From contig CAMCWI010000002.1 in the NCBI GenBank assembly GCA_945882065.1, positions 1 through 52,891 on the forward strand: 52,891 nucleotides of DNA, given 5' to 3'. Origin of the DNA: Akkermansia muciniphila (lineage in GTDB: Bacteria > Verrucomicrobiota > Verrucomicrobiia > Limisphaerales > JADLHS01). The translations under genes were made by a program, and so were the position numbers. The stretch's first letter is position 1; every line of letters starts with the position of its first letter. Shown one piece after another: positions 1 to 52,891 of this stretch. The notes beneath the pieces were generated by a model that saw nothing but the letters and a program-made list of their open reading frames with translations, made no database searches and was not told the DNA's origin.

Positions 1-248
1 TTGGAGAGGCTCACTTGGACGACATTCAGGTTGAATCCGTCTTGCTTGTCTGCACCTGTGGGAGCGTTGACATTGTCCTTGTTGATGTTCCAATGAGCGG
101 ATGTGTCCACATAACCACTGATGGTGGTGGATGTGAGACCGGCTGCGGCTTGGGAGCCGAGCATCATTTTTTCTTCTGCCTGAGCGACCGAGGTGAGACT
201 CACTGCACCAACGGCTGCCAGACCCAACGTCCATTTATTAAACTTCAT
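1..248 (-). CDS. Partial (N-terminal part only) secreted/outer-membrane protein, possibly porin-like
   Basis: Absent from the ORF track because it runs off the window edge. Reverse-strand ATG at 248-246 gives MKFNKWTLGLAAVGAVSLTSVAQA/EEKMMLGSQAAAGLTSTTISGYVDTSAHWNINKDNVNAPTGADKQDGFNLNVVQVSLS. This is a signal peptide followed by Gly/Thr/Asn-rich beta-strand-like sequence. The porin call rests only on remembered similarity to PVC outer-membrane proteins. Confidence 0.5.
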   Translation of the reverse strand, partial: MKFNKWTLGLAAVGAVSLTSVAQAEEKMMLGSQAAAGLTSTTISGYVDTSAHWNINKDNVNAPTGADKQDGFNLNVVQVSLS

Positions 249-633
249 TTTTTGGTTCCTCCGTAACGTGTGTTTGTATTTGTTTTGTACCTGTTTTGTA
301 CATTGCATTGTGGGAAAAAAACAGTTTTTCCCTGGCACCACCGTGGTGCATTTGCAGGATTGATATGGAAATCATGGGTGTTTGACAACAAGTTTTTTCA
401 ATTTCTGAAAAGCGGGCAGTGGTTGCTCCGCTTTGGGGCAGCTTGATTCCACACTCGCCCACCTGATTTTCTCCCAACTCAATGCCTGTCGCATAACTCA
501 CGTTCCTCAGTCAGTCGGGCACGGGTTGGAATAGGTGTTGCTTTTCCAACCGAGGCGACGCCTCTGTTTTGCAACCTTGGTTCGTGAGGTTCGTGGATTG
601 CAGCAGTGTCGCGGTAACAACCGAAAAATATTT

Positions 634-1845
634 ATGCCGTCATTTGCCTACGTAGCGCGTGAAACCGGGACCGGTCGGGAACTCCGGAGTTCCATGGACG
701 CCGCCACAGAGCAGGCCGCCATCGCCGCCCTGCTGAACCGTAACTTGCTGGTTGTTTCCATTCAGGAAAAGATCGCCAAGAAGGGCCGCACCGCCGGAGG
801 CAGCGTGCCCCTGCAAGACCTCGTCATCTTCACGCGCCAGCTTGCAACAATGATTGATGCGGGGTTGGCAATGGTGACATCGCTTCAAGGGCTTGCCGAT
901 CAAACGCAGAACAAGGCGATGCGCGACTGCATCAAAGATGTCTGCACACGCGTCGAGGGGGGCGACAGTTTTTCAGAGGCGTTGTCCAAACATCCCAAGG
1001 TATTCAACCGACTTTATTGCGCCATGGTGGGCGCGGGTGAAAAGGGCGGCTTGTTGGCGGAAATCCTATCGCGTCTGGCGATCTATCTCGAAAACACTGC
1101 GCGCCTCCGCAAAAAGGTGAAGTCCGCCATGATGTATCCCACAGTCGTGACGTTCGTGGCCATTGCGATCACGGTATTCCTGCTCGTGAAGGTCATCCCC
1201 GTGTTCGGCGAAATTTATTCCGGCTTCGGCGCGAAGCTCCCTGCCCCGACGCAATTCCTCATCAACCTGAGCGATCTGATCCGAAAATATTTCATCCTGA
1301 TGACCCTAGGTGCAGGCGGCGCGGTTTATGGCTGGCTCTATTATATCAAGACGAAACCCGGACGCGAGTTTTGGGATAAGACTCGCATCAAGCTCCCCAT
1401 CTTCGGTGCCATTGCGCATAAAATCTGCCTTGCGCGCTTCACACGCACTCTGGCGTCGCTGGTGCGCAGCGGTGTTCCTATTCTTGAAGTGTTGCAGATC
1501 GTCTCTCAGACCGTTGGCAACGTGGTGATGGAAAAAGCCATCAAGGTCGCCTCGTCCGACATCGAACGCGGCGAAAGCATTTCTCAGGCGCTCGCCAAGC
1601 ACCCCGTATTCCCGAACATGATCATCCGCATGATCACCGCCGGTGAACAGACCGGTAAAATTGACAACATGCTCGAACGCATCTCGGACTTCCTAGATGA
1701 AGAAATCGAAACCACGCTCTCTGGAATCACGTCGTTGATCGAACCGATCCTCATTGTGTTCCTCGGCGTTGTCGTCGGCGGCATGGTGATTTGTATGTTC
1801 CTGCCGATCTTCAAACTGTCCGAGATTGTCAGCCCCAAGAAGTAA
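634..1845 (+). CDS. pilC: Type IV pilus assembly / type II secretion platform protein (GspF/PilC family)
   Basis: ORF 535..1845; the first 33 codons are not protein-like. ATG at 634 gives MPSFAYVARETGTGREL. Two T2SSF repeats are present (FTRQLATMIDAGLAMVTSL and FTRTLASLVRSGVPILEVL) with three hydrophobic TM segments. Confidence 0.9.
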   Translation: MPSFAYVARETGTGRELRSSMDAATEQAAIAALLNRNLLVVSIQEKIAKKGRTAGGSVPLQDLVIFTRQLATMIDAGLAMVTSLQGLADQTQNKAMRDCIKDVCTRVEGGDSFSEALSKHPKVFNRLYCAMVGAGEKGGLLAEILSRLAIYLENTARLRKKVKSAMMYPTVVTFVAIAITVFLLVKVIPVFGEIYSGFGAKLPAPTQFLINLSDLIRKYFILMTLGAGGAVYGWLYYIKTKPGREFWDKTRIKLPIFGAIAHKICLARFTRTLASLVRSGVPILEVLQIVSQTVGNVVMEKAIKVASSDIERGESISQALAKHPVFPNMIIRMITAGEQTGKIDNMLERISDFLDEEIETTLSGITSLIEPILIVFLGVVVGGMVICMFLPIFKLSEIVSPKK

Positions 1846-1865
1846 GGGCAGGACTTGCTGAATTC

Positions 1866-1907
1866 AAAAACCGCCGGTCTGCGAAAGCAGTCCGGCGGTT
1901 TTCTTTT
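1866..1907. terminator. Bidirectional hairpin terminator between convergent pilC and nadB
   Basis: AAAAACCGCCGGTCTGC-GAAA-GCAGTCCGGCGGTTTTCTTTTG. It is a GC-rich stem with an A-run on the left and a T-run on the right, in the 70-bp gap between two convergent stop codons. Confidence 0.6.
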
Positions 1908-1915
1908 GCAAAAAC

Positions 1916-3517
1916 TTACCCCGCTTTCCGCACCACACTATCCCGTTGCGCCCAATCAAGATTGGCGTCAGGAAAATCCAAGTTGTAGTGCAGTCCACGA
2001 CTCTCTGACCGCAGCAGCGCGCAACGCACGATCAATTCCGCCACAGTCGCGATGTTGCGCAGCTCCAACAGATCCGCCGTGACGGTGAAGTTCCAGTAGT
2101 ACTCGTGAATCTCCTGTTGCAGGTTCGCCAGCCGCGATTGAGCGCGTTGCAATCGCTTGTTCGTCCGCACGATGCTCACATAGTCCCACATGCAGCGGCG
2201 GATTTCGTCCCAGTTGTGAGCTACCACCACCATCTCGTCGGGATTGTTCGCCTGACCGGCTTGCCAGTCTGGGATTTTCAATTCACTCGCGGGCAAATCC
2301 TGTTCAGTCATGCGCCGATCCGCTCGATCCGCGCACACCAAAGCCTCCAGCAATGAATTGCTCGCCAGACGATTCGCACCATGCAACCCCGTGCAAGCCA
2401 CCTCACCCACCGCGAATAATCCCGCAATCTCCGTCTCGCCATCCACAGTCGTGACCACGCCGCCGCATTGATAATGCGCTGCTGGCACAACAGGAATCGG
2501 CTCCTTCGTGATGTCTATGCCAAAGCTGAGGCAGGTCTTGTAGATGTTCGGAAACCGTTCGATCACGAAGCGCGCGGACTTGTGGGTGATGTCCAACAAC
2601 ACATGATCTGCGCCGCTCTTTTTCATCTCACTGTCAATCGCGCGGGCCACGATGTCGCGCGGTGCGAGCGATTTCATCGGATGATAATTATCCATGAACT
2701 CCTGACCATCCAGCGACATCAACACGCCGCCCTCGCCACGCACGGCTTCACTCACGAGAAATGATTTCGCCTTCGGATGATAAAGACACGTCGGATGAAA
2801 CTGAACGAACTCCATGTTCGCCACCGAAGCGCCAGCGCGATACGCCATCGCCACGCCGTCGCCCGTCGCGATGTCTGGATTCGTCGTGTAGAGATAAACT
2901 TTTCCGCAACCGCCCGTGGCCAGCAGTGTCGCAGGCGCGACGAACGTCTCCACCACGCGATTCGCCTTGTCGAACACATACGCGCCAAGGCAGCGGTTCT
3001 CGCCCACGTAGCCCATCTTTTGACTCGTGATGAGATCAATCGTCAGGTGATTCTCGAAGATCGTGATGTTCGGCTGCACGGCAACGGCGTTGAGCAACGC
3101 GCGTTCAATCTCTCGACCCGTCACATCTTTCGCGTGCAGGATGCGGCGTTTGGAATGACCACCTTCCTTGCCCAGATCAAGTTCGCGCCCACCGTCTTCG
3201 TTCGGTGCATCACGCTGAGAAAACTTCATGCCCAACTCGATCAATTCAGCAATGCGCGCCGGGCCTTCCTCCACGATCACGCGCACGACATCTTCGCGAC
3301 AAAGCCCTGCGCCAGCCGTGAGGGTGTCTTTGACGTGAAGTTCAAACGAATCTTCCTTGCTCGTCACCGCCGCGATGCCACCTTGCGCATAATTCGTGTT
3401 CGACTCCGCGCGATTCTTCTTCGTGACAATGGCCACACGCCCGCGCTTGGCTGCCTTGAGCGCAAAAGAAAGTCCAGCAATGCCGCTGCCGAGAACCAAG
3501 AAGTCAAATCGCTTCAT
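1916..3517 (-). CDS. nadB: L-aspartate oxidase
   Basis: ORF 1916..3598. The likely start is the ATG at 3517 ([19 protein letters not shown], an FAD GxGxxG fold). Family-typical blocks include [22 protein letters not shown] and the C-terminal ESRGLHY. Confidence 0.92.
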
Positions 3518-3714
3518 GCGAGCGACACGATGGCGGGAAGCCGCCGTGGAAGCAATCGCGAGGTTTAAAGGGATTGCGCCCGGCCTCGGGTGCAGCAACC
3601 CACGAATCCCCGCGCCCGTGGAATAAGGATGAAGACTCGATCAATGTGACCGCAAACAGTACCACGCGTTTTACCCACACCGCTGCGCCCGATGACGAGC
3701 GCACTCCGCCGACC

Positions 3715-4077
<363 letters not shown>

Positions 4078-4080
4078 CTA

Positions 4081-5496
4081 TCAATCGTTGTAGCCGCTTT
4101 CACCGTGCTGCGTCAAATCCAGACCGGAATGTTCTTCCTCCGGTGTCACGCGCAAGCCGATCGTCACACTGATCAATTTCAGGATGAGGAACGTCGCGAT
4201 GCCGCTGAAAGCCGCTGTGACCAGCACGCCGATGACTTGATTCTTGAACTGCGCCATGCCGCCTGCGAGCGACACCACCGTCTCGCCAGACTTGAACGTG
4301 GTGGCGATGAGGCCATTCACCGCCGGATTCGCTAGGAAGCCCACCAGCAACAAACCAATCGTGCTGCCGACGCCGTGAACGCCGAACACGTCGAGCGAAT
4401 CATCGTAACGGAACGCGCTCTTGAGCTTCGTCACCGCAAAATAACAGGCCGCTCCACCGCAAAGTCCGATGGCAAACGCCGCCGGAATCGTGACGAACCC
4501 GGACGCCGGCGTGATCGTGGCCAAACCGGCCACCATGCCGGACGCGAGACCCAGCACGCTGGGTTTGCCTTTGAGCAACCACTCCAATGCCGCCCAACTC
4601 AACGCCGCGCCGACCGCAGAAAAGTGCGTTGCCGCAAACGCGCTAGTCGCCAGTTCGCCGCCGCTTACCGCGCTGCCCGCGTTGAATCCAAACCAACCCA
4701 CCCACAGCAATCCTGTGCCGATCAAGCTCAACACGACATTGTGCGGCACCATCGGCTCGCGCGGATACCCCATGCGCTTACCCAGAACAATCGCCGCCAC
4801 CAACGCTGCCACACCGGAGCTGACGTGAACCACTGTTCCACCCGCAAAATCCAGCACGGGAATCTTTCCGCCGAGCGCCCAGTTGAACAATCCGCCCGTG
4901 CCCCAAACCATGTGGCACAGCGGGAAATAAACGATCGTGACCCACAGCACAGTGAAGAGGAGATACGCACTGAACTTGATGCGCTCTGCCACTGCACCGC
5001 TGATAAGCGCAGGCGTGATGATCGCGAACATCATCTGGAACAACATGAACGTCGTATGCGGAATCGTGGGTGCGTAATCCGCGTTCGGCACGCTACCCAC
5101 GCCTTTTAACATGAAATACTGCGTGGGCGATCCGAAGAAGGCGTTGCCCTCGCCGAACGCCATGCTGTAACCGAAAACCATCCACAGCGCGGAAACCACG
5201 GCCATCAAGATCATGCTGTGCATCATCGTGGAGAGAACGTTCTTGCTGCGAACCAAACCGCCGTAAAACAAAATCAATCCCGGCGCGGTCATCATCAGCA
5301 CCAACGCGGAGCTTACGAGCAGCCAAGCGTTATCGCCGTTGTTGATAGGGGAAGCTGACTTCGCGGCGGACTCAAGTTGCGCGATGCGCTGCTCCAGCGT
5401 GGCGGCGTTTTCTGCGAACGCGTTCGACGCGAAAGCGAGCGCGAACATGATCACAACAGATAAAAACAGTGGCCGGGATTGATGAAGTATTTTCAT
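4081..5496 (-). CDS. amtB: Ammonium transporter
   Basis: ORF 4081..5535. The probable start is the ATG at 5496 (MKILHQSRPLFLSVVIMFALAFASNAFA, a signal peptide). Amt family blocks include DFAGGTVVHVSSG and FGVHGVGSTIG, with about 11 TM segments. Confidence 0.92.
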   Translation of the reverse strand: MKILHQSRPLFLSVVIMFALAFASNAFAENAATLEQRIAQLESAAKSASPINNGDNAWLLVSSALVLMMTAPGLILFYGGLVRSKNVLSTMMHSMILMAVVSALWMVFGYSMAFGEGNAFFGSPTQYFMLKGVGSVPNADYAPTIPHTTFMLFQMMFAIITPALISGAVAERIKFSAYLLFTVLWVTIVYFPLCHMVWGTGGLFNWALGGKIPVLDFAGGTVVHVSSGVAALVAAIVLGKRMGYPREPMVPHNVVLSLIGTGLLWVGWFGFNAGSAVSGGELATSAFAATHFSAVGAALSWAALEWLLKGKPSVLGLASGMVAGLATITPASGFVTIPAAFAIGLCGGAACYFAVTKLKSAFRYDDSLDVFGVHGVGSTIGLLLVGFLANPAVNGLIATTFKSGETVVSLAGGMAQFKNQVIGVLVTAAFSGIATFLILKLISVTIGLRVTPEEEHSGLDLTQHGESGYND

Positions 5497-5610
5497 GGGC
5501 GCGCGTGTTAAACCAAAAATACGCCACCGTGTCAATCGTCAGCAAAAGTTTGTCGGAACTCCATGAGAATGTCCCCATCGGCTGGGTTGCAGTAGCAACC
5601 CGGCTACAAT

Positions 5611-5802
5611 ATGGAAATATTACCACTGAGTGCGAAGGAGCGGGAATACATGAAGATCATGGCAGGAGTGGTTGAGTTGGTGGTCACGCTGATTGCGGCG
5701 AGTAGCTTGATGAGAGTGAGCTATCGGCAGAACAAACGCATCTGGCGACGGCATCAGGACGAAGGGGGAGGCTGGCTTCAGCCTGTTCCCCGGACAAGCT
5801 AA
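5611..5802 (+). pseudogene. Possible remnant of a transposase N-terminal HTH (IS481/ISNCY-like)
   Basis: The 63-aa ORF ends ...AASSLMRVSYRQNKRIWRRHQDEGGGWLQPVPR. This resembles the 'L.VSYRQ.KRL..RY..EG..GL.HR.RGR' N-termini of some IS transposases as I remember them. No catalytic domain follows. Confidence 0.25.
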
Positions 5803-5908
5803 AGCTTGAACTCCAACAAAAACTCGGCGCGATCAGAATACGATCTCATTCCTATAGCACCTGACTAAACTCTTGCGCCGACCGGCGCGCTGATTCAGCT
5901 TGGACGCA

Positions 5909-7336
5909 ATGAAGTCGGTGGCAATCATCGGAGCAGGCATCACAGGGTTGACGGCAGCGTTTTATCTCAAGCGCAAAGGCGTCGCGGTCACTGTCTATGA
6001 GGGCAGCAATCGCGTGGGCGGCGTGATTCAATCCATCCGCAAGGACGGCTATCTCGCCGAGTTCGGCCCGAACACGCTGCTGGAAACCTCTCCCAAGATT
6101 TCTCAACTGGTCCGCGATGCCGGTTTGCAATCATGTCGGCTCGATCCCGATCCGAAGGCTGGAGCGCGTTTCGTGGTGCGCTACAAAAGACCGATTGAGA
6201 TGCCCGGTTCGCCATCAGGATTTCTCACGACCAATCTGTTCACGCTCAAAGCGAAGCTCGCCGTATTACGCGAACCCTTCATCTCGCCCCGTCGCGATGG
6301 CGTGGAGGAAAGCATCGGGCAGTTTGTGGTGCGCCGCTTCAATCAAGAGTTTCTCGATAATGCCATTGATGCACTTGTCGCGGGAATCTACGCGGGCGAC
6401 CCGCAGAAACTTTCTGTGTCGCACGCGTTTCCGAGATTGAAAGCTCTCGAAGACAATTATGGATCCATGATCAAGGGACAAATCTTTGGCGCACGCGAAC
6501 GCAAGAAGCGCGGCGAAGTGGCAAAAGATCGAGCGCTGAAATTTTCCTTCGATGAAGGGTTGCAAGTTTTGCCGGATACGTTAGCCGCACAACTCGGTGA
6601 TTCCGTGAAATTGAATACGCCGGTCACCAAACTCACGCGGGGCTCCGATGGTTGGAGGGTGACGACCTCGACAAGCGAGGTGCAGCATAGCGCAGTGATT
6701 TACTGTGGCACGGCGCACAAGCTCGCGGAGTTAAGCATTGAGATAGGTAGGGTAGGCAGTCCTCTGCCCGACGCTGCGTCTGTTGCAACCAGCGACGCGC
6801 ACGGAGTGGCGCGCCCTACCAACCCACTTGATCTCTCCTCGTTCTCCGCCATCCGTCACCCGCCAGTTGCCAGCGTGGTGTTGGGATTCCGCCGCGAGGA
6901 TGTGGCTCATTCGTGCAATGGCTTCGGCATGTTGATTCCGAAGATCGAGGGTTTCAAAATCCTCGGCACCATATTCTCCTCGGCGTTGTTTCCCAACCGC
7001 GCGCCCGCCGGTCATCACACGCTCACGACGTATGTCGGCGGTGAGCGTTATCCAGAATTGGCATCATTGCCGCACGATAAACTTGTATCGCTTGTTTGCG
7101 ACGACTTGAAAATCCTGCTGGGCGTGCGCGGCCAACCCACGTTCCAACACGTCGTCGTCTATCCGAAGGCGATTCCGCAATACAACGTCGGCTACGGTCG
7201 TTACAAGGATTTGATGACGAAGATCGAAGCCGATGCGCCGGGGTTATTTCTCGCCGGACATTTTCGTGATGGCGTTTCCCTGAGCGATTCCATCGTGTCG
7301 GGGATCAATGTGGCGGAGCGCGTTGGGGAAAACTAG
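5909..7336 (+). CDS. hemY: Protoporphyrinogen/coproporphyrinogen oxidase (HemY-type FAD amine-oxidase family)
   Basis: ATG at 5909 gives MKSVAIIGAGITGLTAAFYLKRKG..VYEGSNRVGGVIQS (FAD fold). The C-terminus is ...YPKAIPQYNVGY...LAGHFRDGVSLSDSI. It carries a 25-codon in-frame palindromic insertion, listed as the repeat at 6746..6820. Confidence 0.85.
   Translation: MKSVAIIGAGITGLTAAFYLKRKGVAVTVYEGSNRVGGVIQSIRKDGYLAEFGPNTLLETSPKISQLVRDAGLQSCRLDPDPKAGARFVVRYKRPIEMPGSPSGFLTTNLFTLKAKLAVLREPFISPRRDGVEESIGQFVVRRFNQEFLDNAIDALVAGIYAGDPQKLSVSHAFPRLKALEDNYGSMIKGQIFGARERKKRGEVAKDRALKFSFDEGLQVLPDTLAAQLGDSVKLNTPVTKLTRGSDGWRVTTSTSEVQHSAVIYCGTAHKLAELSIEIGRVGSPLPDAASVATSDAHGVARPTNPLDLSSFSAIRHPPVASVVLGFRREDVAHSCNGFGMLIPKIEGFKILGTIFSSALFPNRAPAGHHTLTTYVGGERYPELASLPHDKLVSLVCDDLKILLGVRGQPTFQHVVVYPKAIPQYNVGYGRYKDLMTKIEADAPGLFLAGHFRDGVSLSDSIVSGINVAERVGEN
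6746..6820. repeat. REP/MITE-like palindromic element inserted in frame in hemY
   Basis: The 75-nt sequence GGTAGGGTAGGCAGTCCTCTGCCCGACGCTGCGTCTGTTGCAACCAGCGACGCGCACGGAGTGGCGCGCCCTACC is bounded by the 7-bp inverted repeat GGTAGGG/CCCTACC. It has internal GGCAG-TCCT-CTGCC and GGCGCGCC palindromes. It encodes GRVGSPLPDAASVATSDAHGVARPT, which is unlike PPOX sequence. Confidence 0.55.
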
Positions 7337-7448
7337 GCGTCGCCCGTCCTCGGTCGCAGCGACGTCCGCTGTTCTGGTCGCTTGAACAGTGCGTAACCCT
7401 TTCTCTGGCGGAAATCGCTGTGGCCGAGGACGGCCATACTCCACCAAC

Positions 7449-8057
7449 TCAATCCCGCTGATACGCCGCTCGCTGTGTCGGAATGCCTTCCGCGTTAAAG
7501 CCGCGCTCGAAATCCGTAACTACAGCCGCCAGCGCGGATGGTGTTTCTATCGCGCTAAACCGCTTGTCTGCTGCAAACACCTCAATCATCTGGCTGAAAT
7601 AATCTTCATCGTCAGTTCGTAGATAAACAATGCCGCGCGGCGATAACGCCTGCCATGCAAGCGTGGTGAATCGTTCGTTGATCAGACGAAACTTCCTATG
7701 CTTCTTCTTCGGCCACGGATCAGGGAAATAAATATGCAACGCCTGCGCGCAGCCCGTTGGCAAAAGGAATTCCAGCAGATACGCGCTCTCGATGCGGACT
7801 CCACGCACGTTGGTAAGATTCAGCCGGCGACCCTTGCGATCCACTTTATTGACGCGGCCCATGAGACGTTCCACTCCGAGGAAGTTGGTTTGAGGATTCA
7901 GCCGCGCGTGTTCGATGAGAAACGACGCATCGCCACAGCCGAGTTCAATCTCCAGTGGCTGTGCGGCGGGAAAGAGTTTTGTGATGTCCATCCGTTGGAG
8001 GATGGTTTCAAACTCGTGAATGAGCGAGGGCGCGCGGGTTGAGACAGATTGTTCCAC
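7449..8057 (-). CDS. trmB: tRNA (guanine-N7)-methyltransferase
   Basis: Contains the SAM-binding block LEIELGCGDASFL and the TrmB signature YFPDPWPKKKHRKFRL. The start is uncertain. The ORF extends to 8237, but that would overlap the upstream gene and an intergenic hairpin. Candidate starts are GTG at 8057 and ATG at 7991. Confidence 0.82.
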   Translation of the reverse strand: MEQSVSTRAPSLIHEFETILQRMDITKLFPAAQPLEIELGCGDASFLIEHARLNPQTNFLGVERLMGRVNKVDRKGRRLNLTNVRGVRIESAYLLEFLLPTGCAQALHIYFPDPWPKKKHRKFRLINERFTTLAWQALSPRGIVYLRTDDEDYFSQMIEVFAADKRFSAIETPSALAAVVTDFERGFNAEGIPTQRAAYQRD

Positions 8058-8128
8058 GCAGGGAGTGTAGCCCGACGCTGCTCGCGGGAGCAACGTCGGG
8101 CGTTGCGCCCCGACTAAACTCCTTGGCC

Positions 8129-8914
8129 TTACTGGAAAGTTGTCCGATAGAACCGGCTGCTCGCGAGTCGCGCGGTCGTGTCCGTCGCGACAACATTCCC
8201 CTCCGCATCCGCAGTTAAATTGGTCAATGTGAGCCACGTCCCGGTGTTGGGCTTGGCCCGGTACTGGATGCGGCAGCGCGAGTCTGGCGGCGCGCCGCAG
8301 GAGACTTGCACGTTGCCATTGGTCAGTGCTTTGATCTGCATGGCCGACAACAGCGGTTGCGCCGAGAGGGCCACCCGATAAAAACGTTTCGGCACGCGCG
8401 ACGAGGACTCATCAATGAGCGCGATGTTACCCAGTGCGTTTGCGGAAACATTCGTCAACGTGCGCCACGACCCCGGCAGCATCGTGGGACTGAACTGGAT
8501 TCCGCAAACTGTCCCTGCCGCCGCGCGACAGTCCAGTTTCATGGTGCGATTGGTATGACACGCGATCTTGACGGAAGAAATCGCCGGTAAAGTCACCAGC
8601 AATTGATTGGAGGGCTGGCTTTCCACGTTGACGGTATTGTAAGAAACGGCGTAAAGCCGATAAGTGGCGTTGGCCAGCATGTTTGTCACAGTCACTGTCA
8701 GGTTTGTTCCCACAACGACCCTGTTGGTGGCGGATTGATTGGTAAGGCCGTAATAAAGGACATAACCCTTCACATTCGGATCGTTCGGAGGATTCCACCC
8801 CAGCGTGACGGGTATGGAATATAGCGGGGCTGAGATCGCTACAAATGGGGCAGCACACATCACCACGACGAAAACGATCCACAAACCGCACTTGATTGGA
8901 AAAAAAAACGGCAT
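8129..8914 (-). CDS. Secreted/anchored protein: fibronectin-III-like domain plus two tandem ~70-aa C-terminal modules each ending RFYR
   Basis: N-terminal hydrophobic anchor (LWIVFVVVMCAAPFVAISA). The FN3-like stretch is LGWNPPNDPNVKGYVLYYG...YRLYAVSYN...ESQPS. The two modules are at nt 8366-8575 and 8132-8341. Confidence 0.7.
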   Translation of the reverse strand: MPFFFPIKCGLWIVFVVVMCAAPFVAISAPLYSIPVTLGWNPPNDPNVKGYVLYYGLTNQSATNRVVVGTNLTVTVTNMLANATYRLYAVSYNTVNVESQPSNQLLVTLPAISSVKIACHTNRTMKLDCRAAAGTVCGIQFSPTMLPGSWRTLTNVSANALGNIALIDESSSRVPKRFYRVALSAQPLLSAMQIKALTNGNVQVSCGAPPDSRCRIQYRAKPNTGTWLTLTNLTADAEGNVVATDTTARLASSRFYRTTFQ

Positions 8915-9463
8915 TGAACAAACAACTTTTATTTTTCATCAGACGCACCGCTCGAAACAGTCCAGCGGGTGTCTGATCTCGCACGAGCCGCCCCTTTGCA
9001 TGTCCGGTGCCAGCGGGGGACTGTGGAAGACTGTTTGAATGAGTGTGAACTCCTGACCGGCAGCCATGAAATTTCAGGACGCGAGAAAACCCCTGTTAAA
9101 TGGGCGGTTTATGACGGCTCGCATCTGGTCAATCTTCGCAGCCGGGCCGGGGGGAGGGAATTCAGATAAATGTTTTTAGGAAAGGTCTGCGGAATTGTCG
9201 CCTCGCCGCTTGTGAAGAAACTGAACAAGCAAAGATCGGAAATCGGTCAAGACTTGCGGAGACGAGATGACAAGGGTTGCAGCATGTGGCTTGGGCTTCT
9301 TGGTTGCATGGATGTTGGAGTTTTACCGCCCGTTGTAACACGGCGGGAAGCATCACCGCTTCGGGACAGAATCTTGGGCGGAGTTGGCCTGACCGGGAAA
9401 ACAAAGGCAGAATAATGGATCGCAGAATGATGAAGCCCCATTCCCGAAAATAATTCTGACGAA

Positions 9464-10174
9464 TCAATCCTGCGTGATGGCGCGCATCTCGGCTTCGAGT
9501 TGCTGGCGCAGCGTTTCACGTTCGGCTTCGGTGGCTTCACGCGGCACTCGCATGACTTTGCCCGTGGTGATGTCGCACCGCGCGAACGGCAGCGGAATTT
9601 GAAACCGATCCCAACTTTTCAGCCGGATTTTCCAGTTCAACCGATACGCCGCAGGAACAATCGTCAGACCCGTGAGTTGTGCCGTGGCGATCACGCCCTC
9701 TCGCACGGTGTAGCACGGCCCGCGTGGACCGTCTGGCGTGATGGCGAGGTCGTAGCCGCGTTCGCCCCAGCCGACCAGTTCCCGCAATGCCTGAGCACCG
9801 CGACGCGATGACGAACCACGCACCGGCTCGACGTTGAACAGCTCCAACACCCGCGCCAGCAAGCCGCCGTCTTTGCTCGCGCTCACGAGCCCGGCAAGCT
9901 TGCGCTCCGGTTGGTAGCAACGAACAAAGCGTTCATACATCATCAAACCCAACGCGAGACGATTATGCCAGACAGCGAAGATGATCGCTTCCTTCGGTAC
10001 GCCGGAAAAATAGCCTGAGCGATCATCCAGCCGGAAACGGATCGTTGCAGCTATGCAGCGGACGATAATCCAGATCAATCGCGCGGCCAGCCGCTGATGC
10101 CATTTGGCGCGATGCGGCACAACCACGCCAGATTTCTGTGGCTGAGTTTTGGCGGCTGAAATCTGGGATGACAT
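9464..10174 (-). CDS. DUF374 / lysophospholipid-acyltransferase-like protein
   Basis: ORF 9464..10228. The ATG at 10174 avoids overlap with ruvA. Family-typical blocks are FAVWHNRL, SASKDGGLLARVLE..GVEPVRGSSSRRG and AITPDGPRGP. Confidence 0.8.
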   Translation of the reverse strand: MSSQISAAKTQPQKSGVVVPHRAKWHQRLAARLIWIIVRCIAATIRFRLDDRSGYFSGVPKEAIIFAVWHNRLALGLMMYERFVRCYQPERKLAGLVSASKDGGLLARVLELFNVEPVRGSSSRRGAQALRELVGWGERGYDLAITPDGPRGPCYTVREGVIATAQLTGLTIVPAAYRLNWKIRLKSWDRFQIPLPFARCDITTGKVMRVPREATEAERETLRQQLEAEMRAITQD

Positions 10175-10175
10175 G

Positions 10176-10778
10176 TTAGCCTTTTTTAAGCGCAGCACGG
10201 ACGAGTTCTTCCACGCCAGCCTTTTCACCCAGCATCGCCTGTGCAGCCCTGACGGATTCGTGCGCGTCCGGTTGCTTGAAACCCAACGCCATCAACGCCA
10301 GTACCGCGTCGTTCACCTTTTGATCGGAAGCGGAGAGCGACCGCGCCGCGCTTGTAGCCTCCCACGCGCCAGCCGCGCCAACCTTGTCGCGCAACTCCAC
10401 GACAATGCGCTCGGCAGTTTTCTTGCCGACACCGGAGATTTGCGAGAGTGATTTGACATCGCCACTGGCAACTGCGCCACGGAACGAGACGGCGTTCATT
10501 CCGCTCAAAATGTTCAGCGCGGTCTTCGGGCCGATGCCGCTGACGTTGTTGATCAACATGCGGAACAACTCGCGCTCTGGCACGGTCATGAAGCCATAAA
10601 GTATATGCGCGTCCTCGCGCACGACAAGGTGTGTGAGGATTGTCACCTCGCCGCCAGGTTGTGGGAGTTTGTCGAAAGACGACAGCGGGATCAGCACGTC
10701 ATAGCCGACGCCGTTCACGTTCACAGTGACTGACGTGGGCAATGCGTCAACGAGTTTGCCTTGGAGAAATGAAATCAT
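10176..10778 (-). CDS. ruvA: Holliday junction DNA helicase subunit RuvA
   Basis: ATG at 10778 gives MISFLQGKLVDALPTSVTVNVNGVGYDVLIP. HhH motifs are present (ISGIGPKTALNIL, ISGVGKKTAERIV). Confidence 0.92.
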   Translation of the reverse strand: MISFLQGKLVDALPTSVTVNVNGVGYDVLIPLSSFDKLPQPGGEVTILTHLVVREDAHILYGFMTVPERELFRMLINNVSGIGPKTALNILSGMNAVSFRGAVASGDVKSLSQISGVGKKTAERIVVELRDKVGAAGAWEATSAARSLSASDQKVNDAVLALMALGFKQPDAHESVRAAQAMLGEKAGVEELVRAALKKG

Positions 10779-10811
10779 AAACAAACGCAACCGAACGCGA
10801 ACGAGAACAAT

Positions 10812-10970
10812 TTGGAGTGCGGTGACGTGTCGCCGCTTTCACCGTTTCGACGACTTGTCGCCAAAGCAGAGCCGCTCAGAGCGGCTCGCCGAACAATAAA
10901 GACGCCATTCTCATGCTTAACGGCAACAAGTCGCCTGCCAAAAGCGCGGACAAGTCCAAACACTCCAAAG
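10812..10970. repeat. Cluster of short palindromic (REP-like) units in the ruvA-ruvC spacer
   Basis: The cluster is bracketed by TTGGAGTG (10812) and CACTCCAA (10961). Inside are GCGGTGACGTGTCGCCGC (10819-10836), GAGCCGC-TCAGA-GCGGCTC (10870-10888), CGGCAACAAGTCGCC and GCGCGGACAAGTCC. In translation these give the ECGDVSPL / GDTSPHSK type strings that I recall as common in PVC/Acidobacteria repeats. Confidence 0.6.
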
Positions 10971-11021
10971 TCTGTGACTGCGGTACAAATCGCGTTTGGT
11001 CTATTCGTCTTCATTCGTGGT

Positions 11022-11639
11022 TCAAATCTGTTTTGCCGCGCTCAGACTGTAACGGCTGCGCTCCTGTGTTTGCCCCTGCACCAGCGCCAGCGCCAGCGCA
11101 TCAGCCGCATCGGGACCGGGCAGTTCGGCCAGTTGCAAGAAGCGTTGCACCATCTTCGCCACCGCCAGCTTTTGCGCTGCGCCGTAGCCCACGATGGCCT
11201 GCTTCACCTTGCGCGGTGCGATCTCGTAAATCTCCAAACCAGCCTCGCCGATGACCGCCAGCGCCGCACCGCGCGCTTCGCCCATGATGATGGCGGTCTT
11301 GATGTTTTGCGCGAAGAACAATCCCTCCACCGCGCAGACCGTGGGTTGAAATTTTTTTAACACATCGCGCAGCGTCTGCGAGATGTGCGCCAGACAACGC
11401 GAGTGCGGCCAGTCCTTCGGGCAGGAAATCGTGCCGTGCGCCAGCGTGCGAGGAAATGGTTTCGCTAGTTCAATCACGCCATAGCCTGTGCCGCGCAACG
11501 AAGGATCAACGCCGAGAATGATTTTATGCGTGCTGACTGGTGAAGAGGGCAAAGGGTCAACACCTCTCCCCACCGCACGCGTTTTGCGTCCACTGACGCG
11601 CGCGTTCATTTCGTTGAATTGCTGGAGTGTGATGCCCAC
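11022..11639 (-). CDS. ruvC: Crossover junction endodeoxyribonuclease RuvC
   Basis: Contains ILGVDPSLRGTGYGVIE (catalytic Asp), ...AVEGLFFAQN... and DAADALALA. The N-terminus is ~35 aa longer than typical RuvC, so the true start may be internal (ATG at codon 11 or GTG at codon 23). Confidence 0.86.
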   Translation of the reverse strand: MGITLQQFNEMNARVSGRKTRAVGRGVDPLPSSPVSTHKIILGVDPSLRGTGYGVIELAKPFPRTLAHGTISCPKDWPHSRCLAHISQTLRDVLKKFQPTVCAVEGLFFAQNIKTAIIMGEARGAALAVIGEAGLEIYEIAPRKVKQAIVGYGAAQKLAVAKMVQRFLQLAELPGPDAADALALALVQGQTQERSRYSLSAAKQI

Positions 11640-11796
11640 ACACGCACGATGCCAACGAATCGGTTTTCACAAAAGCAGAAAACAGGGCGACACCAAGCCA
11701 TAACCAAGATTCATCCCCTTTGGGGTTGTGGATCGGTGAAGCAACGCTGGTTTTATCCGCTCTTTCGCAGATTCTATTTCCGAACGGCATTACTCC

Positions 11797-12588
11797 TTAA
11801 CCACCGGCACAACTCTCCCCTGCCGTGATCCGCTTCACCACCTGCCCCGCTGCTGCGAAGCCAAATGCACCCGTCACGAAACACGCCGTGCCGTAGCCGG
11901 TGCGGCAATCCAAGCGCAAGCGCTCGCCGGGCGGTTTCACGTCACATATCGTTCCATCGCCCGCTGGATATACCTGCGGTTCTGGTGAGAACACGCAATC
12001 CACGCCGAACGGTTGTTGCAGATCGCGCGGGAAATTGTGTTCTGTACGCAGTAACTTCCGCAAGTTCACCAGCAGTCCGCAATGCGTCGCCTGTGCCAAA
12101 TCCGCCACGCGCAACGCTGTTGGATCACGCCGCCCGCCCGCGCCGCCGGTAGTCACCACGGGGATTTTTTTTGCGCGACACATTGCGATAAGTAACGCCT
12201 TCATCTCCCGCGAATCAATCGCATCCAACACCGCGTCATAACCAGGCGCGAGCAATTGCTCCGCAGTGGTCGCCGTGAAAAAGATTTGTTCCGCGCGCAC
12301 CTTGCAATCGGGATTGATAAGTTGCACGCGCTCGGCCATCGCTTCCACCTTGGGTTTGCCGAACGTGCCAGTGGCGGCGTGAATCTGGCGGTTCACATTG
12401 CTGATGCAGACATCGTCCATGTCCACGAGCGTGAGTTTGCCGACCCCCGATCTCGCCAATGCCTCGACCGCCCATGACCCAACGCCGCCAATGCCTACCA
12501 CGCAAACATGCGCGCGACGCAGTCGTTCCTGACCGTCTGAGCCGTACAATCTGAGAATCCCGCCGAATCTTGCTTCGTGATTTGTCAT
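11797..12588 (-). CDS. tcdA: tRNA threonylcarbamoyladenosine dehydratase (ThiF/MoeB-like E1 fold)
   Basis: ORF 11797..12822. ATG at 12588 gives MTNHEARFGGILRLYG..., followed by the Rossmann motif VCVVGIGGVGSWAVEALARSGVGKLTLVDMDDVCISNVNRQ. Confidence 0.85.
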   Translation of the reverse strand: MTNHEARFGGILRLYGSDGQERLRRAHVCVVGIGGVGSWAVEALARSGVGKLTLVDMDDVCISNVNRQIHAATGTFGKPKVEAMAERVQLINPDCKVRAEQIFFTATTAEQLLAPGYDAVLDAIDSREMKALLIAMCRAKKIPVVTTGGAGGRRDPTALRVADLAQATHCGLLVNLRKLLRTEHNFPRDLQQPFGVDCVFSPEPQVYPAGDGTICDVKPPGERLRLDCRTGYGTACFVTGAFGFAAAGQVVKRITAGESCAGG

Positions 12589-12717
12589 CCGCAGCTTGGT
12601 GATAGCCAGTGTGGAGGTTTTTCTCAAGCCAAGACGTAAATTCCAACGGGACCGCCCAAAGCCGCCGCATCCAATATCTTTCTCCGCATCGCGATGCGTT
12701 TTCTTTAACCTGCTCGC

Positions 12718-13746
12718 GTGAAAGCCATTCAACTCATCGCTCACGGTTCGCCCGGGAAATTTGAACTTCGCACGTTGGACAATCCAACGCCCGCACCCGA
12801 TGAAGTCGTCGTCCGCGTCCATTCATGCGGATTAAATCATCTCGATCTCTGGCTTGAATCCGCTGGCTTGCCCATCCAAGTTCCGCTCCCTCGCACGCCC
12901 GGCGGCGAGATCGCCGGACGCATCGAGCAACTCGGTAGCGCGGTGACGAATTGGAAAGTCGGTGACGCTGTGGCCGTGCAATCCAATCTCTTTTGCGGTG
13001 AGTGTGAATTCTGTCAGCACGGTGAGGAATCTGTTTGTCTGCGTGGCGAACTTCTCGGTGTCTCCCGCGATGGCGGCTTTGCGGAGCTCGTCGCCGTTCC
13101 CGCACGCGCGCTGGTGAAGATTCCTGCCGGACTTGATTTCAATTCCTCTGCTGCGCTAACACTGGCGGGCAGCACCGCCATGCACATGCTCACGAATCGC
13201 GCGCAAGTTCGGGCTGGCGATTGGGTTCTCGTGATGGGCGGCGCGAGCGGCGTGGGTTCGGCGGCCATCCAGATTGCCAAACAACTTGGCGCGCACGTCA
13301 TCAGCACGGGTTCAACTGAACCCAAGCGTCAACTCGCATTTCAACTCGGCGCGGAATACGTCGTGGATTCTTCCGATGCGAACTGGCCCGCCGCCATCCG
13401 CAAGATCACCAACCGACGCGGTGTTGACCTCGTCGTCGAACATGTCGGCGGCGATGTACTGGTGAAATGCTTTGATTGCCTCGCGCGAAACGGAACCATC
13501 GTGACCTGCGGCGCGACGGCTGGCCGCGAGGTGAGGTTGAATCTGTGGCCGATCTTCGTGAAGCAACAGCGGCTCATCGGCAGCTATGGACGCAACCGCG
13601 CCGACATCCAAGCCACACTCGAATGGGCCGCCGCCGGGAAGATCGCGCCAGTGATAGACTTTATTTATCCACTTGCCGAAGCACCTGCTGCGTTTGAAAA
13701 GCTTCGCAGCCGCATGGTTCTTGGAAAACTGCTGGTAAATCCGTGA
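12718..13746 (+). CDS. Zinc-type alcohol dehydrogenase / MDR-family oxidoreductase
   Basis: GTG start. Contains HSCGLNHLD, GGEIAGRI and a structural-zinc Cys cluster (CGECEFCQHGEESVC). The NAD fold is VMGGASGVGSAAIQIAK. Confidence 0.85.
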   Translation: MKAIQLIAHGSPGKFELRTLDNPTPAPDEVVVRVHSCGLNHLDLWLESAGLPIQVPLPRTPGGEIAGRIEQLGSAVTNWKVGDAVAVQSNLFCGECEFCQHGEESVCLRGELLGVSRDGGFAELVAVPARALVKIPAGLDFNSSAALTLAGSTAMHMLTNRAQVRAGDWVLVMGGASGVGSAAIQIAKQLGAHVISTGSTEPKRQLAFQLGAEYVVDSSDANWPAAIRKITNRRGVDLVVEHVGGDVLVKCFDCLARNGTIVTCGATAGREVRLNLWPIFVKQQRLIGSYGRNRADIQATLEWAAAGKIAPVIDFIYPLAEAPAAFEKLRSRMVLGKLLVNP

Positions 13747-13803
13747 GGTGTCCGCTCGAAGAAAAAAGTTGTCTCGCCGCGTCTGCGAGGGCATTAAGCC
13801 AGC

Positions 13804-14169
13804 ATGAATTACTACATCGCGGCCATCATCGGGCTTGTCAGCGGCGTGACCAGTGGACTTTTTGGCGTAGGCGGCGGCATCATCATGGTGCCTGCCATGG
13901 TTTATTTTCTCAGCCCACCGGTGCGCGACATCAAGCAAGCCATCGGCACATCTCTCGTCATCATCATCCCCACGGCGATCATGGGTTCGTACAAACATTA
14001 CACGCAGGCGAACATCGAATGGCGCACGGTGCTGGCAATCGCGCCGATGGCCGTGGCGGGAAGTTATTTCGGCGCATGGCTTACGACGCAGGTTCACGCG
14101 GATAATCTGAAGCGTGGCTTTGGCGGATTCATCATTCTCGTGGGCGTGAAACTTCTCATGGGCAAGTGA
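13804..14169 (+). CDS. Half-size TauE/SafE (TSUP, DUF81) family membrane protein
   Basis: 121 aa with 4 predicted TM segments. GLVSGVTSGLFGVGGGIIMVPAMV is the family's N-terminal signature. Only one of the usual two 4-TM repeats is present. Confidence 0.72.
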   Translation: MNYYIAAIIGLVSGVTSGLFGVGGGIIMVPAMVYFLSPPVRDIKQAIGTSLVIIIPTAIMGSYKHYTQANIEWRTVLAIAPMAVAGSYFGAWLTTQVHADNLKRGFGGFIILVGVKLLMGK

Positions 14170-14269
14170 CTGATCTCATACAAACTGACTTCCAGAAATC
14201 CTTATAAACTACAGAACCTGTCTAAAAGCTCGAATTCACATCTTTGCCCGAGAAAGCCAGCACCGCACG

Positions 14270-14560
14270 TTGTCGGTTGTATTTTTCAAGCTGGCACTGT
14301 TCGGTTTCATTGCGCTGGCATCTGCGTTACCTGTCGTGGCAGAGACGAACATTGCATCGGCTTCGGCTGCGCCAATGGTGCTTACCACGCAGCAGGATCA
14401 TCGGAAGATGATGGATTTGCTCGGAATGACTTCTGGAAAGCAAACGGCTAATGCGAAGCCGCTCACGGCCCAGTCATTTTCCGATAAGGTGAAGCTGCTC
14501 GAAAAACTTCACGACCGCAGCCGCGCTATTGCTTCCAGTCCGCTGCGTCAGGCGCGGTGA
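14270..14560 (+). CDS. Small hypothetical secreted protein (possibly a gene fragment)
   Basis: TTG start with a signal-like FKLALFGFIALASALPVVA. There are no recognisable domains, and it sits beside a decayed region. Confidence 0.3.
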   Translation: MSVVFFKLALFGFIALASALPVVAETNIASASAAPMVLTTQQDHRKMMDLLGMTSGKQTANAKPLTAQSFSDKVKLLEKLHDRSRAIASSPLRQAR

Positions 14561-14573
14561 ACCGCTAACCCTG

Positions 14574-15347
14574 TCATTGAGCGCGCCCGACGAGTTGCGG
14601 CTGCTTGGTCTGGCCGAGGCCGACGTTGGTTTCTGAATCGTAAAGCAAATGCTCTCCCGATAATTGCAGCTTGGCGGTGATGACGAACGGCGTTTTGTAG
14701 AAACAAAACTTCGCGCTGCAAGTGCCGTCCGCCGTCCACGCGCCGCTGATCGCCACGGGCTGCTCCGCCTGCGCCGCGTAAGTCATCCGCCCTTTCTTCC
14801 ACTCGCTTTTGCCACAGCAAACAACACGCTGCTCGACGCCATTGCAACGCATCGCCAGCGATACTTCGCCGTTCCCGCCGAGTTCCAGCGCAACGACTTC
14901 AAGATCGAGATCGTTGGTCGCAAACGTAAATCGCTGGCCGGATGATTGTGCAAAAGCTCGGGGCGAACCTGAACTTTGAGGCGGACGCACGGTCAGACTT
15001 GCGAGCTTGGCTTCGAGTTTCTTGTGCGCCGCCTTGTCAGCTTTCAACCGCTTCGGCTGCATGGCGGGAAGAAGTTTGTCCCAAACCAGATTCATCACGC
15101 CTTGCATATTGCGCGTGCCGCAGGTCATCGCGATCACCGCGTCCTGATCTTCCATCACGATGCAAAATTGTCCGAATGCGCCGTCGCCGCGATAGAGTCC
15201 GTTGCGACAACGCCAGAACTGGTAGCCTTAGCCTTGACCCCAATCGCTGTTCGGGTTGCTGCCGTTGGAAACCTGGCGCGCGGTTGCATTTTCAATCCAC
15301 GTCGCCGGGACAAGTTGTTTTCCATTCCACTGACCTTTCTGCAACTA
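14574..15347 (-). pseudogene. Serine hydrolase (beta-lactamase-related) C-terminal fragment with in-frame stops
   Basis: I extended ORF 14574..15158 upstream in the same frame. It reads ...RKFGQL*LQKGQWNGKQLVPATWIENATARQVSNGSNPNSDWGQG*GYQFWRCRNGLYRGDGAFGQFCIVMEDQDAVIAMT. A TAG (15345-15347) and a TAA (15228-15230) interrupt otherwise family-typical sequence. The N-terminal two thirds, including the SxxK motif, is missing. Confidence 0.7.
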
Positions 15348-15359
15348 CAACTGCCCAAA

Positions 15360-15582
15360 CTTCCTGTTGCTCGACGGGCGCGAGCAATTTGACCTCGGCC
15401 AGCGCCACGCGCCGCAGATCGCTTTGGCTGATTTGGTATAGTTCCGCAAGCGGGTCATCGCTTTCAAGCAGCGGTTGCAGGCGGGTGATCCCTGCCGGAC
15501 TCAGATCGAGCAACTCAGAACCACCCGTCACCAGCCCAATGCGGACGACATTTTGTTTGTCTTTGAACCGGCAAATTTTCAT
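15360..15582 (-). pseudogene. N-terminal stub of a fumarylacetoacetate-hydrolase (FAH) family protein
   Basis: MKICRFKDKQNVVRIGLVTGGSELLDLS...VKLLAPVEQQEVWA matches the N-terminal domain pattern of FAH-family hydratases/dehydratases. The reading then runs out of frame into the serine-hydrolase fragment, and the catalytic domain is absent. Confidence 0.5.
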
Positions 15583-15615
15583 AGGCACACGCTGCTGAAC
15601 TCTCGGTCTATAAAA

Positions 15616-16980
15616 TTACTTGGAACCCGTTTCTGAACGCGTCGGTTTGGAGGTTGAATTAGGCATCGCGAAAGCCAGCAGCCCCATGCTCAACAACGCG
15701 CCCCCAAGCAGGAGCATTGAGGCGACGTCGCTGCCCGTGCGGTCTTTGATGAGGCCAACGAGAGTCGGCCCAAAGAATCCACCCAGATTGCCTACGGAAT
15801 TGATGACAGCGATGCCGCCTGCTGCTGCCGTGCCGCTGAGGAACGCCGTGCCGATGGCCCAGAAGGGTCCGATCGTAGATTTGATCCCCGCAAAGGCCAG
15901 TGTAAGCGCGGCCATGGCGAGGTAAGGATTCTTGAAATACGCTGCCAGCCCGAAGCCGATAGCGGCACTGATGGCCGCAACGGCAACACATTTGCGACGT
16001 TCCCCGCTGCGATCTGCGTATTGCCCGACGAGAATCATTACTACTCCGGCGACGAAGTAAGGGATGATGTTGATCAATCCAACCATGTGATCGCTCTGTC
16101 CCGAGAATCCTTTCACGATGGTCGGCAACCACATCTCATAGCCATAACCCCCAACGTTCAACAAAAAATAAAGCATGCACAGCAGCCAGACATGCCGACT
16201 CGTGAAGACATCGCGCAGACTGTGGCGTTGACTCGAACTGGTGTTGGCCGCGTCCTCGGCCATGCGGTGTTGCATCCAGGCTTTTTCACGGTCGGAAAGC
16301 CAGCGCGCTTGCTGGGGATTGTTCGGCAAAATAAAAAAAATGACGATGCCCATCAGCACAGCGGGAATGGCTTCCAGCAAAAAAAGCCATTGCCATGCGG
16401 CCAGTCCTGCGACACCCCCCATTCCAAGGATTGCGCCGGAGACAGGCGAGCCGATTACACCCGCAGCGACACCGCCAAGAGTGAAGAGTGCGATGGTGCG
16501 GGCACGATCTTTGGCTGGATACCAGTAAGTGAGATAAAGAATGACTCCGGGGAAAAACCCCGCCTCAGCGACCCCGAGTAGGAAACGCATCACATAAAAC
16601 ATCGTGACGCTGTTAAGAAACATAAACGCCATGGAAACAAAGCCCCAGACGATCATGATTCGCGCAATCCACACCCGAGCTCCAACCCGATGGAGAATGA
16701 GATTGCTTGGCACTTCAAAAATAAAATATCCGATGAAGAAGAGGCCCGCCCCAAAACCATAGACGCTGCTGAAAACGCCCGGCTCAACACCCAGCACCTC
16801 GCGCAAATGCAGTTTGGCAAAGCCCACATTGATCCGGTCAATGTAAGCGATGATGTAGCAGAAGAAGAGCAACGGGAGCAGTCGCCAAGTGATTTTGGAT
16901 TGTGCAGCACGCTGCTCAACGTCGTTCAGATCAGCGGCGCTGCGGGAGATGTGGATAGCATCGCCAATCGGAGTATTCAT
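15616..16980 (-). CDS. MFS transporter, anion:cation symporter (ACS) type (sugar-acid transporter-like)
   Basis: ORF 15616..17091. ATG at 16980 gives MNTPIGD.... The block LLPLLFFCYIIAYIDRINVGFAKL is typical of ACS-family (galactonate/hexuronate-type) MFS proteins. It has 12 hydrophobic segments and appears intact. Confidence 0.87.
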   Translation of the reverse strand: MNTPIGDAIHISRSAADLNDVEQRAAQSKITWRLLPLLFFCYIIAYIDRINVGFAKLHLREVLGVEPGVFSSVYGFGAGLFFIGYFIFEVPSNLILHRVGARVWIARIMIVWGFVSMAFMFLNSVTMFYVMRFLLGVAEAGFFPGVILYLTYWYPAKDRARTIALFTLGGVAAGVIGSPVSGAILGMGGVAGLAAWQWLFLLEAIPAVLMGIVIFFILPNNPQQARWLSDREKAWMQHRMAEDAANTSSSQRHSLRDVFTSRHVWLLCMLYFLLNVGGYGYEMWLPTIVKGFSGQSDHMVGLINIIPYFVAGVVMILVGQYADRSGERRKCVAVAAISAAIGFGLAAYFKNPYLAMAALTLAFAGIKSTIGPFWAIGTAFLSGTAAAGGIAVINSVGNLGGFFGPTLVGLIKDRTGSDVASMLLLGGALLSMGLLAFAMPNSTSKPTRSETGSK

Positions 16981-17185
16981 GCGAGGCGCGAGCTTCAAGC
17001 AAGACGAAACCGGAAGCAACCGAAAACAATCCGCTTTCGCTTTTTCCGCCGTCATCTGTTTCAACGACGGGACTTTTTGGTGTCTCCTCACGATCGTATC
17101 TCAATCGCGAACAAACGAACTAGCAGTTTTCTTTTCCACCGGTGCCAGACCTGTTTCAATAAACGCATGAGTTCCATGCCACGAC

Positions 17186-18091
17186 GTGTTTGATTCCGCG
17201 ACGCCGGAGATTTACCAGATTCAAACACGCTCGAGTGGCCCGGCGGGAAGTCTGCCCATTACCGAAGAAATGTTGCTGCACAGTCCCAGTGGCGATCTGT
17301 TCGGCATGACGCAGAACGCAGGCATGGGCTGGAATCCCACCGAAGTCGGGCGCAAACAATTTCTCATCCTTAGCACCCAAGGCGGACGCCGCGCGCCCGA
17401 TGGCAAACCCATCGCGCTCGCCTATCACACCGGTCATTGGGAGATCGGTTTGCTTGTTCAAGCCGCCTCCGAAGAATTTCGTCGGCTGAAAACAATTCCG
17501 TTCGCGGGCTTCTGTTCTGTTCCGTGCGACGGTCGCACACAGGGAACAACCGGCATGTTCGATAGCCTTCCGTTTCGCAATGACGCCGCTGTGATCTTTC
17601 GGCGGCTCGCTCGGGAGTGCTCGGCATCGCGACGTGTGACAAAGGTTTGCCCGCGATGCTGATGGCGGTGGCAGGACTGCTCGATCTGCCATGCGTGGTC
17701 GTTCCTAGCGGAGTCACGCTGCCAGCGGCGGGCGCGGAAGACGCGGGCACGGTGCAAACGCTGGGTGCGTGTTACGCGCACGGATTGATGTCATTGCCCG
17801 AAGCCGCCGAGCTGGGTTGTCGCGCGTGCGGCTCGCCCGGCGGTGGCTGTCAATTCCTCGGCACGGCTGCGACATCGCAAGTTGTCGGCGAAGCACTGGG
17901 ACTTTCGCTGCCACACTCAGCACTCGCGCCATCGGGTCAACCGGTGTGGCTCGACATGGCCAAACGTTCCGCGCGCGCTACATCATCTCGATGAACGCAA
18001 ACTCAAAATGCGCGACGTGCTGACTTCGGCGAGCATTGAGAACGCGATGCTCGACGCTGGACGTGCAGCGCTGGCAAAGTCTGCAAGATAA
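17186..18091 (+). pseudogene. IlvD/Edd-family dehydratase (YjhG/YagF D-xylonate-dehydratase-like), frameshifted twice and 3'-truncated
   Basis: Three ORFs in alternating frames join into one homologue. They read (17186..17662) ...GMGWNP...[10 protein letters not shown]...[23 protein letters not shown], then (17617..17994) [12 protein letters not shown]...[37 protein letters not shown], then (17843..18091) ...MRDVLTSASIENAM. The sequence ends at roughly 45 percent of the expected ~650 aa. Confidence 0.8.
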
Positions 18092-18432
18092 AATGCTCCA
18101 TACCTCTCAGCAAAGATGGGCGTTAGCAAAGTAGGCGGAACGGACGGGTTGAAGAGGCACGAGGCCAATGACCGCCTCGCCCCGTCCCTCATCAAACCGG
18201 ACGGGCAGTTTTCTCGCATCCGGCTTTCCGAGGATTCTTCGACCTGAAAAGCATTTCGACATTGGTGTCATGGAATGAGCGTTATGGATTGGTTTCTTTT
18301 GTCGTATGGCGTGGCGGCGCGATTGATGGAGAAGAAACAGAGAGATCGTCCGCAACTTCTCCTCGCGGGCAAGAAGCAACCAGCGCGGATTGTCTCAGTG
18401 GAGTAGTGATCGCGCGGTATGCACGAGCCGTT

Positions 18433-19944
18433 TTACCGCTTCAACCAACGGAGCATTTCCAACAATCTCGGCGGCTGGCCGGTTCGCAGAATGCCGATGC
18501 GGAAAATTTTACCCGCCATCCACAACGCCCCGGCTGCCGTGACGAGCAGCAGGATTGTCGTCCCGATCAAATCGAACCACGGCGGATCGGCCATGATGCG
18601 GTTCATCATGATGAACGGCGTGTAGATGGGAATCCACGACAGCACACGCGCGAGGACTCCGTTGGGGTCTTTGGGGATGAACGTCATCGTGAACATCGGC
18701 ACCATCATCAACATCATGATCACGCCCATGTAGCTTTGCGCCTCCTTCAACGTGTTGCACACGCTGCCCAATGCCAGGATCAACGCCGCATACATCACAA
18801 AGCCGAACAGGAAATAGACCGAGAACATCGGGATCAGGTTTGAGGATTTCAAGACCGTGAGCATCTGTCCGGTGACCTCGGTCGAGTTTCCCGTCTTCCA
18901 AGTCAGAATGCTGACCAACGCGAGAATCCACGAGAACACCATCGTGAGGCCGACGGCTCCGATGCCCATCAATTTTCCCATCATCAGTTCGCCGGGTGTG
19001 ACTGAGGACAGCAACACCTCGATGATGCGGTTGGATTTTTCCTCGATGATGTTGGTGAGCAGCATCTGGGCGATGGCGAAGATCGAGACCCACAGCAGAT
19101 AGACGAACGCGCTCGGCGCCCATTGCCGGATGACGTCAGTGCGATTGACCGCTTCCTGACCCGCCTCCTTTTTGGGATTGAGGCTGGCGATGGGCACATA
19201 AGTCTGTTCCACCTCGCGGATGGCGACGGCGTCCAGTCCGCGAATCAGATATTCGCGCCGACGAATCTCGGCACCCACGGCCTGCTCAACTTCATCCCGC
19301 AGTTTTGTGTCGGCCAGATTTCCGGACCAATACTCGATGCCCGTCGGCGTGCGAGCGGGTTTTTGATTGGGCCGGACGATTTGTTTTTCGATGTCAGTCG
19401 GGATCAAGATGGCGGCACTCAACGAAACCCATTGCCCGTTCACTTCGATCGTCTTCTCGCCGCGCAGATAGGGTCGCAACGTCCCGGTGAGATTTGTAAT
19501 ATCTGCGTTCTCCTGCACGCCACCCGGCAGCGGCACGGGGTGAAATTCACGTCGCGGCGATTTGAATGGCGGCGCATCAGTCTTCAGGTGCGGCTGTATT
19601 TTTTCCAAGTAAACCGCCTCGCCTCCATGACTGATGAATTGATCGAGTGACGGCAGTTGTGCGGAGTTCGTGCCGGCCAAATGCTTGCGGGCGTACTCAC
19701 CGAGGTCGGCGAGCACCTGCTTTTGATGCTCGCGATCCAGCCTGACTTCGATGACCGGCGCGAGCGATCCGGATTGATCCGCCAAAACGTAATATCGCGT
19801 CGGCGTGCCTTTCTTCTGCAACCAGACAGGCACTTGGATGCTGAGAAAGATGATGAACGGCACAAGCAACAGGCCGAGCCAGAACCCTTTGGTGCGCGCG
19901 TTCTCGGAGTATTCGCGCCAGGCGATGAGATAGATGTATTTCAT
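18433..19944 (-). CDS. ABC-2 type transporter permease (NatB-like, large extracytoplasmic loop)
   Basis: ORF 18433..20103. The ATG at 19944 overlaps the ATPase stop codon (ATGA). MKYIYLIAWREYSENARTKGFW is followed by one N-terminal TM, a ~300-aa loop and 5 C-terminal TMs. Confidence 0.8.
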   Translation of the reverse strand: MKYIYLIAWREYSENARTKGFWLGLLLVPFIIFLSIQVPVWLQKKGTPTRYYVLADQSGSLAPVIEVRLDREHQKQVLADLGEYARKHLAGTNSAQLPSLDQFISHGGEAVYLEKIQPHLKTDAPPFKSPRREFHPVPLPGGVQENADITNLTGTLRPYLRGEKTIEVNGQWVSLSAAILIPTDIEKQIVRPNQKPARTPTGIEYWSGNLADTKLRDEVEQAVGAEIRRREYLIRGLDAVAIREVEQTYVPIASLNPKKEAGQEAVNRTDVIRQWAPSAFVYLLWVSIFAIAQMLLTNIIEEKSNRIIEVLLSSVTPGELMMGKLMGIGAVGLTMVFSWILALVSILTWKTGNSTEVTGQMLTVLKSSNLIPMFSVYFLFGFVMYAALILALGSVCNTLKEAQSYMGVIMMLMMVPMFTMTFIPKDPNGVLARVLSWIPIYTPFIMMNRIMADPPWFDLIGTTILLLVTAAGALWMAGKIFRIGILRTGQPPRLLEMLRWLKR

Positions 19945-20972
19945 CGGAACGTCGCCTCCTTCGCGTCCGGCCCGACCAAGCGCATGAAGACTTCGTGCAG
20001 CGTCGGATCGGATTGATTGAAACTGTGCAACCGGATGCCGCGCGCGAAACAGGTTTGCAAAATAGCCTGCGGATCGGCGTTCTCGCGCAACTCTAATTCC
20101 CAATGTCGGGACTCTCTTCCCATGCTCCCTGTAGCAGCCGACATAAGGAGGCTCTGACTTTCTTCGGTCGAAATAGAATGAGCCTCTTCACGTCGGCTGC
20201 TACGATCCAAAATGGAAACCACTGCGCTCAACGCACGCAACGGTGCGATGTCGTCCTCCGTCTCGATGCGCACACGTCGGGGAATAGTTCGCTGCGCTTC
20301 TGCCAACGTGCCGTCGAAAATTTTCCGGCCTTTGGCCATGAGCAGAATCCGGTCGCACAAACGTTCGGCGTGTTGCATGACATGCGTGGAGAACAACACT
20401 GTACGCCCGCGCTTGGCCATGTCGCGGATGATGTCCTCCATGACCTGCTGATTGACCGGATCCAAACCGGAGAATGGTTCGTCGAGGATCACAAATTCAG
20501 GATCATGCGCTAACGAAGCGAGCACCTGAACTTTTTGCCCCATCCCTTTCGAGAGCGCATCAGTGGGCTTCGTCGCGAAATCTTTCAAGCCGTACCGCTC
20601 CAACAACTCAAACGCACGCTGCTTCGCGACTTTCCTGCTCAAACCTTTCAGCGTGGCAAAGTAGGCGATCACCGCCCAACACTGCATCTTTTTGTAAAGC
20701 CCCTTCTCCTCCGGTAAATAGCCGATGCGATGGCGCACCTTGAGCGCCGAGGATTCGCCCAGCACGGTGATGCTGCCGGTTGTGGGCTTGATGATTTCCA
20801 AAATCATCCGGATGGTCGTGGTCTTGCCCGCGCCGTTTGGGCCGAGGAAGCCGTAGATCGAGCCCGCTGGCAGACTGAAGCTCACATCGTCCACAGCGCG
20901 GAAGTCACCAAATAATTTGGAGACGTTGCGCACTTCGAGCGGTGCGGTGGAAGTGCTGGGGTTGCCGTTCAT
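19941..20972 (-). CDS. ABC transporter ATP-binding protein
   Basis: Walker A GPNGAGKTTT, signature LSKGMGQKV and Walker B FVILDEPFSGLD. The C-terminal accessory domain carries an in-frame palindromic insertion, listed as the repeat at 20131..20203. Confidence 0.9.
   Translation of the reverse strand: MNGNPSTSTAPLEVRNVSKLFGDFRAVDDVSFSLPAGSIYGFLGPNGAGKTTTIRMILEIIKPTTGSITVLGESSALKVRHRIGYLPEEKGLYKKMQCWAVIAYFATLKGLSRKVAKQRAFELLERYGLKDFATKPTDALSKGMGQKVQVLASLAHDPEFVILDEPFSGLDPVNQQVMEDIIRDMAKRGRTVLFSTHVMQHAERLCDRILLMAKGRKIFDGTLAEAQRTIPRRVRIETEDDIAPLRALSAVVSILDRSSRREEAHSISTEESQSLLMSAATGSMGRESRHWELELRENADPQAILQTCFARGIRLHSFNQSDPTLHEVFMRLVGPDAKEATFR
20131..20203. repeat. REP/MITE-like hairpin element embedded in frame in the ABC ATPase gene
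   Basis: GTAGCAGCCGAC (20131-20142) and GTCGGCTGCTAC (20192-20203) form a perfect 12-bp inverted repeat. An inner GAGGCTC/GAGCCTC pair is also present. The element is translated as ...EEAHSISTEESQSLLMSAAT.... Confidence 0.55.
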
Positions 20973-21061
20973 TGTTGGGGTTTGGTTTGGGCAAGAAGCT
21001 ATTCAATTACACACACAAGCGCCAGCTTCTGACGCGACATAATAAACTGATGTCAGTGTCT

Positions 21062-21808
21062 TCACTTGGTCGCAGGCTTTTTGAATTCCAATGGCAGAAT
21101 TTGACCACCTTGCTGCCATTGGCCGGCAAGAGTGTAGCCATCGGCTGCCAACTTGCCTTCGTAAACACCACCGATGCCAAGAGCCTCAAAGCGCACTTTG
21201 CCATCCTTGAGTGTGATTGCGCTCAATGGGATGCCATTCGCACCTTGGTCGAGACTGTCGAGCGTGCCGGTTGCGTTTCCGGTGGAGGATTTGGAAATGT
21301 TCAGTCGCAAACGGAGATTGGCCATGCCGGTAGCCAGTGTGCCGTTCCAAGTTCCAGCGACCTTCAGCGCAGCCTGCTTGTTAGCGGCCAGATCAGCGGG
21401 TGAAAATTTTTCCGCTTCGAGAGATGAATCCTTTCCCTGCTTTTTCTCCAAAACCAACGGCAAGGTTTGAGGGCCTTGTGTCCATTGGCCAGTCGCTTTG
21501 TTTCCAGTTGAATCCAAAGTCCCTTCGTAAATACCGCTTACGGCTTTCACTTCCATGCGCAGTGCTTTGTCTTTCAGGGTGACAACGTCCACCGGAATGT
21601 CGCGCGCGCCTTGGTCAACACTGTCCATTGTCGCGGTCAGTGCGCTACCGGCGGACTTGTTGATCTTGAATATGACCCGCAGCTTCATCGAACCGACTTC
21701 AAGCGTGCCGCTCCAATTGCCAGACACATCGTTGGTGTTTGCTGCGCCAGAGACAACGGCGGAACACAGCAATATTGTGGTGGCCAAAAGTGAAACCATT
21801 TTTTTCAC
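21062..21808 (-). CDS. Secreted protein made of two tandem ~95-aa beta-rich modules
   Basis: Signal peptide MKKMVSLLATTILLCSAVVSGA. Module 1 is SGNWSGTLEVGSMKLRVIFKI...GIYEGTLDSTGNKATGQWTQGPQTLPLVLEKK. Module 2 is AGTWNGTLATGMANLRLRLNI...GVYEGKLAADGYTLAGQWQQGGQILPLEFKK. Confidence 0.65.
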   Translation of the reverse strand: MKKMVSLLATTILLCSAVVSGAANTNDVSGNWSGTLEVGSMKLRVIFKINKSAGSALTATMDSVDQGARDIPVDVVTLKDKALRMEVKAVSGIYEGTLDSTGNKATGQWTQGPQTLPLVLEKKQGKDSSLEAEKFSPADLAANKQAALKVAGTWNGTLATGMANLRLRLNISKSSTGNATGTLDSLDQGANGIPLSAITLKDGKVRFEALGIGGVYEGKLAADGYTLAGQWQQGGQILPLEFKKPATK

Positions 21809-21884
21809 GATAGATTTTTAGTTTAGGTCGTTTGAGAGAATTAATTATTCGCGTCGTGCGCCGACATTTCAAACCGATCCGTTC

Positions 21885-23564
21885 TTATTTGGATTCCGGC
21901 GCCATCATTTTACGGTTCATCGTGAGCGCCATCCGATTCCCGCTGCTGACGGCCTTGCGGAATTCGCCTAGCTTCTCGAGTTCTTCAGGGCTAAGAAACG
22001 AACCAGCCTTGGCGATTGTGTTTTCATAAACGTTATCAATCAGTTTGAGATTTTTTTCTGCTTCGGTTTCCGAGGCGATATTTCGGAAGTTAAGCGTTGG
22101 CACGACCTGATAATCGGCTGGCAGTCCGGCGTTCGCCAGGGTTTGTCGGGTCTCTTCCAACATCATGTCGTAAAGCTGTCGCGCTTTGGTTTCCTGCTCC
22201 GCCTTTTCACCCATCAACTGGTCTTTGAATTGTTCAGCAGTGATGTTGCTCAGCAGACGCTTGGTGTATTCCTGATACTGTGGCAATGCCTCCGGGCCAA
22301 GCAGTGCTTGAATCTTCTCAAGCAGGGCCGCTTCCTGTCCGGCAAAAATTGGCTCCATCTGCGCGGGCGTCATGCCATCTCGCAACACGGCGGTGATGTG
22401 ATCAATGTTCTCCATCACATTGTCCGCTAGCAGATCAATGAGTTTGTCCGCCTGTTCTTTCGGCAAATCCAGCTTCTTGCCAAAATCCTTGTAGATTGAA
22501 GCCATGCCCACCTTCTGTTGATCGCGGATCATTTTCCACATCGCGGGATCGGCTTTCATTCCGCTGAGAGCGCTGGGGCCATTCGTTCTTTGCCGCTCGC
22601 TCGTGACCTCCTGCCGCAGCCGGGCGACTTCTCCACGCAATCGCAACAATTCAAGTGACGGAGAATTTGTTGAGACTGCTGGCGTCGAGGCCGCTTGCGA
22701 TGACAATTTGGCGAGACGCGCGTTCTCTGCGGATAATTGTTCCCGCTGCTCGGTCTGTTGTCGCAACGCTTCGTTCGCGGCGTTCAACTTCGTCTGCGTG
22801 TTGTGTTGCATCACGCACGGAATGGAAACGCCAGCGGCGACGACGGCGGTGATGATTCCGACTTTCAGTTTGGTCATGCTCATGATTTTCAGGATGGTTA
22901 TGGTGGTGACACCACTGCCCGCAGTGCCGGCAATGGCGATGGTTGAAATGCTTATGGCCAATCCCGCCGGAGCGGCTGAGATGGCGCTCGCGGCAAGTGT
23001 TGATCCCAGCGCGACCGCAGACAGTGCCACGCCGCGATGTTTCAAGTGAGACTCCAGTTTTCCCAGCGCGCGATCCACGCGTTTGCGTGCGGCTTCTTCG
23101 TTGCTTCCGAGAGCAACACCGACGGATTGAAAGTCTTGTTGCTCAAAAAACCGGAGCAGGATGGCGGTGCGATCTTCTGCGTTGAGTTGGTTTATCGCCT
23201 CATCCAAAACGGGTGCAACCAAGGCGAGATTGGCTGCCGAATGATCTTCGATGGCATTCATTTCAACTGCCTGTCTTTCCCGGGCCACGCGCCGTCGCTC
23301 TGCCCGCATGGTTTTGCTGGCCACAAAACAAGTGTGCCGATGCAACCAGCCGCCCAGCATCACGTCGGAGGAAAGCGAACGCGCCAGCCGTGACAGATCG
23401 GCGAAAACTGTTTGCGTCACATCTTGTGCACGGTGCAGATCACCATTCACGAGACGCAACGCCGCCGAGTGGACCAAGTCCACGTAGCGCGATGTCAGTT
23501 CGCGAAAGGCCGGTTCTGAACCAGTCTTGGCATACTCAGCCAGCAATTGTTTCGTTTCTGTCAT
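21885..23564 (-). CDS. ECF sigma-70 factor fused to a membrane-spanning, coiled-coil C-terminal extension
   Basis: The N-terminal ~190 aa has sigma region 2 (DVTQTVFADLSRLA) and region 4 (LNAEDRTAILLRFFEQQDFQSVGVALGSNEEAARKRVDRAL). Ala/Ile-rich TM stretches follow, then a coiled coil (ALRQQTEQREQLSAENARLAKL) and a ~230-aa C-terminal domain. Confidence 0.8.
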   Translation of the reverse strand: MTETKQLLAEYAKTGSEPAFRELTSRYVDLVHSAALRLVNGDLHRAQDVTQTVFADLSRLARSLSSDVMLGGWLHRHTCFVASKTMRAERRRVARERQAVEMNAIEDHSAANLALVAPVLDEAINQLNAEDRTAILLRFFEQQDFQSVGVALGSNEEAARKRVDRALGKLESHLKHRGVALSAVALGSTLAASAISAAPAGLAISISTIAIAGTAGSGVTTITILKIMSMTKLKVGIITAVVAAGVSIPCVMQHNTQTKLNAANEALRQQTEQREQLSAENARLAKLSSQAASTPAVSTNSPSLELLRLRGEVARLRQEVTSERQRTNGPSALSGMKADPAMWKMIRDQQKVGMASIYKDFGKKLDLPKEQADKLIDLLADNVMENIDHITAVLRDGMTPAQMEPIFAGQEAALLEKIQALLGPEALPQYQEYTKRLLSNITAEQFKDQLMGEKAEQETKARQLYDMMLEETRQTLANAGLPADYQVVPTLNFRNIASETEAEKNLKLIDNVYENTIAKAGSFLSPEELEKLGEFRKAVSSGNRMALTMNRKMMAPESK

Positions 23565-23717
23565 GTTCCTTCTCTATTAAAGACCCGCCGGACTCGAAAA
23601 GCGGACAAATATCTTTCAGACATAAAAAATGGAAGGGACTTGAACTAGACCTGCGCCCGGAAGGTCGTCGCGGCACGCCCATCCACAAGAACTACGAAGG
23701 CGACTGAAGCCCGATTT

Positions 23718-23837
23718 GAACCGCTAATCTTCGCTGATGACATGCGTTCCCAAGCGCAAGCGAGGACAAACATTCTCACCTCCAACCTTACATCCAGGTT
23801 TTCTGATTAGCGGTGATGAGCGAAAATCAGCGGTTTC
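23718..23837. repeat. MITE-like inverted repeat pair
   Basis: The left arm is AACCGCTAATCTTCGCTGATGAC. The reverse complement of the right arm is AACCGCTGATTTTCGCTCATCAC. They match at 19 of 23 positions by eye, with ~60 bp between the arms, in the sigma-fmt spacer. Confidence 0.35.
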
Positions 23838-23851
23838 ACGTTGGAATTAGG

Positions 23852-24796
23852 TTAAAATATTGTTCCCGGCGGCAATTGATTGCCTGCCAAAAATTCCTGC
23901 GCGCTCATGCGTCGTCCGCCCTCGCGCTGTAAAATCGTCACGCGTAACGCATCTTCTCCACAGCCGATCACAATGCCGGACTTGTCGGCGCTCAATACTT
24001 CTCCGGCTACACCACGCGTGGAAACAAGTTCTGCTTCCCAGATTTTCAGCAGCAACGGCTTTGGTAGCGCGGGCAGATAAGTGAACGCGCCCGGCCACGG
24101 CGTGAATGCGCGAATGCGATTCCAGATCGCGCGGGCTGGCTGACTCCAAACGATGTTGCCGTCTTCCTTGCGGATTTTTGAGACATGCGTCGCGAGCGCG
24201 GCGTCCTGCTTGTATCCGTGAAGCTCGCCAGCAACCAAGCCGTGGATCGTTTCCACCAGCAACTCCGCGCCCATCTCCGCCAACCGATCGTGCAACGTCG
24301 CAGCATTGTCCTCATCGCGGATGGGCGTCGTGTTTTGCATGAGCATGTCCCCGGTGTCCAGCCCCACATCCATCTGCATGATTGTGACGCCGGTTGTCTC
24401 ATCGCCGTTGAGGATGGCGGATTGGATCGGCGATGCGCCGCGATATTTTGGCAACAACGACGTGTGGACATTCAGGCAACCAAAGCGTGGCAAATCCAAA
24501 ATCGCCTTTGGTAAAATCTGACCGAACGCGGCGACAGCTATAACTTCCGGCTGCAAGACGCGGAGTTCGGCGATGAACTTTTCATCACGCGCCTTTTCCG
24601 GCTGTAAGACGGATAAGCCCGCTTCAAACGCGAGTTGTTTTACAGGCGATGGCTGGAGCTTGAGGTCGCGACCTTTGGGCCGATCAGGCTGCGTGACCAC
24701 GGCGACAATCTGAAACTTCGGCACACGCAGGAGCGCCCGCAGACTCGCGGCGGCGAGGTCGGGTGTGCCCATGAAGATGATCCGCAATGCAGCCAT
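23852..24796 (-). CDS. fmt: Methionyl-tRNA formyltransferase
   Basis: MAALRIIFMGTPDLAAASLRAL..., with the formyltransferase blocks NVHTSLLPKYRGASPIQSAI and the C-terminal domain. Confidence 0.93.
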   Translation of the reverse strand: MAALRIIFMGTPDLAAASLRALLRVPKFQIVAVVTQPDRPKGRDLKLQPSPVKQLAFEAGLSVLQPEKARDEKFIAELRVLQPEVIAVAAFGQILPKAILDLPRFGCLNVHTSLLPKYRGASPIQSAILNGDETTGVTIMQMDVGLDTGDMLMQNTTPIRDEDNAATLHDRLAEMGAELLVETIHGLVAGELHGYKQDAALATHVSKIRKEDGNIVWSQPARAIWNRIRAFTPWPGAFTYLPALPKPLLLKIWEAELVSTRGVAGEVLSADKSGIVIGCGEDALRVTILQREGGRRMSAQEFLAGNQLPPGTIF

Positions 24797-24876
24797 GTGT
24801 TAAGCGAACGGGAAAACCACGCGGCACTAAAGAAGAAAATGCTTGGAAGTCTTCACCAAAAACGCAGCCGGTCAGC

Positions 24877-25086
24877 CTATGCGGGCAGATTTTGCCCAAC
24901 CGGGAAGAAACGTGTCCAGTCCTGCGCAGCATGAAGGACGCGGATCACCATGATCGTCTCTTGGAACGGTTGGTAGAAGATCAGATAGTTGCGGAACTTC
25001 GGCACAACGAACCAGCGGAGTAGTGCGTGACGGGGAGAAGCATTGCGAATGCGCCGTCCTATTTCACGATGCTGGGCAAGCAACTC
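24877..25086 (-). pseudogene. 5'-truncated ParE/RelE-family toxin gene
   Basis: ELLAQHREIGRRIRNASPRHALLRWFVVPKFRNYLIFYQPFQETIMVIRVLHAAQDWTRFF matches the C-terminal two thirds of ParE-type toxins (YLIFY...V.I.RVLH..RD). The N-terminus and any antitoxin are replaced by a transposase stub. Confidence 0.55.
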
Positions 25087-25254
25087 ACCGGCTGGACGGC
25101 CAAGCGGCGCGTGGTGGTGCTGCGCCGCAAACAGCAACGGCGAATGGAAAAAGAATCCTCCCACGAACTGGGCTGGCCACTGCTGGCCGAAGGCGACCCA
25201 GTCCCCGAGTATGAATACCAAGTCTTGGTGACCAACCTGAGCGAAGAGTTGTTA
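25087..25254 (+). pseudogene. Internal fragment of a DDE transposase (IS1380/IS4-like)
   Basis: TGWTAKRRVVVLRRKQQ...EYEYQVLVTNLSEELL resembles the 'RRvvv.R...y.yq.lvTNl' block of DDE_Tnp_1-type transposases. No DDE catalytic residues or element ends are visible. The lower-GC sequence that follows to ~25700 has no ORF. Confidence 0.45.
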
Positions 25255-25845
25255 AGGCTGCGGGCGCGGCCTTCGCCACCGTCACCCCGGAAGATTGCCG
25301 TGGGTTCTTTTTACACGCCGGATACGCTACGTGGTTTATGGAAACACTCTAATGATGGAATCCCTTTGGGACATCGAAAAGCAGACTCTAGCCGTGCGGA
25401 AATCCTCCGCCAGAACCCAATAAACAATAGCAAAATAAGGGAGGAATGCGTTTCTTGGCCACTGTTTTTGAATCCCTCAAAATTGGCCTCAATTGGGTGT
25501 AAAAGGCCGTTTCTGACAACCGATGGCAACCGCCGTGATCCGACCTCACTCAATTCATCCTTGTGGAACACATCTAAGAATATCTATCGCGGATTCACAC
25601 TGAGTGCCGCCCCAGCCCATCAATACCTGACTGACCGTCTTGAGTTGGTGCTGTGTGGTCAGACACTCCGTCAAGCTCCCTAATCAAAACGCCAAATCTA
25701 TCGCCCTGCTCCATTGTCCCGTGTTCTGATCATTCCGACTCGGTCGATCACCGAACTCCAATTTTGACGACTTCGCCATGCGACGCTTCTGGACCTCTGG
25801 ACTGAACGCTTGCCTGACTGGAAAGTTCGCGCCAGACTTTTGAAC

Positions 25846-28800
25846 ATGCACTCCGGATTGCGATTAGTGGTTCTTGCCGTCGGGCTGGCGTTATTGCCCC
25901 TGCCGGCTGGGGCGGCTGGGGATACCGTGCAGACCAATTCGCCGAACCCGGACTACATGGTGAACCTCTGGGGCGCGGACGAAGGTATGCCGATGGCATC
26001 GGTCACGGATGTGGCGCAGACGCCGGATGGGTATCTGTGGTGCGGCACGCTGGTGGCGGGCTTGATGCGCTTCGACGGGGTGAACTTTGTTCCCTTCAGC
26101 ACGGCCAACATCCCCGAGATTCAAAGCGAAGGCATTCACAAACTCGCTGTGGATCAGGCCGGGCGGCTGTGGATCAACACGCTCAACAACGCGCTGGTAA
26201 TCTGGGATGCGACGGGTTTCCAGTCGGCGGTGGCAACCGGCGTGCGCGTGAATCGCCTGCTGTGGTCGGCGGCGGACGAGGTAATTTTTTTTGAGGAAGG
26301 CGGAAAATTGTTCTGGCTACAACGGACCGGGCAAGGCTGGAGTAGCGAAAGCATTCCGCTACCGGAGTGGAAGGCGCGGCAGGTCTGCGCCGATGCCGAC
26401 GGGCGCGTCTGGTATCTCCGCACCAACAATGTCCTCGCTTCCTGGCAGCAGGGAAAACATCTCACGCTGGAATCGCCGCCGGGATTGGAAGGCCGATCAA
26501 TCCGCCAGCTCGCCGCCGACCGGCTGGGGCAGGTTTGGGTGGGGACGGATGAGATGCTGGCGCGGTGGGAGGGAGATCGTTTTGTTTCCGTTGATCCAGG
26601 AGGCGATCAGGCGCAACTCGCGGTCAAGCGCATCATTCCTGCCGGACGCGGCAGCCTTTGGGTGGAGGCCAATGGCCGGATGCGGCGGATGGCCGAAGGC
26701 CGCTGGGTGGCGGAATCGCCCGCATGGAAAAATGATTTTGGTAAACTCGGCCCGTTACAATTCGTATGCGTAGACAGCGAGGGTGGCATCTGGGCCGGCG
26801 CGCGTGACTCCGGCTTGATTCATCTGGCGCCGGACGGAACGGTGACGCGGCTCACCACGCGCGATGGACTGCCAAGCAATTCGCTGCTGTTCGCCAGCGA
26901 AGATCGTCAGGGAAATATCTGGAGTGGCTACGCGCGCGGCGGATTGATCCAGGTGCGTCCGCGATTATTTCGGACGGTGGCCAAGTCGCAGGGGTTGTCG
27001 GACACGTTGGTGAGCACGGTCTGTCAGGATGCGGAGGGCGCGGTCTGGATTGGCACTCATTCCGGCACGGTTGCGCGCTGGCAGGATGGGCGCTGCACCA
27101 ACATTGACCTGCCCGCGAGCCGGTCGAGCCGTCCGACCGTGGTGACGGCGGACGCCGCCGGGCGCAAATGGTTCGCCGTCCCCAACGTCGGGCTGATGGT
27201 GCATGAATCCGGCAACACCCGGCTGGTGGCGGACAAACAACAAATCTCCGGCGACATCCGGCTCCTGTTTTCCGCCAGCAACAACGAGCTGTGGATCGGC
27301 AATTTCAACGGCATCTGGTCGCGCAAGGACGAGCAACTCACGAAAGTTTATTCCAGCGGCCCGGCGGCGGTGGAGAGTCCGGCGGCGATGGCGGAGACGG
27401 CGGACGGGACGATCTGGGTCGGAACATTCGGTGGATATTTGTTACGCTGGGACGGCACGCGGTTCAATCGCAGCGAACCGCCGGAGCGACCGTCGTTGGG
27501 ACGGCTTTGGGCGCTCTGTGCGGACAAAGACGGCGGACTTTGGATGGGCAGTTCGCGCGGCGGGCTGCTTCATTGGCGCGACGGAAAATTTCGCCGTTAC
27601 ACCACGAAGCAGGGGCTGCCTTCGGACTGCATCGTGCAGGTGATGTTGGACGGGAAGGAAAATCTGTGGCTCGACACCACCGCTGGAATCGTCCGTGTGG
27701 ATGGCACTGCATTCAGTCGTTTTGACAGCGGCGAACTCGACACACTGCCGGTCAGTGTCTATGGGCGCGAAGACGGACTCCTGACTATCGGCCCGGCCAT
27801 CGAGTTTCAACCGAACTGCTGGCGGGCGCGGAATGGCGAGCTGTGGTTCGCCATGGCCAACGGCGTGGCGTCCGTGAATCCCGATTCCATCAAAATAAAT
27901 CTGACGCCGCCTTCGGTGGTGCTCGAAGAAATCCGGGTGAACGGAACGAACGTCTGGCCGGCGCGTCCGGGGGCGGTCTTCGCCGCTGTCGCCACAGGGA
28001 CTGCTGAAACGTCTGCGGCGCATCCGTTCGTAAAGGTTGGACCTGGGCGGCAGGATTTGGATTTTCGCTTCACCGGATTGAGTCTCGGCTCGCCGTTCAA
28101 AGTGCGTTTCAAGTATCTGCTCGAAGGGTTGGATGATGACTGGAGTGACGTCGGCGACAAGCGGACGGCCACCTACCGCTCCGTGCCGCCGGGTGATTAT
28201 CGTTTCCTGCTGATGGCGTGCAATCGCGACGGGCAATGGAGCGAACCCGCCACGCTGGCACAGGTTGAAATTACGCCGCACTTTTACGAGACCGCCTGGT
28301 TTCAGGGAGTCGCGCTCTTGGCGGTGATTGGTGGGGGCAGCGGATTCGCGTTTTGGTATGCGCGATGGCGTGCGCGTCGGCGCATGGCGGAATTGAAACG
28401 ACAGGGCGCGATTGACCGCGAGCGTGCGCGCATCGCCCAGGATTTGCACGACGACCTTGGGAGCGACCTTACCGAAATCAGTTTTCTCGGGGCGATCGGC
28501 CGGACGGAAGCGGGGATTCCGGCGGAAGTGCGCACGCGGTTCGACGGCATCACTCAGCGCGCCCGGAACATGACGCGTGGGCTGGACGAAATCGTGTGGG
28601 CGGTCAACCCGGCCAACGACAGTCTCGCTTCGACGGTGAGTTACGTCTGCTCGCGCGTGCTGGAGCGTTCGCGCGCCGCCGGGGTGGATTGCCACCTCGA
28701 CGTGGCGACGGAACTGCCGGAAATCGAACTCTCATCCGATCAGCGCCACAACGTCCTCCTGGCGGTAACGGAGGCGGTCACGAATGTGATCAAACATTCC

Positions 28801-29034
28801 CGCGCCGCAGAGATTTGGTTGCACATCCGAATTCAGGGCGACTCCCTGATGCTCTGCGTCGAGGACAACGGACACGGTTTTGAGCCAGAGCGGGCAACCG
28901 GCACGCGCAACGGACTGGCGAACATGCGCCATCGCTGCGAGCAATTGGGCGGCGAGCTTCAGATTGAAAGCGTTCCCGGATCGGGCAGCAAAGTGACTTT
29001 CCATCTGCCGCTTAAGCCCGTAGATCAGGAGTGA
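25846..29034 (+). CDS. Sensor histidine kinase with periplasmic beta-propeller repeats and Y_Y_Y domain (HisKA_3/NarX type)
   Basis: ATG at 25846 (signal MHSGLRLVVLAVGLALLPLPAGA). Repeated '..G.LW(I/V)GT..G' propeller blades are present. The Y_Y_Y block is RFKYLLEGLDDDWSDVG..TATYRSVPPGDYRF and the TM is WFQGVALLAVIGGGSGFAFWY. The H-box is ERARIAQDLHDDLGSDL and the ATPase region is VEDNGHGF...GLANMRHRCEQLGGEL. Confidence 0.88.
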   Translation: MHSGLRLVVLAVGLALLPLPAGAAGDTVQTNSPNPDYMVNLWGADEGMPMASVTDVAQTPDGYLWCGTLVAGLMRFDGVNFVPFSTANIPEIQSEGIHKLAVDQAGRLWINTLNNALVIWDATGFQSAVATGVRVNRLLWSAADEVIFFEEGGKLFWLQRTGQGWSSESIPLPEWKARQVCADADGRVWYLRTNNVLASWQQGKHLTLESPPGLEGRSIRQLAADRLGQVWVGTDEMLARWEGDRFVSVDPGGDQAQLAVKRIIPAGRGSLWVEANGRMRRMAEGRWVAESPAWKNDFGKLGPLQFVCVDSEGGIWAGARDSGLIHLAPDGTVTRLTTRDGLPSNSLLFASEDRQGNIWSGYARGGLIQVRPRLFRTVAKSQGLSDTLVSTVCQDAEGAVWIGTHSGTVARWQDGRCTNIDLPASRSSRPTVVTADAAGRKWFAVPNVGLMVHESGNTRLVADKQQISGDIRLLFSASNNELWIGNFNGIWSRKDEQLTKVYSSGPAAVESPAAMAETADGTIWVGTFGGYLLRWDGTRFNRSEPPERPSLGRLWALCADKDGGLWMGSSRGGLLHWRDGKFRRYTTKQGLPSDCIVQVMLDGKENLWLDTTAGIVRVDGTAFSRFDSGELDTLPVSVYGREDGLLTIGPAIEFQPNCWRARNGELWFAMANGVASVNPDSIKINLTPPSVVLEEIRVNGTNVWPARPGAVFAAVATGTAETSAAHPFVKVGPGRQDLDFRFTGLSLGSPFKVRFKYLLEGLDDDWSDVGDKRTATYRSVPPGDYRFLLMACNRDGQWSEPATLAQVEITPHFYETAWFQGVALLAVIGGGSGFAFWYARWRARRRMAELKRQGAIDRERARIAQDLHDDLGSDLTEISFLGAIGRTEAGIPAEVRTRFDGITQRARNMTRGLDEIVWAVNPANDSLASTVSYVCSRVLERSRAAGVDCHLDVATELPEIELSSDQRHNVLLAVTEAVTNVIKHSRAAEIWLHIRIQGDSLMLCVEDNGHGFEPERATGTRNGLANMRHRCEQLGGELQIESVPGSGSKVTFHLPLKPVDQE

Positions 29035-29263
29035 ACTTCTGTTCAGAACTCAACCCGATCAGCGCGTTCGACCGGCGATTTAAGGTTTCCAGCAGAACTG
29101 CTCATTCACCGGCCTATCAAAGAACCATCCTTTTGGATGGCTAGGCAAACTGCGCATTGCAGGTAGGATTTTGCCTAATCACATGAGTTCTGTTTCAGAG
29201 TTGCCAGTCCCCAGCCAGACGATTCGCTCGTTGAATCCAGAGGTTGCTGGCATTCTTTCCAAA

Positions 29264-29911
29264 ATGAACAGAATCGCCATCGTTGAGGATAAAACTGTCA
29301 TTCGCGCCGGCTTCGAGAAGCTGGTTGGCGAATTGGACGGCTGTGTTTGTGTGGGTGCTTTCGCCACGGCTGAAGAAGCCTTGCGGTCGCTGCCAGCCTT
29401 GCAGCCGGACATTGTGATCATGGACATTCATTTGCCGAACATTTCCGGCATTGAATGCACCGCCCAACTCAAGGCTCTGTTGCCAGGAGTGCGCATCCTG
29501 ATGGTGACGGTCTATGAGGATGAGGCGAAAATTTTCAGCGCACTCAAGGCGGGTGCGAGTGGTTATATCCTCAAACGCAGCGGGCCGGAGGAGATCGTCG
29601 AAGCGATTGAAGAATTGCGCCGGGGCGGTGCGCCGATGACCAGTGCCATCGCGCGCCGGGTGGTGGAATCATTTCTCGTGAAGCCTGCAGGTTTGCCCGC
29701 TGACGCCGATCTGTCGCGCCGCGAGCTTGAGATTCTCGAATGTCTTTCGCGCGGTGACTCCAACAAAAAAATCGCCCAGCAACTTTCCCTGTCCTCCGAC
29801 ACCGTGCGTTGGCATCTCCAGCGGATTTACGACAAGCTGCATGTCCAAGGTCGCACGGAGGCGGCGGTCAAATTTCTGAGTATCCAGCGAAAACCCGGTT
29901 CAACCAAGTAA
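29264..29911 (+). CDS. Response regulator, NarL/LuxR family
   Basis: ATG at 29264 gives MNRIAIVEDK.... The receiver domain has DIVIMDIHLP. The C-terminal LuxR HTH is LSRRELEILECLSRGDSNKKIAQQLSLSSDTVRWHLQRIYDKL. The ORF track start (29171, TTG) is probably too far upstream. Confidence 0.9.
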   Translation: MNRIAIVEDKTVIRAGFEKLVGELDGCVCVGAFATAEEALRSLPALQPDIVIMDIHLPNISGIECTAQLKALLPGVRILMVTVYEDEAKIFSALKAGASGYILKRSGPEEIVEAIEELRRGGAPMTSAIARRVVESFLVKPAGLPADADLSRRELEILECLSRGDSNKKIAQQLSLSSDTVRWHLQRIYDKLHVQGRTEAAVKFLSIQRKPGSTK

Positions 29912-29934
29912 CCCCCAGTTCAAACCCGTAAAAC

Positions 29935-32900
29935 GTGAAGACAACAAACCTCCATCTCATCAAACCCATGCGGTTAACCACCTGCATACTCCTGGCCACT
30001 TCGCTGGCCGCCTCCAACGTCCGTGCGGCCAACGACACTTGGGTAGGCAACACCAGCGCGAACTGGAACACTGCCGCCAACTGGTCGCCCGCAAGCGTGC
30101 CTGTGGCAGACGATATACTTTTCTTTGATGTGGCTGGCTCGGCTGGCGCGTCACTGACCAACGACCTCGTCGCCGGAACTGTTTTCCAAGGCATCAATTT
30201 TGCCAGCACTGCAAGCGCATTCACCATTGATGGCAATGACATCGGTCTCAATGGCCGAATCACCAACGCCAGTGCCAATGCTCAAGTCATCAACAACAAC
30301 GTGGTTTTGAACGGCAATTCCACCATCACCAACATCGGCCCCGTCACCCTCAATGGCGTGATCAGCGGCGCGTTCTCGTTGACAGAAAATAGCACGGCGG
30401 GTCAGTCGGGCTTCGTTCCGGCCAGCGCGCTTTATCTGAACGGGGCGAACACTTTTTCGGGCAACGTGATCGTCAGCGGCGGCGCGTTATGGATCACAAA
30501 TGCCAGCGCTTTAGGCACTGGCATTAAAACCAATGTCATCGCTGGCGGCGGTCGTCCGGAGCTGCGTCTGAACGGCGTCAGTGGCAACATCGTCATCCCT
30601 ACCAACTTCACATTCGCGACCAGCTCGGGCGCGGGTTCGACTGTTGGCATCGGTGTGGGCGCGTTGGTCAACGACGCGGGAGATAATCGGATCGAAGGCA
30701 TCATCAATCTGGTCGGCGGCGGCGGCGACACACGCGTCGTGGTGAGCGCGGGAACTTTGACTCTGGCCGGAAAGATTTATCCGCATAACCCGAACCGCAA
30801 CCTGGTGTTGCGCGGCGCATTCAACGGCACTGTGTCGGGCGAAATCGCGGATGGCAACACCGTGAATGCTTTGGCGTCGGTGAACAAACTGGATACCGGC
30901 ACTTGGACTTTGTCGGGCACGAACACCCACACTGGCGCGACGTCGGTCGGCGGCGGCGTCTTGAAGCTCGGTCACTCATCGGCTCTCGGCTTTGGCGGTT
31001 TGCAAACCACCAACACGGCTGGCACGACGGTGGGCAGCGGATTCCAAGTTGACCTGAATGGCATGACAGGCGTCAACGAGCGGATCACAATCGCCGGCGG
31101 CGGCATCACCAATGGCGGCGCGTTGGCCAACTACTCCGGCACTCCTGCCAGTGTTGACAGCGGTATCGCTGGCATCGCAGTGCCTCTCATGGGCAGCGGC
31201 TCTGGCTTCAGTTCGCCCCCGACGGTGGTCATCAGCGGTACTGGTTCGGGAGCAACTGCCATTGCGTCTTTGGGTGTCACGGCGGCCAGCTTCACGGCGG
31301 GCGCACCCGGCGACAAAATTTACAATACCGACTCCAACGGTCTCACCACGGCGAGCTTCACCGTGGACGTCATCGGCGACAAAGTTTATTCGGTCGCTCC
31401 TGACGTGATCATCTCTGGCGGCGGCGGAACGGGCGCCACCGCAACATCGGTCTTGAACGCGAGCAGCAATGTCTCCGGCATCAACATCGTTTTCTGCGGC
31501 ACAAATTATACGACCGAACCCACGCTGGCCTTGTCTGGTGGAACAGTTGATTCGGGCACGACCGACACGACGTTCATCGGCAATACGAATCAATTCACGA
31601 AGGCCCCGACCGTGACCATTTCTAGCGGCACTGGCGCAACGGCCACGCCAGTTCTATCCGTTGGCCTGATCACCGACATCACTCTGACCGCTGCCGGAAC
31701 TGGTTTCACCAATGCTCCTACCGTGGCGATTGCAGGCGGCGTTATTTCTGGAACGACCGACACCGTGTTCACGGGTAACGACACGAACTTCTGCGTCGGC
31801 GGTCTGGCGATGGTTTCTGCTGGCGCCGGTTACACCGGAACTCCTGCGGTTACGTTCAACGGTTCGCCTGCGACGGTCACACCGACTCTGTCATCCGTGG
31901 TTTTGGGCGGTGGCTCTAGGGTCGGCGGTTCGGGCGACTTGACGTTCTACGCGGCGGTATCCGAATCCGGGGTGCGTAACATCGTCAAGACGGGCACAGG
32001 AAAATTGACCATGCTCGGCTCGAACACATTCAGCGGCACCCTGACCGTTGAAGCCGGAACAGTGTGGATCACCAATGCCAGCGCGCTAGGCATCGCCGCC
32101 AAGACCAATGTTATGGCGAGCAACTTCCGCCCTGAGCTGCACCTAAACGGCATCAGCGGTAACATCGTCACACCTGCCAACGTCACGTTCCAGACCAGTT
32201 CGGGCGCGGGCGTGAGCGCGGGAGTGGGCGTGTTGGTCAATGACGCGGGCGACAACGTGGTCAACGGCAACGTTCAGATGTCTGGCGGCGGCGGTAACAC
32301 TTGCATCACCGTGGCGGGCGGCACCTTGACGATGGCTGGAGGAATTGCTCCTACCGCCACGGGTCGTTTCCTCTATCTGCGCGGCGCAGCCAACGGCACC
32401 GTGTCGGGCGTGATCGCGAACGGCAGCGGCGCGAATCTGTTGTCCGGATTGATCAAGCTGGACTCCGGCACTTGGACACTGGCGGCCAACAACACTTATA
32501 ACACGAACACATCCATCGGTGGCGGCACGTTGCTGGTGAATGGTTCACTCACATCGGGCGGCACCGTGACCGTCAGCAATACTGCAACGCTGGGTGGCTC
32601 TGGAACGATCAGTGCGCCGACCGTCGTCCGATCTGGTGGTGCGATCAAAGGCGGAAATGTGGGCGGATCGAACACTCTGACCGTGGCGAACTCATTGACT
32701 TTGGGCGACTCCACCAATGCGGTGACGACGAGCCAATTCCTAGTGGCGGCGGGCGGAAAAGTTTCAGCCACCACTTTGGCAGTCACTGGCACGAACATCG
32801 TGAACATCCTCGACAGCGGCCTGACGGTCGGGACGAACATATTGTTCACCTACACTGGCTCCATTGGCGGGAGCAACGGCTTTGCCGGATTCAAGTTGGG

Positions 32901-33207
32901 CACGCTGCCCTCTGGTGTGACGGCGCAATTGCTCAACACGGGTTCAGCGGTCCGGTTGGGAGTGACGTCGGTGTTCACGGTGAACACCAATCCTCCCGTG
33001 CTGACGAACAGCTACAGCGGCGGAACGCTCACGCTCACGTGGCCGGCGGATCGTTTAGGCTGGCGTTTGGAAACGCAGACGAACGCGTTGAATGTCGGTC
33101 TCTCGACAAATTGGTCAACGGTAGCTGGCTCAACCAGCGTGACGTCGGTGGCCGTGACCAACAATCCGGCGAATCCGACTGTGTTCTTCCGGCTCGTCTA
33201 TCCGTGA
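29935..33207 (+). CDS. 1090-aa secreted autotransporter-associated beta-strand-repeat (PATR) protein with conserved C-terminal module
   Basis: GTG start. The signal is [20 protein letters not shown] (an alternative ATG lies at 29968). Many 'G.GTLTL.G.NT(F/Y)(S/T)G.T.V..GTL' repeats and G-x-G-A-T-A repeats are present. It ends ...FFRLVYP. Confidence 0.85.
32521..33207 (+). repeat. Copy 1 of a ~680-bp 3' module shared by the two giant genes
   Basis: Collinear with 43970..44647 from GGCGGCACGTTGCTGGTGAATGGTTC to the shared GTGTTCTTCCGGCTCGT(C/T)TATCCGTGA. It is near-identical over stretches such as CTGACGAACAGCTACAGCGGCGGAACGCT. Confidence 0.85.
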
Positions 33208-33217
33208 GTTGGTTTTC

Positions 33218-33270
33218 AGCCGGCCGTTTTGGGAGTCGCCAACGTCTCTCAAAAACGGCCGGCTTTTTTC
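33218..33270 (+). terminator. Rho-independent terminator after the 1090-aa gene
   Basis: AGCCGGCCGTTTT (33218-33230) pairs with AAAACGGCCGGCT (33252-33264) and is followed by TTTTTT. Confidence 0.75.
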
Positions 33271-33299
33271 CCGGCAATCTGAAACCTGAAAGTTTTTCA

Positions 33300-34100
33300 A
33301 TGCAAAGAAACATCATCGCCAACACCAGCCAACCCAGCGCATCAAGTCAGTCGCGAGCATTCACCCTCATCGAACTGCTGGTCGTCATCGCCATCATCGC
33401 CATTCTCGCGGCGATGTTGTTGCCCGCATTGTCCAAGGCCAAGCAGAAGGCGATCTCGATCAATTGCCTTTCCAACATGCGTCAGGTCAATGTCGGCCTT
33501 CAGATGTATCTAGCTGATTACAACGACAAGCTTCCCGGAGGAAAGGATACTGTCGGTGAATTTGGTCTGTTGACGGGCCAGTTCGCTGAATACCAATATG
33601 AGCCACCGGGTTTTGCGCCGTTGAAGTACAACAGACAGTTGTCATTCTACCTCGCGTCGTATGTTGGAGAGCCAGCACCTGACCCCGCAGTGCGTTTTGT
33701 CAAAACTCTCATCTGTCCTGGCTATGCCAGATGGTTGCCCGGCTCCACTCTCAGCAATGCGGCGACAAGGGTGCAATATACTTTGCCGGGTCGTGGAGTT
33801 ACTGATGGCAATGGCGGGTCGGATGTTTTCGGTCCAGGCCAGCCGCCGATGCCCTTTTTAATTTTTGGCTATCCCGATCCAGGCCGCTCTGCTCCGCAAA
33901 AAATTAGTGCCATCGCGGCCGTACGTTCATTGACTTCTGTCTGGGCCTTGGCCGACACCGATCAGGAGGTCTTCGACAATCCTACAAAACCCGGTTGGTA
34001 TAATTCGCTCCCGCCGAAACCGCTTCACGGCAGCGTGCGGAATTACATGTATCTGGATGGTCACACGGCCACCAAGAAAGTAGTCGCAGGTTATTGGTGA
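33300..34100 (+). CDS. Prepilin-type N-terminal cleavage/methylation protein with DUF1559 (H-X9-DG) domain
   Basis: ATG at 33300. It carries [24 protein letters not shown] (a type IV pilin-like leader) and the C-terminal [13 protein letters not shown] (H-X9-DG). The ORF-track extension back to 33039 is an out-of-frame read of the upstream gene's 3' end. Confidence 0.85.
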
Positions 34101-34113
34101 ACTCTGACCCGCG

Positions 34114-35757
34114 ATGAAACCGTTCCGGCATTTTTTTTTTCTAGTCATGGGTCTGGTGATGACCTTGGCGCAATCATCCTTCGCGGCGGATAAATCACCC
34201 GCATCCGTGGCGTCTTCTGGCCTCGATCCCACGCAACTAGAATTTCATCGCCTCGCCGTGCGGCGGTTTATTTTCAGCAACAACCTCCCGCTCTCCCAAC
34301 TCGTGCCGTCGGAGATCGTGGCGCTGCCTTCGATGCACCCAGCGTTCTCGCCGGGAACGAACGCCGTCCCGGACACTGACGCCAAACCCGAATTGACCGG
34401 CGGCAATCTCGTGTTGTCCGGCAAAGACACCACGCTCTATGTCGGCGGCGTGAATCCCTACGCCACTTACGAACTCGACGTGCGCGCCGTGACCGGGAAT
34501 GCCGAGGTCGCCGTGGATTTGGCGACGCTCGGGCTGGGTCGCCGCGTGCAGGTGGCGGCGGGAACGCAGGCAGTCGTCTTGCGTCTGATCAAGGATGGAA
34601 AAGTTGAGCGCGAGCAAACGTTTTCCAAGGAGTCGCCGGTCGCGCCGTATCTGTTGCGCGTGCAACTTTCCGGGACGACCATCGCGGCGTTTGTCACCAA
34701 GGACGGCGAAACCCGCTACCTTAGCCACACGCAGCCTGGCGAGGAGTTCTCCAAGTTCGCCGATTTCCGCGACCGCAAATTCGCCAGTCAATGCACGTTC
34801 AATGTTGCCGCGCGTCTGCCGGATGGCGCGAGCGTGACGCTGGGCGGCGCGCGGTCGTATCTCTCGGCGGGCGTCGGGCAGGCGGACATCCGCATGATCA
34901 CGCACAAGGACGGCGCGCCCTTCTGGGAGAACAACCGGCTGTGGTTCACGTTCAGCGCGCGTGGATTGGGCATTCATCAATCAGCCCAAGGCGTGTTGAG
35001 CCTCGATCCATCGGTGTTCGATCCCAAGTTTGAAGGTATGATCGTCTATGACCACGGCGACGGTCTGCTGCGAAATGATTACGCGTCGCAAATCATCTAC
35101 GAAGATGACACGAAGGAATGGCTCGCCATCGGATGCGACTTTGGCGGTGTCGCGGGTCGCGAAGGCCGGGGCGCGAGCGGGTTGGTTGTCGCCCGCTCCA
35201 AGCATGATCCGCGTCGCGGCTTTTCGGTGATGGGCAATGCGCGTCAGTTGGGCGGCTTTGCGGAGATGCACGAAGATCCGTGTCTCATCTTCGATGCGGG
35301 TGCGAAAAAATGGCGGCTGGCGACGTGCTGCCTGAACGGCTTTCACACGGAGGTGTTCGAGGCGGACAACTGGGATGGCCCGTTCACCAAGATTGCCGGA
35401 CCGACGAAGGATGATTCCACCGGCGTGCTCATCCAGAAGATCGGCGACACGCGCTACGTTTTCAGCGGCAACAAAGCCGGGCCGATGCTCGTCTATTCCT
35501 ATCCCGATCTGAAATCACTGGGCGAATTGAAACTGGATTTGCCGCAACACGGGGCGCAAGGGGCACTCCGCACTTGGCCCAACGTGTTCCCGCTGCCCGC
35601 CGGCTTTCCCCATCGCTACATGATGCTGACGATGGATCGCCCCAATTTCCCCGGCGTGAAAGGCAAGAACTGGAGCTACGGCGCGCTCTATTTGTTTGGC
35701 GCTGACACCAGCGACATCAGCAATGCGCCGTATGAATTTCCGAACCGGCAAAAATAA
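34114..35757 (+). CDS. Secreted hypothetical protein, possibly beta-sandwich plus beta-propeller glycoside-hydrolase-like
   Basis: Signal peptide MKPFRHFFFLVMGLVMTLAQSSFA. The C-terminal half has repeated blade-like segments (WFTFSARG..., IVYDHGDG..., GLVVARSK..., DPCLIFDAG..., GVLIQKIGDTRYVFSG). No catalytic motif is recognised with certainty. Confidence 0.55.
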   Translation: MKPFRHFFFLVMGLVMTLAQSSFAADKSPASVASSGLDPTQLEFHRLAVRRFIFSNNLPLSQLVPSEIVALPSMHPAFSPGTNAVPDTDAKPELTGGNLVLSGKDTTLYVGGVNPYATYELDVRAVTGNAEVAVDLATLGLGRRVQVAAGTQAVVLRLIKDGKVEREQTFSKESPVAPYLLRVQLSGTTIAAFVTKDGETRYLSHTQPGEEFSKFADFRDRKFASQCTFNVAARLPDGASVTLGGARSYLSAGVGQADIRMITHKDGAPFWENNRLWFTFSARGLGIHQSAQGVLSLDPSVFDPKFEGMIVYDHGDGLLRNDYASQIIYEDDTKEWLAIGCDFGGVAGREGRGASGLVVARSKHDPRRGFSVMGNARQLGGFAEMHEDPCLIFDAGAKKWRLATCCLNGFHTEVFEADNWDGPFTKIAGPTKDDSTGVLIQKIGDTRYVFSGNKAGPMLVYSYPDLKSLGELKLDLPQHGAQGALRTWPNVFPLPAGFPHRYMMLTMDRPNFPGVKGKNWSYGALYLFGADTSDISNAPYEFPNRQK

Positions 35758-35777
35758 TTCCGAACTCCATTTCCAAT

Positions 35778-37274
35778 TTGAAAACAAAACTGAAAATCCA
35801 TCTGCTCTCCACACTTTTGACCGCTGCGCTGCTGGCGGCTTCGCACGCGACCGCTGAAACCCAGCCGGTGACCGTCACGGTGGCGGACGACGGCGCGGGC
35901 GCGGAGCTTGCGCCGCGCTTCATCGGGTTGAGTTACGAGATGTCCATGCTGTTGCCCAAGGAAGGGCGTTACTATTTTGATCCCAAAGATCAGGCGCTGT
36001 TGAACACCTTCAAGACGCTGAACGTAAAAAGTCTGCGTGTCGGGGCAAATGCCGTGGACGATCCGCGCATCGCGATTCCGCAGGAGAAGGACATTGATGT
36101 GTTCTTCAGCTTCGCTCGCGCGGCGGGCGTGCAGGTGATTTATTCGTTCCGTTTGAAGGATGGCAACCCCGCCGACTCCGCCCGCCTCGCCAGCTACATC
36201 GCGGCGCGCTACGCGGATTTGCTCGAATGTTTCTCCATCGGCAACGAGCCGGATTTTTACCTCAAGACCTACGCCGAATACATGGCGCAGTGGAAGCCCC
36301 ACTACGAAGCCATCCTGAAAGCCGTGCCCGGCGCGAAGTTTATCGGGCCGAGCACGACGCTCGGGCATTACGAGTTGGAGTTCGCCAAGGAGATGTTTCC
36401 CAGGGGCAATCTGCTGATGCTGGGCAACCATCACTATTTTCTCGGATCAGGCCGGGCGGGTGAAACAAATCCTCCGGCCACGCGCGCCCGTTTTCTTTCC
36501 AACAAGCGGCTTTCTGAATACGAAAAAAAATATGACCGCGTCGCCGGGCCGCTGGCCGCGCAGGGCGTGCCGTTGCGGATGGATGAACTGAACAGTTGCT
36601 ACAACGGCGGCGCGAAGGATTCGAGCGACACCTACGCCTCGACGCTGTGGGTGCTGGACTTCACGCATTGGTGGGCGGCGCGTCACATCGTTGGGTTTAA
36701 TTTTCACACCGGCGAATCCGTGGGGCGCGACGGCAAGTTTGGCGCGCCGAATTACGCCGCGTTTCTCCGGCAGGACAGCGGGGTTGGGTTTTCGATGCGA
36801 CCACTCGCCTACGGTCTGCTGGCTTTCAATCAAGGCGCGCAAGGTCGACCACTCGGCGTCAAGATCAAGGCTACGCCCAAGTTTGATTTCAATGCCCACG
36901 CGTATCGCGATCGCGCCGGGGTGGTTTATCTCACGTTGATCAACAAGAGCTACGATGCCCACGCGGAGACGGCGGCAGTTTCGCTTCAGTTGCCAACCAA
37001 CATGGGTGCGGTAAAGTTCCAGCGCATGGAATTGTCACAAAAGAATCAAGACGTCGCCGCGAAAACAGACGTGCTGCTCGGCGGCGTGGCGGTTGATCCG
37101 CAGGGAAACTGGGCGGGCCAGTGGCAGGACATCGCAGCCGCGTCTGATAAAACAATGACGGTTCAAGTCTCTCCCGCTTCCGCCATCATCCTGCGCTGTT
37201 CTCCAGTGGGGATGACCCGGTCAAAGTCATCAGGTGACGCCGCCGTTACTCCGCGCCCGTCGTCGAACTTATGA
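35778..37274 (+). CDS. GH79-like glycoside hydrolase (beta-glucuronidase/heparanase family)
   Basis: TTG start with signal KIHLLSTLLTAALLAASHATA. SIGNEPDFY is an NEP acid/base motif. RMDELNSCYNGG is a nucleophile Glu context resembling GETNS of GH79. The stop overlaps the next gene's ATG (ATGA at 37271-37274). Confidence 0.68.
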   Translation: MKTKLKIHLLSTLLTAALLAASHATAETQPVTVTVADDGAGAELAPRFIGLSYEMSMLLPKEGRYYFDPKDQALLNTFKTLNVKSLRVGANAVDDPRIAIPQEKDIDVFFSFARAAGVQVIYSFRLKDGNPADSARLASYIAARYADLLECFSIGNEPDFYLKTYAEYMAQWKPHYEAILKAVPGAKFIGPSTTLGHYELEFAKEMFPRGNLLMLGNHHYFLGSGRAGETNPPATRARFLSNKRLSEYEKKYDRVAGPLAAQGVPLRMDELNSCYNGGAKDSSDTYASTLWVLDFTHWWAARHIVGFNFHTGESVGRDGKFGAPNYAAFLRQDSGVGFSMRPLAYGLLAFNQGAQGRPLGVKIKATPKFDFNAHAYRDRAGVVYLTLINKSYDAHAETAAVSLQLPTNMGAVKFQRMELSQKNQDVAAKTDVLLGGVAVDPQGNWAGQWQDIAAASDKTMTVQVSPASAIILRCSPVGMTRSKSSGDAAVTPRPSSNL

Positions 37275-40200
37275 TGAAATCTCTCCTGATTTTGGCGGCG
37301 ATATTTTCCGCGCTTGCCGTCAATGCCGCAGGCACGGGTCTCACAGGGGATTACTACACCGCCACCAATTTCACCGGCACGAAGACGAGCCGCGTGGATG
37401 CCACGGTGGACTTTGATTGGGGTGCGAGTTCGCCCGGCTTCGGCGGACTGGGCACGAACAATTTCTCCATTCGTTGGTCGGGCCAGGTTGAGCCGCGTTA
37501 CGACGGGCTTTACAACTTCTACGTTACAGCGGACGACGGCGCGGCACTGTGGGTCAACGACCGTCTGATCGTCTCGCGTTTGCAATCCGCCACGCCGGCG
37601 CAGATGGGCGGTCAGATTTCGCTCCGCGCCAACGAGCGCGTGAATCTCCGGCTCGAATATTTTGAGCGGACCAACAACGCCAGCGTCCGACTCGAATGGG
37701 TCAGCACCAACCAGGCGCGCGAGGTCATTCCGCAGTCGCAGCTTTATCCGACGACCACACCTCCCGAGCGCGGCACAATTTTGCGAGAACACTGGGCGAA
37801 CCTGCCGGGCACAGCGATCACGAACCTGACGAGCAGCACCAACTATCCAAGCAAGCCCGATGGCCGGGAAACATTTTTGAGCTTCGAGTGCCTCCAGCAG
37901 AATTGGGCCACGAATGTCGGCACGCGGATGGCCGGCTACGTCGTGCCGCCGACCAACGGGAGCTACACTTTTGCGGTGGCCGCCAGTGACCGGGCGGAAT
38001 TGTGGATCAGCACCGACGCGAATCCCGCGAACAAACAACTCATCGCTTCCGTCACCAACGCCACCACGTTCCGCAACTGGTCCAATCACGTCTCGCAAGT
38101 CTCCACGGGCCGGACGCTCGTCGCGTGGCAGAAATATTACGTCGAGCTGCTCCACAAGGCGGGCACGAACAACAACCATTATTCCGTCGCGTGGCAGCCG
38201 CCCGGCGCGGCGCAGTTCTCGGTCATTGATGGCAGCTATTTGATTCCGACCGGGCTGACCAACACCCTGCCGTCGCAGGCCAACATCCTCAACACGCTTG
38301 CCACCGCGCATCCGCGCCTCTTCGCCACGGCGGAGCGTTTCAACTGGTTGAAGCAGCAGGTGGCCACCAACGCCAGCGGCCAACCGGCGCAGTGGTATGC
38401 CACGATTTACCAGCAAGCCACGAATCTGTTCACCGCCGCGCCGGTCACTTACCTCCAGGACGAACGTGGAACGATTCTGGCCGAGAGCCGCACAGTGAAA
38501 GACCGGATGTATCAACTGGGCATCGCGTGGAAAATTTCCGGCAACACGAATTTTCCCGAGCGCGCGTGGACGGAGTTGAATGCGGCGGGAAATTTTCCCG
38601 ACTGGCACTCCGACCATTTCCTCGACACCGCCGAGATGACCCACGGCTTCGGCGTGGGTTACGACTGGTTCTACGAGTATTGGACGCCGACGCGGCGGAC
38701 GTTCATCCTCACCAACATCACGACCAAGGGGCTGACCGAGGGGCTGAAGGATTACACCAACAATACTTTTTGGACGCGATCCACCAGCGGCAACTGGAAC
38801 TTGGTTTGCAACGGCGGCCTGACCGTGGGCGCGTTGGCCGTGGGCACGGACGCGGAAACGACGGCGGAACAGATGTTGGCCCGGACCATTCCGTCCGCAG
38901 CGACGGTGATGCCGCATTGGAACGCGGACAACGGCGGTTGGTATGAAGGCATCCAGTATTGGGATTACGGCAGCGAGTATAATGTTCGGATGCTCGCCAG
39001 CTTGCAGTCTGCGCTCGGAACAGATTTTGGCTTGAGCAACACCAACAGTCCGAACAACGCGGGTCTCTTCACGATGTTGCTCGCCAGTGCCAGCAAGCGC
39101 ACCTTCAACTACGGGGATGGCGGCGGCACGGGAATTTCCACCGGCCCGCACATGTTCTGGTGGGCCGGGCGTTTCAATGCGCCCGCTTACAGTTATTTTG
39201 AGCGCACGAATGGTTCGGCCAGTGCCTTGGGCGCGCTGTGGTGGGACGGACGCGGCGGTCTTCCGGCGAGCGAGGACATCGGCACAGATTTCATGTTTCT
39301 CGGACCGACCGGTGTCACGCCTTTCCAATCCCAGCACGTCGGCGTGTTTCGTTCCGCCTGGGGTGACACCAACGAAACGATGCTGTCGTTCAAGGGCGGT
39401 GAAATGGGCGAGGATCACGGCAATCTCGATGCCGGAACTTTTGTTCTCGAAGCGCTCGGCAAACGCTGGGCTTGGGAACTCAGTGCGGACGACTATGCGC
39501 TCCCGGGCTACTTTGATTTGAACCCGGCGTCGGCGACGAATCGTTGGGACTACTATCGGACGCGCGCCGAAGGCCAGAACACACTCGTCATCAATCCCGG
39601 CAACGGCCCGGACACAAAGCTCGGCCAAGTTGCACCCGTGATCACTTTCCAAAGCAAAACCAGCGTCCGATCCCTCGCGGTGATGGATCTCACGCCTGTG
39701 TCAACCAACGTGGTTCGCGCCTGGCGCGGATTGCAATTGTTCGGCCCGCAGCGCAAGCAGGTGTTGATACAAGATGAGATCGCCGGTGGCACGAACGCCA
39801 ACGTCTGGTGGTTCATGCACTATCAGATCAACAGCACGCAGATCGAAATTTCTCCCGACGGCAGCAGCGTGACGATGACTCAGGGCAGCAGCCGGCTTTG
39901 GGGAAAAATTTTGAGCAGCGGCGGCACGTTCGAAGTCATGAGCGCGCTTCCGTTGCCGACGTCGCCGAATCCGGCGGGACAGAGTTCGAATCCGACTTAC
40001 TCGAAGCTCGCAATCCATCTCACCGGCGTCAGCAATACGACCCTCGCCGTGTGGTTCGTGCCGCTCGCGCCTGGAGAAAATCCGCCCGTCGTGCCACCGA
40101 CGCTCACGACGCTGGCCGAGTGGCAGATTCCCGAGAGCGATCCGCCGCTCGCAGCGGACGGCAGCATCACCACGCCGCAAAACACTTCGGTGGATTTGAA

Positions 40201-43200
40201 TCTCACGACGCTCGCCAGCGACACTGTCACGCTCGCGAGCAATCTCGTTTTCTCCGTCACGAGTCCGTCCAACGGCACGGTCACGCTGTTGCCGGATGGC
40301 CGCACCGCGCGCTTCACCCCCGCGACGAATTACTTCGGCACGGGGCAATTTCTTTACACCGTCACCGACGAAGCCACCAATTCCGCCACCGCCGCCGTCG
40401 TCATCTCGGTCTTACCTGCGTTGTGGTATTGGGACACGTTGACCAATGCTGGCTTGCAAGCCGCCAGCGGCAACTGGGACAACGCGAGCGTGAATTGGTC
40501 AACCACCGTCTCCGGCTCGAATCCGCTTTTTGCGTGGCCGTTGCCCGGCAACGATGCGGCGTTCCTCGGCGCGGCGGGCAGTTACACCGTCACGATCAGC
40601 GGCACGCAGAATGTAAACAACATCACCACCGCCAACGGCACATGGACGTTCACCGGCGGCGCGCTGAATCACGCCAACCTCGGCATGACCGTCACTGCCG
40701 ACACCGAGACCACGCTGAATTCTCCGCTCGTGGCCGACACAGATTTCACGAAACTCGGCTCGGCTCGGTTGACGCTCGGCGCGGCGGCAAGTTTTTCGGG
40801 AGATGTCTTTGTGCCGAACGGCACGCTGCGGAGCACCATCAACAACGCGCTGCCTCCGACCGCGTCGTTGACCATTGGTGCGCTTACCACGGCGGGCGCG
40901 CTCGAATTTTCCACCGCCAGCCAGACCTTCAACGACTTCATCGTCAGCAGCACCAACAGCGTGTTGACCAACGTCGTCACCGTGGGCGATGGCCAGACGT
41001 TGAAGCTCACCGGCAGCGTCGCAGTCGGCGTGGACACCGGAGCGTATAGCATCGCGCGGATGCGGATGTCCGGCGGCGGCGAATTGTTGGTCACCAATGC
41101 CGCGCAACATTTCAGCGTCGGCAACGATGTGGCGGTCGCAAGCACCTATGCCTCCAGCGCGTCGCTCGATCTTGCCAAGCTGGGCAATGTCATGCTCGGC
41201 ACAACCGCTTCGCCGCTGGGTGAACTGCGGATCGGTTATGGCAATGGCAATGGCAACGCGTCCATCGTCAGCACGCTCACGCTCTCCGACACCAACAACA
41301 GCATCACGGCGACTACGTTTCAGATCGCGAATTCCCGGACGGCGAATGGCGTCTCTGGAAACTTGTTTCTCGGCGCGGGCAGCAACGTGCTGACGGCGGA
41401 TGTTTTCAACATCGGCTTCTCGAAAGTGAACGGGACGGTGAAGTTTGCATCGCAGTCGCCCGGCAGTCCGGGCACGGTGACCATTCGCGGCAAGAGCGGG
41501 ACGGCAGCGGCCATCTGGATCGGCGACAAGAACGGAACGGGCACGAGCGTGACTCCGACGAGCACGCTGGATTTGCGCGGACACAACGCCACAATCACGG
41601 CGAGCAGTGTGTTCGTCGCCATCGAGGACGGTTCGGGCGCGGGCGGCATGAACGGTTCGCTTTACTTCGATGGCGGCACATTCACGGTGACCAATCTCAC
41701 CATCGGCGATAAGAGCAACACCGGCGCGGGTCTCGCGAATGGCTCTCTGAACATCAGCGGCGGCATTTTTTCAGTTCAACCCGGCGGCCAGTTCACGCTT
41801 GGTTCTCAAGTCAGTGGCGGCACTGCGACAGCAACCCTGAATCTCACCGGCGGAACATTGAACTGCTTCACTGACATTCTCGCTGGCGGCGGTTCGGCCA
41901 CATCCAGCCTCGCGCTGAACGGCGGCACGCTGGACATGAAGGGCAATAACATCACCAGCCTAGACAGCTTCACTTACACCGCTGGCACGCTCACAAACTT
42001 GGGCGTCGTCAACAGTGGCGTGACTTTGGCCGGAAGCGGTTCGCGCGTCTTCGGTCAAGGCATCGGCGTGTCGGGCGTGATTCAGGGTGTTGTCAGTGGA
42101 TCGGGTGTGGGACTCACCAAGACCGGCGCAGGCACACTCACACTCACCGGAACTAATTCCTACACCGGCGCGACCTTGGTCAGCGCGGGCAAACTCGTAG
42201 TCCTTTCCACGAACTCCAGCACCGGCGCGGCGACCGTCAGTGCCAACGCTGTGTTGGGCGCGACCATTTTTGGAGTCAGTCAGTGGAAGCCCGCTTCGCT
42301 TTCTTTGGCGAATCCCTGCACGCTTGAATTCAACAGCCTCGCGAACTCCGGCACAACCACCGCGCCGATTTTGCCGACTGCGGCGGTGGGGGCGGTTGCG
42401 GGTGTGAGCATCAACATCAACAGCATCTCGGGCGCGGTGGTAGTTGGGAACAGTTATCCCTTGCTCGGCAATCAAGGCGGCACTACCAACGGTTACAGTT
42501 TGGGTTCGCAACCGGGTGGCGTCATCGGCCGTCTGGCTTTCAGCGGCACGACGCTCGTTTACGTCGTGGATTCATTGAGTCAATCGGCCGACATCTGGAA
42601 GGGCGCGGACGTCACGAATCCGACTTGGTGGAACATCGCCACCAGCACGAACTGGGCGGGCAACGCATTGGTCAACACGCCTGCGGGCAGCTACGCCAAT
42701 GGCGACAGCGTTTTGTTTGACGACACGGCCACACCGGCTTCACCGGTCACGGTTGGGGTCAGAACTTCGGTGACGCCCGGCAGCGTGGTCTTCTCCAACA
42801 GTGCGAAGGATTACAGCGTCACGAACAACGCAGGCAGCAGCATCGGCGGCAGTGGCAGCTTGACCAAGAGCGGCAGTCGCATGCTGACTCTCTCCGGCGC
42901 GAATAGTTACAGCGGCAACACCACCCACAACTCGGGTATTCTGGTGGCGAATAATAACTCTGCGCTCGGCAACGGCCTGCTGGTGATGAACGGCGGCACG
43001 TTGTCCAACACGGCAAATAACATCGTATTGACCAACGCAGTCAGCCTCGCGCAACCGGCGACAATCGGCGTGCCGTCGTCGGTGACCTTAACCCTCGGTG
43101 GCATCATCACGAACACCGGAACGATCACCAAGGTCGGAGCGGGCACGCTGACGCTGACCAATGCGAACACTTACACTGGTGCGACCATCATTTCCGGCGG

Positions 43201-44647
43201 AGTTCTTTCGCTCAACCACGCGAGTGCTTTGGGTAGCGGGGGCGACGTGACATTCTCCGGCGGTTCATTGTTATACAACGCGAGCTCGGCAGGCATTGAT
43301 CTCTCCAGCCGGATCAAGAACAGCACTTCGCAAATCACTCTTCGGCTCAATGGCCAGAGCGTCACCCACGCGGGTAGCATTGACAGTTCGAGTGTCGCCG
43401 GATTCCAAGTCACCGGCGTCACCACTGGCCTCGGCGGCATGTTGACGTTGTCGGCGGCCAACAACTACGGCGGTAATACCGCGATCGGTAACTCCAGCGG
43501 CGCACAGGACGCCGCGTCCATCACGGTCAGCGGAGCGGGCACGCTGGGTAGTGGGACGATCATCGTCGGACAGACAGGCAACCTGAACGCCAGCCTTCTC
43601 GCACTCACCGCCGTGGCCAGCCTCACCAATCCCATCACGCTTGGCGGACGCACCACGAACAATATCAGCATCCAAAATCTGGCCGGCATCAACACGCTCA
43701 GCGGAACTGTCAGCCTGGCGGCTGGCGGCAGTTTCTATTTGATTCAGTCCGATGCCGGTCTGTTGCAACTGACCGGCAACAGCGGCGGCGGCATCGCGCT
43801 GTCCGCCACTGCCACCGGCAATCGAACGGTCACGCTGCAAGGTATCGGAGATGGCCTCGTCTCCGGCACTATCACCAACGGCAACGCAACCTTGTCATTG
43901 ACCAAAGCCGGAGCGGGCACATGGACGCTTTCCGGCGCGAACACCTACAGCGGCATCACCACCGTCAGCGGCGGCACGTTGCTGGTGAATGGTTCGCTCG
44001 CCGCTGGCAACGTGACGGTCAGCACCAACGCAACATTGGGTGGTTCTGGAAGCATTGGCGGAACGACGACGGTGTTGTCGGGCGGCACAATCAAAGGCGG
44101 CAACGCGAGCGGCTCGAATACTCTGACCGTGGCGAACTCGTTGACCTTGGGTGACACCACCAACGCGGTGACCTCCAGTCAATTCCTGATCGCAGCGGGC
44201 GGAAAAGTTTCTGCCAACTCGCTGACTGTTTCCGGCACGAACATCATCAACATTCTCGACGGCAGCCTGTCGGTCGGAACGAACACGTTGTTCACTTACG
44301 GCGGCGGCTCGATTGGCGGCAGCGGCTTCGCAGGATTCCAATTGGGAACGTTGCCTCCGGGTGTAACGGCGCAATTGTTCAACACCGGCTCGGCGGTTCA
44401 GCTCGTGGTGTTGCCATTGGTGAACACCAATTCTCCCGTGCTGACGAACAGCTACAGCGGCGGAACGCTGACGCTCTCGTGGCCGGCAGATCGTTTGGGC
44501 TGGCGCTTGGAGACGCAGACGAACGCGGCGAACGTCGGCCTCTCGACCAATTGGTCAACGTGGCCCGGTTCAACCAATGTGACGTCGGTGCTTGTCACCA
44601 ACAACCCGGCCAATCCAACAGTGTTCTTCCGGCTCGTTTATCCGTGA
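37271..44647 (+). CDS. 2458-aa secreted multidomain protein: 2x PA14-like, DUF4962/heparinase II/III-like lyase, cadherin/Ig-like, long PATR repeat region, conserved C-terminal module
   Basis: Signal MMKSLLILAAIFSALAVNA. The PA14-like stretch is GLTGDYYTATNFTG...FSIRWSGQVEPRYDGLYNFYVTADDGAALWVND. The lyase part begins HPRLFATAERFNWLKQQ and contains GGEMGEDHGNLDAGTFVLEALGKRWAWELSADDY (heparinase II/III signature context). More than 1400 aa of 'GTLTL(T/S)G.N.Y.G.T' repeats follow. It ends FFRLVYP. Confidence 0.88.
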   Translation: MMKSLLILAAIFSALAVNAAGTGLTGDYYTATNFTGTKTSRVDATVDFDWGASSPGFGGLGTNNFSIRWSGQVEPRYDGLYNFYVTADDGAALWVNDRLIVSRLQSATPAQMGGQISLRANERVNLRLEYFERTNNASVRLEWVSTNQAREVIPQSQLYPTTTPPERGTILREHWANLPGTAITNLTSSTNYPSKPDGRETFLSFECLQQNWATNVGTRMAGYVVPPTNGSYTFAVAASDRAELWISTDANPANKQLIASVTNATTFRNWSNHVSQVSTGRTLVAWQKYYVELLHKAGTNNNHYSVAWQPPGAAQFSVIDGSYLIPTGLTNTLPSQANILNTLATAHPRLFATAERFNWLKQQVATNASGQPAQWYATIYQQATNLFTAAPVTYLQDERGTILAESRTVKDRMYQLGIAWKISGNTNFPERAWTELNAAGNFPDWHSDHFLDTAEMTHGFGVGYDWFYEYWTPTRRTFILTNITTKGLTEGLKDYTNNTFWTRSTSGNWNLVCNGGLTVGALAVGTDAETTAEQMLARTIPSAATVMPHWNADNGGWYEGIQYWDYGSEYNVRMLASLQSALGTDFGLSNTNSPNNAGLFTMLLASASKRTFNYGDGGGTGISTGPHMFWWAGRFNAPAYSYFERTNGSASALGALWWDGRGGLPASEDIGTDFMFLGPTGVTPFQSQHVGVFRSAWGDTNETMLSFKGGEMGEDHGNLDAGTFVLEALGKRWAWELSADDYALPGYFDLNPASATNRWDYYRTRAEGQNTLVINPGNGPDTKLGQVAPVITFQSKTSVRSLAVMDLTPVSTNVVRAWRGLQLFGPQRKQVLIQDEIAGGTNANVWWFMHYQINSTQIEISPDGSSVTMTQGSSRLWGKILSSGGTFEVMSALPLPTSPNPAGQSSNPTYSKLAIHLTGVSNTTLAVWFVPLAPGENPPVVPPTLTTLAEWQIPESDPPLAADGSITTPQNTSVDLNLTTLASDTVTLASNLVFSVTSPSNGTVTLLPDGRTARFTPATNYFGTGQFLYTVTDEATNSATAAVVISVLPALWYWDTLTNAGLQAASGNWDNASVNWSTTVSGSNPLFAWPLPGNDAAFLGAAGSYTVTISGTQNVNNITTANGTWTFTGGALNHANLGMTVTADTETTLNSPLVADTDFTKLGSARLTLGAAASFSGDVFVPNGTLRSTINNALPPTASLTIGALTTAGALEFSTASQTFNDFIVSSTNSVLTNVVTVGDGQTLKLTGSVAVGVDTGAYSIARMRMSGGGELLVTNAAQHFSVGNDVAVASTYASSASLDLAKLGNVMLGTTASPLGELRIGYGNGNGNASIVSTLTLSDTNNSITATTFQIANSRTANGVSGNLFLGAGSNVLTADVFNIGFSKVNGTVKFASQSPGSPGTVTIRGKSGTAAAIWIGDKNGTGTSVTPTSTLDLRGHNATITASSVFVAIEDGSGAGGMNGSLYFDGGTFTVTNLTIGDKSNTGAGLANGSLNISGGIFSVQPGGQFTLGSQVSGGTATATLNLTGGTLNCFTDILAGGGSATSSLALNGGTLDMKGNNITSLDSFTYTAGTLTNLGVVNSGVTLAGSGSRVFGQGIGVSGVIQGVVSGSGVGLTKTGAGTLTLTGTNSYTGATLVSAGKLVVLSTNSSTGAATVSANAVLGATIFGVSQWKPASLSLANPCTLEFNSLANSGTTTAPILPTAAVGAVAGVSININSISGAVVVGNSYPLLGNQGGTTNGYSLGSQPGGVIGRLAFSGTTLVYVVDSLSQSADIWKGADVTNPTWWNIATSTNWAGNALVNTPAGSYANGDSVLFDDTATPASPVTVGVRTSVTPGSVVFSNSAKDYSVTNNAGSSIGGSGSLTKSGSRMLTLSGANSYSGNTTHNSGILVANNNSALGNGLLVMNGGTLSNTANNIVLTNAVSLAQPATIGVPSSVTLTLGGIITNTGTITKVGAGTLTLTNANTYTGATIISGGVLSLNHASALGSGGDVTFSGGSLLYNASSAGIDLSSRIKNSTSQITLRLNGQSVTHAGSIDSSSVAGFQVTGVTTGLGGMLTLSAANNYGGNTAIGNSSGAQDAASITVSGAGTLGSGTIIVGQTGNLNASLLALTAVASLTNPITLGGRTTNNISIQNLAGINTLSGTVSLAAGGSFYLIQSDAGLLQLTGNSGGGIALSATATGNRTVTLQGIGDGLVSGTITNGNATLSLTKAGAGTWTLSGANTYSGITTVSGGTLLVNGSLAAGNVTVSTNATLGGSGSIGGTTTVLSGGTIKGGNASGSNTLTVANSLTLGDTTNAVTSSQFLIAAGGKVSANSLTVSGTNIINILDGSLSVGTNTLFTYGGGSIGGSGFAGFQLGTLPPGVTAQLFNTGSAVQLVVLPLVNTNSPVLTNSYSGGTLTLSWPADRLGWRLETQTNAANVGLSTNWSTWPGSTNVTSVLVTNNPANPTVFFRLVYP
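43970..44647 (+). repeat. Copy 2 of the ~680-bp 3' module shared by the two giant genes
   Basis: See 32521..33207. The protein-level match runs from [10 protein letters not shown]... through [12 protein letters not shown](T/S)[26 protein letters not shown]...[14 protein letters not shown]. Confidence 0.85.
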
Positions 44648-44666
44648 GTAGGCTTCCGGCAGAACT

Positions 44667-46508
44667 ATGAAAAATAAAGCAGGAGCGTGTTTGCAAACAT
44701 CGTCCTCGTCGTCGTTCTCGTCCTCGTCCTCGATTGTTCGTGAGATTCGAGGACGAGAACGAGGACGATTCGTTGGTTCGCAAGTTTTCAAACAGGCTTT
44801 TAGATCATTCTCCCACCTTTTCATTTTGTTGATCGCGGTGCTGCTGACGTCTCAACTTGCTCAGGCTGCCTCAACAAACAGGCCCAACATCATGGTCATT
44901 CTCGCCGATGACTTGGGATTTTCCGACCTCGGCTGTTATGGCGGCGAAATCCGAACGCCCAACATTGATGCACTTGCCGCGAAGGGATTGCGATTCACGC
45001 AGACGTATAATTCCAGCCGCTGCTGTCCATCGCGCGCCAGTTTGCTCACGGGACTTTATCCGCATCAGGCCGGGATTGGAACTATGGCCGGGAAAGATCA
45101 GGGGTTACCCGGCTATCGAGGCCGATTGAGTGACCAAAGCGTGACGTTGGCGGAAGTGTTGCGCCCAGCTGGCTACGCGACGATGGCTTGTGGCAAATGG
45201 CACGTCAACAAACCCGGGCCGACCGAGCGCGGCTTCGATGAGTTCTACGGCTTCGTGAATGGTTACGGGGTCAATTCGTGGGACTCGAACATTATGATCC
45301 GTCTGCCGCAGGGCCGTCCGCAACGCAGCTATTCGCCGGGTGAATTCTACGCCACCACCGCCATCACAGATCACGCGCTGGATTTCATAAGCACCGCGCG
45401 ACAGAAGCGCAAGCCGTGGCTGCTGTATCTCGCCTATCAAGCGCCGCATTTTCCGCTGCAAGCTCCGGCGCGGAACATTGACAGCTACCTCGCGACTTAC
45501 GAGCGCGGCTGGGATGTCCTGCGCGCCGAGCGACTGGAACGGATGAAGAAACTGGGCATCGCGCCCGCGAATGAGCCGTTACCGCCGCGCTCGCCGATTG
45601 ACAATGTCGAAGTCGCCAAGCGCATCGGCTCGATGACGGGCGATGGATGCAATCCGCCCTGGGATTCACTTGATGCAAAACGCCGGGCCGATCTCGCGCG
45701 TCGCATGGCGGCCTATGCGGCCATGGTGGAGGTGATGGATGCCAACATCGGGCGGCTCGTCGCTTCGCTGCGAGAGAAGGGCGACCTCGACAACACGCTG
45801 ATCTTGTTCCTAAGCGACAATGGCGCGTGTGCCGAGTGGGAGTCGTTCGGCTTCGATCTTGACCCGGAGAAATTTCGCAACTCGCGCCCCGGTCAGGGCA
45901 TTGATGTCAACACGCTGGCGGCGACGAATGTCCTGCACGAAGGCAAGGCGCTGGCGGCGATGGGAAATGCGGAGAGCCTGTTCAGCTACGGTTCGGCCTG
46001 GGCGAATTTTTGCAACACGCCGCTCCGGCTCTATAAACATTTCACCCACGAAGGCGGCATCCGCACGCCGATGGTCGTGCATTGGCCCGCGGGCATTGCC
46101 GGGAAAGGCGAGTGGCGGCTACAGGTCGTGCACATCATGGACATCATGGCGACGTGCGTTGAGGCCAGCGGCGCGAAGTATCCCGGCGCGTTTGCGGGTC
46201 ACGACATTTTGCCGACGAGCGGGCAGAGTCTCCTGCCGGCGTTCCGCAACGAACCGGAGACGCCACGCACGCTGGTGTTCGAACACGAAAGCAACGTCGC
46301 GATCCGCGACGGCAACTGGAAGCTGGTGGCTCAAAAAGCTCTCACTCGCGATGGCCTGCAAGCGGACGTGCGCTGGGAACTTTACAATCTTGCTACCGAT
46401 CCGTTCGAGCAGCGCAACCTTGGCGCGGAAAAGCCGGAGTTGGTGGAGCGATTGTCGCGGAAGTTTCTGGATGAAGCGCGCCGCACGAATATTTTCCCCA
46501 AGCCGTGA
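44667..46508 (+). CDS. Arylsulfatase-type (S1 family, formylglycine-dependent) sulfatase
   Basis: PNIMVILADDLGFSDLGCYGG and the CCPSRASLLTG (C-x-P-x-R) motif, with GKWH. The start is assigned to the only upstream ATG (44667). This places the hairpin repeat and ~45 aa ahead of the signal-like FILLIAVLLTSQLAQA. Confidence 0.86.
   Translation: MKNKAGACLQTSSSSSFSSSSSIVREIRGRERGRFVGSQVFKQAFRSFSHLFILLIAVLLTSQLAQAASTNRPNIMVILADDLGFSDLGCYGGEIRTPNIDALAAKGLRFTQTYNSSRCCPSRASLLTGLYPHQAGIGTMAGKDQGLPGYRGRLSDQSVTLAEVLRPAGYATMACGKWHVNKPGPTERGFDEFYGFVNGYGVNSWDSNIMIRLPQGRPQRSYSPGEFYATTAITDHALDFISTARQKRKPWLLYLAYQAPHFPLQAPARNIDSYLATYERGWDVLRAERLERMKKLGIAPANEPLPPRSPIDNVEVAKRIGSMTGDGCNPPWDSLDAKRRADLARRMAAYAAMVEVMDANIGRLVASLREKGDLDNTLILFLSDNGACAEWESFGFDLDPEKFRNSRPGQGIDVNTLAATNVLHEGKALAAMGNAESLFSYGSAWANFCNTPLRLYKHFTHEGGIRTPMVVHWPAGIAGKGEWRLQVVHIMDIMATCVEASGAKYPGAFAGHDILPTSGQSLLPAFRNEPETPRTLVFEHESNVAIRDGNWKLVAQKALTRDGLQADVRWELYNLATDPFEQRNLGAEKPELVERLSRKFLDEARRTNIFPKP
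44712..44768. repeat. Strong hairpin repeat (TCGTCCTCG-type) inside the first 35 codons of the sulfatase ORF
   Basis: TCGTTCTCGTCCTCGTCCTCGA (44712-44733) pairs with TCGAGGACGAGAACGAGGACGA (44747-44768) at 20 of 22 positions plus one G-U. The loop is 13 nt. It translates as SSSSFSSSSSIVREIRGRERGR. Confidence 0.7.
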
Positions 46509-46533
46509 CCGCGCGCTTGGCTAGTTTTGCAAA

Positions 46534-47892
46534 ATGAAGTCACTGTTGAACCAAATTCTAGTGATGGTGCTCGGTGCGCTTGCGCTCTCCGCTCACGCGG
46601 CGCAGCGGCCCAACATCATCTTTGTTTTCACCGATGACTTCGGCTGGGGCGACCTCGGCAGTTACGGCGGCAAAATGGTGGCGACGCCGAATCTGGATCG
46701 CATGGCGGCAGAGGGCGTCCGCTTCACGCAGTTTTATGTCGCGTCGCCAATCTGCTCGCCGTCGCGCACCGGGGTGACGACGGGAATGTTTCCGGCGCGC
46801 TGGCGGATCACGAGTTACTTGCAGGACCGCAAAGGCAACGCCGCGTGCGGACAGGCGGATTTTCTGGACACGAACGCGCCGAGCGTGGCGCGGTTGCTGC
46901 AATCCAGCGGCTATGCCACGGCGCACTTCGGCAAGTGGCACATGGGCGGCGGACGCGACGTGACGAACGCGCCGCACATCAAAGCCTACGGCTTCGACGA
47001 ATGGGCGAGCACCTGGGAAAGCCCCGATCCGCATCCCGACCTCATGGCGACGAATTGGATCTGGTCGCCGCATGACAAGGTGAAGCGCTGGGATCGCACG
47101 GCGTTCTTCGTGGACTGGACGCTGGACTTTTTGAAGCGCCACACGAACCAGCCTTGCTATGTGAACCTCTGGCCGGATGACACGCACACTCCGTTTGTGC
47201 CAAGCCCGGCACTCAAGGAAAAATACAAAGCCGGAGACGATGCCAACAGCGAGGCGCACTTCAAGGGCGTGCTTGAAGAATACGACCGGCAGATGGGGCG
47301 GTTGCTCGATGGCTTGAAACAGCTTGGCATCGCAACGAACACGCTCGTGGTGTTTACCGGCGACAACGGGCCATCGCCAACGTATCGGCAGAAGCGCACC
47401 GCCGGATTGCGCGGCTCGAAGTTGAGTTTGTATGAAGGCGGCACGCGGCTGCCGTTGATCGTGTGGTGGTCGGGCGCGACGCCCGCAGGCCGGGTGAACG
47501 AACGCACAGTGGTGAACGCGGTGGACTTGCTGCCGACATTTTGCAGGCTGGCGGGCGCGGCGGTGTCGCCGGACATCGCGACGAAACTGGACGGTGAAGA
47601 TTTAAGCACCGCGTTCACTGGCGGCGAACCAAAGCGGAGTTGCGCGATGTTCTGGGAGTATGGGCGCAACAATCAGTCGTTCAAGTATCCGGCAGCAGCT
47701 AGTAACCGAAGTCCCAACGTTGCGGTTCGCGAGGGCGATTGGAAACTGCTGGTGAATGCCGATGGCTCGGACGCGCAACTGTTCGATCTCGGCGCGGATG
47801 TTTTTGAAACGCGAAACGTGGCGGAAGCCAATCCGCAGGTCACCGCTCGCTTGAAGCAGAAGGCCCTTGCGTGGCGGAAGGAATTGCCATAA
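46534..47892 (+). CDS. Sulfatase (S1 family, formylglycine-dependent)
   Basis: Signal MKSLLNQILVMVLGALALSAHA. Contains PNIIFVFTDDFGWGDLGSYGG, CSPSRTGVTTG, GKWHMGG and DNGP. Confidence 0.9.
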   Translation: MKSLLNQILVMVLGALALSAHAAQRPNIIFVFTDDFGWGDLGSYGGKMVATPNLDRMAAEGVRFTQFYVASPICSPSRTGVTTGMFPARWRITSYLQDRKGNAACGQADFLDTNAPSVARLLQSSGYATAHFGKWHMGGGRDVTNAPHIKAYGFDEWASTWESPDPHPDLMATNWIWSPHDKVKRWDRTAFFVDWTLDFLKRHTNQPCYVNLWPDDTHTPFVPSPALKEKYKAGDDANSEAHFKGVLEEYDRQMGRLLDGLKQLGIATNTLVVFTGDNGPSPTYRQKRTAGLRGSKLSLYEGGTRLPLIVWWSGATPAGRVNERTVVNAVDLLPTFCRLAGAAVSPDIATKLDGEDLSTAFTGGEPKRSCAMFWEYGRNNQSFKYPAAASNRSPNVAVREGDWKLLVNADGSDAQLFDLGADVFETRNVAEANPQVTARLKQKALAWRKELP

Positions 47893-47910
47893 AGGCTGAA
47901 CTGTCCTGTT

Positions 47911-49347
47911 ATGAAAACTGCAAAAAAGTCCGTCTCTAAAAACTACGCGCCAGTCGCGTTTCTCTTCGTTGCGATGATGTGCTGCGTCGCGTCGGCACAG
48001 GAGAAGCCGAACTTTGTCGTCATCAACATTGATGACCTGGGTTACGCGGACATCGGGCCGTTCGGCTCGAAGCTCAACCGCACGCCGCAGCTTGACCGCA
48101 TGGCGAAGGAGGGGCGCAAGCTCACTTCGTTTTACGCCGCACCGGTGTGTTCGCCTTCGCGCGCCGCGCTCATGACCGGCTGCTACGCCAAGCGCGCGCT
48201 GCCGATTCCGCACGTGCTTTTTCCCGCCGACGGCATCGGGCTTTCGCCGAAGGAAATCACCGTGGCCGAAGTTTTGAAAAGCGCGGGTTACGCCACGGCG
48301 ATCATCGGCAAGTGGCATCTCGGCGACCAGCCGGAGTGGCTGCCGAACGCGCAGGGCTTCGATCTTCACTTCGGCCTGCCTTACTCCAACGACATGGGGA
48401 CTGCCGGCGACGGGGCGAAGAGCGATCTGGGCAAACCCATCCCGAAACAAAACGGAAAGAGCCAGCCGCCGTTGCCGCTGCTGCGCAACGGGGAAGTCGT
48501 CAAGCGCGTGCTGCCGGACGACCAGCAATCGCTCGTCGAAATCTACACCGACGAAGCGGTGAAATTCATTCAGGAGAAGAAGGGCGTGCCGTTCCTCCTC
48601 TACCTGCCGCATAACGCCGTTCATTTCCCCATTTATCCCGGCAAGAAATGGGCCGGCAAATCGCCAAACGGAATTTACTCCGACTGGGTGGAGGAAGTGG
48701 ATTGGAGTGTGGGCCGCATTCTCGACACGCTCCGTGAAAACGGGCTGGCGGAAAAAACGCTCGTGATTTTCACCTCCGATAACGGCGGCACGCCCCGCGC
48801 GGTCAATGCCCCGTTGCGTGGACATAAAGGCAGCACGCTCGAAGGCGGGATGCGCGTCCCAACCCTCGCGTGGTGGCCCGGCAAAATCCCAGCCGGCACG
48901 GAGACTGATGCCGTCACCGCCATGTTCGACATCCTGCCCACCTTCGCCGCGTTGTCGGATGCCAAACTTCCCACCGACCGCAAACTCGACGGCGTCAGCA
49001 TCTGGCCGCAACTCGCCGGTCTGCCGGACGCCAAGCCCGCGCACGAAACATTCTACTATTACTACGGACTCATTTTGAACGCCGTCCGCCACGGCGACTG
49101 GAAATTGCAAATCGTGCAGGGCAACAAGGCGACGGCGGGAGAAGGATTCACCTCGCAGCTTTACAATTTGAAGACCGACATCGGCGAGAAGCAGGATGTT
49201 GCCGCAGCGAATCCCAAAATCGTGGCGCAACTTCAGGCACTCATTGCCGCGATGAAAGACGACCTCGGCGTGAACGACAAGGGCACTGGCTGCCGCGAAC
49301 TCGCGCGCAAGCCCGATTCAAAACCGCTCATTCCTCATGACAAATAA
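47911..49347 (+). CDS. Sulfatase (S1 family, formylglycine-dependent)
   Basis: Signal-like VAFLFVAMMCCVASA. Contains PNFVVINIDDLGYADIGPFGS, CSPSRAALMTG, GKWHLGD and SDNGG. Confidence 0.9.
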   Translation: MKTAKKSVSKNYAPVAFLFVAMMCCVASAQEKPNFVVINIDDLGYADIGPFGSKLNRTPQLDRMAKEGRKLTSFYAAPVCSPSRAALMTGCYAKRALPIPHVLFPADGIGLSPKEITVAEVLKSAGYATAIIGKWHLGDQPEWLPNAQGFDLHFGLPYSNDMGTAGDGAKSDLGKPIPKQNGKSQPPLPLLRNGEVVKRVLPDDQQSLVEIYTDEAVKFIQEKKGVPFLLYLPHNAVHFPIYPGKKWAGKSPNGIYSDWVEEVDWSVGRILDTLRENGLAEKTLVIFTSDNGGTPRAVNAPLRGHKGSTLEGGMRVPTLAWWPGKIPAGTETDAVTAMFDILPTFAALSDAKLPTDRKLDGVSIWPQLAGLPDAKPAHETFYYYYGLILNAVRHGDWKLQIVQGNKATAGEGFTSQLYNLKTDIGEKQDVAAANPKIVAQLQALIAAMKDDLGVNDKGTGCRELARKPDSKPLIPHDK

Positions 49348-49430
49348 TCACCTGCCATCAGCGGATTGTTCCCAATCCGACCGTCACGGTAATTCGTGCG
49401 TCACTTGGTTTTCGTTCCACATGCCACCGA

Positions 49431-49770
49431 GTGAAGTCGTTCGGCGCTGACAATTTCAACGCGCCTTGAATTTCGGCTGCTCTCTACAGACAAAGTTGGC
49501 TCGCTTCGCTCGAAATGAAGTCAGTTCGCGCTGCACTCCATTCGCGTGCTCATCATTCTAACATTGGTGGGTCGGGCTGCTTCTCTGGTTCGCGAATGTC
49601 GTGGTCAGCAGCCCTTTTGCCCCGCGCGTGTGTGGCGCGTCATCAACGCTCGGATGGTCTTGTTTCAATTCACCGTTGTCGTAACGCCATGCGTCATTGC
49701 GCGGGTCAGGCATCAATATTTGCTGCTATCGCAGATTTATTTGTTGAATTGCTCGTCGCTTCGCGACTCG
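49431..49770 (+). repeat. Copy A of a ~340-420-bp non-coding element (candidate structured RNA or cassette boundary)
   Basis: Collinear with 50982..51405. Shared blocks are (G/A)TGAAGTCGTTCG..GACAATTT(C/G)AACGCG, AGTTCGC..TTCGCGTGCTCA, GGTGGG, GGGTCAGGCATCAAT, GCTATCGC and CTCGTCGCTTC. Hairpin GGGCTGCT (49574-49581) pairs with AGCAGCCC (49607-49614). Long-range pair CCCGCGC (49621-49627) pairs with GCGCGGG (49699-49705). Confidence 0.7.
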
Positions 49771-49806
49771 GTTGTGGAGTGCGTCGGCACGACGACGCTT
49801 TGATCC

Positions 49807-49822
49807 GCGCGACATGTCGCGC
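49807..49822. promoter_or_regulatory. Perfect 16-bp palindrome upstream of mrr (possible operator or hairpin)
   Basis: GCGCGACATGTCGCGC, about 155 bp upstream of the mrr ATG. Its function is unknown. Confidence 0.3.
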
Positions 49823-49976
49823 ATCGCTTGGGGCTTCTGTCCTGCAGTCGCTCGTCTGGCGGTGGCTAGTCGTCACCGGCTGGCTTCGCCCATCACGCCG
49901 TCGCGAGCGCCCAGTCCGAGCCGTGGTTGCCATTATCCGCGTTCTTCAATACGATTCTCTCTAATGCGCTCCAGCT

Positions 49977-50906
49977 ATGCCAATTCCTGATTACCAAACG
50001 ATCATGTTGCCGTTGCTGAAGTTCTGCGGCAGCGCCCCCGGCGAAATTTCCACCCGCACGGCCGTTGATGCATTGGCCACTCAATTCAAGCTGTCCGACG
50101 CAGAACTGCGCGAGATGCTCCCCAGCGGCACGCAACCCACTTTCTCCAACCGGGTGGGCTGGGCCGCAACTTACATGAAGAAAGCCGGGTTGCTCACACC
50201 AACGAGGCGCGGCTTCTATCGCGTCACCGACCAAGGTCGAAAATTCCTCACCACTAATCCTTCGCGCATCGACGCCAAGGTGCTTCGCCAATTTCCCGAG
50301 TTTGTCGACTTCACCAAACTCAAAGGCACGCGCAAGTCTCAGTCCAAGGACCAGACGGTGGACAACGACATCGAGCCAGATGCAACTCCGTCCGAAGCTC
50401 TCGACAACGCATATCAGAGCCTCCGCTCACAGCTCGCAAGCGACATTCTCGACAATCTCAAAAAAGTTGACCCCTCCCACTTTGAACGTGTCGTTGTCGA
50501 GTTGATTGTAAAAATGGGCTACGGCGGATCGCGCGCCGATGCCGGTAAAGCCATCGGCCGTTCCGGCGACGAGGGTATTGATGGTATCATCAAGGAAGAC
50601 AAACTTGGTCTCGACACCATTTACATTCAGGCCAAGCGCCGTGATTCCGCAACCGTTGGCAGGCCCGACGTTCAGCAATTCGCCGGCGCACTCCAGGGAC
50701 AGGGTGCTCACAAAGGCATCTTTATCACCACGTCCCGTTTCACCTTGGAAGCAAAAGATTACGCCCAGCGCATTGGCAGTAAAATCGTTCTCATCGACGG
50801 CGAACAACTCGCCGAGTTGATGATTGATCACGATGTCGGCGTGACTACGGTGTCAACCTATGTGACTAAACGGATCGATTCGGATTTCTTCCTTGAAGAC
50901 ATCTGA
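49977..50906 (+). CDS. mrr: Mrr-family (type IV, modification-dependent) restriction endonuclease
   Basis: The N-terminal winged-helix Mrr_N is MPIPDYQTIMLPLLKF...FSNRVGWAATYMKKAGLL. The C-terminal Mrr_cat has FERVVVELIVKMGYG...GDEGIDGIIKEDKLGLDTIYIQAKRR (D...(Q/E)xK core) ...GIFITTSRFT. Confidence 0.9.
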   Translation: MPIPDYQTIMLPLLKFCGSAPGEISTRTAVDALATQFKLSDAELREMLPSGTQPTFSNRVGWAATYMKKAGLLTPTRRGFYRVTDQGRKFLTTNPSRIDAKVLRQFPEFVDFTKLKGTRKSQSKDQTVDNDIEPDATPSEALDNAYQSLRSQLASDILDNLKKVDPSHFERVVVELIVKMGYGGSRADAGKAIGRSGDEGIDGIIKEDKLGLDTIYIQAKRRDSATVGRPDVQQFAGALQGQGAHKGIFITTSRFTLEAKDYAQRIGSKIVLIDGEQLAELMIDHDVGVTTVSTYVTKRIDSDFFLEDI

Positions 50907-50981
50907 AACTTTCTCGCCCTCTCTGGACCGCCGCCTTAACGCTACTGTCCCGTCACTCGCCGTTCGGAACGCACGCAGCCA

Positions 50982-51405
50982 GATGAAGTCGTTCGTCTTG
51001 GACAATTTGAACGCGTTTTGTTTTTCGTTCACCCACCCCGGTTAAAATCAGCTCGCGTTGCTCAGAGTAAATTTAGTTCGCACTTCGCGTGCTCAGCAAC
51101 GACGAGGCGCGCAACCAGAGTCACGCTTTTTATTTACGTGCATCACCGCCGCGCGCGCGATGCCTGACGCTCGCCCTACCACCTAACGGTGGTGGGCCGG
51201 GCAGCCCGCTCAGGTTTACGAACGTCATCCCCGGCTGCCCTCTCGCTACCCGCGCGCGCGGTGGACGCCTCACCACGCTCGAACGCGCTTGTTCCAATCC
51301 ACCGTTGCGGGTGGCTCGAATGCCTGGCGCGCGCGGGTCAGGCATCAATGTCAGCCGCTATCGCGGAAAGATTGATTGAACTTCTCGTCGCTTCCTCCTC
51401 GCGAG
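50982..51405 (+). repeat. Copy B of the non-coding element, with a ~90-bp extra segment
   Basis: Hairpin GGGCAGCC (51199-51206) pairs with GGCTGCCC (51233-51240). Long-range pair CCCGCGCGCG (51249-51258) pairs with CGCGCGCGGG (51328-51337). An extra outer pair GATGCCTGAC (51159-51168) with GTCAGGCATC (51337-51346) is created by the insert at ~51100-51195. Confidence 0.7.
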
Positions 51406-51439
51406 GGCGAACCTACACTGCGTTGCGGTTCGCCTTTTT
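51406..51439 (+). terminator. Rho-independent terminator at the 3' edge of repeat copy B
   Basis: GGCGAACC (51406-51413) pairs with GGTTCGCC (51427-51434) and is followed by TTTTT (51435-51439). Confidence 0.7.
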
Positions 51440-52092
51440 AGTCTTTCCGAGTTTCAGCATTTTCCCATGGCCTCACAGAGCCGACGCGATTCGCCCAGAT
51501 CACAAGCTCATCGCCTCGGCACTGTTCGGCCCGCGACCGATGACTGACTCGTCAGCTTTGCCGCCGCTGCACTCCACTTCGCGTCCGCTAAAGATGAAGC
51601 AAGCTCCCGCTGCATTCGTTCCGCCGGCTGCAAACTGCCGAGACAGTCAAGAACAGCTCGGTCGCACCCAACGACTCCAAAGGCCGCGAGGCTTCGCCCG
51701 GCCACGACAGCAGCATTATGGGCGCGATGCTCCGCATGTCGCCCAAGGCAACAACTCAGCCATAGCCGTGAGACCGGCGCAGCTTTGCATCGCTGCGCTC
51801 GCAAACAGGCCGGACTCACTGACCAAACAAAGTTAGTCTGAGACTTCGGCGTCAGGCTGCGATCCGGCGGTCGAGCCAGCCCCGACTCCCTCTGGCGTCG
51901 CCCGCTCGGACCTCCGCTCTGCCGCCGAAGACTCAGAAGTTTTGGCTTCGTGCTGGCGCGACTGCGCCGGGCATCGAGTCCAGCAGCCCCGGCACAGGTC
52001 ATCGGCTACGCGGCGGGTTGGCATGAACGACCGGCTCGGCTTACGGTGCTCCTTCGTCCGCGCCTGTGGCCTCGCCTTGCGAACCGGCCAAT

Positions 52093-52220
52093 CAGACAAC
52101 ACACATTGTGCGTTCGTTCCTTCGTGCCTCAGTCACTACTTTATCCTGTTCACCCAAACAATCCTCACTCGTGAGCCTCTTTTGGGTGGGATAAAGCTAC
52201 GCACAATGTGGCGTTGTCTG
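52093..52220. other. 128-nt three-tier imperfect hairpin
   Basis: CAGACAAC (52093-52100) pairs with GTTGTCTG (52213-52220). CACATTGTGCGT (52102-52113) pairs with ACGCACAATGTG (52199-52210). CTTTATCC (52139-52146) pairs with GGATAAAG (52189-52196). CACCCAAA (52151-52158) pairs with TTTGGGTG (52181-52188). That is 36 Watson-Crick pairs in four helices. Confidence 0.75.
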
Positions 52221-52627
52221 CATCGCCGCTGCGGCGCTGTCACACTGACTGCTGATCCGCACCTCGCCTCCGTGCGGGCAGTCAGAGCGCCAGCTTGCAG
52301 GCATCCTTCCCGCCAACACCGCCGCTTCGCCGTTTTGAAAATTAGCCGGGGCATTGTGAGAAAATAATTCCTTCGCTCCGCTCGCGTTGAGTTAGGCGGC
52401 GTCCACGTCGTTACCGCCGCACAGGTTGGCCTCCCGCATTCAGGTCCTTTTTTGCTTCGCGCACCTCTGCTTCGTCTCGTCCTGTCGCCCTCACTGCCTT
52501 GCCGCAATACCAGCCCGCCCACTCGTGGCGACCTTCTGAAGACCACTTCCACGGGGGAGGGCTGGCGGCTCGGCTTTTTCGTGAAGGGCGACACTCCGAA
52601 GACCATCAGCAGAGCAAAAAAAAAGAC

Positions 52628-52891
52628 CATGAATACTACATCACAAAATCAAATCATTAGTTCAGAGCTCAACAACCGATCCCATCAGCAGTCACAGACA
52701 GGGACAGCAGCACCGGAAGGCGCAGCCGCGCCAGAGCGCAAAGACAATCGCTTGCCGATTGATTCGGAAGTGAGGAAGCAGAACCGCACCTTGCCCACAC
52801 CGAAGGTGTTGACCCTTTTGCACCAGCAGTTGCCCGCCGCGTATCGTTTGGCCGAGGTAGTCGGGAAGTGGATTTGGGTTCAGTTCAAGGA
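52628..52891 (+). CDS. Partial (N-terminal) hypothetical protein running off the window
   Basis: Absent from the ORF track because no stop lies in the window. ATG at 52628 follows an A-run. The product is MNTTSQNQIISSELNNRSHQQSQTGTAAPEGAAAPERKDNRLPIDSEVRKQNRTLPTPKVLTLLHQQLPAAYRLAEVVGKWIWVQFK. The end vaguely recalls small conserved proteins of integrative/conjugative elements, from memory only. Confidence 0.45.

Follow-up and report, generated by a model that had tools for sequence, protein, structure and literature searches.

The predicted mrr gene of the 52.9-kb stretch of DNA analysed here (the window) lies between two diverged direct copies, A and B, of a structured non-coding element. 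The element belongs to an undescribed family carried by phage-like integrative elements of Verrucomicrobiota, where it sits at the border of a hotspot for defence genes. We tentatively read copy B as encoding, in cis, a regulatory or leader RNA for the downstream early gene module, most likely transcribed from the plus strand, and copy A as a remnant of cargo turnover that is probably no longer functional. Coordinates are collected in Table 1, and other loci of the family are cited by number (L001 and the like).

Table 1. Positions of the element, its helices and its neighbours in the window.
Feature	Position	Strand	Remarks
Leftmost mobile-element sequence	49358..49398	+	~11 nt past the sulfatase stop (49345-49347); approximate, inferred boundary
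Copy A	49399..49770	+	decayed member, subtype 'a'
Alternative 3' tail of element	49771..49825	+	nhmmer match; hairpins GCGTCG..CGACGC, GCGCGAC..GTCGCGC
Short conserved stretch upstream of cargo gene	49844..49923	+	blastn, 74% identity over 80 nt
Predicted sigma-70-like promoter of mrr	49927..49955	+	TTGCCA-17-TACGAT; consensus pattern match only
mrr	49977..50906	+	Mrr_N + Mrr_cat; cargo gene of the hotspot at the window locus
Copy B, 5' domain	50951..51158	+	helix GUUCGC(A/G)C / G(U/C)GCUCA(G/A)C; conserved GGCGCGCAACC block
Copy B, core four-way junction	51159..51346	+	RNAalifold, pair counts with controls, covariance model
P1	51159-51168 / 51337-51346	+	closing stem
P2	51174-51183 / 51188-51196	+	
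P3	51199-51206 / 51233-51240	+	
P4	51249-51261 / 51328-51336	+	encloses variable ~65-nt insert
Copy B, 3' region	51347..51405	+	P5 and conserved CTCGTCGCTTC block
P5	51355-51358 / 51363-51366	+	CCGC / GCGG
Intrinsic terminator	51406..51439	+ only	GGCGAACC..GGTTCGCC then T-run; minus-strand side followed by CTCGCGAG
Region D	51440..52628	+	~1.2 kb conserved non-coding sequence, always 3' of the element; homology
Gene E start	52629..52891	+	first gene of conserved module; cut by window end

Copies A and B are diverged members of one family

Homology between copy A (~49399-49785) and copy B (~50951-51439) is established by nhmmer (E=1.4e-29), and with copy B as the query the match at 49399-49762 was the only other one in the window. 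The MAFFT alignment of the two gave a mean column identity of 75%, and both programs bore out the collinear, diverged direct repeats around mrr that a preliminary description had reported. The boundaries given there needed a small shift, as the homology sets in near CGTCACT (49399 and 50951), slightly upstream of the proposed starts. The length difference between the copies is also real, and it had been taken for a ~90-bp insert in B; it is a deletion in A, because 22 other members of the family carry the segment. The ~85 nt absent from copy A include the 5' arms of the closing stem P1 and of hairpin P2, whereas P3 (49574-49581 / 49607-49614), the invariant 19-mer GCGCGGGTCAGGCATCAAT (49699-49717) and the small hairpin P5 are retained. 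The covariance model scored copy A at 141 bits and copy B at 267 bits, within the 239-277 bits of intact copies; copy B is the canonical form and copy A a decayed copy from another subtype. A and B are not a matched pair: copy B is 86% identical to the copies of L061 and L017, from other metagenomes, and 64% identical to copy A. The nearest relative of copy A is L067a (69% identity), and the type of tail that follows copy A was also found by nhmmer after copies in L064, L067 (twice) and L068.

The idea that the 3' parts of the copies are a relic of a duplicated coding 5' end was refuted. The element is non-coding because the homologues differ by frame-breaking indels, with spacers of 10/11/12/14 nt and 10/15/16/17/18 nt in the stretch concerned, and the open reading frames over the copies had no Pfam match.

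The structure is conserved and covaries

The family unit is about 450-490 nt long, within a range of 350-500 nt, and consists of a 5' domain and a four-way-junction core with an invariant closing stem (GAUGCCUGAC/GUCAGGCAUC). The outer stem recognised earlier in copy B (GATGCCTGAC/GTCAGGCATC) is present as P1, and so is the hairpin with compensatory changes, P3, in which two positions are substituted on both arms between copy A (GGGCTGCT/AGCAGCCC) and copy B (GGGCAGCC/GGCTGCCC). When the collected homologues were checked for covariation, double-sided changes exceeded those of the shuffled controls: the 36 pairs of five helices were 97.1% paired across 24 copies, 10 pairs had changes in both arms where the shuffles gave 3.5±1.0 (0/500), and the covariation score was 0.128 against 0.042 in shuffles (0/500) and at most 0.030 in slid controls. 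A second long-range pairing that had been described as kept (CCCGCGC.../...GCGCGGG, helix 4) consists only of (CG)n tracts, which are invariant and self-complementary and therefore give no evidence on covariation. Single-sequence folding z-scores (-1.2 for A, -2.6 for B) were uninformative. In L069, an insertion lengthens hairpin P2 with pairing and the TAAC loop kept, and a U-A pair of P1 is swapped to C-G; these changes favour a folded strand over a double-stranded palindrome bound by protein. The near-invariance of P1 and P4 could reflect sequence-specific protein recognition.

The element borders a variable defence-gene slot in phage-like elements

The search for homologues recovered further members from genome, metagenome and viral collections, giving a family of ~21 loci in Verrucomicrobiota MAGs, metagenomes and one IMG/VR contig. 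Only 5 genomes matched among 185,579 species, and with so sporadic an occurrence the element is not a housekeeping gene. A gapped pattern used to scan viral contigs lacked stringency (120 stretches returned, 1 genuine), and BLAST with B plus D found no match among 50,697 phage and 72,556 plasmid records. Because the marker protein, the product of gene E, has 1440 relatives, the family probably comprises hundreds to more than 1000 members. The preliminary description had found no match to RNase P, tmRNA, 6S or SRP RNA, and the element is indeed absent from Rfam, these families included. The whole window had no (0) Rfam 15 match at the gathering threshold, GOLLD, ROOL, HEARO and group I/II introns included, and relaxed searches returned only chance matches, two over 49300-52700 at E<=10 (~17 bits) and two over six further loci at E<=1 (~21 bits). 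A literature search on structured RNA of Verrucomicrobia prophages returned nothing relevant.

The order of element, region D and gene E is constant across loci, the last being the first gene of a plus-strand operon for a 153-aa protein, a 71-aa protein, DUF6573 and others. Within region D are covarying helices, hairpins of the GGCCGCGAGGCTTCGCCCGGCC type and one long hairpin (52094-52222), an inverted repeat that is kept in 7 loci. The mismatches of region D have no 3-nt periodicity, its indels are many and 15 of its pairs are changed on both sides (RNAalifold, counted without controls). No known domain was recognised in the gene E product (153 aa in L001), which matched nothing in Pfam or PHROGs; its AlphaFold model is poor (pLDDT 58), and with this model no PDB fold matched at E<=0.001. 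A literature search for DUF6573 found nothing.

The elements that host it carry an integrase and in some cases also portal, capsid and terminase genes: on the one hand prophages or capsid-forming satellite-like elements, on the other ~10-kb integrase elements without capsid genes. In L191, L192 and L199, elements of 10-14 kb are delimited by integrases and host flanks, and no att direct repeats of at least 9 nt were found at their ends. An exact look-up of the sulfatase protein next to the window's element found no empty site.

The bracketed gene is a predicted Mrr type IV restriction endonuclease (PF14338, E=3e-28; PF04471, E=2e-37), and the earlier observation that the element adjoins defence genes was borne out. 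Checking whether copies flank different cargo showed that the cargo varies between loci: the upstream neighbours of B are mrr, Fic, YafQ/DinJ, PIN/MazE, HEPN, NERD, a methylase with GmrSD, a UDG-like gene, the portal gene or host genes. The proposed 3' UTR of mrr was therefore dropped, because all ~20 other loci are without mrr and adjoin Fic, HEPN, NERD, toxin-antitoxin, RM or portal genes. The suggestion of a new structured RNA class tied to a defence gene survives in part, the element being structure-conserved, non-coding and covarying but not tied to mrr. Similarly, of the view that the copies are recombination boundaries of a cassette, what stands is that cargo is bracketed by a second copy of a different subtype in 7 loci; the unmatched pair and the decay of copy A speak against it.

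Strand, proposed role and rival readings

The intrinsic terminator reported at the end of copy B is present as a G+C-rich hairpin followed by a T-run. Terminator and T-run are kept in 8 loci (the window, L017, L060, L061, L069, L193, L198 and L206). Many members of the family end in such a terminator, which only some subtypes have. A further hint on strand came from the 5'-domain helix, which on the plus strand alternates between U-A and U-G at one position (UA12/UG9) and between G-U, A-U and G-C at another (GU11/AU5/GC3). RNAalifold energies were slightly better for the reverse strand, so the strand does not follow from the helices; neither these energies nor G-U/A-C counts settled it. A consensus scan of the plus strand from mrr to gene E, the sequence ahead of B included, gave no convincing sigma-70 promoter.

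On the reading that we tentatively prefer, B would be transcribed on the plus strand as a regulatory or leader RNA for the early module, and its terminator may act as an attenuator or as an insulator against read-through from the cargo. Such a role would resemble that of the leader/immunity RNAs of satellites and temperate phages. The second copy could be a by-product of cargo turnover, with recombination between related elements of different subtypes leaving an extra upstream copy, often decayed. A wider version, possible if doubtful, is that the element, perhaps together with region D, is a large ornate non-coding RNA of a new class, made by Verrucomicrobiota phage-like elements, both prophages and satellite-like islands. 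It would then be an RNA switch, immunity determinant or anti-defence factor for the early operon, its subtypes would define specificities, and it would offer a homology flank for the swapping of defence genes.

The base pairs of the core bear on whether the element works as RNA at all. G-U pairs fill 4/853 cells of the core helices, which are otherwise nearly pure Watson-Crick, and the core covariation is mostly by transversion swaps (C-G/G-C, A-U/C-G). This pattern is unusual among RNA families and a DNA-level hairpin fits it equally well. The element might thus act as a folded single strand or cruciform, serving as an initiation/origin, packaging or cargo-exchange site with the copies as cassette boundaries, a reading that we consider rather unlikely. 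It agrees with the invariance of P1 and of the 19-mer, which resembles that of a protein recognition site, with energies that favour neither strand, with the recurrence of cargo between two copies in 7 loci, and with the tyrosine integrases and AAA_25 helicase-like proteins that the elements encode. However, in the prophage-like L190 and L198 the integrase lies ~8 kb from B, beyond the capsid genes, which excludes B as attP. Cargo genes have promoters of their own and face either way, and in many loci the cargo comes with a single copy. With its 350-500 nt, multi-helix junction and long conserved unpaired stretches, the element does not resemble attC, ssi or IS ends; a terminator that works in one direction only stands at its end, and the G+C content of 0.61-0.68 is unlike that of typical origins.

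It is improbable that B functions on the minus strand, as part of a leftward transcript that comes from upstream of gene E and crosses D and B on its way to the cargo. For both B and D, RNAalifold gives that strand a slight edge in energy and in pair count, and several loci have genes on it (a 219-aa ORF inside D; Fic, YafQ and PIN among the cargo). Against this, the conserved terminator functions on the plus strand only, the 5'-domain helix would carry 20 C·A mismatches on the minus strand, and a helix of region D (columns 862-866/879-883) has U·G in 8/10 sequences on the plus strand. The additional minus-strand pairs are very G-U-rich, for example 45/224 cells in the 5' domain, which suggests an effect of base composition. 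Least probable, and already disfavoured, is that the copies are functionless scars of integration or unequal recombination, or decaying coding sequence with incidental structure: decay is plain in copy A, L064a, L199 and the fragment in L191, and assemblies break at the copies, but intact copies keep their pairing with compensatory changes at only 60-70% sequence identity, the element is kept at the same place in every member with a marker protein so widely shared, indels disrupt every reading frame, and nothing matches tRNA or tmRNA genes, fragments of which are a common sign of integration sites.

Comparison with known systems

Large ornate RNAs of prophages are known as GOLLD and ROOL (RF01998, RF03087; Weinberg et al. 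2017, PMC5737381; Kretsch et al. 2025, PMC12286853). Like them, the element is large, structure-conserved, non-coding, located on phage-like elements and known from comparative analysis only; it differs in having no sequence or structure match to them, in not lying beside tRNA genes, in occurring in Verrucomicrobiota at a defence-gene hotspot, often as two diverged copies, and in its few G-U pairs. Should the element prove to be an RNA, a phylum in which hardly any non-coding RNAs and hardly any phage biology have been characterised would gain a large structured RNA family. The scarcity of G-U pairs makes the choice between RNA and folded DNA directly testable.

For the leader/immunity RNAs, the comparison was with P4 CI and seqA/B/C, P1/P7 c4 and the PLE 'IIR' transcript (Barth et al. 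2020, PMC7567579). Shared features are the non-coding head of an operon on an integrative satellite-like element, inverted repeats at the bounds and a terminator at the end, and the subtypes of the element could correspond to specificities. Those RNAs are ~70-300 nt long, shorter than the element, and work by pairing with repeated leader sequences to which they are complementary. The element's position upstream of a conserved operon and its terminator agree with the P4 type, but no promoter was recognised. No conserved 10-mer complementarity was found between B and the gene E leader, the only conserved 10-mer inverted repeats being within the element itself and in the long hairpin of region D, so a P4-type antisense mechanism is without direct support.

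Integron attC sites are single hairpins of 55-140 nt that follow promoterless, same-facing genes beside intI/attI. The element shares with attC cassette arrays a structure conserved above sequence, Watson-Crick stems and repeated units that bracket variable genes near a tyrosine recombinase gene. An attC identity was rejected on the length of the unit, its five helices and its four-way junction; moreover, the cargo has promoters of its own (that of mrr is predicted) and mixed orientation, most loci are single-copy, and the integrase is ~8 kb away in some. In IS200/IS605 and IS91/ISCR elements, a Y1/HUH transposase gene lies between subterminal hairpins that differ at the left and right ends. 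Ends of such hairpin-dependent transposons, proposed earlier, were rejected because the copies are the same element in direct orientation with only mrr between them, no transposase is present and the element sits inside integrase-bearing elements. An att duplication derived from tRNA/tmRNA was rejected since ARAGORN finds no gene in the window and the complete copy stands downstream of the partial ones. A MITE/REP-like dispersed repeat was likewise discarded, as each genome contig has at most one locus, and the window and the 20-kb flanks of L190-L192 contain no extra copies. The differences between A and B are not adenine-specific, as a DGR template/variable repeat would require; direct terminal repeats were rejected because the copies are only 64-75% identical, and for a retron, CRISPR, riboswitch or intron no gene or model matched.

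Rousset and co-workers reportedly described, in 2022, defence hotspots of P2-like phages and P4-like satellites. The locus of the element resembles these in having a fixed slot between backbone features, filled with variable anti-phage genes and toxin-antitoxin pairs, and in the prophage-like loci this slot adjoins the portal gene; it differs in that one flank is a structured non-coding element, often duplicated, and not a core gene. The element also provides a sequence landmark for locating defence-gene hotspots in Verrucomicrobial mobile elements. Some sequences around the slot are shared as well: ATCAGCGGAT..CCCAATCC..ACCG, upstream of the element, is common to the window and L061, and the short conserved stretch upstream of mrr recurs upstream of the toxin-antitoxin cargo of L025 (2774-2695).

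Copies A and B are a decayed and a canonical member of one family

The region spanning 49200-52891 was read and aligned, and the two collinear, diverged direct repeats around mrr (copy A upstream, copy B downstream) were borne out. When copy B was used as nhmmer query in the 52.9-kb window, it recovered 49399-49762 (E=1.4e-29) and no further copy, and in a covariance-model search of the window the best match beyond the copies was 10 bits (E 0.27). The hairpin named in the preliminary description, with both arms altered at two positions (A, GGGCTGCT/AGCAGCCC; B, GGGCAGCC/GGCTGCCC), was present, as were the outer stem of B (GATGCCTGAC/GTCAGGCATC) and the terminator closing B (Table). The mrr gene is genuine and carries Mrr_N and Mrr_cat.

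The segment earlier described as a ~90-bp insert in B is ~85-90 nt long and present in every other full copy, so it is copy A that carries a deletion, which takes out the 5' arms of both the closing stem and the hairpin after it. With a covariance model of the 24 cores, intact copies scored 239-277 bits and A 141 bits, despite the inclusion of A in the training alignment; other upstream remnants scored 64-77 bits. Copy B is 86% identical to the copies of L061 and L017 from other samples and 64% to A; A in turn is closest (69%) to L067a, which lies upstream in another array. Copy A is decayed, copy B is canonical and the two are no matched pair. The idea of a coding relic (the stretch GQASMSAAIAE...) failed on the spacers between anchors, which vary among copies as 10/11/12/14 nt and 10/15/16/17/18 nt. 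The ORFs over the copies showed no Pfam match.

Features of the element, its downstream module and its cargo slot (L-numbers are loci from genomes, metagenomes and viral contigs)
Feature	Position	Description
mrr promoter	49927-49955	sigma-70-like, mrr's own
Terminator of copy B	51406-51439	
Long hairpin in region D	52094-52222	nearly perfect, ~130 nt; CAGACAAC..ACATTGTGCG / CGCACAATGT..GTTGTCTG, nested inner stems
Gene E	52629-52891 (window); 12654-13115 (full length, L001)	153-aa protein; always first gene after region D
P1		closing stem, 10 bp (RNAalifold)
P2		9-bp hairpin, one bulge, YRAC loop (RNAalifold)
P3		7 bp, ~29-nt loop (RNAalifold)
P4		(CG)n stem around variable ~65-75-nt insert (RNAalifold)
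P5		4-bp hairpin directly after P1 (RNAalifold)
Slot, window		mrr
Slot, L066		YafQ(-DinJ) + Fic
Slot, L064/L068		DinJ-YafQ
Slot, L191		PIN-MazE
Slot, L192		HEPN + Fic
Slot, L199		Fic
Slot, L198		HEPN + 220-aa protein
Slot, L193		EcoRI-like methylase, GmrSD/HNH, PIN-like pair
Slot, L069		UDG-like gene
Slot, L025		RelE/HTH pair
Slot, L017, L190		nothing

The family has a conserved core structure

The species-representative genomes were scanned with the 17-mer GCGGGTCAGGCATCAAT common to both copies, and 5 of the 54 stretches obtained contained true homologues by nhmmer. Three of these are on contigs of two Verrucomicrobiota MAGs, and the remaining two are on contigs binned as 'Hyphomicrobiales' and 'Bifidobacteriaceae', which were probably mis-binned. 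A gapped pattern gave eight additional loci in JGI metagenomes, one IMG/VR contig was reached through the conserved 153-aa protein encoded 3' of the element, and the 1440 metagenome relatives of this protein led to long contigs showing the full context. The collection of homologues proposed in the preliminary description thus came to ~21 independent loci with 24 distinct core sequences. At least four subtypes were seen, and arrays mix different subtypes (a→1, a→3, 3→4).

RNAalifold returned the same core with 16 and then with 24 copies. The 36 pairs of P1-P5 were counted over 24 copies, with 500 shuffles and partner sliding as controls. Standard pairs made up 97.1% of cells (92.1 ± 0.4% in shuffles), and the compensatory changes noticed in the copy pair extended to the family, both sides having changed in 10 pairs as compared to 3.5 ± 1.0 in shuffles, none of which was as high. 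The covariation score was 0.128 against 0.042 in shuffles (0/500) and fell to 0.030 or less, with 36-43% pairing, when partners were slid by 1-3 columns. The strongest columns were 47/61 (C-G 12, G-C 11, U-A 1) and 87/121 (A-U 10, C-G 8, U-A 6). P1 and P4 are nearly invariant and therefore uninformative on covariation, except for a U-A to C-G swap in P1 of L069. The second long-range pairing proposed earlier corresponds to P4, which was left out as evidence because two (CG)n tracts pair trivially. P2 of L069 is longer through an insertion that has added further pairs and left the TAAC loop in place, and a simple double-stranded palindrome bound by protein does not easily account for this.

The element showed no family match in Rfam and no match in phage and plasmid records, and no published description was found in the literature searched. 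Large structured RNAs of prophages such as GOLLD and ROOL are a known kind (PMC5737381, PMC12286853). The element differs from these in phylum, in architecture, in its few G-U pairs, in its location at a defence hotspot and in its tendency to tandem copies of different subtypes.

The element heads a conserved module of mobile elements next to a cargo hotspot

In every long-enough locus the homology continues past B through 51440-52628 (region D) into gene E, so that copy B and region D form one uninterrupted conserved non-coding stretch of ~1.7 kb. When the window was compared with two homologues, mismatches in region D lacked 3-nt periodicity and indels were many. Its helices contain 15 pairs changed on both sides by RNAalifold, a count made without controls, and the long inverted repeat with a ~97-nt spacing is kept in 7 loci. 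Region D (~1.2 kb) contains no credible ORF and is 77-92% identical to a Verrucomicrobiota MAG. Hairpin units of GGCCGCGAGGCTTCGCCCGGCC and GGGCGCGATGCTCCGCATGTCGCCC type, at 51660-51760 in the window, vary in number from 1 to 3 among its homologues. A second variable spot lies at 52321-52368, where L190, L192 and L193-L197 have a 0.7-0.9-kb insert; in L193-L197 the insert includes an opposite-strand ORF of 219 aa without Pfam match. The gene E product has an invariant motif GKWxWVxF...LGFHWNRERQAWQHPCG, and searches of Pfam, PHROG and PDB folds gave no match to it. The genes after E usually encode a 71-aa protein, DUF6573 and others.

All of this module sits inside elements that carry an integrase. 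Those of L191 and L199 measure 10-11 kb, are flanked by host genes on either side and encode an AAA_25 protein together with a tyrosine integrase but have no capsid genes; in L192, a 14-kb element, the integrase adjoins the hotspot. Portal, scaffold and major head genes were found in L190, L198, L193, J (L008+L037), L066 and L069, and a terminase was identified in L190, L198 and J, where the module lies in opposite orientation between the terminase large subunit and portal genes. In L037, where it splits the usual terminase-portal adjacency in this way, the last gene of the + strand module (5188-5604) abuts the terminase large-subunit gene and encodes a 138-aa PD-(D/E)XK-like protein (weak PDDEXK_5 match, phrog_5018). 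A general role of the element as attP was rejected, the integrase being ~8 kb away in prophage-like loci.

In the window, 11 nt separate the end of the sulfatase gene from sequence common with the element flank of another locus, and thus the right end of the window seems to consist of the left part of such an element, with the remainder past the contig end. The left host context (37271-49347) comprises a 2458-aa PA14/cadherin/PATR protein and four sulfatase-like ORFs (44667-49347), the last three with Sulfatase Pfam matches, and the mobile element starts directly after the last of these. This context is typical of polysaccharide-degrading Verrucomicrobiota.

The copies do flank other cargo, as the preliminary description had asked, and the genes in the slot just upstream of the canonical copy differ by locus (Table). 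L025 also has a NERD gene directly downstream of the element. Cargo lies between two copies in seven loci, so the bracketing of mrr is one case of a recurrent pattern and a property of the hotspot, not of mrr. The second copy belongs to another subtype and may be complete, internally deleted or reduced to the 3' 130 nt; L067 has two adjacent copies with no cargo between. The extra copies are best explained, we infer, if related elements of different subtypes recombine during cargo exchange and the copies then decay. These mobile elements have the element as a conserved part of their backbone, and mrr is cargo that can be exchanged.

Strand and possible nature of the element

In eight loci, which belong to several subtypes, a T-run comes after the terminator hairpin GGCGAACC..GGTTCGCC; on the opposite strand the hairpin leads into CTCGCGAG. 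A 5'-domain helix shows U-A 12/U-G 9 and G-U 11/A-U 5/G-C 3 flanked by invariant pairs, and would have ~20 C·A mismatches on the - strand. The element and the conserved downstream operon have the same orientation. From sequence, all three observations favour the + strand, and our tentative first choice is a structured RNA that the early module would make from the + strand. The terminator would then act as an attenuator or insulator. The nearest functional analogies would be leader/immunity RNAs of satellites and temperate phages, together with the inter-inverted-repeat transcript that PLE satellites make in abundance (PMC7567579). A promoter scan for the element gave no convincing candidate.

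A site at which folded DNA serves replication, packaging or cargo recombination ranks second and is rather doubtful. In its favour, G-U occupies 4 of 853 core cells, A·C is about equally rare, and core covariation is mainly through transversion swaps. A - strand RNA is unlikely and ranks third. In its favour, the energies from RNAalifold come out slightly better for the reverse strand, in the element and the downstream region alike; against it, the C·A mismatches fall on that strand. An element without function, set beside the two-sided changes of the core, is the least probable reading.

Among independent Logan contigs, L209 ends at ~49550 and L003 and L004 begin exactly at 49785, so assemblies of those samples break at the 3' two-thirds of copy A, which hints at copies that are nearly identical, or at strain variants, within the community.
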